NCBI RefSeq assembly: GCF_018977255.1
Contig: NW_024704742.1
Location: forward strand, 121,956,001 to 122,020,000
Direction: 5' to 3'
DNA from: Callorhinchus milii
Taxonomy: Eukaryota
Length of the DNA: 64,000 bases
Notes under the pieces: generated by a model
Told to the model about the DNA's origin: nothing
The model's database searches: none
What the model saw: the letters and a program-made list of their open reading frames with translations, nothing else
Program-made: the position numbers and the translations under genes
In this document: positions 1 through 64,000 of the stretch, piece after piece
How positions within the stretch are numbered: the stretch's first letter is position 1
Layout: each line of letters begins with the position of its first letter

Positions 1-1000
1 TCCCTCTTGGTGACATTATCTGCAGGGGTCACTTCCACATGTATGCGGATGACACCCAACTCTACCCCTCTGCCTCCACCCTTGACTCCAGGACCACTGC
101 TGTGCTGACAGAATGTCTGTCAGACATCAAGTCTGGATGAGAGCTAACTTTCTTCAGTTGAACGTCAACAAGACCGAGGCTCTCCTGATTGGCTCCTGTC
201 AGTGCCTCCACACCTAAGGCACTGACAGCATCACCATCCATGGTTGCACACTCCACCTTGCTAAGCCAGTCCGGAACTTTGGAGTCTTGTTTGACCCTCA
301 ATATCCTTTCTACCCCACACCTGTGCCATGACCCGCTCTGCCTTCCCCCACCTCTGCAAAGTCGCCCGGCTCCAACACTGTCACTGTCCGCAGGCCACCG
401 AAACCCTCATACACATATTCATAACATCAAGGCTCGACTAGGCAAACTCATTGCTTGTCGGCCTCCCCAACTCCTCCCTCCACAGGCTGCAGATCATCCA
501 GAACTCTGCAGCCCACACTAGGCTCTGCGACCCTATCACCCCCATCCTCGCTCGGACTCCACTGCCTTCCCATCACACAGGGGATACAGTTCAAGATCCT
601 GGTCCTCACCTTCAAAGCCCTCCACAGTCTTGCGCCCCCTACCTCTGCAACCTCCTAACACCCTACCATCCTGTTTGCTCCCTCTGCTCAACGGGCTCCG
701 GCCTGCTTCATGTCCCCCACCTTGCTCGCTCCACTATTGGCGGCTGAGCCTTCTGACACTCTGCCCCCACCCTCTGGAACTCCATCCTGCAGTCCCTCCG
801 TCTTGCCCCCTCCCTTGCCTCCTTCAAGGCCCATTTCAAGACCCTCCTCTTCAACCGTGCCTTCGAATATCCTACTTCCCCCCCTGCCCTCCACCCTCCC
901 CAAACACGACCTCCAGCTCGGGTCTGAAACGCTATCTGTCCAGTGCCTTGGGACATCCTCCCGACATGAAAGGCGCTTTATAAATGTAATTTTGTTGTTG
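1..1000 (+). mobile_element. L2-clade LINE, 3' portion (RT C-terminus, 3' UTR, stem-loop tail); decayed, runs off the window edge
   Basis: HMYADDTQLY (YADD at 42-53); [23 protein letters not shown] and APTLWNS-like motifs in shifted frames; tail GCCTTGGGACATCCTCCCGACATGAAAGGCGC followed by (TTG)n. Confidence 0.93.
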
Positions 1001-1319
1001 ATATAAATGATAATCCTTGAAATAACACCTTTCACATTGGATGTCCCAAATTCCTTCATAGGATATACTTTAAAGTTTAAAGTTCCCTGCAGGGCTTCAG
1101 TGCACAACTATAATTTTATTTCTGTAAGAGATAACATAAAACAAGGTGTAGCTGAAGTCGACTATACTAATAGATGTTTTATAGATGATAACAATATTTT
1201 GGAGAAATTACGTTAGGAGCTTGCCTAGCAGGCTTGATAGGGAGTACTCAATTTTGTACTTGTCAAATATTGAACAACAAGTTGTGGACTCTCCTCTGTG
1301 GGAGGGGGTAGTGAGGTCT

Positions 1320-2080
1320 CCTTGGAGCTAAGGTGGCTCCAAGATGACATGCTTGGCAATGGGATATTAAAATCAAGTCACCTTTCTGTAGAGGTCTCTG
1401 TAGTAGTTTCTAGCCAGGTGGATTTACAGTCTACAATACACTGCTGATAACAAACCAACCAGCCAGATTCATTGACAGGACATGGAAGGGCAGAATGGTC
1501 ACTGGAAGCAGGGATTCATCCCACTCAGCTCCAATTGACCCTGCAAGTCAAAACCTAAATGGGTAGGGTGGTCCTAGCTGGGCAAGCAGTTGGAAACTAA
1601 ACATTGTTCGAAAAGGCAAGCTATACCGATAACATGCACCTAAAACTCAATGGAATTAGGTAAGCAGGATCCATCCCTCCAAGGAGAGAGTGAACATTCC
1701 ACTCTAGCATGGGAAATGTCCATATGTAAGTGGCATACACATGTGGAACTTGCAGTCTGGTTTGAATAATGTTTAGCATGGTGTGTCAGACACCTTAGCT
1801 GACTCAAAAGAATTGGCAAGATTTGGACTTTGCATAGATGGCCATATGTTGTGGTTAATGATAGAAAATGATGATGATTTTTTTTTGAAGACAATGGACA
1901 GCATTTCAAGAATTTACAATGTCTGGGAGAGAATACCACGGGAGGAGAAGTTGAGCTTTGATGTTGGTGTTCGTACAGACAATTTAATACTGACAACGTT
2001 TTGAGGTGGTACTTTTGCAACAACTCTTGTGATCCAACTGCACAGATGAGATTTGGGTTCAGTATAAAAAGCCTCATAAA
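1320..2080 (+). mobile_element. Probable ancient RTE-clade LINE 5' remnant (5' UTR plus start of AP endonuclease)
   Basis: LAWCVRHL, KELARFGLCID and IPREEKLSFDVGV resemble the RTE endonuclease start (TWNVRTL...RELARYNIDIAAL...EERxHGVGF); 1320-1690 has an inverted homolog at 29140-29530. Clade call is from remembered motifs only. Confidence 0.45.
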
Positions 2081-2139
2081 CCTGAATTCTGCACTTTTTT
2101 AAAAAAAACTCAATGAAAGATGTTCACAGCACCAAATAC

Positions 2140-2585
2140 TGTTGTTGCTGAAAATAACCCAAAGTGAGGGGTTAAGGGAATTTTATTGAATGCTCTATCA
2201 AAAATGATGGTTGAAGCAGAATGCATAGTAGCTTTTAAAATGAATTAGACCAAATACCACAAGATCACCAGATTAGTATGGTTAAAGAAGGTCCATTGGC
2301 CCATCTGATCTCATCATTCCAGAATACCCACCCTACCAGTGTAGAGTGGGTATTCTGGACTCAATTACCTTTCCTGGCAACCTGTTCCAGTCATCAAAAG
2401 GAGACATATAAAAGGATATGGAGTAAGGCAGGGGAGTGGAACTTTAGGCAGCTTGGGATGTGCTCTTGATGTGTAAGGAGCTATATAAATGTAAATTTGT
2501 ATTTGCAAACAATTTTTGAAGACATTCCTGATGGGTTGAATGGCCTTTTCTGTGGTGAAAATTTCTAATTTAGTGATTCTGCGAA
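2140..2585 (+). mobile_element. Old CR1-like 3' end with nested small fragments
   Basis: ATGGTTGAAGCAGA...GGATATGGAGTAAGGCAGGGGAGTGG...GATGGGTTGAATGGCC matches the CR1 3' ends at 38470-38780 and 55000-55190. Confidence 0.6.
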
Positions 2586-3229
2586 TCCCTGCGCTAAATC
2601 CAACAAGTCTCTAATGTATTGATAATAATTGTAGACCTGCCTATAACAAAAATGCAGTACACCATGCTTCTGGCTCTGACAGCCTGGCTTGTTACACCAG
2701 AAAATGTGTCTTCTGGGTCATCAGATCACCACTGATTTGTTTCCTAGGCTATGTTCAGTAAGCATAACTATGTTAATCTGACAACATGGAAACTGGCCAT
2801 TTTTCAGTGCTTTATATTGTAGTGTCTGAGTTGATGGAACCAACCCACTGCATTATAATGGGATTACTCTGTAAATCCTAGGCACCACAGGTAGATGTGC
2901 TTAAAAGTGCAGCAAATTCCATAATTAGTGTCTTGCTATTGAGTATTCTAGAATCATTATAAGTGGGGTATCTAATGTGTCATTGCACTTTACACAAATC
3001 CTGTGAAGTGCTTTGACAAGTTTCAACAACTTAGTGATAAGGTGTTATATCAAATACAAATATTATTTTTCCAGCTGAAATTTTACCATGATATCAATAT
3101 TACCATGAAGTTACAATTTACAAATGGATTGTGGGGCTGTGTTGATGAGTTTGCCAAATTCTGGATGCAGTGAAATGCTTGGGATCGTAGTCAGAGGTTC
3201 TCCCAGAGTCCTGGTCAACAATCCACCAG

Positions 3230-3400
3230 AGAAAAAATTGGAACATTCACAATATGGCTGTTTGCAGGACATTATTGTGCACAAATTGGCTGCCACATTC
3301 ACCTACAAATACAGTCAATGCACATAACAATAATTCCAATTGATTAGTTTGAGACATTTCAACGTAAAAAGACACTATATCAAATGCAAGGATTATTATA
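3230..3400 (+). mobile_element. Old DeuSINE-type 3' fragment
   Basis: GCTGTTTGCAGGACATTATTGTGCACAAATTGGCTGCC body and CTATATCAAATGCAAGGATTATTAT tail. Confidence 0.75.
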
Positions 3401-3476
3401 AATGGAATACATCCAGTATTGTTCTGTATTCCTTTTTGTGTATCCTGTCTATATGTGCAGGAAGTCAGGTTAAAAA

Positions 3477-3746
3477 GAGACCTGGGTTCGATTCCCGGCA
3501 GGGTGAAACCTTGGGCAAGTTTCTTTACTCCACGCCTTAATAATAATAAAAAATAATAATAAAATTGGTCACTTCAATCCACGACTGTTTGTGGGACACT
3601 GCTGTGCGCAATTGGCTGCCGCGTTTCGCCCACAAATGTACAGTCAAATCACTTTACAGTACATTCTGTGAAGCGCTTTGAGACGTCTAGAACTCGTGAA
3701 AACCACTATATCAAATCCAAGGATTGTTATTATTACTATTATTATA
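3477..3746 (+). mobile_element. tRNA-derived SINE, young family, short (internally deleted) variant, 5'-truncated
   Basis: B box GGTTCGATTCC, shared body and (ATT)n tail; lacks the ~65-bp internal segment of the long copies. Confidence 0.92.
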
Positions 3747-5429
3747 TCAGGCACCAACAACTTTAGTAAATGCTTTAAGAATATTCTTGGATCAAACTTG
3801 ATTCACTAACCGGTCCCATTTCTATGAGTCAGTTGAAGTGATCTTATCATGTGCATGATTGCATCATGCACTCTCCAGGAACTGGAGGAAGTCAGGTTAA
3901 AAATAGACTGCAAGGTACAGCTCCAAACTGCTCAGCTCACCAACCAGAAACCCGGTGCCTCTCACAATGATACCCGAGTTGGAAATTCACCTGGAATGCG
4001 CTCTTTTTAATCATAATATAGGATTTGTTTTAAGATTACACTGGGAATATCAGGGTGTGAAGATAATTTCACTGAGGAATTGAGGTAATATTCTAAACTA
4101 TATTGGATGAGTTTAATTTTAATCATGCTCCCCAGTTTTTGTTTGACGTTTGGAGTGGCATTATTTCAACCCATGGAAATCTGTAGCTGGCACTCGGAAG
4201 TTGGACTTCCTTTTTCAGGGGGAGAATTATAGACAGTAATCACTTTAGGATTAGAAGGATTTATTTCATTTTGAAGTGTTGATGGGGAAACATTGCTGTT
4301 CTTCATTCATTTTTAAGTTTTAAAATGATTTGCAGTGCAATTGCTAATCTTAATCACTGTTGCTAGCAACAGCGATGCTGAAATAATTGGTTCAAACCCT
4401 TTAAAGTTTGCAGCAGCTTTACTGCCTAACATTCAGCACTATAAATCATATTTTAGCATTTATTGGACGTTAAACATCCCATAGCACTAATCCTGTAAAT
4501 CCTGTGAAGCTCTTTGGGACGTCCTCCGGCTATGAAAGGCGCTATAACCAAATTCAAGGATTATTATTTTCAAGTCAATCTTGAAAGTTTGAGATTTTCA
4601 AATGTACCTTTTAAAATGCTTTGAATAAAGACGACCTAATAAAAATAATGGTGTTAAATAATAATTCTGTGGAATTGAAATCTTATCTTTTAGAAGTTGT
4701 GCCATGAAGGTACAATACACAAGAATTTTGTAGATTTTAAACATTAATTTTAGAAGTTGAAAGTAGAAAGGCCTCATCAAAGATATCATTTAATATTTGA
4801 TTGACCAATTCTAATACTGTACATTCAAAAGAACCAAAAAACTTTGAAAAAAATCAAAACTGATTTAACAATAAGCAGCCTCTTCTAATGGTTCACATGG
4901 CACCTAGCGCCAACTGTGATTCTACATTGTTATATTGTTTTAAAAAATTGTCAGTTTGTTTTAGACCAGATGTAATCATAGAGCTACTTTGTGTGTTTTT
5001 TTGCTGAAATGCACAAATCAATATGTTGTTCTAATGGCATACAGAAGCTTCAAAGAAATGGGTTTCCTTTTAAGATTGTTGCTTGGAAACCATTTTCTAC
5101 ATGGCTGATCTCGCCTTTGACTGACCGACTGACTGAAACTGAGTATGTTTTCTCCCAGGATTAAATGGTGTTAGGTTGAGCTCGTGTCATATGTTGAAGA
5201 TACCAACGCTTTCACCTATTCCTCTTAAATGCATTATTTGTAAATAGCTGGGTGATCTCCAGTGCTGTCTTTTATTCTTTTATTTATCACCATATTTCTC
5301 CTGCATGCCAGACCGTGAGGTGGACTCTCATCTCTACTTCTGAATGGGCAGATGGACTTTATGCTTCCAGTGCTCTGCCAGCGCATCCTTTGCCTGGTAG
5401 TTAGGAATATATTGCCCACCCAAAACATT

Positions 5430-5923
5430 GCTCTCTAGTCTTCCCGTGTCCTCTCCCGCATCAAACTCCGTGACCCCATCTCCCTCACTCTTGCCCGACT
5501 CCACTGGCTCCCTAATCCTTCAGAGGATCCAGTTCAAGATCCTGGTCCTCACATACAAAGCCCTCCATGACCTCGCCCCACCCTACCTCTGCGACCTCCT
5601 AACCCCCTACCAACCCGCCCGTTCCCTCTGCTCAGCCGGCTCTGGCCTGCTCCACGTCCCCCACCCCACCCGCCCCACCGTTGGCGGGAGAGCCTTCAGC
5701 CACTCTGCCCTCAACCTCTGGAATTTCATCCCCCAGTCACACCGCCTCGCCGCCTCCTTCAAGACCCATCTCTTCGACCATGCCATCGGCCACCCCTCTT
5801 CCCCTCCCCTCCCTTCTCCCCCCCTGACCCCAGCTCAGGTCTGAAATACTGTACACTGTCCAGCGCCTTGGGATGTCCTCCTGACGTGAAAGGCGCTATG
5901 CAAATGTAATCTTGTTGTTGTTA
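5430..5923 (+). mobile_element. L2-clade LINE 3' fragment
   Basis: QRIQFKILVLTYKALHDLAPPYLCDLL...RAFSHSALNLWN; tail with stem-loop and (TTG)n. Confidence 0.93.
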
Positions 5924-6134
5924 TTCCCGCTCTCTGACAAGAGGTGCTGCAAGCTCTGCCCAGTGCCTCTGCATTGGATGTAGCTCATATAGGGAACAGC
6001 AGATTTTCTTAAAAAATCCTTGTCCTGACATTAAAATTCTTTCTCTCCAATCTCCTCCATCCCTATTCTCCTGCCCATACCCTTTGCTCCTCTATCTCTG
6101 ATCTGCTTTTTTTTTTCCTCACTGGCAATAGGGT

Positions 6135-6452
6135 GGATAGCTTCATTGGTTAGAGCACTCGCTTTGCAAGCGAGAGACCTGAGTTCAATTCCAGGCAGAG
6201 GGCGAAACCTTGGGCAAGTTTCCTTACTCCACACGCCTAATAATAATTCCTTCAAAAAACAAAACAATAATAAATTGGTTATTTTTAATCTACGACTGTT
6301 TGTGGGACATTGCTGTGCGCAATTGGCTGCCGCGTTCGCCCACAAATATACAGTCAATTCACTTTACAGTGTGTTCTGTGAAGCGCTTTGGGACGTCCTC
6401 CCGACGTGAAAAGCGCTATATCAAATGCAAGGATTATTATTATTATTATTAT
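6135..6452 (+). mobile_element. tRNA(Ala)-derived SINE, young short variant with CTCCC-loop tail
   Basis: Anticodon-like arm CTCGC-TTTGCAA-GCGAG, B box GAGTTCAATTCC, tail AGCGCTTTGGGACGTCCTCCCGACGTGAAAAGCGCT and (ATT)n. Confidence 0.95.
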
Positions 6453-7404
6453 TGGAAGAGCAAACAATAGGATAGATATGATGGGCTGAATGTCTTCCTT
6501 CTGTACTGTAAATGTTCTATGATTCTTACGAACAGATCAACTGCAGCAACAGATAAATTCAGAAGTGTGGGGGTGGGGGGAAATACGATCTGATGGAATT
6601 ATATTGGATGAAAACGGAAATGCTAATCTTTAAATAGACCATTATGGCATGAGTGTACGATTGAATTATTTTTCCCAAACTCTCCTCATGTGAACGTGAT
6701 GGTCACATTTATAACCGGTTTACCAGATGTGAGAGCAAACTTGTAATCTGGATTCAAAACTATTGGAAATTGCATTTAAGTTTTAAATAAATTATGTGCA
6801 TTTCATATATAAAATTTTCCTGCGTAACATTTTATTTCTCATTAATATAATTCCGGGTCTGGAACGCTTAGAGATGTTCTTTTATTTAAAAGGTGCGTCT
6901 AGTTGTATATTTTGTTGAATTCTTAAGAAACCCAGTCTTGAAACCATTTGGCTGGGTTGGATGAAGCTCCAGGAAATAGTGTTTGAACACTGGTCCATTG
7001 GAATGATGCACTGATGTCAGAGAACTGAAAAAATCTGAATTCGTTACAAATTGCTGAACTAATGTTGACCTCATATTTATTTTGATTTATTTCTTTGTTT
7101 CTCATCTATTTCAGCCCTCACCCAAAAATGGTTTTACATTTTTACGGGTTAAAGGTCCATAGGTGCCAGAACCCTCCCAAGTATTTCACCCAACTGGCTG
7201 GTACTTAGCTCAATGTTCAGATCTGATCTGTGACTGCAACGATTGGCAAGCTACATGGACATGGGAGGCATCATAACCAAGGCTAATCTAGACATTCCTC
7301 ACCCATTCATTTTCTGGAGGTTATAGAATAACAATAATAACGCTGGCCTACTTTTCGCCTCCCTTACTCTGGGTGCTTTGACCTATTGTCAACCTTTAGT
7401 AAAC

Positions 7405-7820
7405 ATTGGCCTGCTTCATGTCCTCCCCTGATGCACCTCACCATCAGTGGGCGAAGTTTCAGCCATTCTGCCCCCGTTCTCTGGAAATCCATCTCAGAGT
7501 CACTGTAACTTGTCCCTTCCCTCCCCACTTTTAAAGCCCATTTAAGACTTAACTCTTTTGATTGTATTTCTGGTTCAAACCTGAAATCGATAGATTTTTA
7601 AAAACTTAAGGGATATGGGGATAGGGCGGGTAAATGGAAATAGGTTAGAAGATCAGCCACGGTTTTATTAAATGGCAGGGCAGGCTTGAGGGACTGAATG
7701 GCCTACTCCTGCTCCTATTTCTTATGTTCTTATGTTCTCTCCTTCCCTTGGGCTAGGGTATCCAATCAGCTGTGTAAAGTGCTTTGAAATGTCCACCCGA
7801 CATAAAAGGCATTGTGTTTT
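7405..7820 (+). mobile_element. Old L2 3' fragment interrupted by a CR1 3' end (about 7580-7737)
   Basis: GGCCTGCTTCATGTCC and TTCAGCCATTCTGCCCC L2 motifs; the insert is near-identical to 55040-55190 and ends in TCTTATGTTCTTATGTTCT. Confidence 0.82.
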
Positions 7821-8224
7821 TACTTCCATCCTGTGTGGATCTGGAACTTGGAAACTTCCCCTTCTACATGGCTCAACTTTGGATAAACTCACTCACCATT
7901 GAACATTCTACCTGTTACCTGGTATCTATTTTGGTCAAAATTATAAAGGAACAAAATGAAAGCTGAAGAATTTTGGTTCTAAAATGATTCAGCAGGAATT
8001 ACCTAATTTCCATGTATGAATTGATGTATTTTTCCACTGACTGGTGCAAAGTTTGATTTAATGTGGAGAAAACTATTTAATAAGCAGTTAGCATAAGTTG
8101 GAAACTGTGCACGTGAATGACAGTGCCTTTTTTATAATCTTCAGATTTGTGCTGTTACGTTTTAAAATTGGTAAATTGTAAGTAATAAAAAATGCAGTGC
8201 AAGTAAGGCGTTTACCAGTAAGTG

Positions 8225-8648
8225 GCTGGCTAAGATGATTGTAATCTCACCTATGAGTCAAAAAATTGTGGATTCAAGCCCACCATTGGGACTTTGAACT
8301 CATAGTCCAGGTTGAAACCCCAACATAGCGGTGAGGGAGATTGCGCTGCATTGTCAGAGATGCCCTCCTTCAGATTAGATGTTAAACCAAGGTATTCAGG
8401 TTGATGTTAAAGATCCCATGACACTATTGGAAAAGAGAAGTGAGTTTTCACGGTGGCCAACAATCCCCAAGATAAAATTGGATATTCACTTTATAGTTGT
8501 TTGTGGAACATTGCTGTGTGCAAATTGGTTGCTGCATTTTCCCACAACATATATTGTCACTGGACTCACAGTAAAAAAAATCCTGTGAAGTGCTTTGAGA
8601 CATTTCAACAACATGATTAGGTGCTATATCAAATCCAAGGATTATAAT
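8225..8648 (+). mobile_element. DeuSINE (SacSINE1/AmnSINE1-like), near full length, decayed
   Basis: TGCATTGTCAGAGATGCC...GATGTTAAACCAAGG...AAAGATCCCATG Deu-like core, then the shared body and tail. Confidence 0.8.
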
Positions 8649-9012
8649 ACATGCAGGTTGAGAAAGGTCTAAAAATCTTTAATGAGATGGGATGTGAAAA
8701 AAAACACTTTCATCTAAGGTTGTTTTTCTATCTCTAGAATAAAGTGAGGTGTGGCATTATTCCTCTGACATTAATTCTCTGGTTCCCCAACAATAATCTA
8801 TTTACCAGGCTAAACATTCGCTATCTGTTTTAAAACCTTTTGTTCTAAAGCTTTCATACAATTAGCCATTAGATCTTGGAAAGTGTGTGCAGGCATCAAC
8901 AAATCGATTGCTTGAACCTGTTTGAAGTTGATTTACACTGAAATCCTAGATTGTGATGCTCTGTAACAGTGAGGTGAAAAATGTAACATTTGATACGATC
9001 ATTTTCATTGGT

Positions 9013-9334
9013 GATAATAATAATAATAATCCTTGCATTTGATATAGCGCTTTTCACGTCGGGAGGACGTCCCAAAGCGCTTCACAGAACACACTGTAAA
9101 GTGAATTGACTGTATATATTTGTGGGCGAACGCGGCAGCCAATTGCGCACAACAATGTCCCACAAACAGTCGTAGATTGAAAATGACCAATTTATTATTG
9201 TTTTTGTTTTCTGGAGGGATTATTATTAGGCGTGTGGAGTAAGGAAACTTGCCCAAGGTTTCGCCCTGCCTGGAATTGAACTCAGGTCTCTCACTTGCAA
9301 AGCGAGTGCTCTAACCACTGAGCTACAGGACTCC
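9013..9334 (-). mobile_element. tRNA-derived SINE, young short variant, full length, CTCCC-loop tail
   Basis: Reverse complement starts GGAGTCCTGTAGCTCAGTGGTTAGAGC (A box); near-identical to 6135-6452. Confidence 0.96.
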
Positions 9335-9642
9335 GATAATGTGATAATTATCACATCACATACAACACTTTTCAAGCCACTATTAATCTATTATGTACTT
9401 CCATAACAAATTTTTAGTCATGTTGTTTGTTCAAAAAAACATTTTTTACTTGGTTTGTCAAGAAGCCACGGTTTTACATAATGGCAGATGGGAAAACGAG
9501 AAGTATTTAAGCAGATTTTTTCTCACCCGGAAATCGGTCATTAATATCAACTGTTGCCTAAACAGCACAAAGGCTCTGAGATCACTCTCTGAGATATATA
9601 TCTGTTCCAATCAGGAATTTGCGATACTCTGAATCAAATCAA

Positions 9643-9705
9643 TAACAACAACAACTTGGATTTATGTAGCGCCCTCCACCCCGAACGGTATCTCAGAGCG
9701 CTTAA
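9643..9705 (-). mobile_element. Tail-only L2-type insertion
   Basis: (CAA)n plus stem-loop; near-identical to 47217-47280 and related to the tail at 16600-16662. Confidence 0.75.
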
Positions 9706-11964
9706 TCAGAAGCAGAAATCAGAAGGAAAGGACATTCTAAGATATCCAAACCAGGATTGTTGTTCAATTTGGAATGAGACTCTGAAGCAAGGAGCAATCT
9801 TATCGCCGTTCGCCAGTAGCATAAAAAATAGCAGTTTAATAAATTAATAATAACAAGCCTAAGGTTTGATATAGTGCCCTTCACATTGGGAGGACATGCT
9901 AAGCGCTTCACAAGATTTATTGTGAAATAAAGTGACTGTATATTCGTGGGCAAAGAGTGTTTCTCTTGGTATCCTGGCCAACAATCTCCCTCAGATAGAA
10001 AAATTGGCTGTGTGCAGAACAAGGGCGTGCGTAAATTGGCTGCTGCGTTTGTCTACAAATACAGTCATTAGACTTTTTAGAAAAAGCTATGTGAAGTGCT
10101 TGTGATGAGGCATGATACCAAATTCAATTTTTTTNATTGATCACAATCTCTTTGAAGGCCATCAGCGCAGTTTTTGCTTGGTGGTTAGCTGGTCATATAA
10201 CTTGGTGTAATCAGTAAATGTTAGATGAGGCCCAACGAAGGTAGTTAGATTCTGAAGGGGTCTGTTATGTACAAATTGGTATTTGTGTATAATCAGATTT
10301 TTTAAGTGTTTGTGCTGGCAAGTGCTGCATTGACCAGAATGTACAGCAAGCACTTGGGGTAGTTGGATTGGCAGCAGCTGAATTTTTGGCTACTACTGGC
10401 TTCACTCTACCTCCGCTGTGAAAGGAAAGTCTAAAGCAGTGCCTGGCTCCTCCAATGTTTGAAAACCAACCGAAAAGGTTTTAACATGTCTTTTTGTAAT
10501 CACACCTTTATAGCAGCAGCATTGTGCTTTCGTTTGGCTATTACCTTCTGCAGACAGATATGAAATCAACATTTGATAAGTGCATTGCAGGTGGTCTGTA
10601 GAAGATAGTGTTTATTGCACCTGCAGCATAAACTCAGAATGTGGGCCAACATGGCAAGATTTGAGCTGTTCAGTAGTAGAGTGTTCCATGGACTTAGTAT
10701 ATCATGTCAATACTCTATATACATCTAAGCGAATTACTACAAGACATCAGTTCAGAGGAACCATTTCTCTTGTACTGGTTTATAAGCCATAGTAAATGGG
10801 AGGAAGGAGTTAATGTACAGACACTTCTAAGATAATTGCCCACCTCAGACCTCCAAGTTCTCTCCAGGGAGGGCTTACTGAGTGAGGGAGGATTGCTGGA
10901 AAGAAAAAGTGGGGTCTGGTAGATATTTTGCAATTGTATTTTGCAATTGTATTTTGTTCTGAAGTAATCGGTTTGCAGTTTTCTATCATAGTTTCAGCTT
11001 TATTGCATCTGTTTATCATGTAGATCTCAAAACCTAGATGCCATATAAAGTATAATAGAATAATCCTCACATTTGAAATAGCGCCTTTAATGTTGGGAGG
11101 AGACTCAAAGCTTCACAGGATTTATTGTAAAGTGTAGTGACCGTATATTTTGGAGGCAAACGTATCCTGTACTATATATAAATACATAAACCTGCACTTT
11201 TATTTATTTTTGCTCGAAATACATCATTCACGTCAGCTCGACATGAAAGGTGCTATACAAATGCAATTTTGTATTGTATTGTCTATTCTTCTGAAAAACA
11301 TTTTAAGAGATATGATTTTGGAGATCTAATGACGAATCCTATTCTGAACACAAGGTAAAAGAGAAGAATCGAATGAGAAGAACAAGCCCAATAGAAAGGT
11401 GAAATTGTTTTGCGTTTCTCTGTGAACTTGTGAAATTGTTTCAACGAACCTCTAAGCAGCTTTAGTTTGCGTAATAGAATTGACATCTGCTAAACAACAC
11501 ACTTTTCAAACTAGTGCACATTATTAAGATTATGTAACAGTACGTTATTAAGACTAGTCAATCATATAACAAGGGAAGTCTGCAATATCAAAGTCCTAAC
11601 TCCAAGCTGACAATAACAAAGACAGATTTACGTCAGCAGAAATGTTCAATTCTTTAATTCTGTGGCAGGTACTCGGTGCATTGTACTTATGCACGTCGAG
11701 TCTCAGCTTTCTTTATCTGTCAAGGTACACTCTTTCATGAACATCATTGGAGTTCACAATGTTCAGAACAACTTATTCACAAATATGAATAATAAGCATC
11801 GCAACTACAAGAGACGAGAGGCTTATTATTCATGGAAAGAAAGCTGTGGTCAATAGAATTTATAAAACTGGGGTTTGATCCATTTGTGTTAAAGCAACGA
11901 AATGAAAGCAGGAAATTTCTATCCTTTTAATCTATATTACGACTGACATTTGTAATTACAAACC

Positions 11965-12350
11965 AGTTGTTTTTCTTCCCCCGCCAATGTTCTGCTCTCC
12001 TCTCCTGAAATTGCTGGCACACCATGCTGTACAGTTCCTCAGGTGCAGGTCACCTTCTGAAACCAGACCAAAGTACTAAAGGCATTCTTCTTGTGTGAGT
12101 CTAGACAGAGAATACAAGCATATAATTCAAGCAGGTATGAAAGTCAAGCCCAATCCCACCTCTCCTGATCCCAGGCCTCTTGGCAGCAGGACTAACTAAC
12201 TATACAGGACTTAGAATTGGTTTATTTTATTTTAACCCCTTCCTTTCCCTTAGCCCAGGGATGATGAGGCTAACGGTACTGTCCATACTGCCATCCTGGC
12301 TGCCTCAATACACACCGATCCGATATGGAAGATTTCCAGTGTTTGTTTTC
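11965..12350. repeat. Ancient interspersed repeat, family unassigned (related pieces at about 7150-7390 and 41295-41420)
   Basis: Shared motifs CTCTCCTCT..., ACCCAAGTG/ACCAAAGTA, CATTCTTC.TGTG.GTCT.GACA between copies; low identity. Confidence 0.4.
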
Positions 12351-12374
12351 AAAAGATTCCTAACCAATTAAGAA

Positions 12375-12780
12375 TAATTCTTACATTTTATATGGCACTT
12401 TTCATGTTGGGAGGATGTCTCAAAGCGCTTCACAGCATGTACTGTAAAGTGCAGTGACTTTTATTTTGTGGGTGAAAGCGGCAACTAATTTGCACAGAGC
12501 AATACCCCACAAACAGCCATGGAGGGATTGGCCAGGGCACCAGAATTCTCTTCTCTTTTCAAAAAGTGCCACAAGATCTTTAACGTCCATCTGAACAGGC
12601 AGGTTAAATGGGTTAAATGTCTGATCCGAAGGATGGCACCTCCAACAATTCAGCGTTCTCCCAAGACTGAATTAACGTATGAACCTAGACTATATGAGTT
12701 CCACATCTTCCCGATGTGGGGCTGGAAACCATAACTTTCTGACTCAGAGGCTACAGTGCTACCAACTGAGCCAGTCTGAC
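12375..12780 (-). mobile_element. DeuSINE (SacSINE1-like), near full length
   Basis: Reverse complement begins GTCAGACTGGCTCAGTTGGTAGCAC (tRNA-like head), followed by Deu core and tail. Confidence 0.82.
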
Positions 12781-13829
12781 AATGGATAATTCAGATCAAT
12801 GTACTCTTTCACAGTTTTTTGATAGCTGGGTGTCTGAAACATACAGAATCTCATCATCATGCTTTAAGAGTATCCAGATCAAACTGAAAATTCCAGATGT
12901 GCATGCTACGTGCGCACAGAAGTTTCTTGTGTCTAGAATGGAATCTTTAATCTGTGGCCATATTAACCCTCCTAAAACAACTGAATCTCCTATGCATTAG
13001 CACCATGTCCTCTCTCGAAGCCTTCCTTAGCAGCAAATGACCTGTTGACTCCAACTTGCTCCAGGCTCTTAGAATTTGTGCCTGGCAATTGGAAGCTGGT
13101 CAAATCCTCACATAGTGTCAGTAAATTTAGATAGGATATCTATACCAGGATAACCACAGACCTTGTGGTGATCAACCAAGAACAGCATTGTCTTGGGAAA
13201 TGCTCACTAATTACCTCACTCGGGGAGGCAACTGCTGAGAGAACAGAATGAGAAAATAATAAAAAAAAATCAACTTTGAGCAGCCAATACTGTCAGAAGA
13301 GACTGTTAGAAGCAAATGCCATATTTCCTAAAGTAAAGTAACTGCAAATTCAAACCACATGCAGCTTTAGAGGTTTCAGATTACAAAAATAAACATTTAC
13401 TACAACTTCAAGCCTGATTTTCGAACAATTTTGTAAATTAATAAAACTGTGCTTAAGTATTTTGAGTAAGTATAATTTGAGAGAAATTACTCCTGGGTAG
13501 AGATGTATGTGAAGTATTTTAGAGTATCCAGAATGTGGCAAATTGTTGTCTTAACTTTGAAGAAGTTTTTCTATAGTACTTAAAATAACTTATTTGTTAA
13601 AGTATATATGTATATTGCATGGTATCTGACGAAGTAAGTTTAAATACTGGCGATGCAAGGGTTAACATAGGAATATAGGAGAAGATAAAAATAGGAATAT
13701 TTAACCCATCAAATCTGTTCCACCAATTAATTAGATTTTAGCAGATCTTTTAATCCCAAAGCACCACATTTTCACCATACACATTTTTACCTCTACTGTC
13801 CAAATAAGTCTCCACCTTCACCTTTTAAA

Positions 13830-14192
13830 GCCAGTAGCATAGTTGTTAGCACATTCAGCTTGCAAGCAAGAGGATCCAGATTCGATTCCAAGGCAGGGCG
13901 AAACCTTAGGCAAGTTTCCTTACTCCACGTGCCTCTGTTTACCTAGCAGTAAATACGAACCTGGTAGTTAGTCAATTGGGTTAATGCTTTCTGTGGTAAT
14001 AATCCCATCAAAAAAATAACTTGGACAGTCAATCCATGACTGTGTGTGGGACACTGCTGTGTACAGTTGGCTGTTGTGTTTCATCCACAAAATATACTGT
14101 CAATTCACTTTACAGTATATTCTGTGAAGCACTTTGAGATGTCTCGACGACATGCTAAGGCACTAGATCAAATGCAAGGATTAATATTATTA
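13830..14192 (+). mobile_element. tRNA-derived SINE, long variant, diverged
   Basis: Head with GATTCGATTCC, internal GCCTCTGTTTACCTAGCAGTAA segment, shared body and tail. Confidence 0.9.
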
Positions 14193-15058
14193 CGCATATT
14201 TACTCTATTCTGGGAGAGATGATGTGGAGTATTATTTAAACTATAGGCTTTTATTCTGTCTATGCTCAAAGACAGACAGTCAAATGGGGGGAGGGGGGGG
14301 TTGTGAGTGTTGTGACAATACATCAGATGATAAGCATTTGCAGAATCCTGCCTATTCTCTTTTCAGGACTAACTATCAAAGCAAGCAGCTCAATTTAATT
14401 GACCCTGGCCTTTCAAACTGCGGCTCCAGTTCGTTACTAATTTATTCTACTCTTATCCAACGCCTGATTACATCTCTCACAACACTTGATATTGATGCCA
14501 TTTACAGGGTTATTTTTTACACCAGTCCAGATGGAGCATTATGTTGGAAAAACAACAGCATTGAGAAATCTCTCCACTGTGTCCATCCAGCTGTCATCTT
14601 GTTTATCTGCGATCACAACGGGGGAAAAGTAAAATTCAAAGTACTGAAAGTACTGTATTAAATGGTGCCAAAGTATAAAAATTCCTCGGAATATAGCATT
14701 TGGCAGACTTTGAAAGGTGTTTCTGAAATAAAATGGAACCCATTAAAGTAATGTATATGATCTTAATCAATTCAGAAGGAAATTTAGTGACAGACAGAAG
14801 GGTGTGTATCTATGGGGATGTAAATCTGAAATATAAAAGCCATTACGAAAGATGCTTATTATTCACTGTTCAACGTTCTTGAAATTGTGAACAAATTCCT
14901 CAACTTGATTGAATCAAACTGAATGGAGGAAAATTAAACCCTGCAGGTGCATGTCACAGCTCATTTTTTTAGTCAGTCAGCTCTCTGTGGAAACCCATCA
15001 CCATGCTTAAAAGTATCCAAACCAGGCTGAATGTTTCACATCTGATTGCCATCTATTG

Positions 15059-15442
15059 TGGAGTCCTGTAGTTTAGTGGTTGAGCTCACACCTCGCAAGC
15101 GAGAGGACCTGGGTTTGAGTCCCAGGCACGGCAAAACGTTTGGCAAGTTTCCTTACTCCACCCGCCTCTGTTTACCCGGCAGTAAGTAGGAACCCGGTCG
15201 TATGTTGATTGGTGGATCACTTTTCTGAGGGTAATAATTCCTTTCCAAATAATAATAATAATGATTTGGTCACTCAATCCACGACTGTTTGTGGGACACC
15301 GCTGTGCGCAATTGGCTGCCCTGTTTCGCCAATAAAATATACAGTCAGTTGACTTTACAGTATATTCTGTGAAGTTCTTTGAGACATACAGAAGATGTGA
15401 TAAAGCGCTATATCAAATGCAAGGATTATTATTATTAATATT
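15059..15442 (+). mobile_element. tRNA-derived SINE, long variant, full length
   Basis: GGAGTCCTGTAG head through (ATT)n tail. Confidence 0.95.
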
Positions 15443-16204
15443 ATCTACACATGGAAATTTCCCCGTCTCCCTGAGGCTTTTAGGAGGAGGAGGAAGGTGT
15501 CATTCCCTCTAGTTCTCGTTCTCCTATTCCCTCCTTTTTAACATCTTCATTGCACTTATCTTCGGCCCCTTCTCTCCTCAAGTATGTCATTGCTCCTTTG
15601 TGCTAACTCTAAGGTACAGATCGAAGCCTCCTCACAAACAGGTGACGACCTTGAGTCTGAAAGATAGAAGGACATTGGAAAGTTTCATTCACAATCCAGA
15701 GATACCCTATTGAAGATGATTGTGGAAGCTAGTACTGGTCTACAGCTTTAATCCAAATTCTCTTCAGTAACACAATGACATAATTCCCTAACACTCCTCT
15801 CCCTCTTCGGTATGAGTGGAACTGTGTCCTGCTCCACCGTCCCCATTTGCTGTAGTTGGAGTGGACTTCTACTGTCCCTCCCTATATTTGCTGCAGCATC
15901 TTCCTCTGAAATAAAGCAGTTACGGTCATTAATGTCTCCATTGTATTACTCATCCTTGTCGTGGACACATGCAGCATTTGGGTGTTAGAACAAGACGTCC
16001 TGAACATCATCCTTGTTCAGTTCATCTTACCTTCAGCTCATTGAAAACCATTCTGATCTGTACCCACATTTAAAACCTACGCAAAAACAGCTTGATATTA
16101 TGAGGGAAGAAATAGGGTGGGTATTCTGCAACGATGAGATAAAATGGGCAAAGCTTCATCCAAACCAATCTTATACCGGAATAGTTGATGTATTTAAAGT
16201 GGTC

Positions 16205-16662
16205 ATCCAAACTCCGCTCCCCGATTACCCCAGTCCTTGCCAGACTGCACTGGCTGCCTATCCCAAAGAGGATCAACTTCAAGATCCTCACCTTTGTCTT
16301 CAAATCCCTCCACTCCTCTGCACCCCCCTACCTCTCTGACCTCTCTCCTCACAACAGTGCCCTTTGCCTTCGCTCCACCGGATCTGGCCTCCTCCTTGTC
16401 CCCCGAATCCTCCACTCCACCATCGGCGGCCATGCCTTCAGCCACTATGCCCCGAGGCTGTGGAACTCCCTTCCTCACTCCCTTCGCCTCGTTCTCTCTC
16501 TTCCTATTTTCAGGTCTCGGCTGAAGACCTTTCTTTTCGACCGCGCCTTTGGTCACTTTCCTCCCCCTCCCCCTGGCTCGGCCCCAGGATCCGTTACTGT
16601 GAAGCGCTCTGAGACGCCATACGGCGTGGAGGACGCTTTATAAATCCAAGTTGTTGTTGTGG
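16205..16662 (+). mobile_element. L2-clade LINE 3' fragment, second subfamily
   Basis: [31 protein letters not shown]...APRLWNSLP...RLKTFLF; distinct tail AGCGCTCTGAGACGCCATACGGCGTGGAGGACGCT followed by (TTG)n. Confidence 0.93.
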
Positions 16663-17639
16663 TTATGTGAATCCACAAAACATCATACAGTGGAATACAT
16701 TAGAATTTAGAAGAATGCATTATAAGGGGAGAGGCACAGGCTCAACTTAACCTAATATTTATAAGTGAGGATGAATGCAGCACTGTTTGAGGATGAATGA
16801 TCATTATCGGAGTGGATATTCTCATTGATGTTAACCACACAGCAACCGTTAAACTCATTGGCAACAGGTTTTCCTTCACTTTGAACTTGCCATCCAGCTT
16901 TAAGATTAAGAGCCACTAGAACCAATAATTAAAGGGGTGGATTGTGAGAAAACCACCCACGTGAAATTTTCAAATACAGGAACAAACCTTAAGAGGTATT
17001 GATGGTATTAGGACCTGTTATATTAAATGCGCTCATATTCCTCTGTTGAAGCAGCTTTTGATGTTAATTAATTTGAAGATGCCACACCTGAAACAGGAGG
17101 CTAATGACCCTGTCCGTAGAATGTACCATCCAAGAACTAACTATCTGTTTTTTCTGACCGTATTTACCCTTTTCGTAGTGACCTCTGTATTTCCATTGAC
17201 TTGCCATTAAAGTGTAAAGTGCCCCCAAAGTGCAAGAATTTTGTGAGGGGAAGTTAAGTGAATATGGAAGATTTCAGGAGAATTCCTTTTAAATTTGCAA
17301 GATTCAAACTATAAGTAAGTCAAATATAGAATTGTTATAACAATAAAATTATTTTATTATTGCTAAGTAGTTAAATAAGTCATAATCATTGTGTTTGATG
17401 TAGCAGACAATAGGATCCCGGTCAGGAAAAGTGCACCCCCCCCCCCCCCAAAACATTTGCATTAGTTTGGGTGAGTCCATGTTCGATTTATTTGATTGAT
17501 GGCCTAAATCATGAAATATTCAATCAAGAACAGTCACCACTGGTCTATAGTCTCTGAAAGTACTTCACCTTTTTGTAAAGCACTGTAACACAGCAGTCAA
17601 TTTGAACACAGCAGTATCTACAAACAGTAATGAAGTGAA

Positions 17640-19780
17640 TAGCCTCTCCGTCTCAGACCATCACTTCATCTCCCTTAACTCGTCAATACCTCTCCCCACC
17701 GCCACTTAACCCATCTCCACCTCCTACCGCCCCTGGAAAAAAATCTCCCCCCCACCTCAGCTGCCTTCGAGTCATCTGAACTCCATCCCCTCTGGGCGTC
17801 CTCGCGCAATGACTTATCCTCCTCGGTTACTCTTCTCCACAGTTCCCATTCCTCCCCACTCTTGATTCCCTCGCTCCCCTCTCTTCCTGAAACATCTTCT
17901 ATTCATGTAAATCACCTTGGTGCACCGCTCCCTTAAAGCACAGACACGTTCCGCTGAGCGCACCTGATTTAAATCAAATCTAACAGTCCATCGGCAGATC
18001 TGGCTGGTCCATATCAAATCCTACCGTGCCGCCCTCGATTCTGCGAAATTGTCGTTCTATCCCAAGACAATCTTGGAAGCTAAGGACAACCCCAGGCTCC
18101 TCTTCCCCATCACAAACCGGCTCCTCCGCCCACCCTCTGATGCCTCACCCATCCTCACCTCAAATGCCAACTGCGAGACAATGCTGGACTTCCTCGAATC
18201 TAAAGTTGAGGGAATCCGCTCAGCTGCCTCTGCCACTGCATCTGCTACCCCTTCCCCATCTCCCCTTCCCACCCCGGTCCCTACCCATCCTCCCTCCACA
18301 CCTTTGAACCTGTCTCCCCCTCCTCTCTCGTTACCTCCATAATCTGTATGAAACCGACCACCTGCTCCCTCGACCCCATCCCTATCTCTATCTTTACCTT
18401 CCAGCTCCACCTCCTTACTCTACTCACTGATATTGTAAAACTCTCCCTGTCCTCTGGTACTGTTCCCACACCACTAAAAACCTCTGTCATCACGCCTATC
18501 CTTAAAAAACCCTCCCTGGACCCTTCTCTACTCATTAACAACTCCAATCTCCCCTTCCTCTCCAAGGTGCTGGAACGAGTTGTTGCTTCTCAGCTTTGCT
18601 ATTTCCTCTCCCGTCATTCCCTTCTCGAACCTCTCCAATCGGGTTTCCTTGCCGCCCACAGCACAGAAATCACCCTGGTCAAAGTGACAAATGACATACT
18701 GTTCATCTGCGACCAGGGCTCCCTCTGCCTCCTCGTCCTCCTTAACCTCTCTGCTGCTTTCGACACTGTCGACCACTCTATCCTCAGCCACCACCTCTCC
18801 TCTTACCTCAACCTCCGCGGATCTGTCCTTGACTGGTTCAGATCGTATCTCTCACACCGCCTGCACTTCATCTCCACAAACGGTTTCTCCTCTAGCCCCC
18901 GCACCATCTTGTGCAGGTTCCTCAGGGCTCTGTCCTTGGTCCCCTCCTCTTCAATATCTGTATGCTCCCTCTTGGTGACATCATCCGCAGACATGGGGTC
19001 AACTTCCACGTGTAAGTGGATGGCACTCAACTCTAGCTCTCTGCTTCCACCCTTGACTCCAGGACCACTGCTGTCCTGACAGAATATCCGTCAGACATCA
19101 AGTCCTGGATGAGAGCTAACTTTCTTCAGTTGAACGTCAACAAGACCGAGGCCCTCCTGATTGGCTCCCGTCAGCACCTTCTCACCTCAGGTACTGACAG
19201 CATCACCATCCATGGTTCCATTTATAGAGCGCTTTCACGTCAGGAGGACGTCCCAAAGCACTGGACAATTAGGTCAGGACCCGAGCAGGGGGGAAATTCG
19301 TGGGTGCACACTCCACCCTTGAAATTCGTGGGTGCACACTGCACTCTTGCTCCCCCCTACCTCTGCAAACTCCTTATCCCCTACCATCCTGCTCGCTCCC
19401 TCCGCTCAGTGGTCTCCGGCCTGCTTCATGTCTCCCTCCTCGCTCACTTCACTATTGACGGGCGGGCCTTCCTCCAGTCTGCCCCCATCCTCTGGACCTC
19501 CATCCTGCAGTCCCTCCGCCTCGGCCCCTTCTTTGACACCTTCAAGACCCATCTCAAGACCCTCCTCTTCGACCTTGCTTTCGATCTCCCTGCTTCCCCC
19601 CACTGCCCTCCACTCTCCCTGACCCTGACCCTCAGCTCGGATCCATAACTCTGTCTGTCCAGCGCCTTGGGACGTCCTCACAGATCATGCCGAGAAATCT
19701 GAAGCCCGTGTCCTCTCCCGTAATAGGCTCCGCGACCCTATCACCCCCATCCTTGCCCAACTCCACTAGCTTCCCATCAT
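17640..19780 (+). mobile_element. Longest L2 copy: endonuclease C-terminus, RT and 3' UTR; pseudogenized and rearranged
   Basis: SDHHFI at about 17653; KPTTCSLDPIP, SNLPFLSKVLER, QSGF, LSAAFDTVDH; frameshifted VPQGSVLGP (about 18916-18943); YADD destroyed (HV*VDG at about 19007-19024). Confidence 0.95.
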
Positions 19781-19840
19781 TTTACAAATGTTGTTTTGTT
19801 GTTTATCTAGAATGTTGTTGGCCAGTAGAAACCAGATTGT

Positions 19841-20212
19841 TGGAGTCCTGTAGCTCAGTGGATAGAGCACTCGCCTCGTAAGCGAGAGACATGTTTTGGT
19901 TTCCTGACAGGTGAAACGTTGGGCAAGTTTCTTTACTCAACACGCCTCTGTTTACCTAACAGAAGTAGGAACCCGGTTGTTAGTCGATTGGCGGATTGCT
20001 TTTCCGGGGTTTATAATTCTTTAAAGAAATAATAAATTTGTCACTTCAATCCACGACTGTTTGTGGGACACTGCTGTGAGCAATTGACTGCCGCATTTCG
20101 CCCACAAAATACACAGTCAATTCAGTTTATAGTATATTCCGTGAAGCGTTTTGAGGCGTCTGCGAAACGTGATAAGGCGCTATATCAAATGCAAGGATTA
20201 TTATTATTATTA
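19841..20212 (+). mobile_element. tRNA-derived SINE, long variant, full length
   Basis: TGGAGTCCTGTAGCTCAGTGG head through (ATT)n tail. Confidence 0.95.
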
Positions 20213-20424
20213 CTGCACTCTCGTTTCAAATAATGCCAAGACATTCAAACAAGAAGACATAATTATAACAATCCGTGCATTTGGTATGGTGCCTCTCACA
20301 TAAGGAGGACAACCCAAATTGCTTTATAGGATATAATAATAATAATTATTATTATCGTTAGTGTAATAATATACTGTAAAATGGAGTGATTATGTTTTCT
20401 GTGGCGAACACAGCAATTTGAGTT

Positions 20425-20600
20425 CCATTAGAGATGCAAAGGGCAATTTCAGGACAGACACCAAGACATTTTTCTTTACCCAGAGGGTATTTAATCACTG
20501 GAACAGATTGCCAGGAAGGGTGCTCAAGGCTGTGACATTGGACTCATTTAAAAAATCAGCTTGATGCTGTGATGGGAGAACAGTAGGGAACCCATAGCCT
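20425..20600 (+). mobile_element. Old CR1-like 3' fragment
   Basis: TTTACCCAGAGGGTATTTAATCACTGGAACAGATTGCCAGG (FTQRV..W N.LP motif); homologous to 47030-47160. Confidence 0.75.
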
Positions 20601-20897
20601 TCAGACTTGGAGATTATATCCCACCAACTGAGCCAGACTGACAGGAATGTCAAAAGTAGCATGTGTCGAAAGGAAAAAAAAATTAAAAGAAAATTAAAAT
20701 GCAGCACAGAAAGAACATGAAGAAAAAGTAAAAGTGCCAAAAATGAAGAGAACTGGGAAATGCATTTCAACAGATTTTATGGGAAAGAAAAAACAATGTC
20801 TTCAGGCATAAAGATTAGAGAGGTTAAACTGGGGGAAAGCAAAGTTTTTTATACGATAGAAGACCAATAGTTCTGATCAAGCAACTATAGGAGGTAA

Positions 20898-21180
20898 GTA
20901 ATAATATAATCCCTCCAAAAAACAAAACAATAATAAATTGGTCATTTTCAATCCATGACTGTTTGTGGGACACTGCTGTGCGCAATTGGCTGTCGTGTTC
21001 GCCCACAAATATACAGTCAATTCACTTTACAGTGTGTTCTGTGAAGCGCTTTGGGACGTCCTCCCGACGTGAAAAGCGCTATATCAAATGCAAGGATTAT
21101 TATTAATATTCTGTGAAGCGCTTTGGGACGTCTAGAAGACGTGAAAAGCGCTATATCAAATGCAAGGATTATTATTATAA
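20898..21180 (+). mobile_element. 5'-truncated SINE with two tandem tails
   Basis: Body, CTCCC-loop tail, then a second TAGAA-loop tail at about 21106-21180. Confidence 0.93.
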
Positions 21181-21239
21181 GTAATGCCTTGAAATCAATG
21201 GAAGAAAAAAAGAGGAATAGTTGTTCAAATTGGAGCGCT

Positions 21240-21970
21240 TAACTATTCATTGGATGGCAGGGCCAAATGGAATGAATCCAAGCGTGTTCAAAGAAGTGAG
21301 AGATGAAGAAGTGAGTACTGTGGCAGGATTGCTTTCACAGATCATTGGATACAGGTGTGGTAACAGAAAACTTGACATAAGCTGTTAGTTTAATCTTATT
21401 TTCAAAAGAAAACCTGCAAAGCATAATCCTGGGAACTTGAGATCTGTGTGCATTTGACATCTATAATGGGGGCAGTCTAGAAAATTGGGCCTAAAATAGA
21501 GTAAGCAATTCAAGCATATTTAACAAGTATGCTCCAAACACATGTTAACGGCTGCTTATGCCTGGCAAGTTTATTGGAATTATTTTGAGGATTTAACAGG
21601 AATAGTGGTGAATAATGGTGACCATATCTTGAAAATAACTGAATATATCCATCACGAGCAACTCTTAGTTATAGTAAAGCTCAATTTTCCACCCTGTCAA
21701 AGAAAGTAGCAATTTGTAATATGAATTGGCTAGAAAATAAGAAGCATAGAGTAGTCATTGATAGGAGTAGTCTTGCTTGAGCAGCTTGCTTCCTATTAAC
21801 TTATCAATTCCCGAGACCTCTGCCAGGCTTGATGTTGACGAATGGTCTTGATGAGTGTACTTAAAAGTAGTTTGAGGATGATATAATGATGTGTAAGAGA
21901 GTAGGATATTCTTTTTTGGAAAATGGGTAAAACTGAATGAGCAATGGACTAATTGAGGTAACGAATGAGC
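21240..21970 (+). mobile_element. Very old CR1-like ORF2 relic
   Basis: Degenerate GP.G..P..., IFK...PGN...V.LTS and W..NWL..K.RVVI motif order, colinear with 53700-54250. Confidence 0.55.
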
Positions 21971-22254
21971 ACAACTCCATCCCAGAGTCCCTTTGACTTG
22001 TTCCCTCCCTCACCTCGTTCATGATCAGTCACTGCGCTTTCTCCTCCCCAGCCTCCTTGAACCATACCTCCTGCTTGGGTGCCAAGTCATTATTATTGAG
22101 TGCATTGGGGCATCCTCCTGATGTGAAAGGCACTCTAGAAATGTCAATTTGTATTGTATTAGCATTTTACCTCTGGCCTAGGTTAATATTCACCCCAGCA
22201 ACACAGCCTCCACTGTCTGATAGGTGTGTCTTACCTGAAATGTGTTGGGTGTTT

Positions 22255-22420
22255 TCTCTTTGACCGTGCCTTCAGCTCTCTACCCCCTCCTCGCTCCTTC
22301 CCTTCCCTCCCCTCACCCTGACCATTTCCCCCCTGCTCAGGTCCTGACCCAACTGTACAGCGCCTTGGGACGTCCTCCCGACGTGAAAAGCGCTCTATAA
22401 ATGGAATCTTGTTGTTGTTG
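22255..22420 (+). mobile_element. Young L2 3' end (UTR and tail)
   Basis: CAGCGCCTTGGGACGTCCTCCCGACGTGAAAAGCGCTCTATAAATGGAATC followed by (TTG)n. Confidence 0.9.
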
Positions 22421-22849
22421 TGGGTGTTTGCAGTCAGCAGCAATTCCTGGTGAGAACAGGTTGGACTTAATTCGCTTAGAAGAGCAACAGAATAGCTGGT
22501 GTGGGAAGTAGAAAATGTCAGGGTATTCTTCTGACATGCATGAAATGCATTGTTGTAAGTGGCTACTGATGCTGAGGCCATGATCAGATTTAAAAGAGAA
22601 GAGGTAAACATTTGAAGAATAAAAATGTGAAAAGGTATAAAGAAAAGAGCAGGGAGATCGGTATTAGAGTAGAAAGCTTCATCGGAGGAGATAGCTTCTG
22701 CATGAATAGCCTTCTATGCTATAATTTCTATAACGAGAGAGCTTTACTCTGAATTGTACTTGACTGAGGAGTGGTGTGCAGTGCAGTCTTAGAATGAATT
22801 TTTCATGGAAGGCTGATAAATGCAATACAATAATTAATAAGAAAGATAA

Positions 22850-23201
22850 ATAATAATGATCCTCGCATTTAATATAACTTCTTGTTTTCGAGACGTCTCA
22901 AAGCTTTACAGAATATACTGTAAAGTGAACTGACTGTATATTTTGTGGTGAACGCAGCAGCCAATTGCACACAGCAGTTTTCCACAAACAGTCGTGGATT
23001 GAGTGACTAATTTTTTTTTAAGGAATTATTACCCCCAGAAAAGCGATCTGCCAATTGACTAACGACCGGGTTCCTACTTACTGCTAGGTAAACGGAGACG
23101 TGTGGAGTAAGGAAACTTGCCCAACATTTTGCCCTGCTGGGATCAAACCCAGGTCCCTCCCATGCGAGGCAAGTGCTCTAACCATTGAGCTACTGAACTC
23201 C
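22850..23201 (-). mobile_element. tRNA-derived SINE, long variant, full length
   Basis: Reverse complement of head, internal segment, body and tail. Confidence 0.94.
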
Positions 23202-23526
23202 ACATTTTACATTTATATAAAGTCAGGATGATGTCTCAAAGTGCTGGTTGGGCACCCGAGCTGGGTAGATGCATTGGGAGAGAGTTTGGCCACCACACCT
23301 AACAATTTATACTCTTAAGCATGGCGATGAGTTTCCACATGTGTCAGACACCCGGAATAAAAGAACAACAGCATGTATGAGGTTGAAGGGAATAGGGAGG
23401 CATATGGGAGGGAAACAGGGAGAAAGGATTAGGATGGGTGGAGGCGCATGTCTTGTATAAACACACACACCAGTTGAGCCAAAAGGCCTTTATCAGTGCT
23501 ATACAGTCTGTTATTCTGTTTAGTGT

Positions 23527-23945
23527 GTCAGTCTGGCTCAGTGGTAGCACTCTCACCTCTGAGTGAGAAGGCTGTGGGTTCAGAACTTGGAAACATATAG
23601 TCTAAACTGACACTCCAATGCAGTGCTGGGGCGGGGTTGTCAGAGATGCCATCGGATGAGACATTAAATCAAGGTTCCATTTGCCTGTTCAGGTGGATGT
23701 TAAGGATCCCATGGCACTATTCGAAAAGAAAAGAGTTTCTCCTGGCCAACAAATTCCCCAAATGAAATCAGTCAGTCACTCAACAGCTGTTTGTGGGGCG
23801 TTGCTGTGTTTCGCCCAAAAAATGCACAGTCAAACCACTTTACAGTACATCATTTGAAGTGCTTTGATAAGTCTCAACAACATGATAAGGTGCTTTATCA
23901 AATGCAAGGATTATTATTTATTCCTATTATTATCATCATTATTAT
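23527..23945 (+). mobile_element. DeuSINE (SacSINE1-like), near full length
   Basis: TGGCTCAGTGGTAGCACTCTCACCTCTGAG head; CTGACACTCCAATGCAG...GGATCCCATGGCACTATTCGAA core; tail. Confidence 0.88.
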
Positions 23946-24373
23946 CTGTTATGAAGGATTATGTGGACTACACCAGACATTGAGCCTTTAAAATGGTACG
24001 ATGAATACACAGGTGGTATCTGTTCAATGATTCCTGAAATCTCAGCCTGTTTTAAAGGATTATTTCATAAAATGCAGCATACATTTACATGATTATAATC
24101 CTAGTAAGGCAATGTTCCAGTGCAGGAGAAATTAGTTCTCTCATTCATATTTGAACCTGCCTGCAAGTCCAGACCTATGCAAGACATAATCCTGGAAGAG
24201 ATTAGTGTCACCAATAGTATTTACAATAGAACCCCAATACACTGCACAAATTCATGGCACTACCAGTTGAAATCTCATTGGATTCAATTCAGCTGAATCT
24301 GTGGATTCTCTTCTTTCTGGTGAAACTGTAAGTTCTCTTCTCTTTTTCTGCTTACGTTGAGTGAGAATGACAG

Positions 24374-24488
24374 GTAATAATAATAATAATAATCCTTGCA
24401 TTTGATATAGCGCTTTCCACGTCTTCTAGACGTCTCAAAGCGCTTCACAGAATAGACTGTAGAGTGAATTGACTGTATATTTGTGGGT
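24374..24488 (-). mobile_element. Young SINE 3' fragment (TAGAA loop)
   Basis: (AAT)n CCTTGCATTTGATATAGCGCTTT...GTCTTCTAGACGTCTC. Confidence 0.9.
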
Positions 24489-25296
24489 ATCTTATAGTAC
24501 TACAAAATTTTCATTTATATAGGCCTTTCATGTTTGTAGGATGTCTCCAAACCTTTCAATTTAATCACAATGGATTCATCGCAAAGCGAATTTCAACTTA
24601 ATTAACAAGTGTTCTCTCTGCTTGACCCAAGGCAAATTTTCTCATGTATTGGGATGAAAAGTGTGACTATCAGAGCAATTTTAATCTGATATCACATTTT
24701 ACAAAACCGTGCATTTTTCACCCCGATTGGCTGCCTTTTCACAGCACTGTGTTCTGAGATGGTAGTTGCAGGTTCTACAAATGTCCAAAAGGCTCTCTTG
24801 CTTTGCGATTGATCAGTAGAAGAGATTCAGGCATTTTTTATTTAAAAAANGAACAAAGTCCTGTAATTCTATTGCAATATTCAGCAATTTTATGTTGCGC
24901 AAAACAAATTTAATTAGTAACCAGAAGTGTTTTTTTCAAAAAATGTGAGCTTCTATTAATTTGAAAAGGCCTTTGAAATGGGCGTTTGTGAGCCGATTGC
25001 TGAAATAGGATTTTATGGTACTATTGAGAGCCTCCTGTATTTACAGTTTGTTGACATTTGGCTTAACAGCTGTCACTTCTAACTAACGTTTTGCAAAGGT
25101 GCACCTCTGCAAACAGATCCTAATTACCAAGAGCTACAGCTAACGTAATAAAAACCAAGTTAATTATGTCAAATTCACAAAGTGCAGCAAGCTGACTGAC
25201 CTTTCAAAACAGCATTACTAAGCATGAGTGAAGAATCCTGTTTTGCAAAATTGTTGCAAACTTTTTGAAATTTCCATGGTTTGAACTCTGTACTTG

Positions 25297-25675
25297 TGGA
25301 GTCCTGTTGCTTAGTGGTTAGAGCACCTGCCTAGCAATCGAGAGGACCTGGGTTTGATTCCCAGGAAGGCCGAAATGTTGGTCAAGTGTCCATACTCCCA
25401 ACAACAGCAAATCCACATGTCTCTGTTCAACTAAAGTAAGTAGGAACCCAGTTATTAGTTGATTGGCAGATTGTTTTTCCGGGGGTAATAACCCCTTCAC
25501 AATAATAATAATAATTTGGTCACTCAATCCACGACTGTTTATGGGACACTGCTGTGCGCAATTGGCTGCCTCTTTGGCCCACAAAATATACAATCAATTC
25601 ACTTGACAGTATATTTTGTGAAGCGCTTTCAGACATCTTGAAGACTTGACAAGGCGCTATATAAAATGTTATTAC
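25297..25675 (+). mobile_element. tRNA-derived SINE, long variant
   Basis: TGGAGTCCTG head, internal segment with a small insertion, body and tail. Confidence 0.92.
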
Positions 25676-26681
25676 TTATTTCATTTCACAGAAAATGCAG
25701 AATGAGCGAGAATATTGCTATATCTGATGAGCAATCTGGTAGCAGTGTATGAAAGCATTGACATGTGGGTGGCACCAGAATACAATGGTGAAGCCCCAGA
25801 CACATCCTCCTCAAAGCTGAGGTGCAGATCTGACCTGGATCACTGTGTGCAGGGAGATTAGACATTGGTGAAAATGGCTTTTGAGTTCCAAACAAGCTGT
25901 CAAGAGCAGCATTGACAAAGCCTTGGGAGTATGTTTCCTATCCAACCTCTCAGCTGCAGTTCACTTTGGATGGAAAACATCCCCTCTACATGGCCTGGCT
26001 AGATCAAAGGCCCTACATGGAGTATTCAGAATGTCAATGCCAACTTATTAATGGTTGTAAAATAATAATATATATAATCCTTGCATTTGATATAGCGCTT
26101 TTCACGACTTCTCGACGTCTCAAAGCGCTTCACAGAATATGTGAATTGACCGTATATTTGTGGGAAAAATAGTGCTCATGTATTAAAAAATTGATTCTGC
26201 AGCATGAACTCTAAAGTGATAATTCCCCAATGACGATTAAGTTTACAGATCTCTTATAATTTTCACTTCTAGAAGAAGAAAATACAAACACATCAGTGGC
26301 TTCTTGCACCAACAACAACAATTTCTGCCAGCAACTTTTATCGTAACCTATTGAAGACCTCCTCAACATTGGTTGCTGTGTTCACCTACAAATACACAGT
26401 CACTACACTTTACAATAAATTCCTGTGAAGCGACTGGAGATACTATAGAATCATCGAATATCACAGCACAGAAGGAGGCAATACATTTGCCTCCTTCTGT
26501 GAGAAATATATTTCTCTTTTTGAACAGTCTCAATGAATCTTAACTGTTTAATGGATCTTGGTTGAACACCACCTGAAAGATGGATTTATGGAATTACTAT
26601 TGAATTTTCTCCATTTGGTCTTCTCCTTTTGAGAGTCATTCAAATAGTTCAGGGTTTATTGTAGAAATTTGTATCAAACAG

Positions 26682-27178
26682 AGCCTGGCTCAGTGATAGC
26701 ACCCTCACCCCGGAGTCAGAAGGTTGTGGATTCAAGACCCATTTCAGGAATTGGAATTATTTTATCTAAATTGACACTCCAATGCAGTGCTGGGGTGTTG
26801 CATTGTTGGAGGTGCCGTCTTTTGGATGAGGCATTAAACTGAGATCCATCTGACTGTTGAGGTAGATGTTAAAGTTCCCATGGCACTATTGGAAAGAGAA
26901 GGGAGTGTCTCCTGGTGTTGTGGCCAACAAATTCCCCAAATAAAATTGTTCACTCAATCCATGGTTGTTTGTGGAACATTGTTGTGCACAACTGGCTGCT
27001 GTGCTTCACCCACAAAATACAGACTATGCTTTTCAGTATTACGTAATTTATTATTGAAAAATGTATTGATGTGCATTTTGTTAGTGAAACACGGCAGCCA
27101 GTTATGCAGCACTTTGAGAGGTCTCAGTGATGTGATAAGGTGCTATATCAATTGTAAGAATTATTATTATTATTATAA
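26682..27178 (+). mobile_element. DeuSINE (SacSINE1-like), near full length
   Basis: CCTGGCTCAGTGATAGCACCCTCACC head; GGAGGTGCCGTCTTTTGGATGAG core; tail. Confidence 0.88.
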
Positions 27179-27759
27179 CAATGTATGCTATTCTTGTATT
27201 GTAGTGTTATACTTTTTTTTGAAAGGGGCAGTTGGTAGTGAGTCAGAAGGTTATGGGTTCAAGCTCCACATCTGGACTTGGAATTTATGGTCAAGACTGA
27301 CAGTCCAATTGACATTCAACTAAAAATACATAGTTACTACACTTCATAGTGTCCCAAAACCTGTGAAGCGCTTTGAGATGTCTCAACGATCTTTCTACTT
27401 TCATCTAATCTTCCCTTAAACACTAACACCTTTCATGCAATCTGTGTGAAACTATGCAGGATCGCTCAACCAGTCAGCAAGGGCCCTCAAACAAGCCACT
27501 GAAAAAAACAGTGTAACCAGAATCAGATTTAAGTAAGTAGTGCCTGTGTTTCTCCTTGCCTGCAGCACTAAAAGCCATCTGTAGACCAAAAGGTTGACTA
27601 TGAATAGAGAAATGTCAGAGTTAAAGGCAATTTCATTTGAATGTCCTAACCCCTTACTGAACGTGATGTCTGATTATTTTATTCTACCATCCACAAGCTC
27701 CAGCTCGTCAAAATTTGGCTTCTCGTACTGAGCTTTACCTTTCAACCCCATCTTGGGCG

Positions 27760-28082
27760 TGGAGTCCTGTAGCTCAGTAGTTAGAGCACTCACACTCGCC
27801 TTGCAAGCGAGAGACCTGAGTTTGATTCCTGGCAAGGCAAAACCTTGGGCAAGATTCCTTACTCCACATGCCTGATAATAATCCCTCAAGAAAAAACCAA
27901 CAAACAAAAAAAAGCAATAATAAATTGGCCACTTCAATCCACGACTGTTTGTGGGACACTGCTGTGCACAATTGGCTGCCGCGTTTCGTCCACAAATATA
28001 AAGCCAACTCATTTTGAGAGCTTTGAGACGTCTAGAAGACTTGAACAGCACTATATCAAATGCAAGGATTATTATAATTATG
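27760..28082 (+). mobile_element. tRNA-derived SINE, short variant with TAGAA-loop tail
   Basis: Full head, lacks the internal segment, GACGTCTAGAAGAC loop. Confidence 0.93.
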
Positions 28083-28084
28083 AT

Positions 28085-28535
28085 ATCCTCACCAGGCTCC
28101 ACGAGCTCCCTGGCACCTATCGACTTCAAGATTCTTGCTCACATTTCTCTACATGCCCTCTGCTCACTCTACTATTCATCCTATCTGCTTGCACTCTAGT
28201 GATGCTACCCCATTCTAAAGCTGCTATGTAAATGCATGTTGTTTTTGCTTAGCAATCTCAAACCTGTTTTATGTTGTTTGTCCACCCCACCAATGGCAAT
28301 CAAGCTTTAGCCAATTCACCCCTACCCTCTGGAACGCCCTCCCAAAATCCCTTGCCGAGCACCCTCGCTATCTGTATTTAAAAAGTTCCTGAAAGCCTGT
28401 CTCTTCAACTAAGCCTGGAGTCATCTTCCTCCTCTCTCCCCTCCCAACCCCTCTGCTCGGTGTTCAGTACCATCTCTGCAGTGTAGTCCAAGACGTTACC
28501 TTACATGAAAAACACTATATAATCTAAATTGTTGG
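28085..28535 (+). mobile_element. Old L2 3' fragments
   Basis: ATCGACTTCAAGATTCTT and CCTACCCTCTGGAACGCCCTCCC motifs with degenerate tails. Confidence 0.7.
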
Positions 28536-29139
28536 TTTTGCTTTTTAAAAATGATGGATTTAATCTGTGACAAAGGGGAGAGGACATTCTGTGCTGTGCT
28601 GTCCTGTGCAAGATGTAAATTATACTGCTGGTGTGTTTTTCCATTACACCGTCATTTTAAGGACAGAGTCTTGTTCTAGGTACTACGTGCAGAAAAAAAA
28701 TTGCACCTCACCCGAGTGTGGTATCATGAGTTTATCTTGCTCAATCTGTGTGAACTCAAAATTATTCCAATTTTTTTTAGTTTGGTACAAACGCCACTAA
28801 AACCCTTGAAAGCTTTAAAGTTTTAAAGTGTGGCAAAAGATATTGATTTCCAGTAAACCTCCTGTGAAAGATATGAATAAGATGAAGGAAAAGTACAGCA
28901 CAATACTTTCAAATATTGACAGAGCGGGAACCAAATAAGAAGTGTTTGGTTAGTAGACGACATTAACAATTTCTACATGGGAAAGTAAACACTTTTTTCT
29001 TTGGTCAGTCGAAAATCTGAACAAATGCAGAAACCCGTCACCAAGCTTAAGAGTTTCCAAACCAGGCTGAAACTCCCACATATATATGTCACTTACACAT
29101 ACAAATGTCCTTGTGTCTGGAATGGAGTGCTTATTCTCT

Positions 29140-29530
29140 TCCTGAAGGCTCGCATCCTGCTTACCTGATTCCTGAGAGTATTAAACCATTTAAAGCACAG
29201 TTTGGCAAGCTTCCCACTGCCTGTCTAACTAGAACGACCTTACCCATTAGAACTTTTGGCTTGCAGGGTTAGCAGGAGCTGAGTGGGAAGAATCCCTGTT
29301 CCCAGTGGCCAGCCTGCTCTTCCATGTCCTGCTTAAATGCTGCGAGACACTATCCTGCTTGCAAGTTTTGTTGTTGTTGATGAGCCAGTCTGTTATCAGC
29401 AGTTCCCTGGAATACCACAAACCTACCTGGCTCAGGAACTGGACTGTCAAGACTACCACAGAGGCTTGACTCAATTCCAACAATCCATTGCCAAGCATGT
29501 CATCTTGGAGTCCCCACCTTCCCATGCAGG
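29140..29530 (-). mobile_element. Second copy of the 1320-1690 repeat (putative RTE 5' UTR)
   Basis: 29485-29510 is the exact reverse complement of 1337-1362; further colinear blocks at 29276-29331 and 29150-29172. Confidence 0.7.
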
Positions 29531-29918
29531 AGGGTGTCATTGGACATTGAAAAAACACTAAGACTGGCTGAAACTAACACCCAGCACTGCCAAAACCCTC
29601 ATCCACGTCACCCCTGCTGCAACTGTACCAATTGTCTTCCCAGTTTCACTATCCACAAAATACAACTAATTCAGAACTCCGCCACCCATATACTTGCCCA
29701 CTCAAAACCCTGTACCTTCATCACACCAGTCTTTGCCACTGCACTTTACAGTGAATGTTGTGAAGTGCTTTTAGATATTTTCCTGACTTGAAAGGCTATA
29801 TCAAATGTACTGCTGTTCTGGTCGCTTCCATGCAGACTGAACAAACATCTTGAAGCAAGCAACTCAACTCAACAAGCAATTCATAGCACGTAGGAAAAGT
29901 GCTGTATAGATTCTCTAG

Positions 29919-31032
29919 AACAACAACAACAACAAAATTACATTTATAGAGCACCTTTCACGTTGGGAGAACGTCCCAAAGCGCTGAACAGTCAGATGTT
30001 GGGGCCCGAGCATGAGGGAGGGGTGGTGTAGGGAGTGAGGGAAGGCAGAGAGGTGGGAGGGAGACCAAAGGCACAGAAGGGGAGGGTCTTGAGACTGGCC
30101 TTGAAAGATGCAAGGGAGGAAGCGAGGCGAAGGGACCGTGGGATGGAGTTCCAGAGTGTGGGGGCAGAGAGGCTGAAAGCCCGGCTACCAATGGTAGGGC
30201 GGGTCGGGCGGGAGACATGGAGCAGGCCGGAGCCTGATGAGCGGAGGGAGCATGTAGATTGGTAGGGGGTCAGCAGGTCAGAGAGGTAGGAGGGGGCAAG
30301 GCCGTGGATGGTCTTAAAGGTGAGGACGAGGATCTTGAACTCGATACTCTGGCGGATGGGGAGCCAGTGGAGTCGGGCGAGGGTGGGAGTGATGGGGTCA
30401 CGGAGCCTGATGCATGAGAGTACATAGCTGCAGAGTTTTGGATGATCTGCAGCTTGTGAAGGGAAGTGTTGGAAAGGCCGATGAGGAGGGAGTTCCCGTA
30501 ATCAAGCCTTGAGGTGACAAATGTGTGGGTGAGGATTTCGGCGTGAGGCAGTGGCAGAGTCTGGCAATGTTGCGGAGGTGGTGGTAGGCAGTGCCGGTCA
30601 TGGCGCGGATGTGGGGGAGAAAGGATAGTTCAAGGTCAAACAAGACAGCCAGGTTCCTGACTGGCTTAGTGAGGTTGAGTGTGCAACCATGGAGGTTGAT
30701 GCTGCCAGCGCCTGAAGTGCGGAGGCGCTGGCGCGAGCCAATCAGGAGGGCCTCGGTCTTGCTGACGTTGAGTTGGAGAAAGTTAGCCCTCGTCTAGGAC
30801 TTGATGTTGGACAGGCAGTCGGTCAGGACCTCAGTAGTCCTGGAGTTCAGGGTGGAGGCAGAGAGATAAAGTTGGGTGTCATCCCTATATATGTGGAAAT
30901 TTACCCCATGTCTGTGGATGACGTCACCAAAGGGGAGCATGTAGGCTGATGCTGCCAGCGCCTGAAGTGCGGAGGCACTGGCGCGAGCCAATCAGGAGGG
31001 CCTCGGTCTTGCTGAAGTTGAGTTGGAGAAAG
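29919..31032 (-). mobile_element. L2-clade LINE 3' portion with duplicated segment at its 5' end
   Basis: [39 protein letters not shown]...HHLRNIARL; tail with (CAA)n on the + strand. Confidence 0.95.
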
Positions 31033-31279
31033 CCTCACCCACAGATTTGTCATTTGAAATTTGAAACACATCATGAGATCTACGGCTTAACCTTATCTGC
31101 AGTATTTGCTTCCTTTTTTAAAGGCAGGATGTCATGGTTAAACTGAACTCCAATAAGGCCCCTCTCCTTCCAGGATCACAATTCTTGTGTGATCCTGACA
31201 AGTTATTCAATCATTGGATCATCTCAATTGAACATAACTTTACCCTCCTTGGCATTGCCACTCCAAACAAAGAAGAAAA

Positions 31280-31475
31280 ATGTGGCCATTCAATCCACGA
31301 CTGTTTGTGGGACACACCTGTGCCAATTGGCTTCCACTTTTGGCCCACAAATACACAGTCAATCCACTTTGCAATATATTCAGTGATGCACTTTGAGACA
31401 TCTCAACGACATGATAAGGCGCTATATCAAATGCAAGGATTATTACTTTTATTATTTTTAAATAATTATTATTAT
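31280..31475 (+). mobile_element. SINE 3' half
   Basis: CAATCCACGACTGTTTGTGGGACAC body plus tail. Confidence 0.88.
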
Positions 31476-31518
31476 GATGATGTAAACAACCAATTAGGGT
31501 GATAGAATAGTGATCTGA

Positions 31519-32222
31519 GGCCTGAATTCCCATGGTTTCACACAGGGCGATCTTAAATTGTAAAACAATTGTCTTAGCCTTAAGATTTAAAAAGACTTCA
31601 ATGACTTTAAAATTTAAGGTTGGCCAGAATTTTGGAAAATTCTTAATTTGAGTCTCAAGTAGAAAAAGGGTTTTTCACAGTTTTAAAAAACAGCTTGCAA
31701 ATTAACACTAAAAATATTTTTTTTTCACAAACTTAAATTGTCTTAAGACTAAGACCATGAGAAATTTCAAAACTCAGAAGCAGGAACTCAAATGAATTAT
31801 TTTTCTATTTGTTTTAGCTGGAGAAGCTGAGGTCAACTGTAGTTTCTCCGCTGTCTTGAATGTTTCTCTCTGGAGGCAGATTTTTGGACGGCGTCTGAAT
31901 GATATTCAGAATAAATATTGCCTTGGGTCTCAAGTTGCTTGCTGTGCCTTGGCAGACAAAATGTATTTTTCACTGTTTAGATGATCTTCCAGTAAACACT
32001 GGAAATGGATAACAAAAGGTTTTCTAAATCAAAGCTAAAAATCTGAAACCTGGGCTATTCAAGATTTCACTCAGACTTAAGACCAGAAAAACTTTAAGAC
32101 CGTGCAGAATTTTAGAAAATTCTCAAAAACAGATTTTCAAATGAATAATTTTCCATATATTTCAAATATTATAAAGTTTAAAACAATGGCCTTAAGGCTA
32201 GGCCTGTGAGAAATGACAGACC
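31519..32222. mobile_element. AT-rich MITE-like relic with internal inverted motifs
   Basis: GTCTTAGCCTTAAG (31571) is inverted relative to GTCTTAAGACTAAGAC (31740) and CCTTAAGGCTAGG (32190); related copy at 61460-61640. Confidence 0.5.
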
Positions 32223-32974
32223 TCTGTGATCGAGAAGCTTCTTCTAAAGCGGTTGAAACATCATAATGTAAATCTGTTGACAGATCTCATTTTACATAAA
32301 ATAGTTATACTAAGGACACCTGCATTTTATGTGTTTTTGAAGCACAAGAAAAAAAAACTAGAACTGAGGTGGAACATCAGGTGACTGATTTAACTGTGAT
32401 GTGGTTACAGTGGCATATGCGCCTTTCTTCATGTTTGTTAGTTAAAAATCATTGCATCAGATTTGGGTAACTACACTGTCAGCCAGCTATGCACTTAACA
32501 ACTGTGCGCTAGAAGAATTGGTTCACAAAATCACAAGATTGGTTCGGATGAAGGAGTCCCTTTGGCCCGTCTGATCTCATCCTACCAGAATATCCAGTTT
32601 ACTGTCTTCCCATCAAAGCAACAAGCTACTTTCTGATAAGTCCAGTGTCCCGACCTCAACCACGATTACTATTCCTGGCAATAGTTCCAGTTGTTAATTA
32701 CAACAACAAATTGCTTTTCACATTGGGAGATTTCAAACAGTCCAATGGGATCATCAATATGCATTTGGGAACAGGCAGATGAGGACCTTGTTTAACGTCT
32801 CATCCAAAGCATGACACCTCTGACAGTGACATTGGAGCGCTCCCCTGGCACTTCACTGGAGGCTCAGCCTAAGACACAGAGAGGTGACAGCACTACCAAA
32901 GCAAATCATGGTATATAGGATTGGAGAAATGGAGAATATAGCTGCCGAATACAGCTGATAAAAAGAACATCGCT

Positions 32975-33375
32975 GAACAGTCAGAGGGACCTCGGTTTAA
33001 CGTCTCATAGAATCATAGAATCATAGAATATTACAGCACAGAAGGAGGCCATTTGTCCCACGTGCCTGTGCCGGATCTTTGGAAGAGCTATCTAATGAGT
33101 CCTACTACCCCGCTCTTACCCCATAACCTTGCAAATGTTTCCTTTGCAAGTACTCATCCAATTCCCTTTTGAAAGTTGTTATTGAATCTGTTCCACCACC
33201 CTTTCAGGTAATGCCTTCTAGATCATCTCAACTGAAGGATGGCACCCCCAGCACAACATTGGGTGTCTAGACTGTTGTCAGTCTAGACTATGTGAGTTCA
33301 AAGGGCTGACGAGGCACTTTAACCCACAACCTTCTGACCCAGAGGCAAGAGTGCTACCAACTGAGCTAGGTTGAT
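32975..33375 (-). mobile_element. DeuSINE 5' half split by a CR1 3' end (about 33005-33225, minus strand)
   Basis: AACGTCTCA|(TAGAATCA)n CR1 tail...|TCTCAACTGAAGGATGGCACC; the Deu core resumes after a short TCTCA repeat. Confidence 0.85.
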
Positions 33376-34058
33376 ATACGATGAGCGCGATAAACTAGCA
33401 TTCAGTAAAATCTTGTTGCAATCAATCAGTTGTGTACTCATTACAGTCACTGAAACAAGCCTGTTCTTGCTGCACTGTGATCAATAACACAGCACCATAT
33501 GGTGCAAACATTACTGCAACATCTATATTTTAAAGATTGCATTGTCACTTGTACTTACAACTCACTGAAGCTGCAAAAGTATTTATTCCGAGCTTTTTAT
33601 TCAGCCATCTCAACATAAAGCATTTTAAACACATTAATTTATTACTGTTGTACACCCAATATTCTAACTTAGTGCTTTTAATAAACAAACCTTAGTAAAT
33701 TGAGGCTCATGCCAACCAAATGGGAGTTTTGTTGAAGTAATTGAAAATGATGAAACTAACTAGAAATGAGTCACTTGACTTATTATGAAAATTAATTTGT
33801 CGTTCAGAACACAATGGTGATAAAGAGCAGAAGACTGATCATAGAATAATGCAGACCCTAATGCAGATCTGAAATTCCATCCAGTCTCAGCATGTAACAA
33901 TTTGCATTTATATAGTACCCTTCAGTGGCAAGGTTAGATGCTGAGCAAGGGGCAAGGGGAGGGGGAAGTGACCATAGGCACAGTTGAAGAGGTAGGTCGA
34001 AAGGTGGGATTTAAAGATAGATAAAGAGGAGGTGAGGCAGAGGGATGAATCTTGGATA

Positions 34059-34133
34059 ATTTAACACCATTTTGTCTTAAAATTCAAGATTTAGCTGCTA
34101 GATCTTCAATTTTAAAACAAAATGGTGTTAAAT
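34059..34133. repeat. 75-bp near-perfect palindrome
   Basis: Arms 34059-34095 and 34097-34133 are reverse complements at 34 of 37 positions. Confidence 0.95.
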
Positions 34134-35030
34134 GGTTCAGTTTCTTTGTTAGTAATTCGTCAAAGAATTGCAATCATTTTTTGTAATCTAGCAATATTGC
34201 CCTAATATTGCTTGGGATATTATTTTGCATTTAGAGCTCCAAACGTCTTTTCAGTTGCATTCTGTGGAGCCAGTACAATAACCTGAGTTTATCTTACAAC
34301 CAAAAAGAACCATCTAAATTCACAGCAGAGAAGTCAATTTAGCCCATTGTGTCTATGCTGACTCTTTTCAGAGCAATCCTTTCAGTCCCATTTACTTACC
34401 CTTTACCCCATACCTATTTTATAGAAATATATCTTGTACCCTTTTGAAAGCTAATATGGATGATTTAACAGCCTCTGCTATTTGGAAATAAAGTACTAAC
34501 AGTACATACTCCAACAGTTGTTTTCAAATGAAAAAGACCTTAGTTCGGTCACATTAAATAGCTGCTTTAAATAAAGTGTAATTATGTAGAGTTATGGAGA
34601 GTTTGCAGCACACAAAAGGTTATTCAGTTCACTTTGCCTGACCTGAGATGGATTTATTTATTCTAATACCATTCTCCTTCTGTTTCCCCACACTTTAAGT
34701 ACAGTATTCATCTAATTCCCTTTCGAATGAATTATGGGCTCTACTTCAAAGTTTTATACAAACACTGGGTGTTAATTTATAACAATAACTAAAGCAAGTA
34801 GTTTGTGATTAAAATAATACATCACTTGTAATGATTCTTATACATTCATTTACTAACATCTAACATTGTGAGTTTGTAAAAATATACAAGCACTTAACAT
34901 AACATGTAGGAGCAGGAGTTCCAGCATTTGTGGTTTGAGACTGGGTTGGTGACTGTGTCCTGACTGTGTGGATGTAATATTAAACAGTATTTGTCTGGGA
35001 TTTCAAAACTTTAAAGGGACAAACTTATAT

Positions 35031-35630
35031 TGGAGTCCGTAGTGGTTAGCGCACTCGCCTCGCAAGCAAGATGACCTGGGTTCGATTCTGGGGCAGGGTG
35101 AAACGTTGGACAAGTTTTCTTACTCCACACGTCTTTGTTTACCTAGCATTAAGTAGGAATGCAGATTGGGCAGATCGCTTTTCCAGAGGTAACAATCCCT
35201 TCAAAAAAAATTAACAGTAAAAAAATGTGTCATCTCTATATTTCAATAGAACAAAGACACAGATTTCTGTTCTGTGCTGCTATTTCCTAACTTTGGAGTC
35301 GATGAAGATAATTATGGGCTATCGGGAGAGCACGGGGGAGTGGGATTGATTTTGGTAGCTCTTTTCAAAGAGCTGGCACAGACACGATGGGCTGAATGGC
35401 CTCCTTCTGTGCTGTATAATTCTATGATTCAATGAGGAAAAATAATAAGTCGGTCACTCTATCCCACGACTGTTTGTGAGACACTTCTGTGCGCAATTAG
35501 CTGTCGCATTTTGCTCACAAAATATAATCAATTAATTTTACAGTATATTCTGCGAAGAGCTTTGAAACTTCTAGAAGGTGTGATTGATAAGGCACTATAT
35601 GAAATGCAAGGATTATTATTATTATATAAC
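35031..35630 (+). mobile_element. tRNA-derived SINE split at its internal A-run by an insert that includes a CR1 3' end (about 35310-35430)
   Basis: Head 35031-35220; GATGGGCTGAATGGCCTCCTTCTGTGCTG...ATTCTATGATTC; SINE body resumes at about 35440. Confidence 0.88.
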
Positions 35631-35945
35631 AATAATCCTTGTATTGGGATTGAGCCTTACCACACTGTTCAGATGGAAGCGTTTTACAAGATTTTATTGT
35701 GAAGTGTCAAGACTATATATTTGTTGTCACGCATCAGGTGAATGCATTAATAAATTTGCACACATAGCCATTACGTGCTTGATCAATTTTATTTGACCTG
35801 AGAGATTGTCGACATGAGAGAAACTCCCTTCTCTTTTCAAAAAGTGCCATGGGATCATTAACGTCCACATGAACAGGCAGATGGGGCCTCATTCTAACAT
35901 CTCATTCAAAAGACGGCACCTCTAACAATGCAGTACACCCTCAGT
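35630..35945 (-). mobile_element. DeuSINE fragment, tail-to-tail with the preceding SINE
   Basis: GTGCCATGGGATCATTAACGTCCAC...AGACGGCACCTC is the reverse of the Deu core. Confidence 0.8.
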
Positions 35946-36270
35946 TTATGTTTGTTGTTGATAATTTGGCAGGGGGAGTGTATTTCAAGAGGTTATGTAG
36001 CTCAATCACAAAGAGAAAAAAATTGAAAGTGAAATTGTTCACATAAATTAATTGTTCAAAGTAGTTCATTTCAGTAACATTTCTTCTTAAAATATTACTT
36101 AGGAATCTGAAAAAAGAATCTGAATATAATTTTCGGGGGTAAATCAGTTGTCTGATCCATGTGGAAATCCATCATTACCATCATCATAGTGAATGTAACT
36201 TTGTTCAGCGTCTAAATATCATTCACCGAGGTTCATTTCTTTCAAAAGTGCTCATTCTCTTCTCAGGGAA

Positions 36271-36405
36271 ACAACAACAAGATTACATTTGTATAGCGCC
36301 TTTCACATAGGGAGGACGTCCCAAGGCGCTGGACAGAATACAGCATTTCAGACCCGAGCTGGGGTTTGGGGGATAAGGGAGGGGAGAGGAAGGGGGCTGG
36401 CTGAT
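36271..36405 (-). mobile_element. L2 3' end
   Basis: Reverse complement of 5800-5920. Confidence 0.9.
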
Positions 36406-36575
36406 GGCACTAATATATATAATAAATAATAAATATGTAATAAATATTGTCATCATCACCATGACAACACTATGTAAACTCTCCAACCTATTCATTTCAT
36501 GCAAAAAGCTTTTTTTTGACATTTTCTGAGACGAAAATGATATAAAACTTGTATTTTATTTTATTTTAAAATAAT

Positions 36576-36654
36576 ATGCAACAAATTGCTTCTAACAGCT
36601 TATTATGGTATTATCAGCATTGCGGTTTGATGTTCATTAGCTGTGTATTTCCTG
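36576..36654 (+). CDS. Candidate first coding exon, signal-peptide-like (MQQIASNSLLWYYQHCGLMFISCVFP/G), phase 1
   Basis: ATG at 36576, open to strong donor CTG|GTAAGT; 79 nt; unique sequence. No homology evidence. Confidence 0.22.
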
Positions 36655-38469
36655 GTAAGTTGGAATCATTTCCATTGCGCTGCAATTTCAAATTGATCTC
36701 TCCCTCATTTATAATAACATGCTTTTTATCTCCACACCTTCAATGTGTGTAGAACAGATTACCTTATTTTGCACCAGTGGTGCACTGTATGCATTCATTG
36801 ATCTTAACTGTCAATATCTGATAACTACCTTTTATGACAACACCTTGTGCTGCTTAACTTGTTTGTGATTCCAGATAACAGCTAAACTGCTGAATGAGTC
36901 AGGTGACTTAGTTCCTTGTTCTGACTACATTGAACAACCAATTAATAAGCCACAGCCCCATTGTGGAAAAGCAAACAGGACACGTAATTGGACATCACAC
37001 AGAATACAAATTGGCTTCTAATGTTAACTAAAATATTCTACCATCCGGAATTACAATTGGCTGCCACGTTTCACCCACAAAATACACAGTCAATTTACTT
37101 TACAGTATATTCCGTGAAGCGCTTTGAGACATTTTGAAGACGTGATAAAATGCTTTCAAATGCACAAAATTATTATTTTTATTATTATAATATAACTGGA
37201 GTATCACATTATGCCAAACCTTCTCCCTACATTCTTACTCTCCCTGTGACTCATTCATTTTCTCACATTCTTTCTTTCTCTCTCTATTTCTCACTGAATC
37301 TCTCTGATTTTCTATGGGTGACTCTGTATAGCTTTCTCTATCTTTATCTCTATTTATTTCTCTGAATCCCATGCTACACGGTACAAACGTATGGGAGCTT
37401 ACCTTGGTGTCATTGGCAAAACATCCAGTTGTGCACATCCGTGAAGGGAACTGAGGACACGGTTTACTCATGCAGGTTGACTAAATTGGGTCCCTGGTAA
37501 TCTCACTCATATAAGTGCATATTGCAATCTGGAATACATTTGCTGGCAACTTCGGATCCCAATGCAGATAAGGGGTACATGCAGATGTTGCAGTTGAAGT
37601 GTGATTAACTGGAATTCTACTTTATACAAATTGAGATCAAACAAGCAGTATTTTGCAATGCGATTTGCTAACTGGAAATGTGTCTGGTATCCAACAGTTT
37701 ATGGATCCCCTCGCTGAGGATTCTCATGAGTCGGCTGTGATGCACTGCCGGTTCCAAAAGAATTCTTCATAAGGAGTCTGGATCATTATTATTGAATCCC
37801 ATTATCAACACATGTTTTTTAGAGCCTAATGTCTATCCACTTTATTGGATGAAAACCGACTAGACAGTCAGAGCTCCTTGGCATTAGATATTGTGACTAG
37901 TTCAAATATCATTTTTTNAGGGAGACATTATTATATTGGGAGAAGAGAAATCTATTGAAGGCAATTGATACAAAATGTGGAGAATGAGGTTAGGACCACA
38001 GTAACAGGCTGTATATTTTGCCATTAAAGACCCTTTGCCCCATACCCCTTCTGTTTGTGAAACTCCTTCTGGCATTAATAGTTATTGCAAATCAAGTGAA
38101 GTGCTTTGAGATGTTTTGACAGCATATGAGGCGCTTTACCAAATGCAAGGATTATTATTTTTATGCATTGAACACTGAATACATTTTTCTCTTCTCTTCA
38201 GTGGTAATAATGATACTGCCCCTTTGAATGGTCAGCTGCTGAGCCTCGGGTGATCTGTGGCTGACACCCACCGACAGAGCCTGACTGCATCAACGTTGCT
38301 GTCAATGGAATTTAATACATGTCTCTATTCTCAAGTCGGCCCCATATCAATAACAGTGAACATTTGCTTGGCATGTTTTGCTGCACTGCGTGCCAATGTT
38401 AATAATGAGATGCAAACTCACAAATAAAAGGATCAACAAGCCCATGTCACCATTTTCCGAAGCTGACAG

Positions 38470-38780
38470 GCATACTGAAAAACACAGATTCAAAATAGTA
38501 TCTAAAAGTAGCAGAGGGGAGGTGAAAAGAAATTTTTTCAAGCAGTGAGTTGTTCGAATCTGGAACGCATTGCTTGAAAGGGTGGTCGAGGCCGATTCGA
38601 TAACTACTTTTAAAAACGCGGTAGATGGGTATTTAAGGAGCATGGGTTTGCAGGGTTATGGGGAAAAGGCTGGGGAGTGGGATTGACATTAATTGCTCTA
38701 TTCAAAGAGCCGGCACAAACTCGATGGGCCGAATGGCCTCTTTTTGTGCTGTACAATTCTATGATTCTATGATTCTATGA
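38470..38780 (+). mobile_element. CR1-clade LINE 3' end
   Basis: RNFFKQ.VVRIWNALLERVVEA motif; GATGGGCCGAATGGCC; (ATTCTATG)n tail. Confidence 0.92.
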
Positions 38781-39955
38781 ACACAGAAAATTGGTCCAGG
38801 GTCCAAGGAAATAATTTCACTGTTTTGACTCTCGCCTATTCGTGTACGACAGAGCAGTGTGTTTCGGATGCTTATCTTGCACAATAGGATATTGCAATCT
38901 TGCTTTGGGCAATTATTAATAATAATAGCAATAGTAATAATCTTGTATTTGGTATAGCACCTTATTACATTGTAAGGACATCTCAAAGTGTTTTACAAGA
39001 TTTTCTGTGAAATGGATTGACTATGTATTTTGTGGACAAATTTGGCAGCCAATTTTGCACTCAGAAATGTCCCACAGACAGATGTTACTGCACCAGCATT
39101 TTCTTTCCTCTTTTGTTTCCCTTTCATCAAGCCAAACTCCAGTGCATATTGCTCTCCCAATAAGCTGAGTGGTAGAGACACACCCACAGACGTCTCCAGG
39201 AGCTGCGTCAGTGTACGATCCAAGGGTTTAATGCAGAACAAACAGCTCTGTTTGCTCAATGACGCACAAAACTCAGTGCTGATAACATTGATGTAATATT
39301 TCCCAGGTTTTTTTCATTTTACTTTAAAATTGATGCCCTGTAGTACATTTACTGCATTCTTTTTATCACTCATTTAGAGGTGAGGGCAACAACAACAACA
39401 ACTTGCATTTATACAGTGCCTTTCAGCCGAGCCAAAGGAAAAATGTCCATAAGCACTGTCGAAGAGGAAGATCTTCAGGCATGAACTAAAAATGAGGACG
39501 AGATTGAGACGGAGGGATTGATGGAGAGAGTTCCAAAGTTTTGGGACATAGTGGCACAGGACTCTGCCTGACCAAAGAAGATGCTAGGCAATAAACCCTC
39601 ACATAAAATTGATCATTCACCTCCTGGCTGTTTGTGGGACATTCTGTAGCCAAGCCTATCAGATAATTGAGCCTACAAAATATACAGTCACTTCACTTTA
39701 CAGTGAATTCTGTGAAGCTCTATGAGATAGCTCAACGATGTGAATAAGGCACCATATTGTATGCCAGGATTATTATGGTAATAATTGGCCCTGGAATTCT
39801 GCTATCTGAAGATTTAAATCCCAAATGCTCGGAGAGAAGTATGAATTCATAAACCCATCTTTCTTAAATTGATCCCCAGTCTTTAAAAAAAAGTATTCAG
39901 AATTTCAGAGAAATCTTTTCTTTTGAAAGGTCTAAATTTTCGATCTATAAAACTG

Positions 39956-39990
39956 TGAGAGAGAGTGAGAGAGAGAGAGAGAGAGAGAGA
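39956..39990. repeat. (GA)n microsatellite
   Basis: Read directly. Confidence 0.95.
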
Positions 39991-42900
39991 AAAAGTGCTT
40001 TGGACAAAGGCATGGCACTGCAATTGAATTCTTTTCAATCTTTCTAACAACAACAATTAATAACAAATTAGATTTATATAGAGCCTTTCACGTTGGGAGG
40101 ATGACCCAAGGTGCTTAATGTGAAGGTTCTTAGTGTTGAGAAATTTAGGCCAATGCTACAAAATCATTGCTTTACAATTGGATTATTACACAACATTTTC
40201 CTAACAGCTATTTCCAAACCCTAATTTGATACCCTAATTTGTGCTTAAAGTATACTGCTTCCTTTACCCTGGTGAATTTGAGACTGAATTTCTTTTAAAA
40301 ATAAAGCTTCATTGTTTTTAAACTTAGTGTTGCAAATTTGCAGATTAATCCAGATGCCTTGCAGGGTGATAGTTGATCGTACTACATGATAATGCTCAAA
40401 TTTCTCTTCTCCTACCTCCCCCTCGCTAGGCATTTAGATTTTCTAAAAGGACTGTGATGCATCTCGAACATTCATAGCTTTATCATGTAATGTGATCATT
40501 GGAGGTAGCAAGGAAAGCAATAGAGAGTGTGGCGACATTTAGAAGGCAGGCAGTGTCTCAGGAAGTTCTCAGGTCCTTTGACACAATTTGCGTACAGGAT
40601 CTATGTACACTAGAGTGGTTGTTGATAACCCAAAGCGCATATTTCCTGCTTTGTGGTTTGATAGAATGCAGTGAGGTTATGCTTTTTAAGAGTTTAATCA
40701 AATCTGCATCTGTTTTTCCACACTGGGCATTTGTTATAGCTTTCACATTTGGGCTGCTTTAGTTCTATTTCAGAGACTTCAAAGCTACGTGGTTTAGCGC
40801 AGCGTAACGGTTGTTGAACGGTACCAACTTTAGAATCATAGCTTCTTAAATGTTATCAATCTTAATGCTTGGCTTTTGGCCTAAGATTATAAAGTCTGGC
40901 AGATTTCCAGTTTCTGAATGGAAACTATGCAGGATGCTAGCATACCGTGCCTTTAGGAAGTAGATATGAGTGTTGCAGTACTGAAGAGAATGCTTTCAGA
41001 TGTGGAAGAGCATTCTGGCATCAGGGTAAAGGAAACTGTATGTATTAAGCACAGATTGGATCGGTATCAAGTTAGTGTCTGTAAATAGCTGTTAGGAAAA
41101 TGTGGTGTAATAATCCAATAGTGAAGCAATGTTTTTGCAGCATTGGCCTAAATTTCTCAACACTAAGGTTGTCTGAAAATTTAAAGTTCGACCATCTTAA
41201 AAAATATGTGGTTTGGAAGTTTGTGTATCGGTGGTGTAAACTAAAAATAATATTCCTATCTCTATTTGTGCATATTAGAACGTCAATGTTCGCTAGCTTT
41301 CTCTCCTCTTCTCAGGGTGTTTTGATTCCATTTCCCTTCCAATGGGCCATCATGGTGCTGTGAGTGTCTCTGTGCCTCACCCAAGTGATCATTATTCACT
41401 TGTGGTCTTTGACACTAAGGTTGAAAAGGCTTTTATCAGAAAGATGGTCCTGGAAATGATCCCTCAACATTGGAGGAAGTACCTCAAGATATAAAGAATG
41501 AGCCATTAGGGAACCCTATATCTACATGATGCTTATGTAAGGAACTCAACTCTTGGTATAGCCAGATTTCTGTAGGTCAACATGACATACACACAGTTTT
41601 CTTGCAGGAGCCACACTTTACAGAGCTGATGTTAAAACAGTCACTACACTTAACCGTAATTCTTTGTGAAGCTATTTGAGATATTTTGATGTGAAAAAGG
41701 CACTATAAAGATAGAGAAATTATCTTGCCAGCTGCAACATGTCAGCAGTGAGGGATGTGATCAACACACAGTTGACTGACTGTCAAGCAGATGGGATGTT
41801 GACATATAATTTCAATTCAGAAATTCATACAATATCGATTAGGAATTACCACAATGTGGACATATATTTGTACATTCCTGAGATACCATTCTCAATGCTA
41901 TTGTCCCTGAACAGGAATTGATCATTTGACTTGTAGGTCAAAGTAATTTTATGTTCTGTGAAATTCCTTTAGCCCCACTTAATGGTATACTATGTTGTCT
42001 AAGTTCTGCCATATTTTTGGGATATTCTCCATCACTGCTGTCTAAATATTTAGTACAAAACTACCATACACAATTCTTTTGAACTCTGCTGAAGTTCAGA
42101 TACATTATTTTCCAGCCTATTTTGCTTATGTCTTTTCCTGAATGTAATACTTCTCTTGAAACAAGCCAACAAAGGCTCCACTTGCAAAGGCAGAACTGTA
42201 TTCAAAAATCAAGGGCATTTGTATTCAGTATTTGCTGTTAGGTGTGTACAACGCTATTTCAATTGTTTAGGTAATAGTGTTGATCTGTTACAGATGATTT
42301 CCTCACTTGTGAATACACCACATTTTGACGTAGAGATTTCAATTATTTTGGAAAATAAATCTCTGATGTGTTCTTAAGTACCTGTGCGCCATAGCTCATT
42401 CATTTGAATGGGTTATTAAGAATACAAATAATAATAATCCTTACATTTGGTATAGTGCCTTTTACATCAGGAGGATGCCCCAAAAGCAGTTCACAGGATT
42501 TACTGTAAAGTGTAGTGAACGTCTATTATGGGAGAACAGTTGCATCTGTTTTGCAATTTATATGAGAAAGATTTAATCAGTCATATCTACCCTGTGACTG
42601 TCAATCTTGTGAGGCTAGGGCTGTCATTAGCTGTACCATTGCCCTTAAAAGTGGATTTCAGCCATTGAAAATAAACATAAAAGATTCTCCCGCCTCCAGG
42701 AAGTTCTAGGTGATTCACACCTGTCTTGTACTGCAAGGGTGTAAACTTCCCTTATGCTGAAACTATATCAACCTGGTCTCAACCACCCTTTCTGGTAACC
42801 TGTTCCCTCTCAGTAAATAAATACTTTTGTGATTTCATTTTGCAACTCCAGACCTGTGTCCCCTTTTCTCTTGTCTTGATGCATTCCAATGTATTGTTCT

Positions 42901-44122
42901 GGGTGTACTTTTTCAATACTCTTTAAAATGTTATAAACGATTTATCTTAACATTGAGTCAGTTCAGAATTACAGTGGCAGACCATCAGCTGGGTTTAAAT
43001 TGGTATTAAAATAATTCAGTGTGTGTTGCGGTCCCAAAGGCCAGTTTAACTAAGTGCAATGCAAGTATATCTTAATTTCATGATTGCAGTATATATTTGT
43101 GCAATATTGACACTTGTAATCTCTGCAATACCTTAGTGATCAGCGTTAGTTGAATGGGCTATGGAAGTTGAGTATGAACAATTACAGTCTCTTTGATCAG
43201 GCAGTATATTAACATTAGCTAACAATTTGCACATTCTCATCATTATGACATACAGATGTATGTTATGGTTTCACATAACACAGGCTTAAACATTGAATGG
43301 AATTAATGGATTGTCAAATCAAAGTTGAAGTGAAGTATTACAATAAGAATAATGATTTCTTGCATTTCATATTGTGCCTTTCACATTAGGTGGACAACTT
43401 AAAGATTGTGTATTTTGTAAGCTAACTGAGATCTGAAGGTACTTACTCCATGAAAAGGTTTCTCACCAGAAAAATTCTTTTAGAAAAGCTGTCCGAAGTA
43501 AAGAACTGCAAATCAAGACTAAACAATGAAAAATATCAGTGGAGTAAAAAAGTGTTGTAGATTCAGAAGTCAGAAACAACTGAAGAGTGAAAGACTAAGA
43601 TCTCAGATTACATACAGCTCATTAGGTTATATGAAATATGGTGATATTTTTATAGTAATTGAAACAGTAACTTTTAATGACCATTAAACCATGATCAATT
43701 TCAAAGGGTATTTTTGGATCCAAGACAAATTCAGCAATAGACTATATAATAAAAATATAGCAACTGCATCCTGTAAGGTTACTCAAACATTCCCATACGG
43801 TATGAATTTTTTAATGGTTTGCTTAGTTTACACCTACTTTTATTGCTATAAACGTGGTTACAATCGGGAAATTCAAGTTTCCTAAAGCTTTCTTTTTTGC
43901 AAGCAATTACAATCGCTAAACTGGATTACTCATGACAACTTGTAAGGTTTCTTCCTTTCCCACAATTGTGGTCGCTGTAAATCTCTTGCAGAATTACTCT
44001 GAGATGTCAACCTTTGTTGCCAAGCTCAAAGTGTGTGTAGTGGGGGGCGTATGCATCAATTGACGTGAACTTGTTTATATTTACTTCAGTGTTGATCTCT
44101 TAGGCCACATTGTCAAGATCAC

Positions 44123-44350
44123 AATAATAATAATAATAATAATAATAATCCTTGCATTTGATATAGCGCTTTTCACGTCGGGAGGACGTCTCAAAGCAAA
44201 TAGTCTCATTTGAAAGACGGTCCCTCGAACAACGTAATACATCCCATCATTGAAATGGAGTATCAACCCAGACTATATGAGCTTAGTGTTCTGATGTGGG
44301 GTATGAATCCATAAACCTCTGACTAGAGAGTGCTAGCGACTGAGCCAAGC
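44123..44350 (-). mobile_element. Young CTCCC-loop SINE tail abutting an old DeuSINE 5' part
   Basis: Pristine tail at 44123-44197, then degenerate GTCTCATTTGAAAGACGG...GAGTGCTAGCGACTGAGCC. Confidence 0.8.
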
Positions 44351-45778
44351 TTATAGAATGACATAATTTCAACTTCACCGGTACCTTCATGTTCAACTGT
44401 GAAGCCCATCATATTGCTTGAGTGCTGTTTGAAGCAGATTTCTACTGCTCAATGTAACTCAAGCAGATATGCCAAATGACAAGATACTCCCTGAAAATGA
44501 CCAGCTAGTAAGCAAAAGCAAAGGCGACCTATTGTTCTTTGTGAAGATGAATCCATATACAATTGTCCCTTTGAGGCTCTGTCACATCTGAACACTGCAG
44601 CCATTCTGAAGTACCAAGATACCACTTACACTCATCGAAGCTCTCTTTTTGCTGGAATATTGAAGTCAAACAAGAATATCAAATTGATGATTATTATTCT
44701 TATCAAATTGTTGAGATGCCCTGCTTTGACTGTCTCCAGATTCATGATGCAAATCTTATAAGAAGCTTGGGCATCAAATCAAACTCCTGGACACTGTACT
44801 ATATAAATTCATAGGAACTATGATGAAGTTACCACAAGATGTGGAGAAAATTACCCCAAAGTCTCCTACCTGTTGCTTAATCTGCAGGAGGTGTGCTAGC
44901 TCTCGGCAATGAGGGGAAGCTAATAATTTCTTCCACAACTTATACTTATACCGTGCCCTTCACACAAGGTAGTGTCTCAGAACAGTTCCACCAAAATTTT
45001 GGCATAAAATTTTAACATGTTGCTTCTTCCTTCAAATTGGCAGCAAGGAATGATTGCGAGCTGCGCACCATTGCTGATGATTGTGAGAACAAGCTACAAA
45101 CACTTGCACACAACACAGATGTAACATATCACTTTCATTTCCATCTCTCCTTGCCAAACAGCAAAGTTTATGTTCCACTGTAATCTAACCAGCAGGAAAA
45201 ATCATGTCTTGGGTGACAGAGGGAGCTTCGAATGATGTGACCAACCTCACAGAGAACCATTATTAAACAAGCAATATGGAATGCTTTCATTCTACCACAG
45301 AAACTTGCAATGTGACATCCGCATTTGGCTATTTTTGTTCATGATTATTATGATGGTGAAAAGAGGCAAAATTGCCATAGAATTCCCACCATTTGGGGAT
45401 GACCATGTGGGATTGTATGTAATGTAGAATGTGGACCTCACTGTCAGAAGTTGTGGTTGAAGCAAATAACACCAATGTAGTTAAGAGAAAACTTACAAGA
45501 GGGAGCAGGGAATAGAGGAGAGAGGATTAGAAGGGGTGGAAGCTTGTGTGGAGTGTAACACTGGCACAGACCTGTTTCCGTACTGTTAAGTTCTATGTAA
45601 CTGTTTGTGGGAGTGTTTACTGTTTGCAGGAGCAGGACATTAAAAGCCGTGGTGGTTGAGTTTACGGCTCACTAGTACCGGTTGTCCGTGATCTATTACA
45701 ACACAAACTATGACTTGTAGCCCATTTATAGAAACAAACAGGAGCTAAATGAATGCATGGTTTGGTTTCTGATTACCA

Positions 45779-45788
45779 CTATAAATAG
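45779..45788 (+). promoter_or_regulatory. Overlapping MEF2 site / TATA box (CTATAAATAG)
   Basis: Exact match to CTA(A/T)4TAG containing TATAAA; ends 33 nt before the ATG at 45822. Confidence 0.35.
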
Positions 45789-45821
45789 TGCAAACTCCAA
45801 CATTACTTCCCTTCTTCTGTA

Positions 45822-45876
45822 ATGAGCTTGATGGTGCCTGTATTAGGCCTGTACCTCTGGTTATTCCACACAAAAG
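45822..45876 (+). CDS. Candidate signal-peptide exon (MSLMVPVLGLYLWLFHTK/G), 55 nt, phase 1
   Basis: ATG to consensus donor AAG|GTAAGT; hydrophobic core; unique sequence. No homology evidence. Confidence 0.33.
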
Positions 45877-46909
45877 GTAAGTTTCTAGCCCAATAAATGG
45901 TAAAATGTAATATTGCTACATCTTTCTCTGATATTAATCAGAATTTTAATTTGTAGCAATGAATATCCTTTAAATGTGCAATAATTATGCAGTGAAAAGT
46001 AGTCCCCTTCTAAGTGTTGAGTAATCTCAGCGGATGTAAAATAGCTTTTATTGGTCAACTATAAAGTTGTGTTGATTTTGAAGAGATGAGAACATTGCAA
46101 ACAAATAGATTTCTAAATTGGTACTTTACAGCAATAATTTAGCATTTGATAAAGCACCTTTCACATCAGGATGACGGTTTAAAGAGATTCATTGGGTTTG
46201 CTGTAAAGTGTAGTGACTATTTTGTAGGTAAACGATTTATGAATGATACTTTAGAATATCCTGAGTATAGAATATACTTTAGATGACTAATGGTTGACTG
46301 TCTACCCAGACAGTAATCAATGTGCCATGGCTTGTTTTATCTTGAAACCTACAAAATATAATGGTGTAGATTTTACAATTATTGTTCGTGGGTAGATTGG
46401 ATTTAGCACTTCACTGGCAATGGATTTCCCAGTTATTTTTCTTTATTAGCAAAATGACCACAGATGTCATAGTAATGTAAAATTGATTTGGTGGAAGTTA
46501 TTTCTTGTACTAATAGAATACAAATTTGATGCTCATCCTATTTAGCCTGGAGACAAATGTAAAGGAGGTAAATGGTAGACAGGCATTTGACTTATTAAGT
46601 ACCTGAGAAGTCCAAACATCTAGGAATATGGGGAAAAAGCTGGAATGTAGGATTAATAAAGAGGTTTGTATGATAATACATCCTTGCATTTGATATAGAA
46701 CCAGTGCGAAGGCGCTAAATACATACAACTTGTTGTTGTGGAACCTATCACACAATTGACGTGTCTCAAAGGACTTCACAAGAATTACTGTAAAGATTAG
46801 TGACTGTATTTTGTTGGTGAACATCTATTTTGTAGATGATTGTCCTGCTTTGATCTCAGTTCCTGACCTGCAGTGACCTCACATCCTGGCCCCTGAACTT
46901 CTTTGATCT

Positions 46910-47215
46910 CGAGAAGACAGCTTAGAGGGGACCTGAAAGAGGTGTAGAAAATGTTAAATCAGATTGAAAATGTAAACCCCAATCAATACTTTAGGATGTA
47001 TCAAGACAAGATATAGGTTTAGATTTTAAAAGGGCAATTCCAGGATAGACACCAAGAAGATTTTATTTACCCAGACGGTAATCAATGACTGGAAAAAGTT
47101 ACCAGGCCCCTAGACCAATTTAAAATACAGCTTGATGGAGTGATGAGGGAACTGTAGGGTGGGTTTTCTGGAGTAATGAGATCGGATGAGCTGAAGGGCC
47201 TTTTTCATCTTGAGC
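46910..47215 (+). mobile_element. Old CR1-like 3' fragment
   Basis: GAAGACAGCTTAGAGGGGACCTGA (RR.LRGDL); TTTACCCAGACGGTAATC; GATGAGCTGAAGGGCC. Confidence 0.78.
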
Positions 47216-47594
47216 AGCAACAACAACAACTTGGATTTATATAGCGCCCTCCAACCCAGACGGCGTCTCAGAGCGCTTAAACCTTATTTTATTGTGAACA
47301 ATTGTCCTAAAGTTATGGGATAATCACACCTGAGACCCCTTGATAATTAAATAACAGATTTTACCAGTATAATTGAATCAAACTAGAATTCCGTGCAGCG
47401 GGATTGAAAGGCTTGATCACAGATGTCAAAAGATAACTGTGAGCCAAACTATTGTGCTGAAATTGGGGTGGGGAAAGGAGATATGTTTTCTCCTAAACCT
47501 TCTAACAATTAAAGGTAGGTTTAGAGGATACTTTTTAGCCATGTGCACAACGCGAACCATCTGAAAGAAATCATTGATGTTCAGTCCACACATA

Positions 47595-47842
47595 GAACAA
47601 TAACTTGCATTTATACAGCGCCCTTCATGTAGGATAACATCTTAGAGCATTTATCAATGACAGGGTTGAACATGGGAGATGGGAAGGGGTGAAGGGGAGG
47701 TGACCAGAGGTGCGGTTGAAGAGGTAAGTTTTAAGGTGGAATTTAAAGACACATAGAGAGGGGGCAAGATGAAATTGGAGAAGTTCGTGGAGGGAGTTCC
47801 AGATATTAGCAACACAGTAATTGAAGGATCAGTCACCAATGG
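47595..47842 (-). mobile_element. Old L2 3' fragment
   Basis: Tail plus GAAGAGGTAAGTTTTAAGG...GAGGGAGTTCCAGA, the reverse of LWNSLP...LKT.LF. Confidence 0.72.
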
Positions 47843-48024
47843 CAGTAATCTAATTGACTATGAATCGATTCAGGCAGAATTTATTTTCAAGTCTGGTTCA
47901 CTGTTAAAACCTTTATTTCTTTAAATAAATCTGTTGAACTTTTATACTGCTGCACGTTTTACGACCTGTTACTTTTAGCGCTTAACTCATCTGATTGCTT
48001 TGCATGTGCGTGTTGTGATAACAA

Positions 48025-48090
48025 TTTATTCTCCCTTTCTCTAGGTAAGTAACACAACTAAAATGAAAGAAGTGAAAGATCTTGGTAAGA
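48025..48090 (+). other. Candidate recursive splice site (AG|GTAAGT) with 40-nt RS-exon/microexon 48045-48084
   Basis: TTTATTCTCCCTTTCTCTAG|GTAAGT...GATCTTG|GTAAGA; no AG from 47979 to 48042; branch-like CTTAAC (47981) and CTGAT (47991); TGCATG at 48001. Confidence 0.6.
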
Positions 48091-48486
48091 TTAACTGTTT
48101 CATTTTTAATAATATTTAAAATTGTTCCCAGAGGAATTCTTGCAAACTGTGAAGGCACTTAAATGAGCAAAATTACTTGCCTTTGGGTAACCATGTGTGA
48201 TTGATACTTTGAGCTGTCTTTTACCTTGTATCTAATTGACAGATTGTTACTGAAGAGAGACAGAAATACCGTGACTGTTTTTTAAATGAATGTTAGGGAT
48301 AGCTAGCTGGTGCAAATCCAGAATTGTAATTTAAGAATAAATCTGTGGTCATAGGCTGTATTGTGCTACCATCAGGTGGGTCAGTCCGTTAGGAGTTACC
48401 ATTTGGCCTGGGTAGCAATTCTTGGTTCAAAGCTGATTATGCTTAGAGAATGATTTAGCATCTCCCTGGCATAAATTGTGATTGAT

Positions 48487-48519
<33 letters not shown>

Positions 48520-48609
48520 GACACATGCGAATTGTGGACTGCATATTGTTTGAAGGATTTGGCCTGTCATCTCAGTCTTCAGAATAACTTGCTGGGCCTT
48601 CAAAACCCA

Positions 48610-48830
48610 TAGAATTAAACAAATGTACAGCGCAGAAGGAGGCCATTCGGTCCTTTGAATCTGCACCGGCTCTCGGAGCAAACTGCACTTTCAATACCAG
48701 CACTCTTCCCTATCTCCATACCACTTAAACCCTAACTTTCATATTCCTATCTACTTCCCTTGAAATCCACAATAGACTCTGCCTCTGCCACCTTACTTGG
48801 CAGTTCCACATCCCAACAACTCCCCAAAAT
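48610..48830 (-). mobile_element. Old CR1-like 3' end
   Basis: CAGAAGGAGGCCATTCGG...GGCAGTTCCACATCCCAAC, the reverse of the CR1 3' UTR. Confidence 0.75.
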
Positions 48831-51027
48831 ACAAAACAATACACCATCACCACCACCACCACCAACGACTTGCATTTATATAGCGTCTTCCATGCGAGTA
48901 ACATCTTGGAACGCTTAAATGTATTCATACATTTATATAGCACCTTTCACATTGTGGGGGATAACTCAAAGCACTTAACAATATTGATGACACCCTAGCT
49001 GGGTGTGGGCCAGGTAATAAAGCACTGTATATCTAGACACAGGTGGTATTTCATTCCAGGAAATTATTCTTGTTAGCTTTTTGATCCACTGTACCTAGAT
49101 GTCTATTAGTACTACAGCAAAGTCTCCCAAAAGGAAACCATAACTGAGAGAATGGGAAAACGTACTTTTGTTATCCTGTAACCAGAGCAATCTAATGAAT
49201 ATTCAATAGTCGCTTTTAATCCTCAGATCAAGGCATATAAAAGAACATGAATAAACCCATGCCTTTTGTACGCATATCTCTGTGTGACTAAAGCACGAGC
49301 TTTGATCTCCAAATGACTACTCCAAGCGAAAAAAATAATCCTACAAATCGGTGTTAGTGGGAAGCAGGTGGCCTCAGAATTTCCATTACAGAATATTGAA
49401 CTATTCTGTAGACTACAGCAGAAAGCAAGAGCATCTTTAATGCACGGTTTCCATTTGGGAAACTATTTAAAAATAGTAAGACTAAATAGAAACGAAATAC
49501 TTAGTCTCGCTATTTTTAAACAGAACAACAACTTGCATTTATATAGCGCCCTTCACGCCAGACAGCATGAAATTGATAGCAGCCTTAACTGATTAACACT
49601 CATTCCAGTTATGTGAAAAATGACTTTAAAATGCACTTGCTTAACCTACAAAACATAACGCACCAGAACTTTGAAGCCCATTTTCAATTAAAACAGCATG
49701 AGACCTTAGTTTTTCAGTGGAATAGGCTTTTACAATAATTGTGTGCCCAGCTATACATTTGAAGCTAAACGTTATTTTGCAGAAAGTTCTGTAACTGCTT
49801 CTTTAGTGAACAAACACACCGTGAGAAAGTCCTGGTACAGTGAAGGTGAAAAATGCGGTCTGAATATTATGAAAACATTGATCGCTGTGGTGCAAAACCA
49901 ACCGATAATGTTTGATGGTGGATGCAGATATGAATCCCCCCCCCTCATAGGAATTGAAAAAGTCAGATTTCATCAAATTATGCCATTTATATGGCAAGTG
50001 AGATTTGAGTGGATGTACCATCCATTCAGCTTGAGATGCAGTGTAGTTTGGTCCAGTTCATTTGTGGTGCTTGGGACAATAACCATTTATATAGCATCCT
50101 TCAGACAGTATGGGGTTTTGGAGTACTGCACAATGGCGGGTTTGGAATCGAGCAAGGGAGAGAGAGAAGAAAATGGGAGATGGCTAACAAATCTCCCAAA
50201 TAAGATTTGTCCCTCACTCCATGGCTGTTTGTGGGACAATTGCTGTGGGCAAAGTGACTGTCGAGTTTGCCCACAAAATACACAATCAATCCATTTTACA
50301 ATATATCCTGTGAAGCGCTTTGAAATGTCTCAATGTCGTGATAAGGCGCTATATGAAATGCAAGTATTACCATTATATTCCAGGCACAGTCTATAAATTT
50401 TAAGGAGGGATTTAAAGTTAGATAACAAAGGGATGAGGCAGAGGGAGGCAGGGAGCTCTAGAAATTAGGACTACTGACTGAAGACACAGCCACCGATAGT
50501 GACAGGCAGGCATTAGGGGATGCAAAGCAGGCCTGTGTCTACTGAGCAAAGGAGGTTGGCAGTGGAGTGGGATACAAGTACCTTGTGTCCTGTTCCATCC
50601 GTTGCTGCGGTTTGGGTATTTTTAGTTTGATGGTGCTGTTTGATTAAATGGTCCATTGTTTAGTTTGTACTGGGTAGAACAGTATTTGATTTGATTGTGC
50701 AGCCTGCAGTGTTGTTTAGTTTGATAATGCAGTTTGGAATGTTCTTTGGCTGCTTTGCTCTGATGTAGACAGCAGGGAATGTCAGTATAAGTGCCTTCAT
50801 ATCATCATGTCATCCTCACTTTATGAGTTGAATTGAAAATGGTGAAAGAGATCCGTAATAATGTATGGACCCCTGTGCCAACCCTTCTTGATCAAATGAT
50901 GGGCAAAATGCCTTTAGATTATCAAAACGGCCTGAAGGTTAAAGTACTGCAGTTTTGAATGTTTGCCTACAAAATATACAGTCACTAGAGCTTGCAATAA
51001 ATTCTATAAAACACTTTGAGACAATTT

Positions 51028-51410
51028 ATAATCCTTGCATTTGATATCACAACATCGAGACGTTCTCAAAACGGTTTACAGGATATATTGTGAAAAGGAT
51101 TGACCATGTAGTTTGTGGGCGAAATGCAACAGCCAGTTCTGCACATAACAAATGTCCCACAAACAACCATGGATTGAATGACCAATTTTATTTGGGGGAT
51201 TGTTGGCCAGGAGAAACTCCCTTCTCTTTTCGAATAGTGCCATGGAATCTTTAACGTCCACTGAATAGGCAGTGGATTAACGTCTTATCCAAAGGATAAT
51301 AACACAGACCCTTAGCACTGCCCTCGAGTGTCAGCTTAGACTATGTGATTCCAAGACCCAATGTGTGGCTTGAACTCACATCTTTCTCATTCAGAGGCAA
51401 AAGTGCTATC
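51028..51410 (-). mobile_element. DeuSINE (SacSINE1-like), near full length
   Basis: Tail, TTCGAATAGTGCCATGGAATCTTTAACGTCCAC core, CAGAGGCAAAAGTGCTA head. Confidence 0.85.
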
Positions 51411-52313
51411 CCTGGGGAAGACTGACACACAACTTGCATTTATATAGTTCCCTTCACACTGCCAGCATCTTGGAGCACTTAATATATTGAACTGGGAAGA
51501 GAGGGAGGTGGCCATTGACATGGTCAAAGAGAAAGGTCTCCAGAAACTAACTGAAAATGGGCAAGGAGGAGGCAAAGCAGAAGGATTGACATCTTCCCAA
51601 CATGAAGACACAATAACCAATGTAAGATTGATGATGATTATTATAATTATTACAGTAAACTCCTGATAACTTGTCAATCCATAGGAAAAGGGCTCAGTGA
51701 CGAATTAGCTAGGATTAAGCCAGGGTCAAGTTATCAAATTATTATTATTATTGTCTCCTTAATAATAATAATAATAAAATCCTCAGTTTATTTACTAAAT
51801 GACCAGAAGCTCTAACAAATTAAATGATATTTCATAGATGCTATTGAAAAATTAACTGCAGCCCATTCCATAGGAATGAGAATAAAATTAGATTTCTGCA
51901 GCATTGTGTGTAATTTGTTTCAATTACAGTACAACATCAGGTTTATGGTGAGATTTTTGATTGCATTTACAACATTTTTTGCATGGAATTATGAGTTGTT
52001 ATTAACTACTTAAAATTATAAGGAGAAATTTTCAATTGAATTAAACTTTCTAAGTCCGGTGTTGTCCTATATATTGTTATATTCAGCGCCTTGAGCCGTC
52101 CTCCTGATGTGAAAGGTTCTATACAAATGTAATTTTGTTGTTGTTGTCGTTATATTCATCTTAATCTCCTGAAATACAGCCCAGTATATCTAAATGCCAT
52201 ACAGTGTCTCAATTATCACAGTTACCATCATCATCGTCATCATGTGTTACTACTGCATCACCTCTGGTTTGACCTTAGAACAGGTGAAAAGCAGTCAGAA
52301 TGCCTCTATAGAC

Positions 52314-52442
52314 AATAATAATAACCCTTGCATTTGATATAGCATTTTTTCCATCTTCTAGACGTCTCAAGGCGTTTCATAGAATATACTGTAAAGTGAA
52401 TTGACTGTATATTTGTGGGCGAATCGCGGCAGCTAATTTGAC
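52314..52442 (-). mobile_element. SINE 3' fragment (TAGAA loop)
   Basis: Reverse tail and body. Confidence 0.9.
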
Positions 52443-53144
52443 AAACGTTATCAAAGAACCACTGAACACTCTTAGCAGTGAGTCCAGATAGGGAGGTGGG
52501 AGAAACATGATAGGTGAAGAATTCAGCTGGTTGTGATCTGTTCAATGTTAATGTCAGCCTGTCAGGGAGTTTGAGAACCAGGAGCATGAGATGAATAGAA
52601 GCAAGTTCTGATCCATTAATTGTTTTCTCCAAAAAAATAGAAATGTTAAATTTGCTACTGAAGATCACATTTCACAGCTGGGTTTCTGCTTCTGGTCTAG
52701 CTGTTAGTGAAATTGGTTGTTCTTGGGTAAAACACTATTTTTTGTGTTGGGAGTTCTTGCTTTGCTAATTCTGCTTTTTGTTTATTCTCGTTTCATATTT
52801 ATGAGATGAAGGGCGAAAAAGTTGACCTTTGTGCAGGATTAACTTCACTGTTAAAGCCATGCATTTTCCTGTCACAATCTTTGCATAATCCAAGCCACGA
52901 TCTTTGCACCAGCACGGTATGAATTATACGAAGATGAATGAGCCAAAAATATAGCTTTTGGGGAAGTCGTTTGATAATACCCGCATGGAGTAATCAGCGA
53001 TTTTCCAGATTAATATCTTTGACTCCCATAAATTATTTCAACAAAGATTTTTACTGTTATTAGTAAATGTCAATTGAATTCACATGAAATTGAAAAGCAT
53101 GGCTCATCTCTGAAGCTTTGCTAACTCGCTGCTTTCTCATTGTG

Positions 53145-53423
53145 GGGTGATTCCCGGCAGGGCGAAACGTCGGGCATTTTTCCTTACTCCACACTCCTCT
53201 GTTTACCTAGCAGTAAGTAAGAACCCGTCAATTGATGGATTGCTTTTCCAGGGGTAATGAATTCCTTCAAAAAAAAATAATTTGGTCACAATCCACGGCT
53301 GTTTATGGGACACTGCTGTGCGCAATTAGTTGCTGCGTTTTGTTCACAAAATATACAGTCAATTTACTTTACAGCATATTCTGTAAACCGCTTTGAGACA
53401 TCTCGAAGATGTGATAAGGTGCC
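53145..53423 (+). mobile_element. tRNA-derived SINE, long variant, lacking most of the head and the terminal tail
   Basis: GATTCCCGGCAGGGCGAAAC...GATGTGATAAGGTGC, then an abrupt switch to CR1 sequence. Confidence 0.9.
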
Positions 53424-55190
53424 TTTGAGGACAGATTGTAAGAGTTTTTACAAGTACATAAAAAGGACAAGACTATCAAAAGTGAATGTGGGTCTATTGC
53501 AGGCAGAAACAGGAGAAATTATAACGGGGAATAAAGAAATGGCAGTCATTGAACAAATATTTTGCCTCTGTTAGAGAACACTGAAAGCTTACTGAAAATA
53601 GAGGGGAACCTGGAGGCTAATGTTAGTGAGTAACTTAAAGAAATGAACATCAGTAAAGCAATAGTACTAGAGAAATTGATAGGATTAAAAAACGATAAAT
53701 CCCCTGGACCTGATGGCCTGCATCCTAAAAGAGGTGACTGCAGAGATAGTGGATGCTTTGTTTTTAATCTTCCAAAATTTCCTGGATTCTGGAATGGTTC
53801 CCAGTGATTGGAAGGTCGTAAATGTAATGCCGATATTTAAGAAGGGTGGGAGACAAAAAATGGGGAACCATGGACCAGTTAGTCTGACATCGGTGGTAGG
53901 GGGACTTCGTCGTGGGGTACTTAGAAAATCATGACACGATTAGGCAGAGTCAACATGGCTTTACGAAAAGGAAATCATGTTTAACAAATCTTTTAGAGTT
54001 TTTTGAGGATGTAACTAGCAGGTTAGATGGGGGGAACCAATAGATGTGGTGTATTTGGATTTCCAGAAGGCAGTCACATAAAAGGCTGTTGCATAAGATT
54101 AGAGCCCATGGAATTAGAGGTAATATATTAGCATGGATTGGAGAGTGGCTAACAGGAAGAAAACAGAGAGTAGGGATAAACGGGTCCTTCTCAGATTGGC
54201 AGGATATGATTAGTGGAGTGCCACAAGGATCAGTGCTTGGGCCTCAATTATTTACAGTCTATATCAATGATTTAGATGAGGAAATAGAACTTAACATAGG
54301 TGGGAGAGTAAACTGTGAGGATGCCAAATGAAGAATGCAAAGGGAAATAGACAGGCTAGGTGAGTGGGCAAGAAGGTGGCAGATAGAGTATAACATGGGG
54401 AAGTGTGAAGTTATTCACCTAGGTAGTAAAAATAGAAAAGCAGGTTATTTTCTAGAGGGGGGAGAGACTAGGTAGTGTTAGTGTTCAGAGGGATTTGGGT
54501 GTCCTTGTACACCAGCCACAAAGAGTTAGTATGCAGGTACAGCAAGCAATTAGGAAAGCTAATGCCACGTTGGCATTGGTTGCAGAAGGGTTAGAGTACA
54601 AGAGTAGGGAAGTTTTGCTGCCGTTGTATAAAGTCTTGGTGAGACTGCACCCAGAATATTGTGTGCAGTTTTGGTCTCCTTATTTAAGAAAGAAAGGACA
54701 TATTTGCCTTAGAGGGGGCGCAGCATAGATTCACTAGGTTAGTACCTGGGGTGAGGGGGTTGACCTGTGAGGACAGGTTGAATAAACTAGGCCTATATTC
54801 TCTAGAATATAGAAGAATTACAGGTCTTATAGAAACCTATAAGATTCTTAAGGGTCTTGACAGGGTAGATGCTGTGAGACTGTTTCCCCTGGTTGGAGAA
54901 TCTAAAACTGGGGTTATATTCTCAAGATTAAGGGTCAACCTTTTCTAACTGAGTTGAGGAAACATTTCGTCACTCAGAGGGTAGTGAATTTGTGGAATTC
55001 TCTACCCCAGAAGGCTGTGGATGCTAAGACTGAGCTTGATAGATTTCTAAAGAATAGAGGGATTAAGGGATATGGGGATAGGGCAAGTAAATGGAATTAG
55101 GTTAGAAGATCAGCCATGATCTTATTAAATGGCGGGGCAGGCTCGAGGGGCCGAATGGCCTACTCCTGCTCCTACATCTTATGGTCTTAT
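53424..55190 (+). mobile_element. CR1-clade LINE, 5'-truncated ORF2 (RT) plus 3' UTR, pseudogenized
   Basis: [89 protein letters not shown]; the FADD segment is deleted at about 54290; tail TCTTATGGTCTTAT. Confidence 0.96.
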
Positions 55191-55941
55191 ATTACTGACT
55201 GTTTGATAGTAAAAAATTTGAAATATTATGAAATACAAATAGCACATGTATTAATTATAGTGAAGTCAAAGCACTTATTTAGTTTGGGATTCATAGCATT
55301 CATTGTTAGTTACCACATTACTACTCTATTTATGTATGTGAGTCACCAGTGGGTAGACAATCCATAGTTATTTGATGCTCCCGAGCTTGAAGAAATGAAG
55401 CTCAGGGGAAGGACACAAGACAGTTTGCAATACATTTGTTCATCTCTCTGATCCTGCAGCCGCTGTTGATCTTTGTTTAATGTGGGGATCAATCTTTTGC
55501 CATGTTTATCAGCTCTTTACCCTTCCTCTTTATCTTTCAAGTCAGCTGTGAGCAATGTAATGTCTATTGCAGTCAGTCCAGGTTCAGTATTACAGAATCA
55601 TAGAAAGTCTGGTGAGCGTGCTGTTCATTTAGTTCCCTGCATTGAATTGTGATTGACATAGTTCGGGATTCAATCATTCGTTGCTCTTAATAAAAGTTTA
55701 GTAAGCACCTTACCATAAATTAAGGAGAATTGCAATATCTATCACAATGCTCCTTGTTAACTTATGGAAAGGTGGCAAGAAGGAAATATTGCAAAGAAGT
55801 CTTAACTCATAATTTCTATTCAGCTATTCATATTTAGATCAAGGATTTATTTAAATGTGCAACAGTGTAACTTTATTAAAAATACGTTTGAATCCACTTT
55901 CATTTGGTCAAGAGCTGGATTAGCAGTTCTACCACTGATAT

Positions 55942-55957
55942 CCATTAGAGGGCGCTG
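55942..55957 (+). promoter_or_regulatory. CTCF-like motif CCATTAGAGGGCGCTG
   Basis: One deviation from the CCASYAGRKGGCRS core; retains a CpG in CpG-poor unique DNA. Confidence 0.45.
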
Positions 55958-56130
55958 CAGGCACAAATACTGAATCTGCTTCATTGAGCAAATAAATTGA
56001 AGGGTTTTATTTGTAGCTGAAATATTTATACTTATCTGATGGAATATTATTAAGGGATATTAAGAACCAGGGAAGGTTGAACAAATGTTATTAATTTTTG
56101 AAATTATCTATATTAACGTATGATAATCCT

Positions 56131-56400
56131 AATAGCAATCCTTGCATTTGATATAGACTGTATGATATATAAATAGTGTATACATAGTATCAGAGTATAT
56201 CTATCGCATAATCTATATCAAATGCAATGATTATTATTAGTATATGATATTTGATATCAGATGTCTCAAAGCACTTCACAGGATATAATGTAAAGTGATG
56301 CAACTCTGTGATTTGTGGGTGAACATGACAGCCAATTTGCACACAGCAAAGTCCCACAAACAGCCATGGAATGAGTGACCAGCTCTATTTGGTGGATTAG
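56131..56400 (-). mobile_element. SINE 3' fragment with a fold-back duplicated tail
   Basis: Tail at 56131-56160 recurs inverted at 56209-56238; body continues at 56250-56400. Confidence 0.82.
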
Positions 56401-56579
56401 GTAAACATTCTCATTGCTCATTGAAATATATTTGAACTGGATTGGTGCCTAAGTTTTTTTTATAAAGGAAGAAACCTATGGGTTTCCATCAATAGAACAT
56501 TAATAAATATTGTAATTATTTGCTGACAATTACTTGTACAGTTAAAAGACACTTTCCTTTGTATTGGTATTGAAGTGAT

Positions 56580-56790
56580 AATGATAAACATTCCTGGTAT
56601 TTGGTTTAGCATCTTTCATGTCTAGAGGGCATCTCAAATGCTTCACAGAATAAACTGTAAAGTGTAGTGACTGTGTTTTGGAGGCAAACCAGCAGCCTAT
56701 TTGTGCGCAAGAATGTCCCACAAATTACCATGACGTGAATGACCAATTTTATTTGGGAGGTTGTTGGCCCGGACACCAGGAGATACCCAC
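56580..56790 (-). mobile_element. DeuSINE 3' half
   Basis: Reverse tail and TGTTGGCCCGGACACCAGGAGA core end. Confidence 0.8.
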
Positions 56791-57494
56791 TTCTCAGCCA
56801 GGGTTTTTAAACTCCCAATTGCTATCCATTGGCTCCTGCTAGAAAGTATATGTTTGTGGATATTCAACAAGACCAGGATCAGACTGTAGCTGGTTGTAGT
56901 GCCCCTGGTGGGTGTATAGGCTGCTGATACCCACTGTCTCGGGTTACACCTGAAGCATAACCATGCAAGCAAGGCATCAGAGGACTGTTAACAGTAACCC
57001 CCGTCTGGAGGAAAATTAGCTCTGCTCCAACCAGAGGTTCCTCAGCATTGCTTTCTGTGCACATAGGATTTCAACTGTCTTATCTTTTGTTGTTACTAAC
57101 TCACTTAATGCTAGCCATTTAGAGATAGGAAAGTCGCCAGTGTAAATAAAGAATGTATTATCTACATTGTTAAATCAATTCACTCCATGCTAAATAGCAG
57201 GGCATTTCTGCTCAAAGTACATAAAACAGAAAAACAAGCCCTCTGCTGGTGGTTCTAAGCACATTGTGCTTGAAGAAACATTTTTTTNCAATGTCGGTCA
57301 GGAAAAACAAAATATTACGGTAAAAAGATTGAACAGAGAATTGTTATATACTTGTTGGCTAGATTTGATAACTTTTAAAAGTTACAGTCAAAGCACTTCA
57401 CGGGATATTCTGTAAAGTGGAGTGATTGTGTGTTTTGTGGACAAACAAAGATGTCACATGAACTGCAATGCAGATAAAGGCCCCTGCATTTCTA

Positions 57495-57646
57495 TAGGGA
57501 ATTGGATAGGTACTTCAAAAGGAAACATTTGCAGGGCTGTGGGGTAAGAGTGGGGGAGTGGGACTAGTTGGAAAGCTCTTTCAAAGAGCCGTCACAGACA
57601 CAATGGGCCGAATGGCCTCCTTCTGTGCTGTAAGATTCTATGATTC
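57495..57646 (+). mobile_element. CR1-clade 3' end
   Basis: GGGGAGTGGGACTAG...AATGGGCCGAATGGCCTCCTTCTGTGCTG...ATTCTATGATTC. Confidence 0.9.
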
Positions 57647-57934
57647 GAGTGAGGATGGAACATACTACAGGGTAATGAAGAGATATATGGGTGTTACTTG
57701 ACTCATCACTCACCATGTCCAACCAATGTGAAGCAGCAAAGCACAAAGGCAAGTGGGATACTGGCTATATTGCCATCGCAGTTGTATTCAGGTTCCCACA
57801 GGTGCATATAATGAATTGATTAGTCTGGATCTGGAGAACTCTATAAAATTCTACACACTTGCATTTACCTAGCTAGGTTTCATGAGGGGTAGGGCCTTGG
57901 ATTGCTTAACAGTGGCAGCGCCCGGCGCCGTCAA

Positions 57935-58242
57935 TATAATAATAATCCTTCCATTTGATATAGCGCCTTATTATGTCTTCAAGATATCTCAAAGAGCTTC
58001 ACAGAATATACTGTAATGTGAATTGACTATGTATTTTGTGTGTGAAAGTAGCAGCCAATTGCACACAGCAATGTCCCACAAACAGTCGTGGATTGAGTGA
58101 ACAAATTATTTATTTTTTGAAGGAATTATTATCCCCGGAAAAGCGATCTGCCAATTGACAAACAATCGGGTTCCTACTTACTGCTAGGTAAACAGTGGCG
58201 TGCAGAGTAAGGAAACTTGCCCAACATTTTGCCCTGCTGGGA
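57935..58242 (-). mobile_element. tRNA-derived SINE, long variant, head missing
   Basis: Reverse tail, body and internal segment. Confidence 0.93.
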
Positions 58243-58702
58243 AACTATACTATGAAAAGTACTTACTTTAAACATTGTGCTATAAAGGTACTGTTTTTTT
58301 TCTTTCATTGTGGACAATGTTGAAGTTCTGCCCGGCTTCTGGTTTGTTATTTCTTTTATATAGATCCAAATTATGCATTGGAATACCTTCAGTAAGCCGG
58401 GGTCCTGGGCACTGCTTTGTGTTCAAATCCATTCACTCCTTGGCACCTCCCTACTTCTCCGACCTCCTCACTCCCCAATCCACCACCTGACGCCTCCGCT
58501 CGACTGGCACCAGCTTCCTCTTCTTCCCTCGCACTTTTATAGATTTTACATTTATTTTGGTTAAATATTTCTATGTATTTTGTATGTTATTCCTCCCCTT
58601 CCCCTTTCTTTGCTTTAAGTTGCCTGGCCTGTGTTTCACATCATTCATGCAGTGAGGGATGGTGCACCTGAATGACCTGCTCTCAGGTTTCTGCACCCAA
58701 TT

Positions 58703-58772
58703 GAACCACTAGATGATGATCACGATAATAATAATAATAATAATAATAATAATTCTTAGGAACCACTAGATG
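58703..58772. repeat. (AAT)n tract flanked by the 13-bp direct repeat GAACCACTAGATG
   Basis: Copies at 58703-58715 and 58760-58772. Confidence 0.9.
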
Positions 58773-60084
58773 GTGTCCAAGAGCAACATCTGGGATACTC
58801 ACTCAACCTCTGGTAAAGCACTTGAATTGGTTTCTGTGCCTTGTGCCCGATTCAATGCCAGAGATCAGTAACTCACACCCAGAGAATAATTACAGCCACG
58901 CAGCAGTGACTTAGAACTGATACTTTCTGTCTCAAAATCATTCATTGCTATTGCAGTATTCGATTTACTGATGGTCCCAAGTTCTTATTCAGTGAGCCAC
59001 AGAAATGACAGCTTCTGAATCAATGCAGCAGATCTAAAACTGACACAGTAGTTGTACTGTTTTTCATTCCATCTGCAATTAGCAAACCAGTGGGGAAAAC
59101 CAACAGCGAGGAAGGATTTAACAATCTCCGCTTTAAGTTGTATTTTTGTGATGAATGATTGTGCGGCAGCTCAAATCGAAAACAAAAGCCTGAATTGTGA
59201 ATGGAAGAAATAGAACACAAGAAAATCTGATCGTGCACAAGAGCCTGGGTTGCTCAAAGACTTGCTATGTTAGGAGCTGTGTCATCTTTAATCATGTCTT
59301 AGCCCTGAATACACCAGAGGAAACGGCATATTTGGTTATGTGTTGTTTTTCTTCATTCCCTTGCAGCAGGTGGTAGGAGAGGAGGGCAATCCAGTTTTTC
59401 TCATCTGAAAACCCATCAGGAACCTGTGGGTAAAAACCTGTCAAATTTGCTTATTCAGCTGAGACATGATCTGACTCTACCTGAATTTGCTTGTATTTTA
59501 TCAACCAATCGTAGGCAGCACATTTCTTGTAGTTAATTGCTTGATGAGGAAATCTAACTGATTGTCTTGCATGCTCCATCACTATGACTGATATTTTAGC
59601 AATTACTTCTCAAATGGTACCTTATGTAGCATTGTCTTATTGCAAAACAGGTGTTATGCTAGCAGAAGGGACTTGAGAGCAGGGACACTCTACAGAAGGA
59701 TGCATTTTTTCAGCTGTCAGACTGGAAAGTTAACAGCAGTGAAACTCAATGCTAACATTTTAACAGTCGCAATTAGTAAAATCAAATGCAATTGATACCA
59801 CAGAGAGAATGCGTGGAATACTAGATTAATTTAATTACATTCTATCAAGTTGCAGGGATAATATTGCTCTTGGGAAGCCCTTTGGGTGATACATTAAACC
59901 AAGGTCATATCTGCCTGTTCAGGTGGACATTAAAGATCCCTCAGTATTAATCGAAAAGAAACGGGAGTTTCTCCCGGTATCCTGGCCAACCACCTCCAGA
60001 TAACATTTTCCATGGGAAGCGGATATTGACAGCACGGTGAGTTAAGTGGTAGTGACAAGTTCAGCCAGGGTCGTGTAATCAGGA

Positions 60085-60350
60085 GACCAGCATTGGCGGT
60101 CAGGCATTCAGCATCTCTGCCCCCACACTGTGGAATTCTATCCCGCAATCCCTCACTCTGTCTCTTGCCTTTTTCAAGTCTCGTTTAAAGATGTTCCTCT
60201 TTGTGCCTTCGGGCACCCTCCCACCCCCCCATGCCCTCCACCCCTCCTGACCCCAACCCCCAGCTCAGGTCCAAAACCCCTGTTCAGCGCTCTGGGATGT
60301 CTTTCCGATGTGAAGGGCGCTATTACAAGTGTAATGTGTTGTTATTGTTG
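60085..60350 (+). mobile_element. L2 3' fragment
   Basis: GGCATTCAGCATCTCTGCCCCCACACTGTGGAATTC; tail followed by (TTG)n. Confidence 0.87.
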
Positions 60351-61689
60351 TTTACTGTATTTGGAGCACAGGGCTGTGTCTGAATGAAGTTTCAGTGATG
60401 TGCAGAGCGCACACATCCTACCTCCAGGATCTCGAATTATACTACTGCTGGCACTTGGTAATTCAAAGACCGCAGCGCAATTGTGGCACAGCATGCTAAA
60501 CTGCATGAGGGATTTTATATAAATGCAAGTTGTTATTATTTTAAAGCCCAATACATTGCAGGCAATTCTTGACTGGGGGCAGGTTCAAGGTAGGGAGGGA
60601 AGGGGTTGACCGACCAGCCATAATTAATAAATAAACTGTTGGTATTTTACTTTGCATTCAATGTTGTTACTATCGCATGGAGTGCATTATGATCCAATCC
60701 AATTTTCACTACACTGTATATAACCACTGAGGTAGGCAGCCAAATGGGATATTCACAAACAAATTTGCAAATAGTGACTCAAAAATCTGAACCTGGGACT
60801 CCTGACATAACCAGAGCCATTGCATGGGAACTGTGCACGTCTCGAAACACCATTTAGACCTCAATATCAATAGTCAAGACTTACTTCCCCCACACTGTCC
60901 ATTGACCAAGTTAATAACTAGTGATACTGCTATGCTTCCTCCAGCTCTGCTCATTTCTTGACATTGAGGTTGTATGAGAAGAATGGTGTTGCTAGAAGAG
61001 TCAGCCTCATCAGAATCAAACCTCTCTGATTGCTGCAGCTTCCCCTGATACTTTTAGTCTCTATATCACAGCCACTGTGGCAATGTATGACATTACCACT
61101 GGTGTTGAGTCTGACAGGATCTCATTTGTCAACATCCCCAGGTATATCTTATCAGGTCATTAAATTTGCCTCTTGTCTTATCCATTAAAGACCTTCCTGA
61201 GCCAGACACAGGAAAGAATGGAAGGGTGCAAAGAATGGAAAATGCAGTCGTTCAGCTTCAGAAGCACTCGTGTTACTGCTCAGTCTTGCAGCCGATTCCG
61301 ATGACTGAAGTACACATGACTTGAGTCAGTCTGTTCGTAGAAAGCATTTCCTCCTTTCCTATAGTTTCTACTGTAATTTTCTTGAGTTTATTGTTAAACT
61401 CAAAAGACGTATAAATCTGAAATTATTTGTCAAACTTGTTTCTTAGCCACCGACCAACTTAAGGCCTGAATGGTTCCTTAAACTGTAAGAGTGCAGAATT
61501 TGGGAAAATTATTAAATTAAGCCTTTTCAATCAATGTGGAAAGCCAACTTCCAAGTTAAGATTGAATATAACTTTTTTTCTAATTCTACACAACCTTTTA
61601 AGAAAAGGGTCTTAAGGCTAAGACCATCAGAAGTTTGTAATTGTTACAAACTTTAAAACTGAAGGACATTTTTATAATAAGACATTTTT

Positions 61690-62085
61690 ATTTTCTAATA
61701 ATCTTTGCATTTGGTATGGAGGCTTATCACGTCATTGGAATGTCTCAAAAGTATTGCAGGATTTACTGTAAGTGAAATGAGTGAATATTTTGTAAACATG
61801 ACAGACAATTTACACACTAAGTCATCATCTGAAACTGAAGTGAATCATCAGTTTTTTTATATATCTGCGAGAATGTTGATCAGGACACAGTGGGGAAACT
61901 TCCTTCTACTGTCAAGAAGACCACCTGAACAGGCAGATAGGAACTCTGACAATGCAGCACTTCTCCAGCACTTATTGCAGTGCCAGCCTAGACCCTGATC
62001 TCAAAGTCCCAAAATGTGACTTCAAACCACAACTTTCTAACTCAGAGGCAAGAATGTTGAGCAAGCTAACAACTGAGCTGTGCTA
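61690..62085 (-). mobile_element. Old DeuSINE, degenerate
   Basis: Reverse tail; CCACCTGAACAGGCAGAT and CTCAGAGGCAAGAATG motifs. Confidence 0.7.
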
Positions 62086-62899
62086 ACACCTCTGGTTTAG
62101 GTTTGACTCCACTGTTCCTATTTGCAGAAAAACTCGGAAATGTATGCATGCAAGGTCACAGTGCCTTGTCCATTTCACTGCCAATATATGCACCAGCCAC
62201 TTGGACTTTGAATGTTTCCTTCCTAAAACACTAGATACATTAGTTCATACATCAGACCTCAAAAGTGTTTTTCATTGTATAGCATTAATATATATTGCTT
62301 TGTTTCAAGGTCAGTTTTCTGCTGTGACAATCAAGCATGTAATTAGAAGCCTTAGTAAGTGTGTTGTTTTACATTAATCGATTTCATACATTATCTGGAC
62401 AGAGCTTTCTCTGATGGTTTATTGCATAGTCAAATCCACTGAGTATCTTGTAAAGTACCGTCTGCATCGTACGCTGGATATTTCGTTCAAACATGACTTT
62501 CAGGTGCATTATCTAGTTTATTAATGGAATGAGTGTTGAAGCAAAATATAGCACTGTATCTTGTTCTCTTTCAGTCAGAGATAGGAGACAACATCACAAG
62601 TAACTAATCAGTGTGTTAGTGAAGATAGTGCATTCGTTGAAACCATCTCCTGGAACCTGTTTACTGAGGCAGGTCATCCCTCTGTTGCTCTGAGGTGATA
62701 CATAAAGACAGAACCATCCCTTCTGAGATTGTTGGTGTGGTGAAATTATTGCCAGACAAAATGCTCTATCATTTCGAATCAAATCTTTATTAGTGCAAAA
62801 TAATATGTCTATTATAATTTTTGCTCCAAAATTTAGGGTGTCCATTCTACTGTTAGAGGATATGGATAATTTGTTTGGTTGAGTCCTTGGTATGAAAGC

Positions 62900-63150
62900 G
62901 GTGGAGGGAGGAGATGACCAATAGCACGGTTAAAGAGGAAGGTCTTCAGTCTCGATCTAAAAGTTGGAAAAGAGGGGACAAAATGGAGGGATTGAGGGAG
63001 AGAGTTTCAAAGCTTCGAGAAGTAGTGGCTGAAAGTGCAGCTGCCTATGTTGGAGTGGAGGGGCGAGGGACAAGCAGGAGGCCAGAGACAGCTAAGCAGA
63101 GGAGTGGGATGAAAGGAGGTCAGAAAGGTAGGGAGGTACCAGGGCGTAAA
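62900..63150 (-). mobile_element. Old L2 3' fragment
   Basis: Reverse-homologous to 16330-16570. Confidence 0.75.
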
Positions 63151-63592
63151 GGGATTTGTGGACGAGTGAGAGATCCATTAATCCCATTATTTCCTCTCCT
63201 GCTGCTGGTAGTGACAATGGACAAAACTGCATGGATTGTCCATTTGAAACCACACAGATTGAGAAACCTTCATCTCATTGAAAGAGACATCCAAAGTCAT
63301 TTATTGCTGTTTGATTAACATCATTGAAGCAATATGAAATGACTCAAAATCCTGAACTGGTTTGAGTTGACCACAAACTATTAGCTTTTCGCAATTATAT
63401 GTGAGCATGGCATTCCCTGCTGCGCTCTCAGCTGCATTATTTGTAGTTCAGGTTCAGAAGTGCCCACATTTCAGAGCCTTCAAAGCCAAAAAGTGCCTTT
63501 TGATAGGAATGGATTTGATTCCTGGGTAACTGGATTTTATTCAAATTTAAAGTGTAAAATTATAAACTTTTGTATTTTCCGTTTGCAAGATT

Positions 63593-63960
63593 ATAATAAT
63601 AATTCTTGCATTTGATATAGTGCCTTATCGTGTTTTCTAGACATCTTAAAGTGCTTCACAGAATATACTGTAAAGTGAATTGATTGTATATTTTGTGGGC
63701 GAAATGCGGCAGCCAATTGTGCACAGCAGTGTCCCACAAACAGTCATGGATTGAATGAGCTATTTAGTATTTTTTTTAATGAATCATTATCTCCAGACAA
63801 GCGATCCGCCAATCGACTAACAACTGGGTTCCGACTTACTGCTAGGTAAACAGAGGCGTGTGGAGTAAGGCAACTTGCCCAACATTTCGTCCTACTGGGA
63901 ATCGAACCCAGGTCTCTTGCTTACGAGCCGAGTGCTCTAACCACCGAGCTACAGGACTCC
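63593..63960 (-). mobile_element. tRNA-derived SINE, long variant, full length
   Basis: Reverse complement: GGAGTCCTGTAGCTCGGTGG (A box), GGTTCGATTCC (B box), internal segment, body and tail. Confidence 0.96.
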
Positions 63961-64000
63961 GATTTACTTTTAGGAAAGTAGTTTTTGTAAGGAGAATACT

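Follow-up and report, generated by a model that had tools for sequence, protein, structure and literature searches.

A probable counterpart of RS1, a recursive splice site of mammalian PDE4D, in a 343-kb intron of Callorhinchus milii

In the scheme set out for vertebrate recursive splicing (RS), an RS-exon is defined, splicing attaches the upstream exon to it, and the donor rebuilt at that junction competes with the donor of the RS-exon itself (PMC6224609, PMC8911335, 10.1101/2025.08.14.666599). Human PDE4D is reported to carry three saw-tooth RS sites (hg19 chr5:58,981,769 [RS1], 58,764,261, and 58,678,237; PMC6110456), and the supplements to that study give junction reads and phastCons values of ~1 for the sites (supplements 5, 11, and 12), as well as a lariat joining RS2 to RS3 (supplement 13). 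According to the supplementary figures of a mouse study that applied an intron-length criterion of >51 kb, Pde4d likewise has three RS sites, all of which read AG/GTAAGT (PMC8797253, S3 and S4 Figs; the slash marks the splice boundary here and below). In the table of that study, all three mouse sites are listed with zero downstream junction reads and with poor downstream donors. A lungfish study, in the part relevant here, examined RS in other genes and included human PDE4D as a control alone (10.1101/2024.12.11.627982).

The site described below, in PDE4D of Callorhinchus milii, compares most closely with human RS1 and its mouse equivalent (chr13:109,333,510): the gene and the strand sense are the same, as is the interval between two alternative first exons, two more sites follow, with their order unchanged, and mouse RS1 also reads AG/GTAAGT, with a similar 20-mer upstream. 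The differences are partly ones of scale, with human RS1 lying 82 kb from the upstream donor in an intron of 552 kb, versus 53 kb and 343 kb here. They also concern the downstream donor, which is clear at +40 here, whereas the mouse table lists RS1 with a 208-nt exon, a poor donor, and zero reads (PMC8797253). Moreover, recursive use has been validated for the mammalian PDE4D sites, whereas the use proposed here would follow by orthology. Outside PDE4D, the arrangement resembles CADM2 RS1, as described in a preprint that also recounts the zebrafish cadm2a test of Sibley 2015 and thus cites recursive splicing of CADM2 as published for zebrafish (10.1101/2025.08.14.666599), in its very long intron, in an RS-exon donor weaker than the rebuilt one, and in a premature stop; in that description, CADM2 RS1 follows one main first exon, whereas the nested alternative first exons that the site would serve here are several in number and uniformly of phase 2. 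The published accounts of Drosophila ratchet points show a comparable layout as well, with AG/GTAAGT, a donor <100 nt downstream, and cryptic RS-exons (PMC8605326, PMC6224609), but these belong to a different lineage, and no homology is claimed.

The window, by which we mean the whole stretch of 64,000 nt that was analyzed (C1:121956001-122020000, C1 being contig NW_024704742.1), falls within PDE4D, on its sense strand, as judged from domain profile matches, structure matches, and motif scans for first exons (Table 1). The PDE4 UCR and catalytic Pfam domains were found on the plus strand at C1:122.36-122.41 Mb, 340 to 390 kb past the window, and a catalytic exon compared with the PDB scored higher against PDE4D (123.7 bits) than against 4A (113 bits) or 4B (112 bits). 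An ELOVL gene is located upstream of PDE4D on the same strand, in line with the ELOVL7-PDE4D neighborhood of human, where ELOVL7 is upstream. The long-form first exons, placed by short motif scans and labeled D7, D4, D5, D3, and D9 after the PDE4D isoform names, follow the order of 4D, and no D8-like first exon was found with the motif used. Host searches with two other profiles led elsewhere: titin-like matches dominated with the I-set profile, and no match to the C2-set_2 profile was placed near the site. The original prediction had put the site in a giant plus-strand intron and had listed PDE4D among the genes known for this architecture; the domains, the PDB scores, the ELOVL neighbor, and the 343-kb length of the intron that runs from the D5-like donor to the common exon place it in just such an intron of PDE4D.

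Table 1. Features of the window and of the surrounding PDE4D locus (positions with the prefix C1 are contig positions; all others are window positions)
Feature	Position	Strand	Basis or remark
D7-like first exon	end C1:121825562	+	short motif scan
D4-like first exon	end C1:121853975	+	short motif scan
D5-like first exon	end C1:121950637	+	short motif scan
Window, in PDE4D 5' introns, D5-like to D3-like first exon	1..64000	+	exon-end coordinates
AG-exclusion zone, 64 nt, before acceptor	47979..48042	+	sequence inspection
Three branch-point-like words	47982..47995	+	A at 47985, 47989, 47994; candidate use
TGCATG	48001..48006	+	44 nt upstream of site; candidate RBFOX word
Polypyrimidine tract, 14 unbroken pyrimidines	48029..48042	+	pattern scan
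TAG, acceptor end	48042..48044	+	sequence inspection
Flagged site (first strong sense site)	C1:122004045 (window 48045)	+	YAG/GTAAGT scan
GTAAGT, intronic half of rebuilt (recursive) donor	48045..48050	+	holds TAA in frame after phase-2 exons
Predicted 40-nt cryptic RS-exon, middle purine-rich	48045..48084	+	would be poison behind each of the three upstream coding first exons
RS-exon own donor TTG/GTAAGA	48085..48090	+	best donor in 300 nt, weaker than rebuilt
D3-like first exon	end C1:122050520	+	short motif scan
Second strong sense site	C1:122159517	+	YAG/GTAAGT scan
Third strong sense site	C1:122191368	+	YAG/GTAAGT scan
D9-like first exon	end C1:122261261	+	short motif scan
PDE4D first common exon	start C1:122293423	+	short motif scan

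The last base of the D5-like first exon is 5,364 nt upstream of where the window starts, and that of the D3-like first exon is 30,520 nt downstream of where it ends, which places the flagged site 53,408 nt past the D5-like donor and 46 kb ahead of the end of the D3-like exon. From the D4-like donor, the intron to the common exon measures 439 kb, and the distances from the D7-, D4-, and D5-like first exons to the first common exon range from 343 to 468 kb. As expected of an RS site, the flagged site is thus located on the sense strand of a long gene, close to its 5' end and in an intron of >50 kb.

It also combines, deep within that intron, a strong acceptor with a donor that immediately follows it (YAG/GTAAG). 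All of the elements that had been predicted were present, namely, the 64-nt AG-free zone with its branch-like motifs, the TGCATG word, the pyrimidine tract, TAG/GTAAGT (boundary between 48044 and 48045), and, 40 nt further on, TTG/GTAAGA (boundary between 48084 and 48085), with an ATG at 48063 inside the 40-nt exon. The AG dinucleotides flanking the AG-free zone are those at 47977-78 and 48043-44; the branch-like adenines are located at -60, -56, and -51 relative to the site, distances that are in keeping with the long AG-free zone. Pyrimidines make up 17 of the 20 nt before the YAG, the best value among the 12 [CTA]AG/GTRAG sites on both strands of the window, and in the surrounding 664 kb the site ranks first of 242 AG/GTRAG sites when these are sorted by pyrimidine content and then by AG-free length. 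TGCATG, the RBFOX consensus, has a chance occurrence of ~3% per 100 nt here; the full word is absent upstream of the other two PDE4D candidate sites, and the copy found here may have a role in regulating the site. The RNA fold of the region from 47960 to 48120 was no better than that of shuffled sequences (z = 0.48).

The region had been described as nonrepeat DNA, and this was confirmed at two scales, with zero repeat matches to positions 47826 to 48485 in the 664 kb around and with positions 47900 to 48200 being single-copy in the genome. Of 12 runs considered for positions 47826 to 48485, 6 contained that stretch in part or in full, and none is recorded as RNA; four of the 12, all consisting of contigs, yielded one 214-nt contig, free of joints and loose ends, that covers positions 47826 to 47963. 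An Rfam scan of the window returned tRNA-like repeats alone, away from the site; the five matches (6138 to 6194, 9261 to 9332, 19844 to 19897, 23129 to 23199, and 63887 to 63958) are most likely the heads of tRNA-derived SINEs. Fragments of LINE reverse transcriptase are also found in the window (e.g., 18210 to 19648).

The 439-kb span from the D4-like first exon to the common exon contains six YAG/GTAAGT sites in the sense and four in the antisense orientation. When a strong pyrimidine tract and a long AG-free zone were required, with cut-offs that were set after inspection of the list, three of the six sense sites and none of the four antisense sites remained, versus 0.09 expected. The 3-versus-0 count was unchanged for thresholds of 12 to 14 pyrimidines and of 15 to 30 nt free of AG; at 15 to 16 pyrimidines, the strong sense sites dropped to two, and a looser GTRAG core brought in a fourth. 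Expressed as fractions of the interval between the D5-like and the common exon, the three sites lie at 0.156, 0.609, and 0.702, versus 0.149, 0.543, and 0.699 for the human sites, a match with P = 0.004 under uniform placement; the D3 exon lies at 0.291, versus 0.329 in human. The second site deviates most, being off by 0.07 of the interval, or by 0.13 if measured from the D3-like exon. For the sequence comparison with mammals, low-complexity 20-mers and position were used in place of a multispecies alignment. The 20-mer upstream of mouse RS1 scored highest at the flagged site, with a score equaled by 0.9% of 1,168 pyrimidine-rich acceptors, and the mouse RS2 20-mer scored highest at the second site (0.4% of acceptors). 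With the mouse RS3 20-mer, the third site did not stand out (13%), and the second one gave the better score (3.8%). For the flagged site, conservation is thus indicated by just two measures, its position (P = 0.004) and one 20-mer (0.9%).

Given this agreement in position with the validated mammalian site, which fits the RS architecture that had been predicted, we consider the flagged site to be the counterpart of mammalian PDE4D RS1, with a probability of roughly 0.84. The second and third sites are probably the counterparts of RS2 and RS3. Both read TAG/GTAAGT; a good donor lies 122 nt downstream of the second site, and weak donors alone, at +60 and +68, lie downstream of the third. Since the mouse Pde4d table is without downstream reads and gives poor donors, conservation of the 40-nt exon is unsupported, and the exon and its donor may be lineage specific or may just have escaped resolution in the mouse data.

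The three coding first exons upstream of the site (D7-, D4-, and D5-like) are all of phase 2 and would splice in frame to the common exon. Because of this shared phase, a retained RS-exon would bring an immediate stop, with TAA as the first full codon after each of the three, and decay would be expected, as a long distance separates the TAA from the junctions downstream of it. The original prediction had reasoned correctly on stops and frameshifts for all three phases, and the poison effect that it foresaw is real for the exons actually located upstream. Any exon starting with GTAAG yields a stop after a phase-2 exon, so this poison property needs no separate selection. As for the donors, the computed U1 duplex of the rebuilt donor has an energy of -12.2 kcal/mol (D7-like), -10.9 kcal/mol (D4-like), or -10.7 kcal/mol (D5-like), versus -8.0 kcal/mol for the RS-exon donor, and matches to the consensus number seven or eight of nine for the rebuilt donors, versus six of nine for that of the RS-exon. 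Skipping of the RS-exon is therefore predicted. Both properties expected of an RS-exon, a donor weaker than the rebuilt one and a premature stop on inclusion, are accordingly found here. In the mouse table, the donors AAG/GTAAGT and ACG/GTAAGT are scored at 11.0 and 11.81, respectively (PMC8797253).

From these elements, a two-step course of events can be proposed. To reach the common exon, D7-, D4-, and D5-like transcripts would have to bypass the alternative first exons downstream of their own. In the first step, the strong acceptor and the donor at +40 would define the 40-nt RS-exon, and the first exon would be joined to the AG that ends at 48044. That join would rebuild a near-perfect donor (AAG, ACG, or CTG followed by GTAAGT), which in the second step would beat TTG/GTAAGA and be joined either to one of the RS sites further on or to the common exon, with no trace of the RS-exon being left. 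Where the weak donor won instead, the exon would be kept, TAA would be the first full codon, and the mRNA would be a target of nonsense-mediated decay. The anatomy of the site, its host gene, strand, and position, the exon phases, and the relative donor strengths can be read from the locus directly; that splicing is stepwise in Callorhinchus milii we infer from mammals.

The same elements could in principle belong to an ordinary poison cassette exon, with the 40-nt exon being retained, in which case decay would follow, or else skipped in one step, and with the donor at 48045 idle. Such an exon would make good use of the strong acceptor, the upstream TGCATG, and the purine-rich exon body, its donor resembles the native D5-like donor (both at -8.0 kcal/mol), and the exon junction complex has been described as able to repress rebuilt donors (PMC6224609). 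However, the perfect GTAAGT at the exon start, the occurrence of two more such sites in PDE4D, and the fact that recursive use has been validated for the counterparts in mammals would all be left unexplained, and we regard a cassette exon as quite unlikely.

The motif alone is rare and unenriched, as the exact pattern Y14-AG-GTAAGT occurs 4 times genome-wide, versus 33 times for its reversed control, 17 times for a control pattern of the same composition, and 9 times for the reversal of the latter. With up to two mismatches allowed, 0.27 occurrences are expected per shuffled window, and two were seen, one of them exact. The full pattern, including the second donor, has one match in the genome (versus two for its control), a uniqueness that was given no evidential weight because the pattern had been tailored to the site. 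The case for the site therefore rests on its location, the motif by itself being insufficient as proof. These numbers also bear on whether the motif might be a product of chance, or a decayed one, functionless in Callorhinchus milii. While control patterns of equal length do occur 9 to 33 times genome-wide and pyrimidine tracts easily look alike, chance accounts poorly for the finding that all three strong sites are on the sense strand, in mammalian order and at similar positions, and for a signal with every part intact; we find this explanation very improbable.

The lower count of the acceptor fused to a perfect donor relative to the three controls (4 versus 33, 17, and 9) hints that motifs of this kind are selected against except at functional sites. 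One of the other three exact matches, C7:14509840 (plus strand), has a 39-nt AG-free zone with closed frames upstream and is located ~94 kb before same-strand ZU5 exons, the split pattern of which we read as UNC5-like rather than ankyrin-like; it is a candidate RS site in a gene absent from the mouse list of PMC8797253, as far as that list is given. A second, C11:1922477 (plus strand), is preceded by an open proline-rich frame and may be an ordinary exon end. The third, C19:5315116 (minus strand), has an AG-free zone of 16 nt.

Hardly tenable is the alternative, raised in the original prediction, of a small exon, either coding or an alternative start, whose product would begin MKEVKDL at the ATG at 48063, also if it is fed by the segment from 45822 to 45876, which that prediction had named as a possible minor upstream exon: even with an ATG and a donor present, and with PDE4D rich in alternative first exons, the 22 nt from ATG 48063 to the donor give phase 1, whereas the common exon needs phase 2, the join to the common exon stops after three more residues, the 64 kb contain zero CpG-island-like windows, versus one at the D3-like promoter, and the upstream exon fails similarly, having no AG in front, no nearby CpG island, and, from ATG 45822, phase 1, which puts it out of frame with the common exon and leads to an early stop. 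The donor at its end (AAG/GTAAGT, boundary between 45876 and 45877) is strong, and there are two possible upstream AGs, for exon starts at 45827 and 45847. A 30-nt version, 45847 to 45876, would keep the frame if preceded by a phase-2 exon and is formally possible as an internal exon; its acceptor is weak (11 of 20 pyrimidines).

A Pfam domain search identified four PDE4 loci in the genome. Upstream of the first common exon of the three paralogs, no sense RS-like site with at least 13 pyrimidines was found in the spans scanned, which were 120 kb on C21 and, as partial scans, 60 kb on C5 and 20 kb on C29. On C21 and C5, the introns matching those of PDE4D are short, at ~37 and 17 kb, respectively. 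With paralog introns this short and no site in the parts read, an origin of the RS sites before the vertebrate genome duplications is unsupported. The multipromoter layout itself does predate the PDE4 duplications, as the paralog on C21 (8.40-8.45 Mb, minus strand) has retained first exons of the D4-, D5-, and D3-like types with their order unaltered, its introns being ~10 times shorter. At the C5 paralog (C5:3570425-3574743), the catalytic exons match on both strands, with one match duplicated, which suggests a local inversion, a duplication, or an assembly fault; 50 Ns are present in the 60 kb read around it.

Since both the mechanism and the PDE4D RS sites are already known in human and mouse, the added value of the Callorhinchus milii locus most likely lies in deep conservation. 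A literature search returned no report of these sites in cartilaginous fish, and the supplements of Sibley 2015 may list fish orthologs. A more far-reaching version of the RS1 reading, unlikely in our estimation, would have the three ratchet points constitute a scaffold for splicing that was preserved, at almost fixed fractional positions, from the last ancestor shared by jawed vertebrates onward, even as intron length changed 1.6-fold. By the same speculation, RS1, with a 40-nt poison exon that is still usable in this lineage and with its RBFOX word, could serve as a decay switch under tissue regulation; it would lower the long D7-, D4-, and D5-like forms only, sparing D3 and the forms downstream of it.

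If the sites are confirmed, all three would go back to the ancestor that jawed vertebrates have in common, which lived ~450 million years ago. This would argue for long-term selection on these few fixed RS sites, which a 2025 preprint still describes as generally unsubstantiated (10.1101/2025.08.14.666599). In Callorhinchus milii, PDE4D would then provide a distant ortholog for locating the bases that matter, including those of the RS-exon donor left unresolved by the mouse data.
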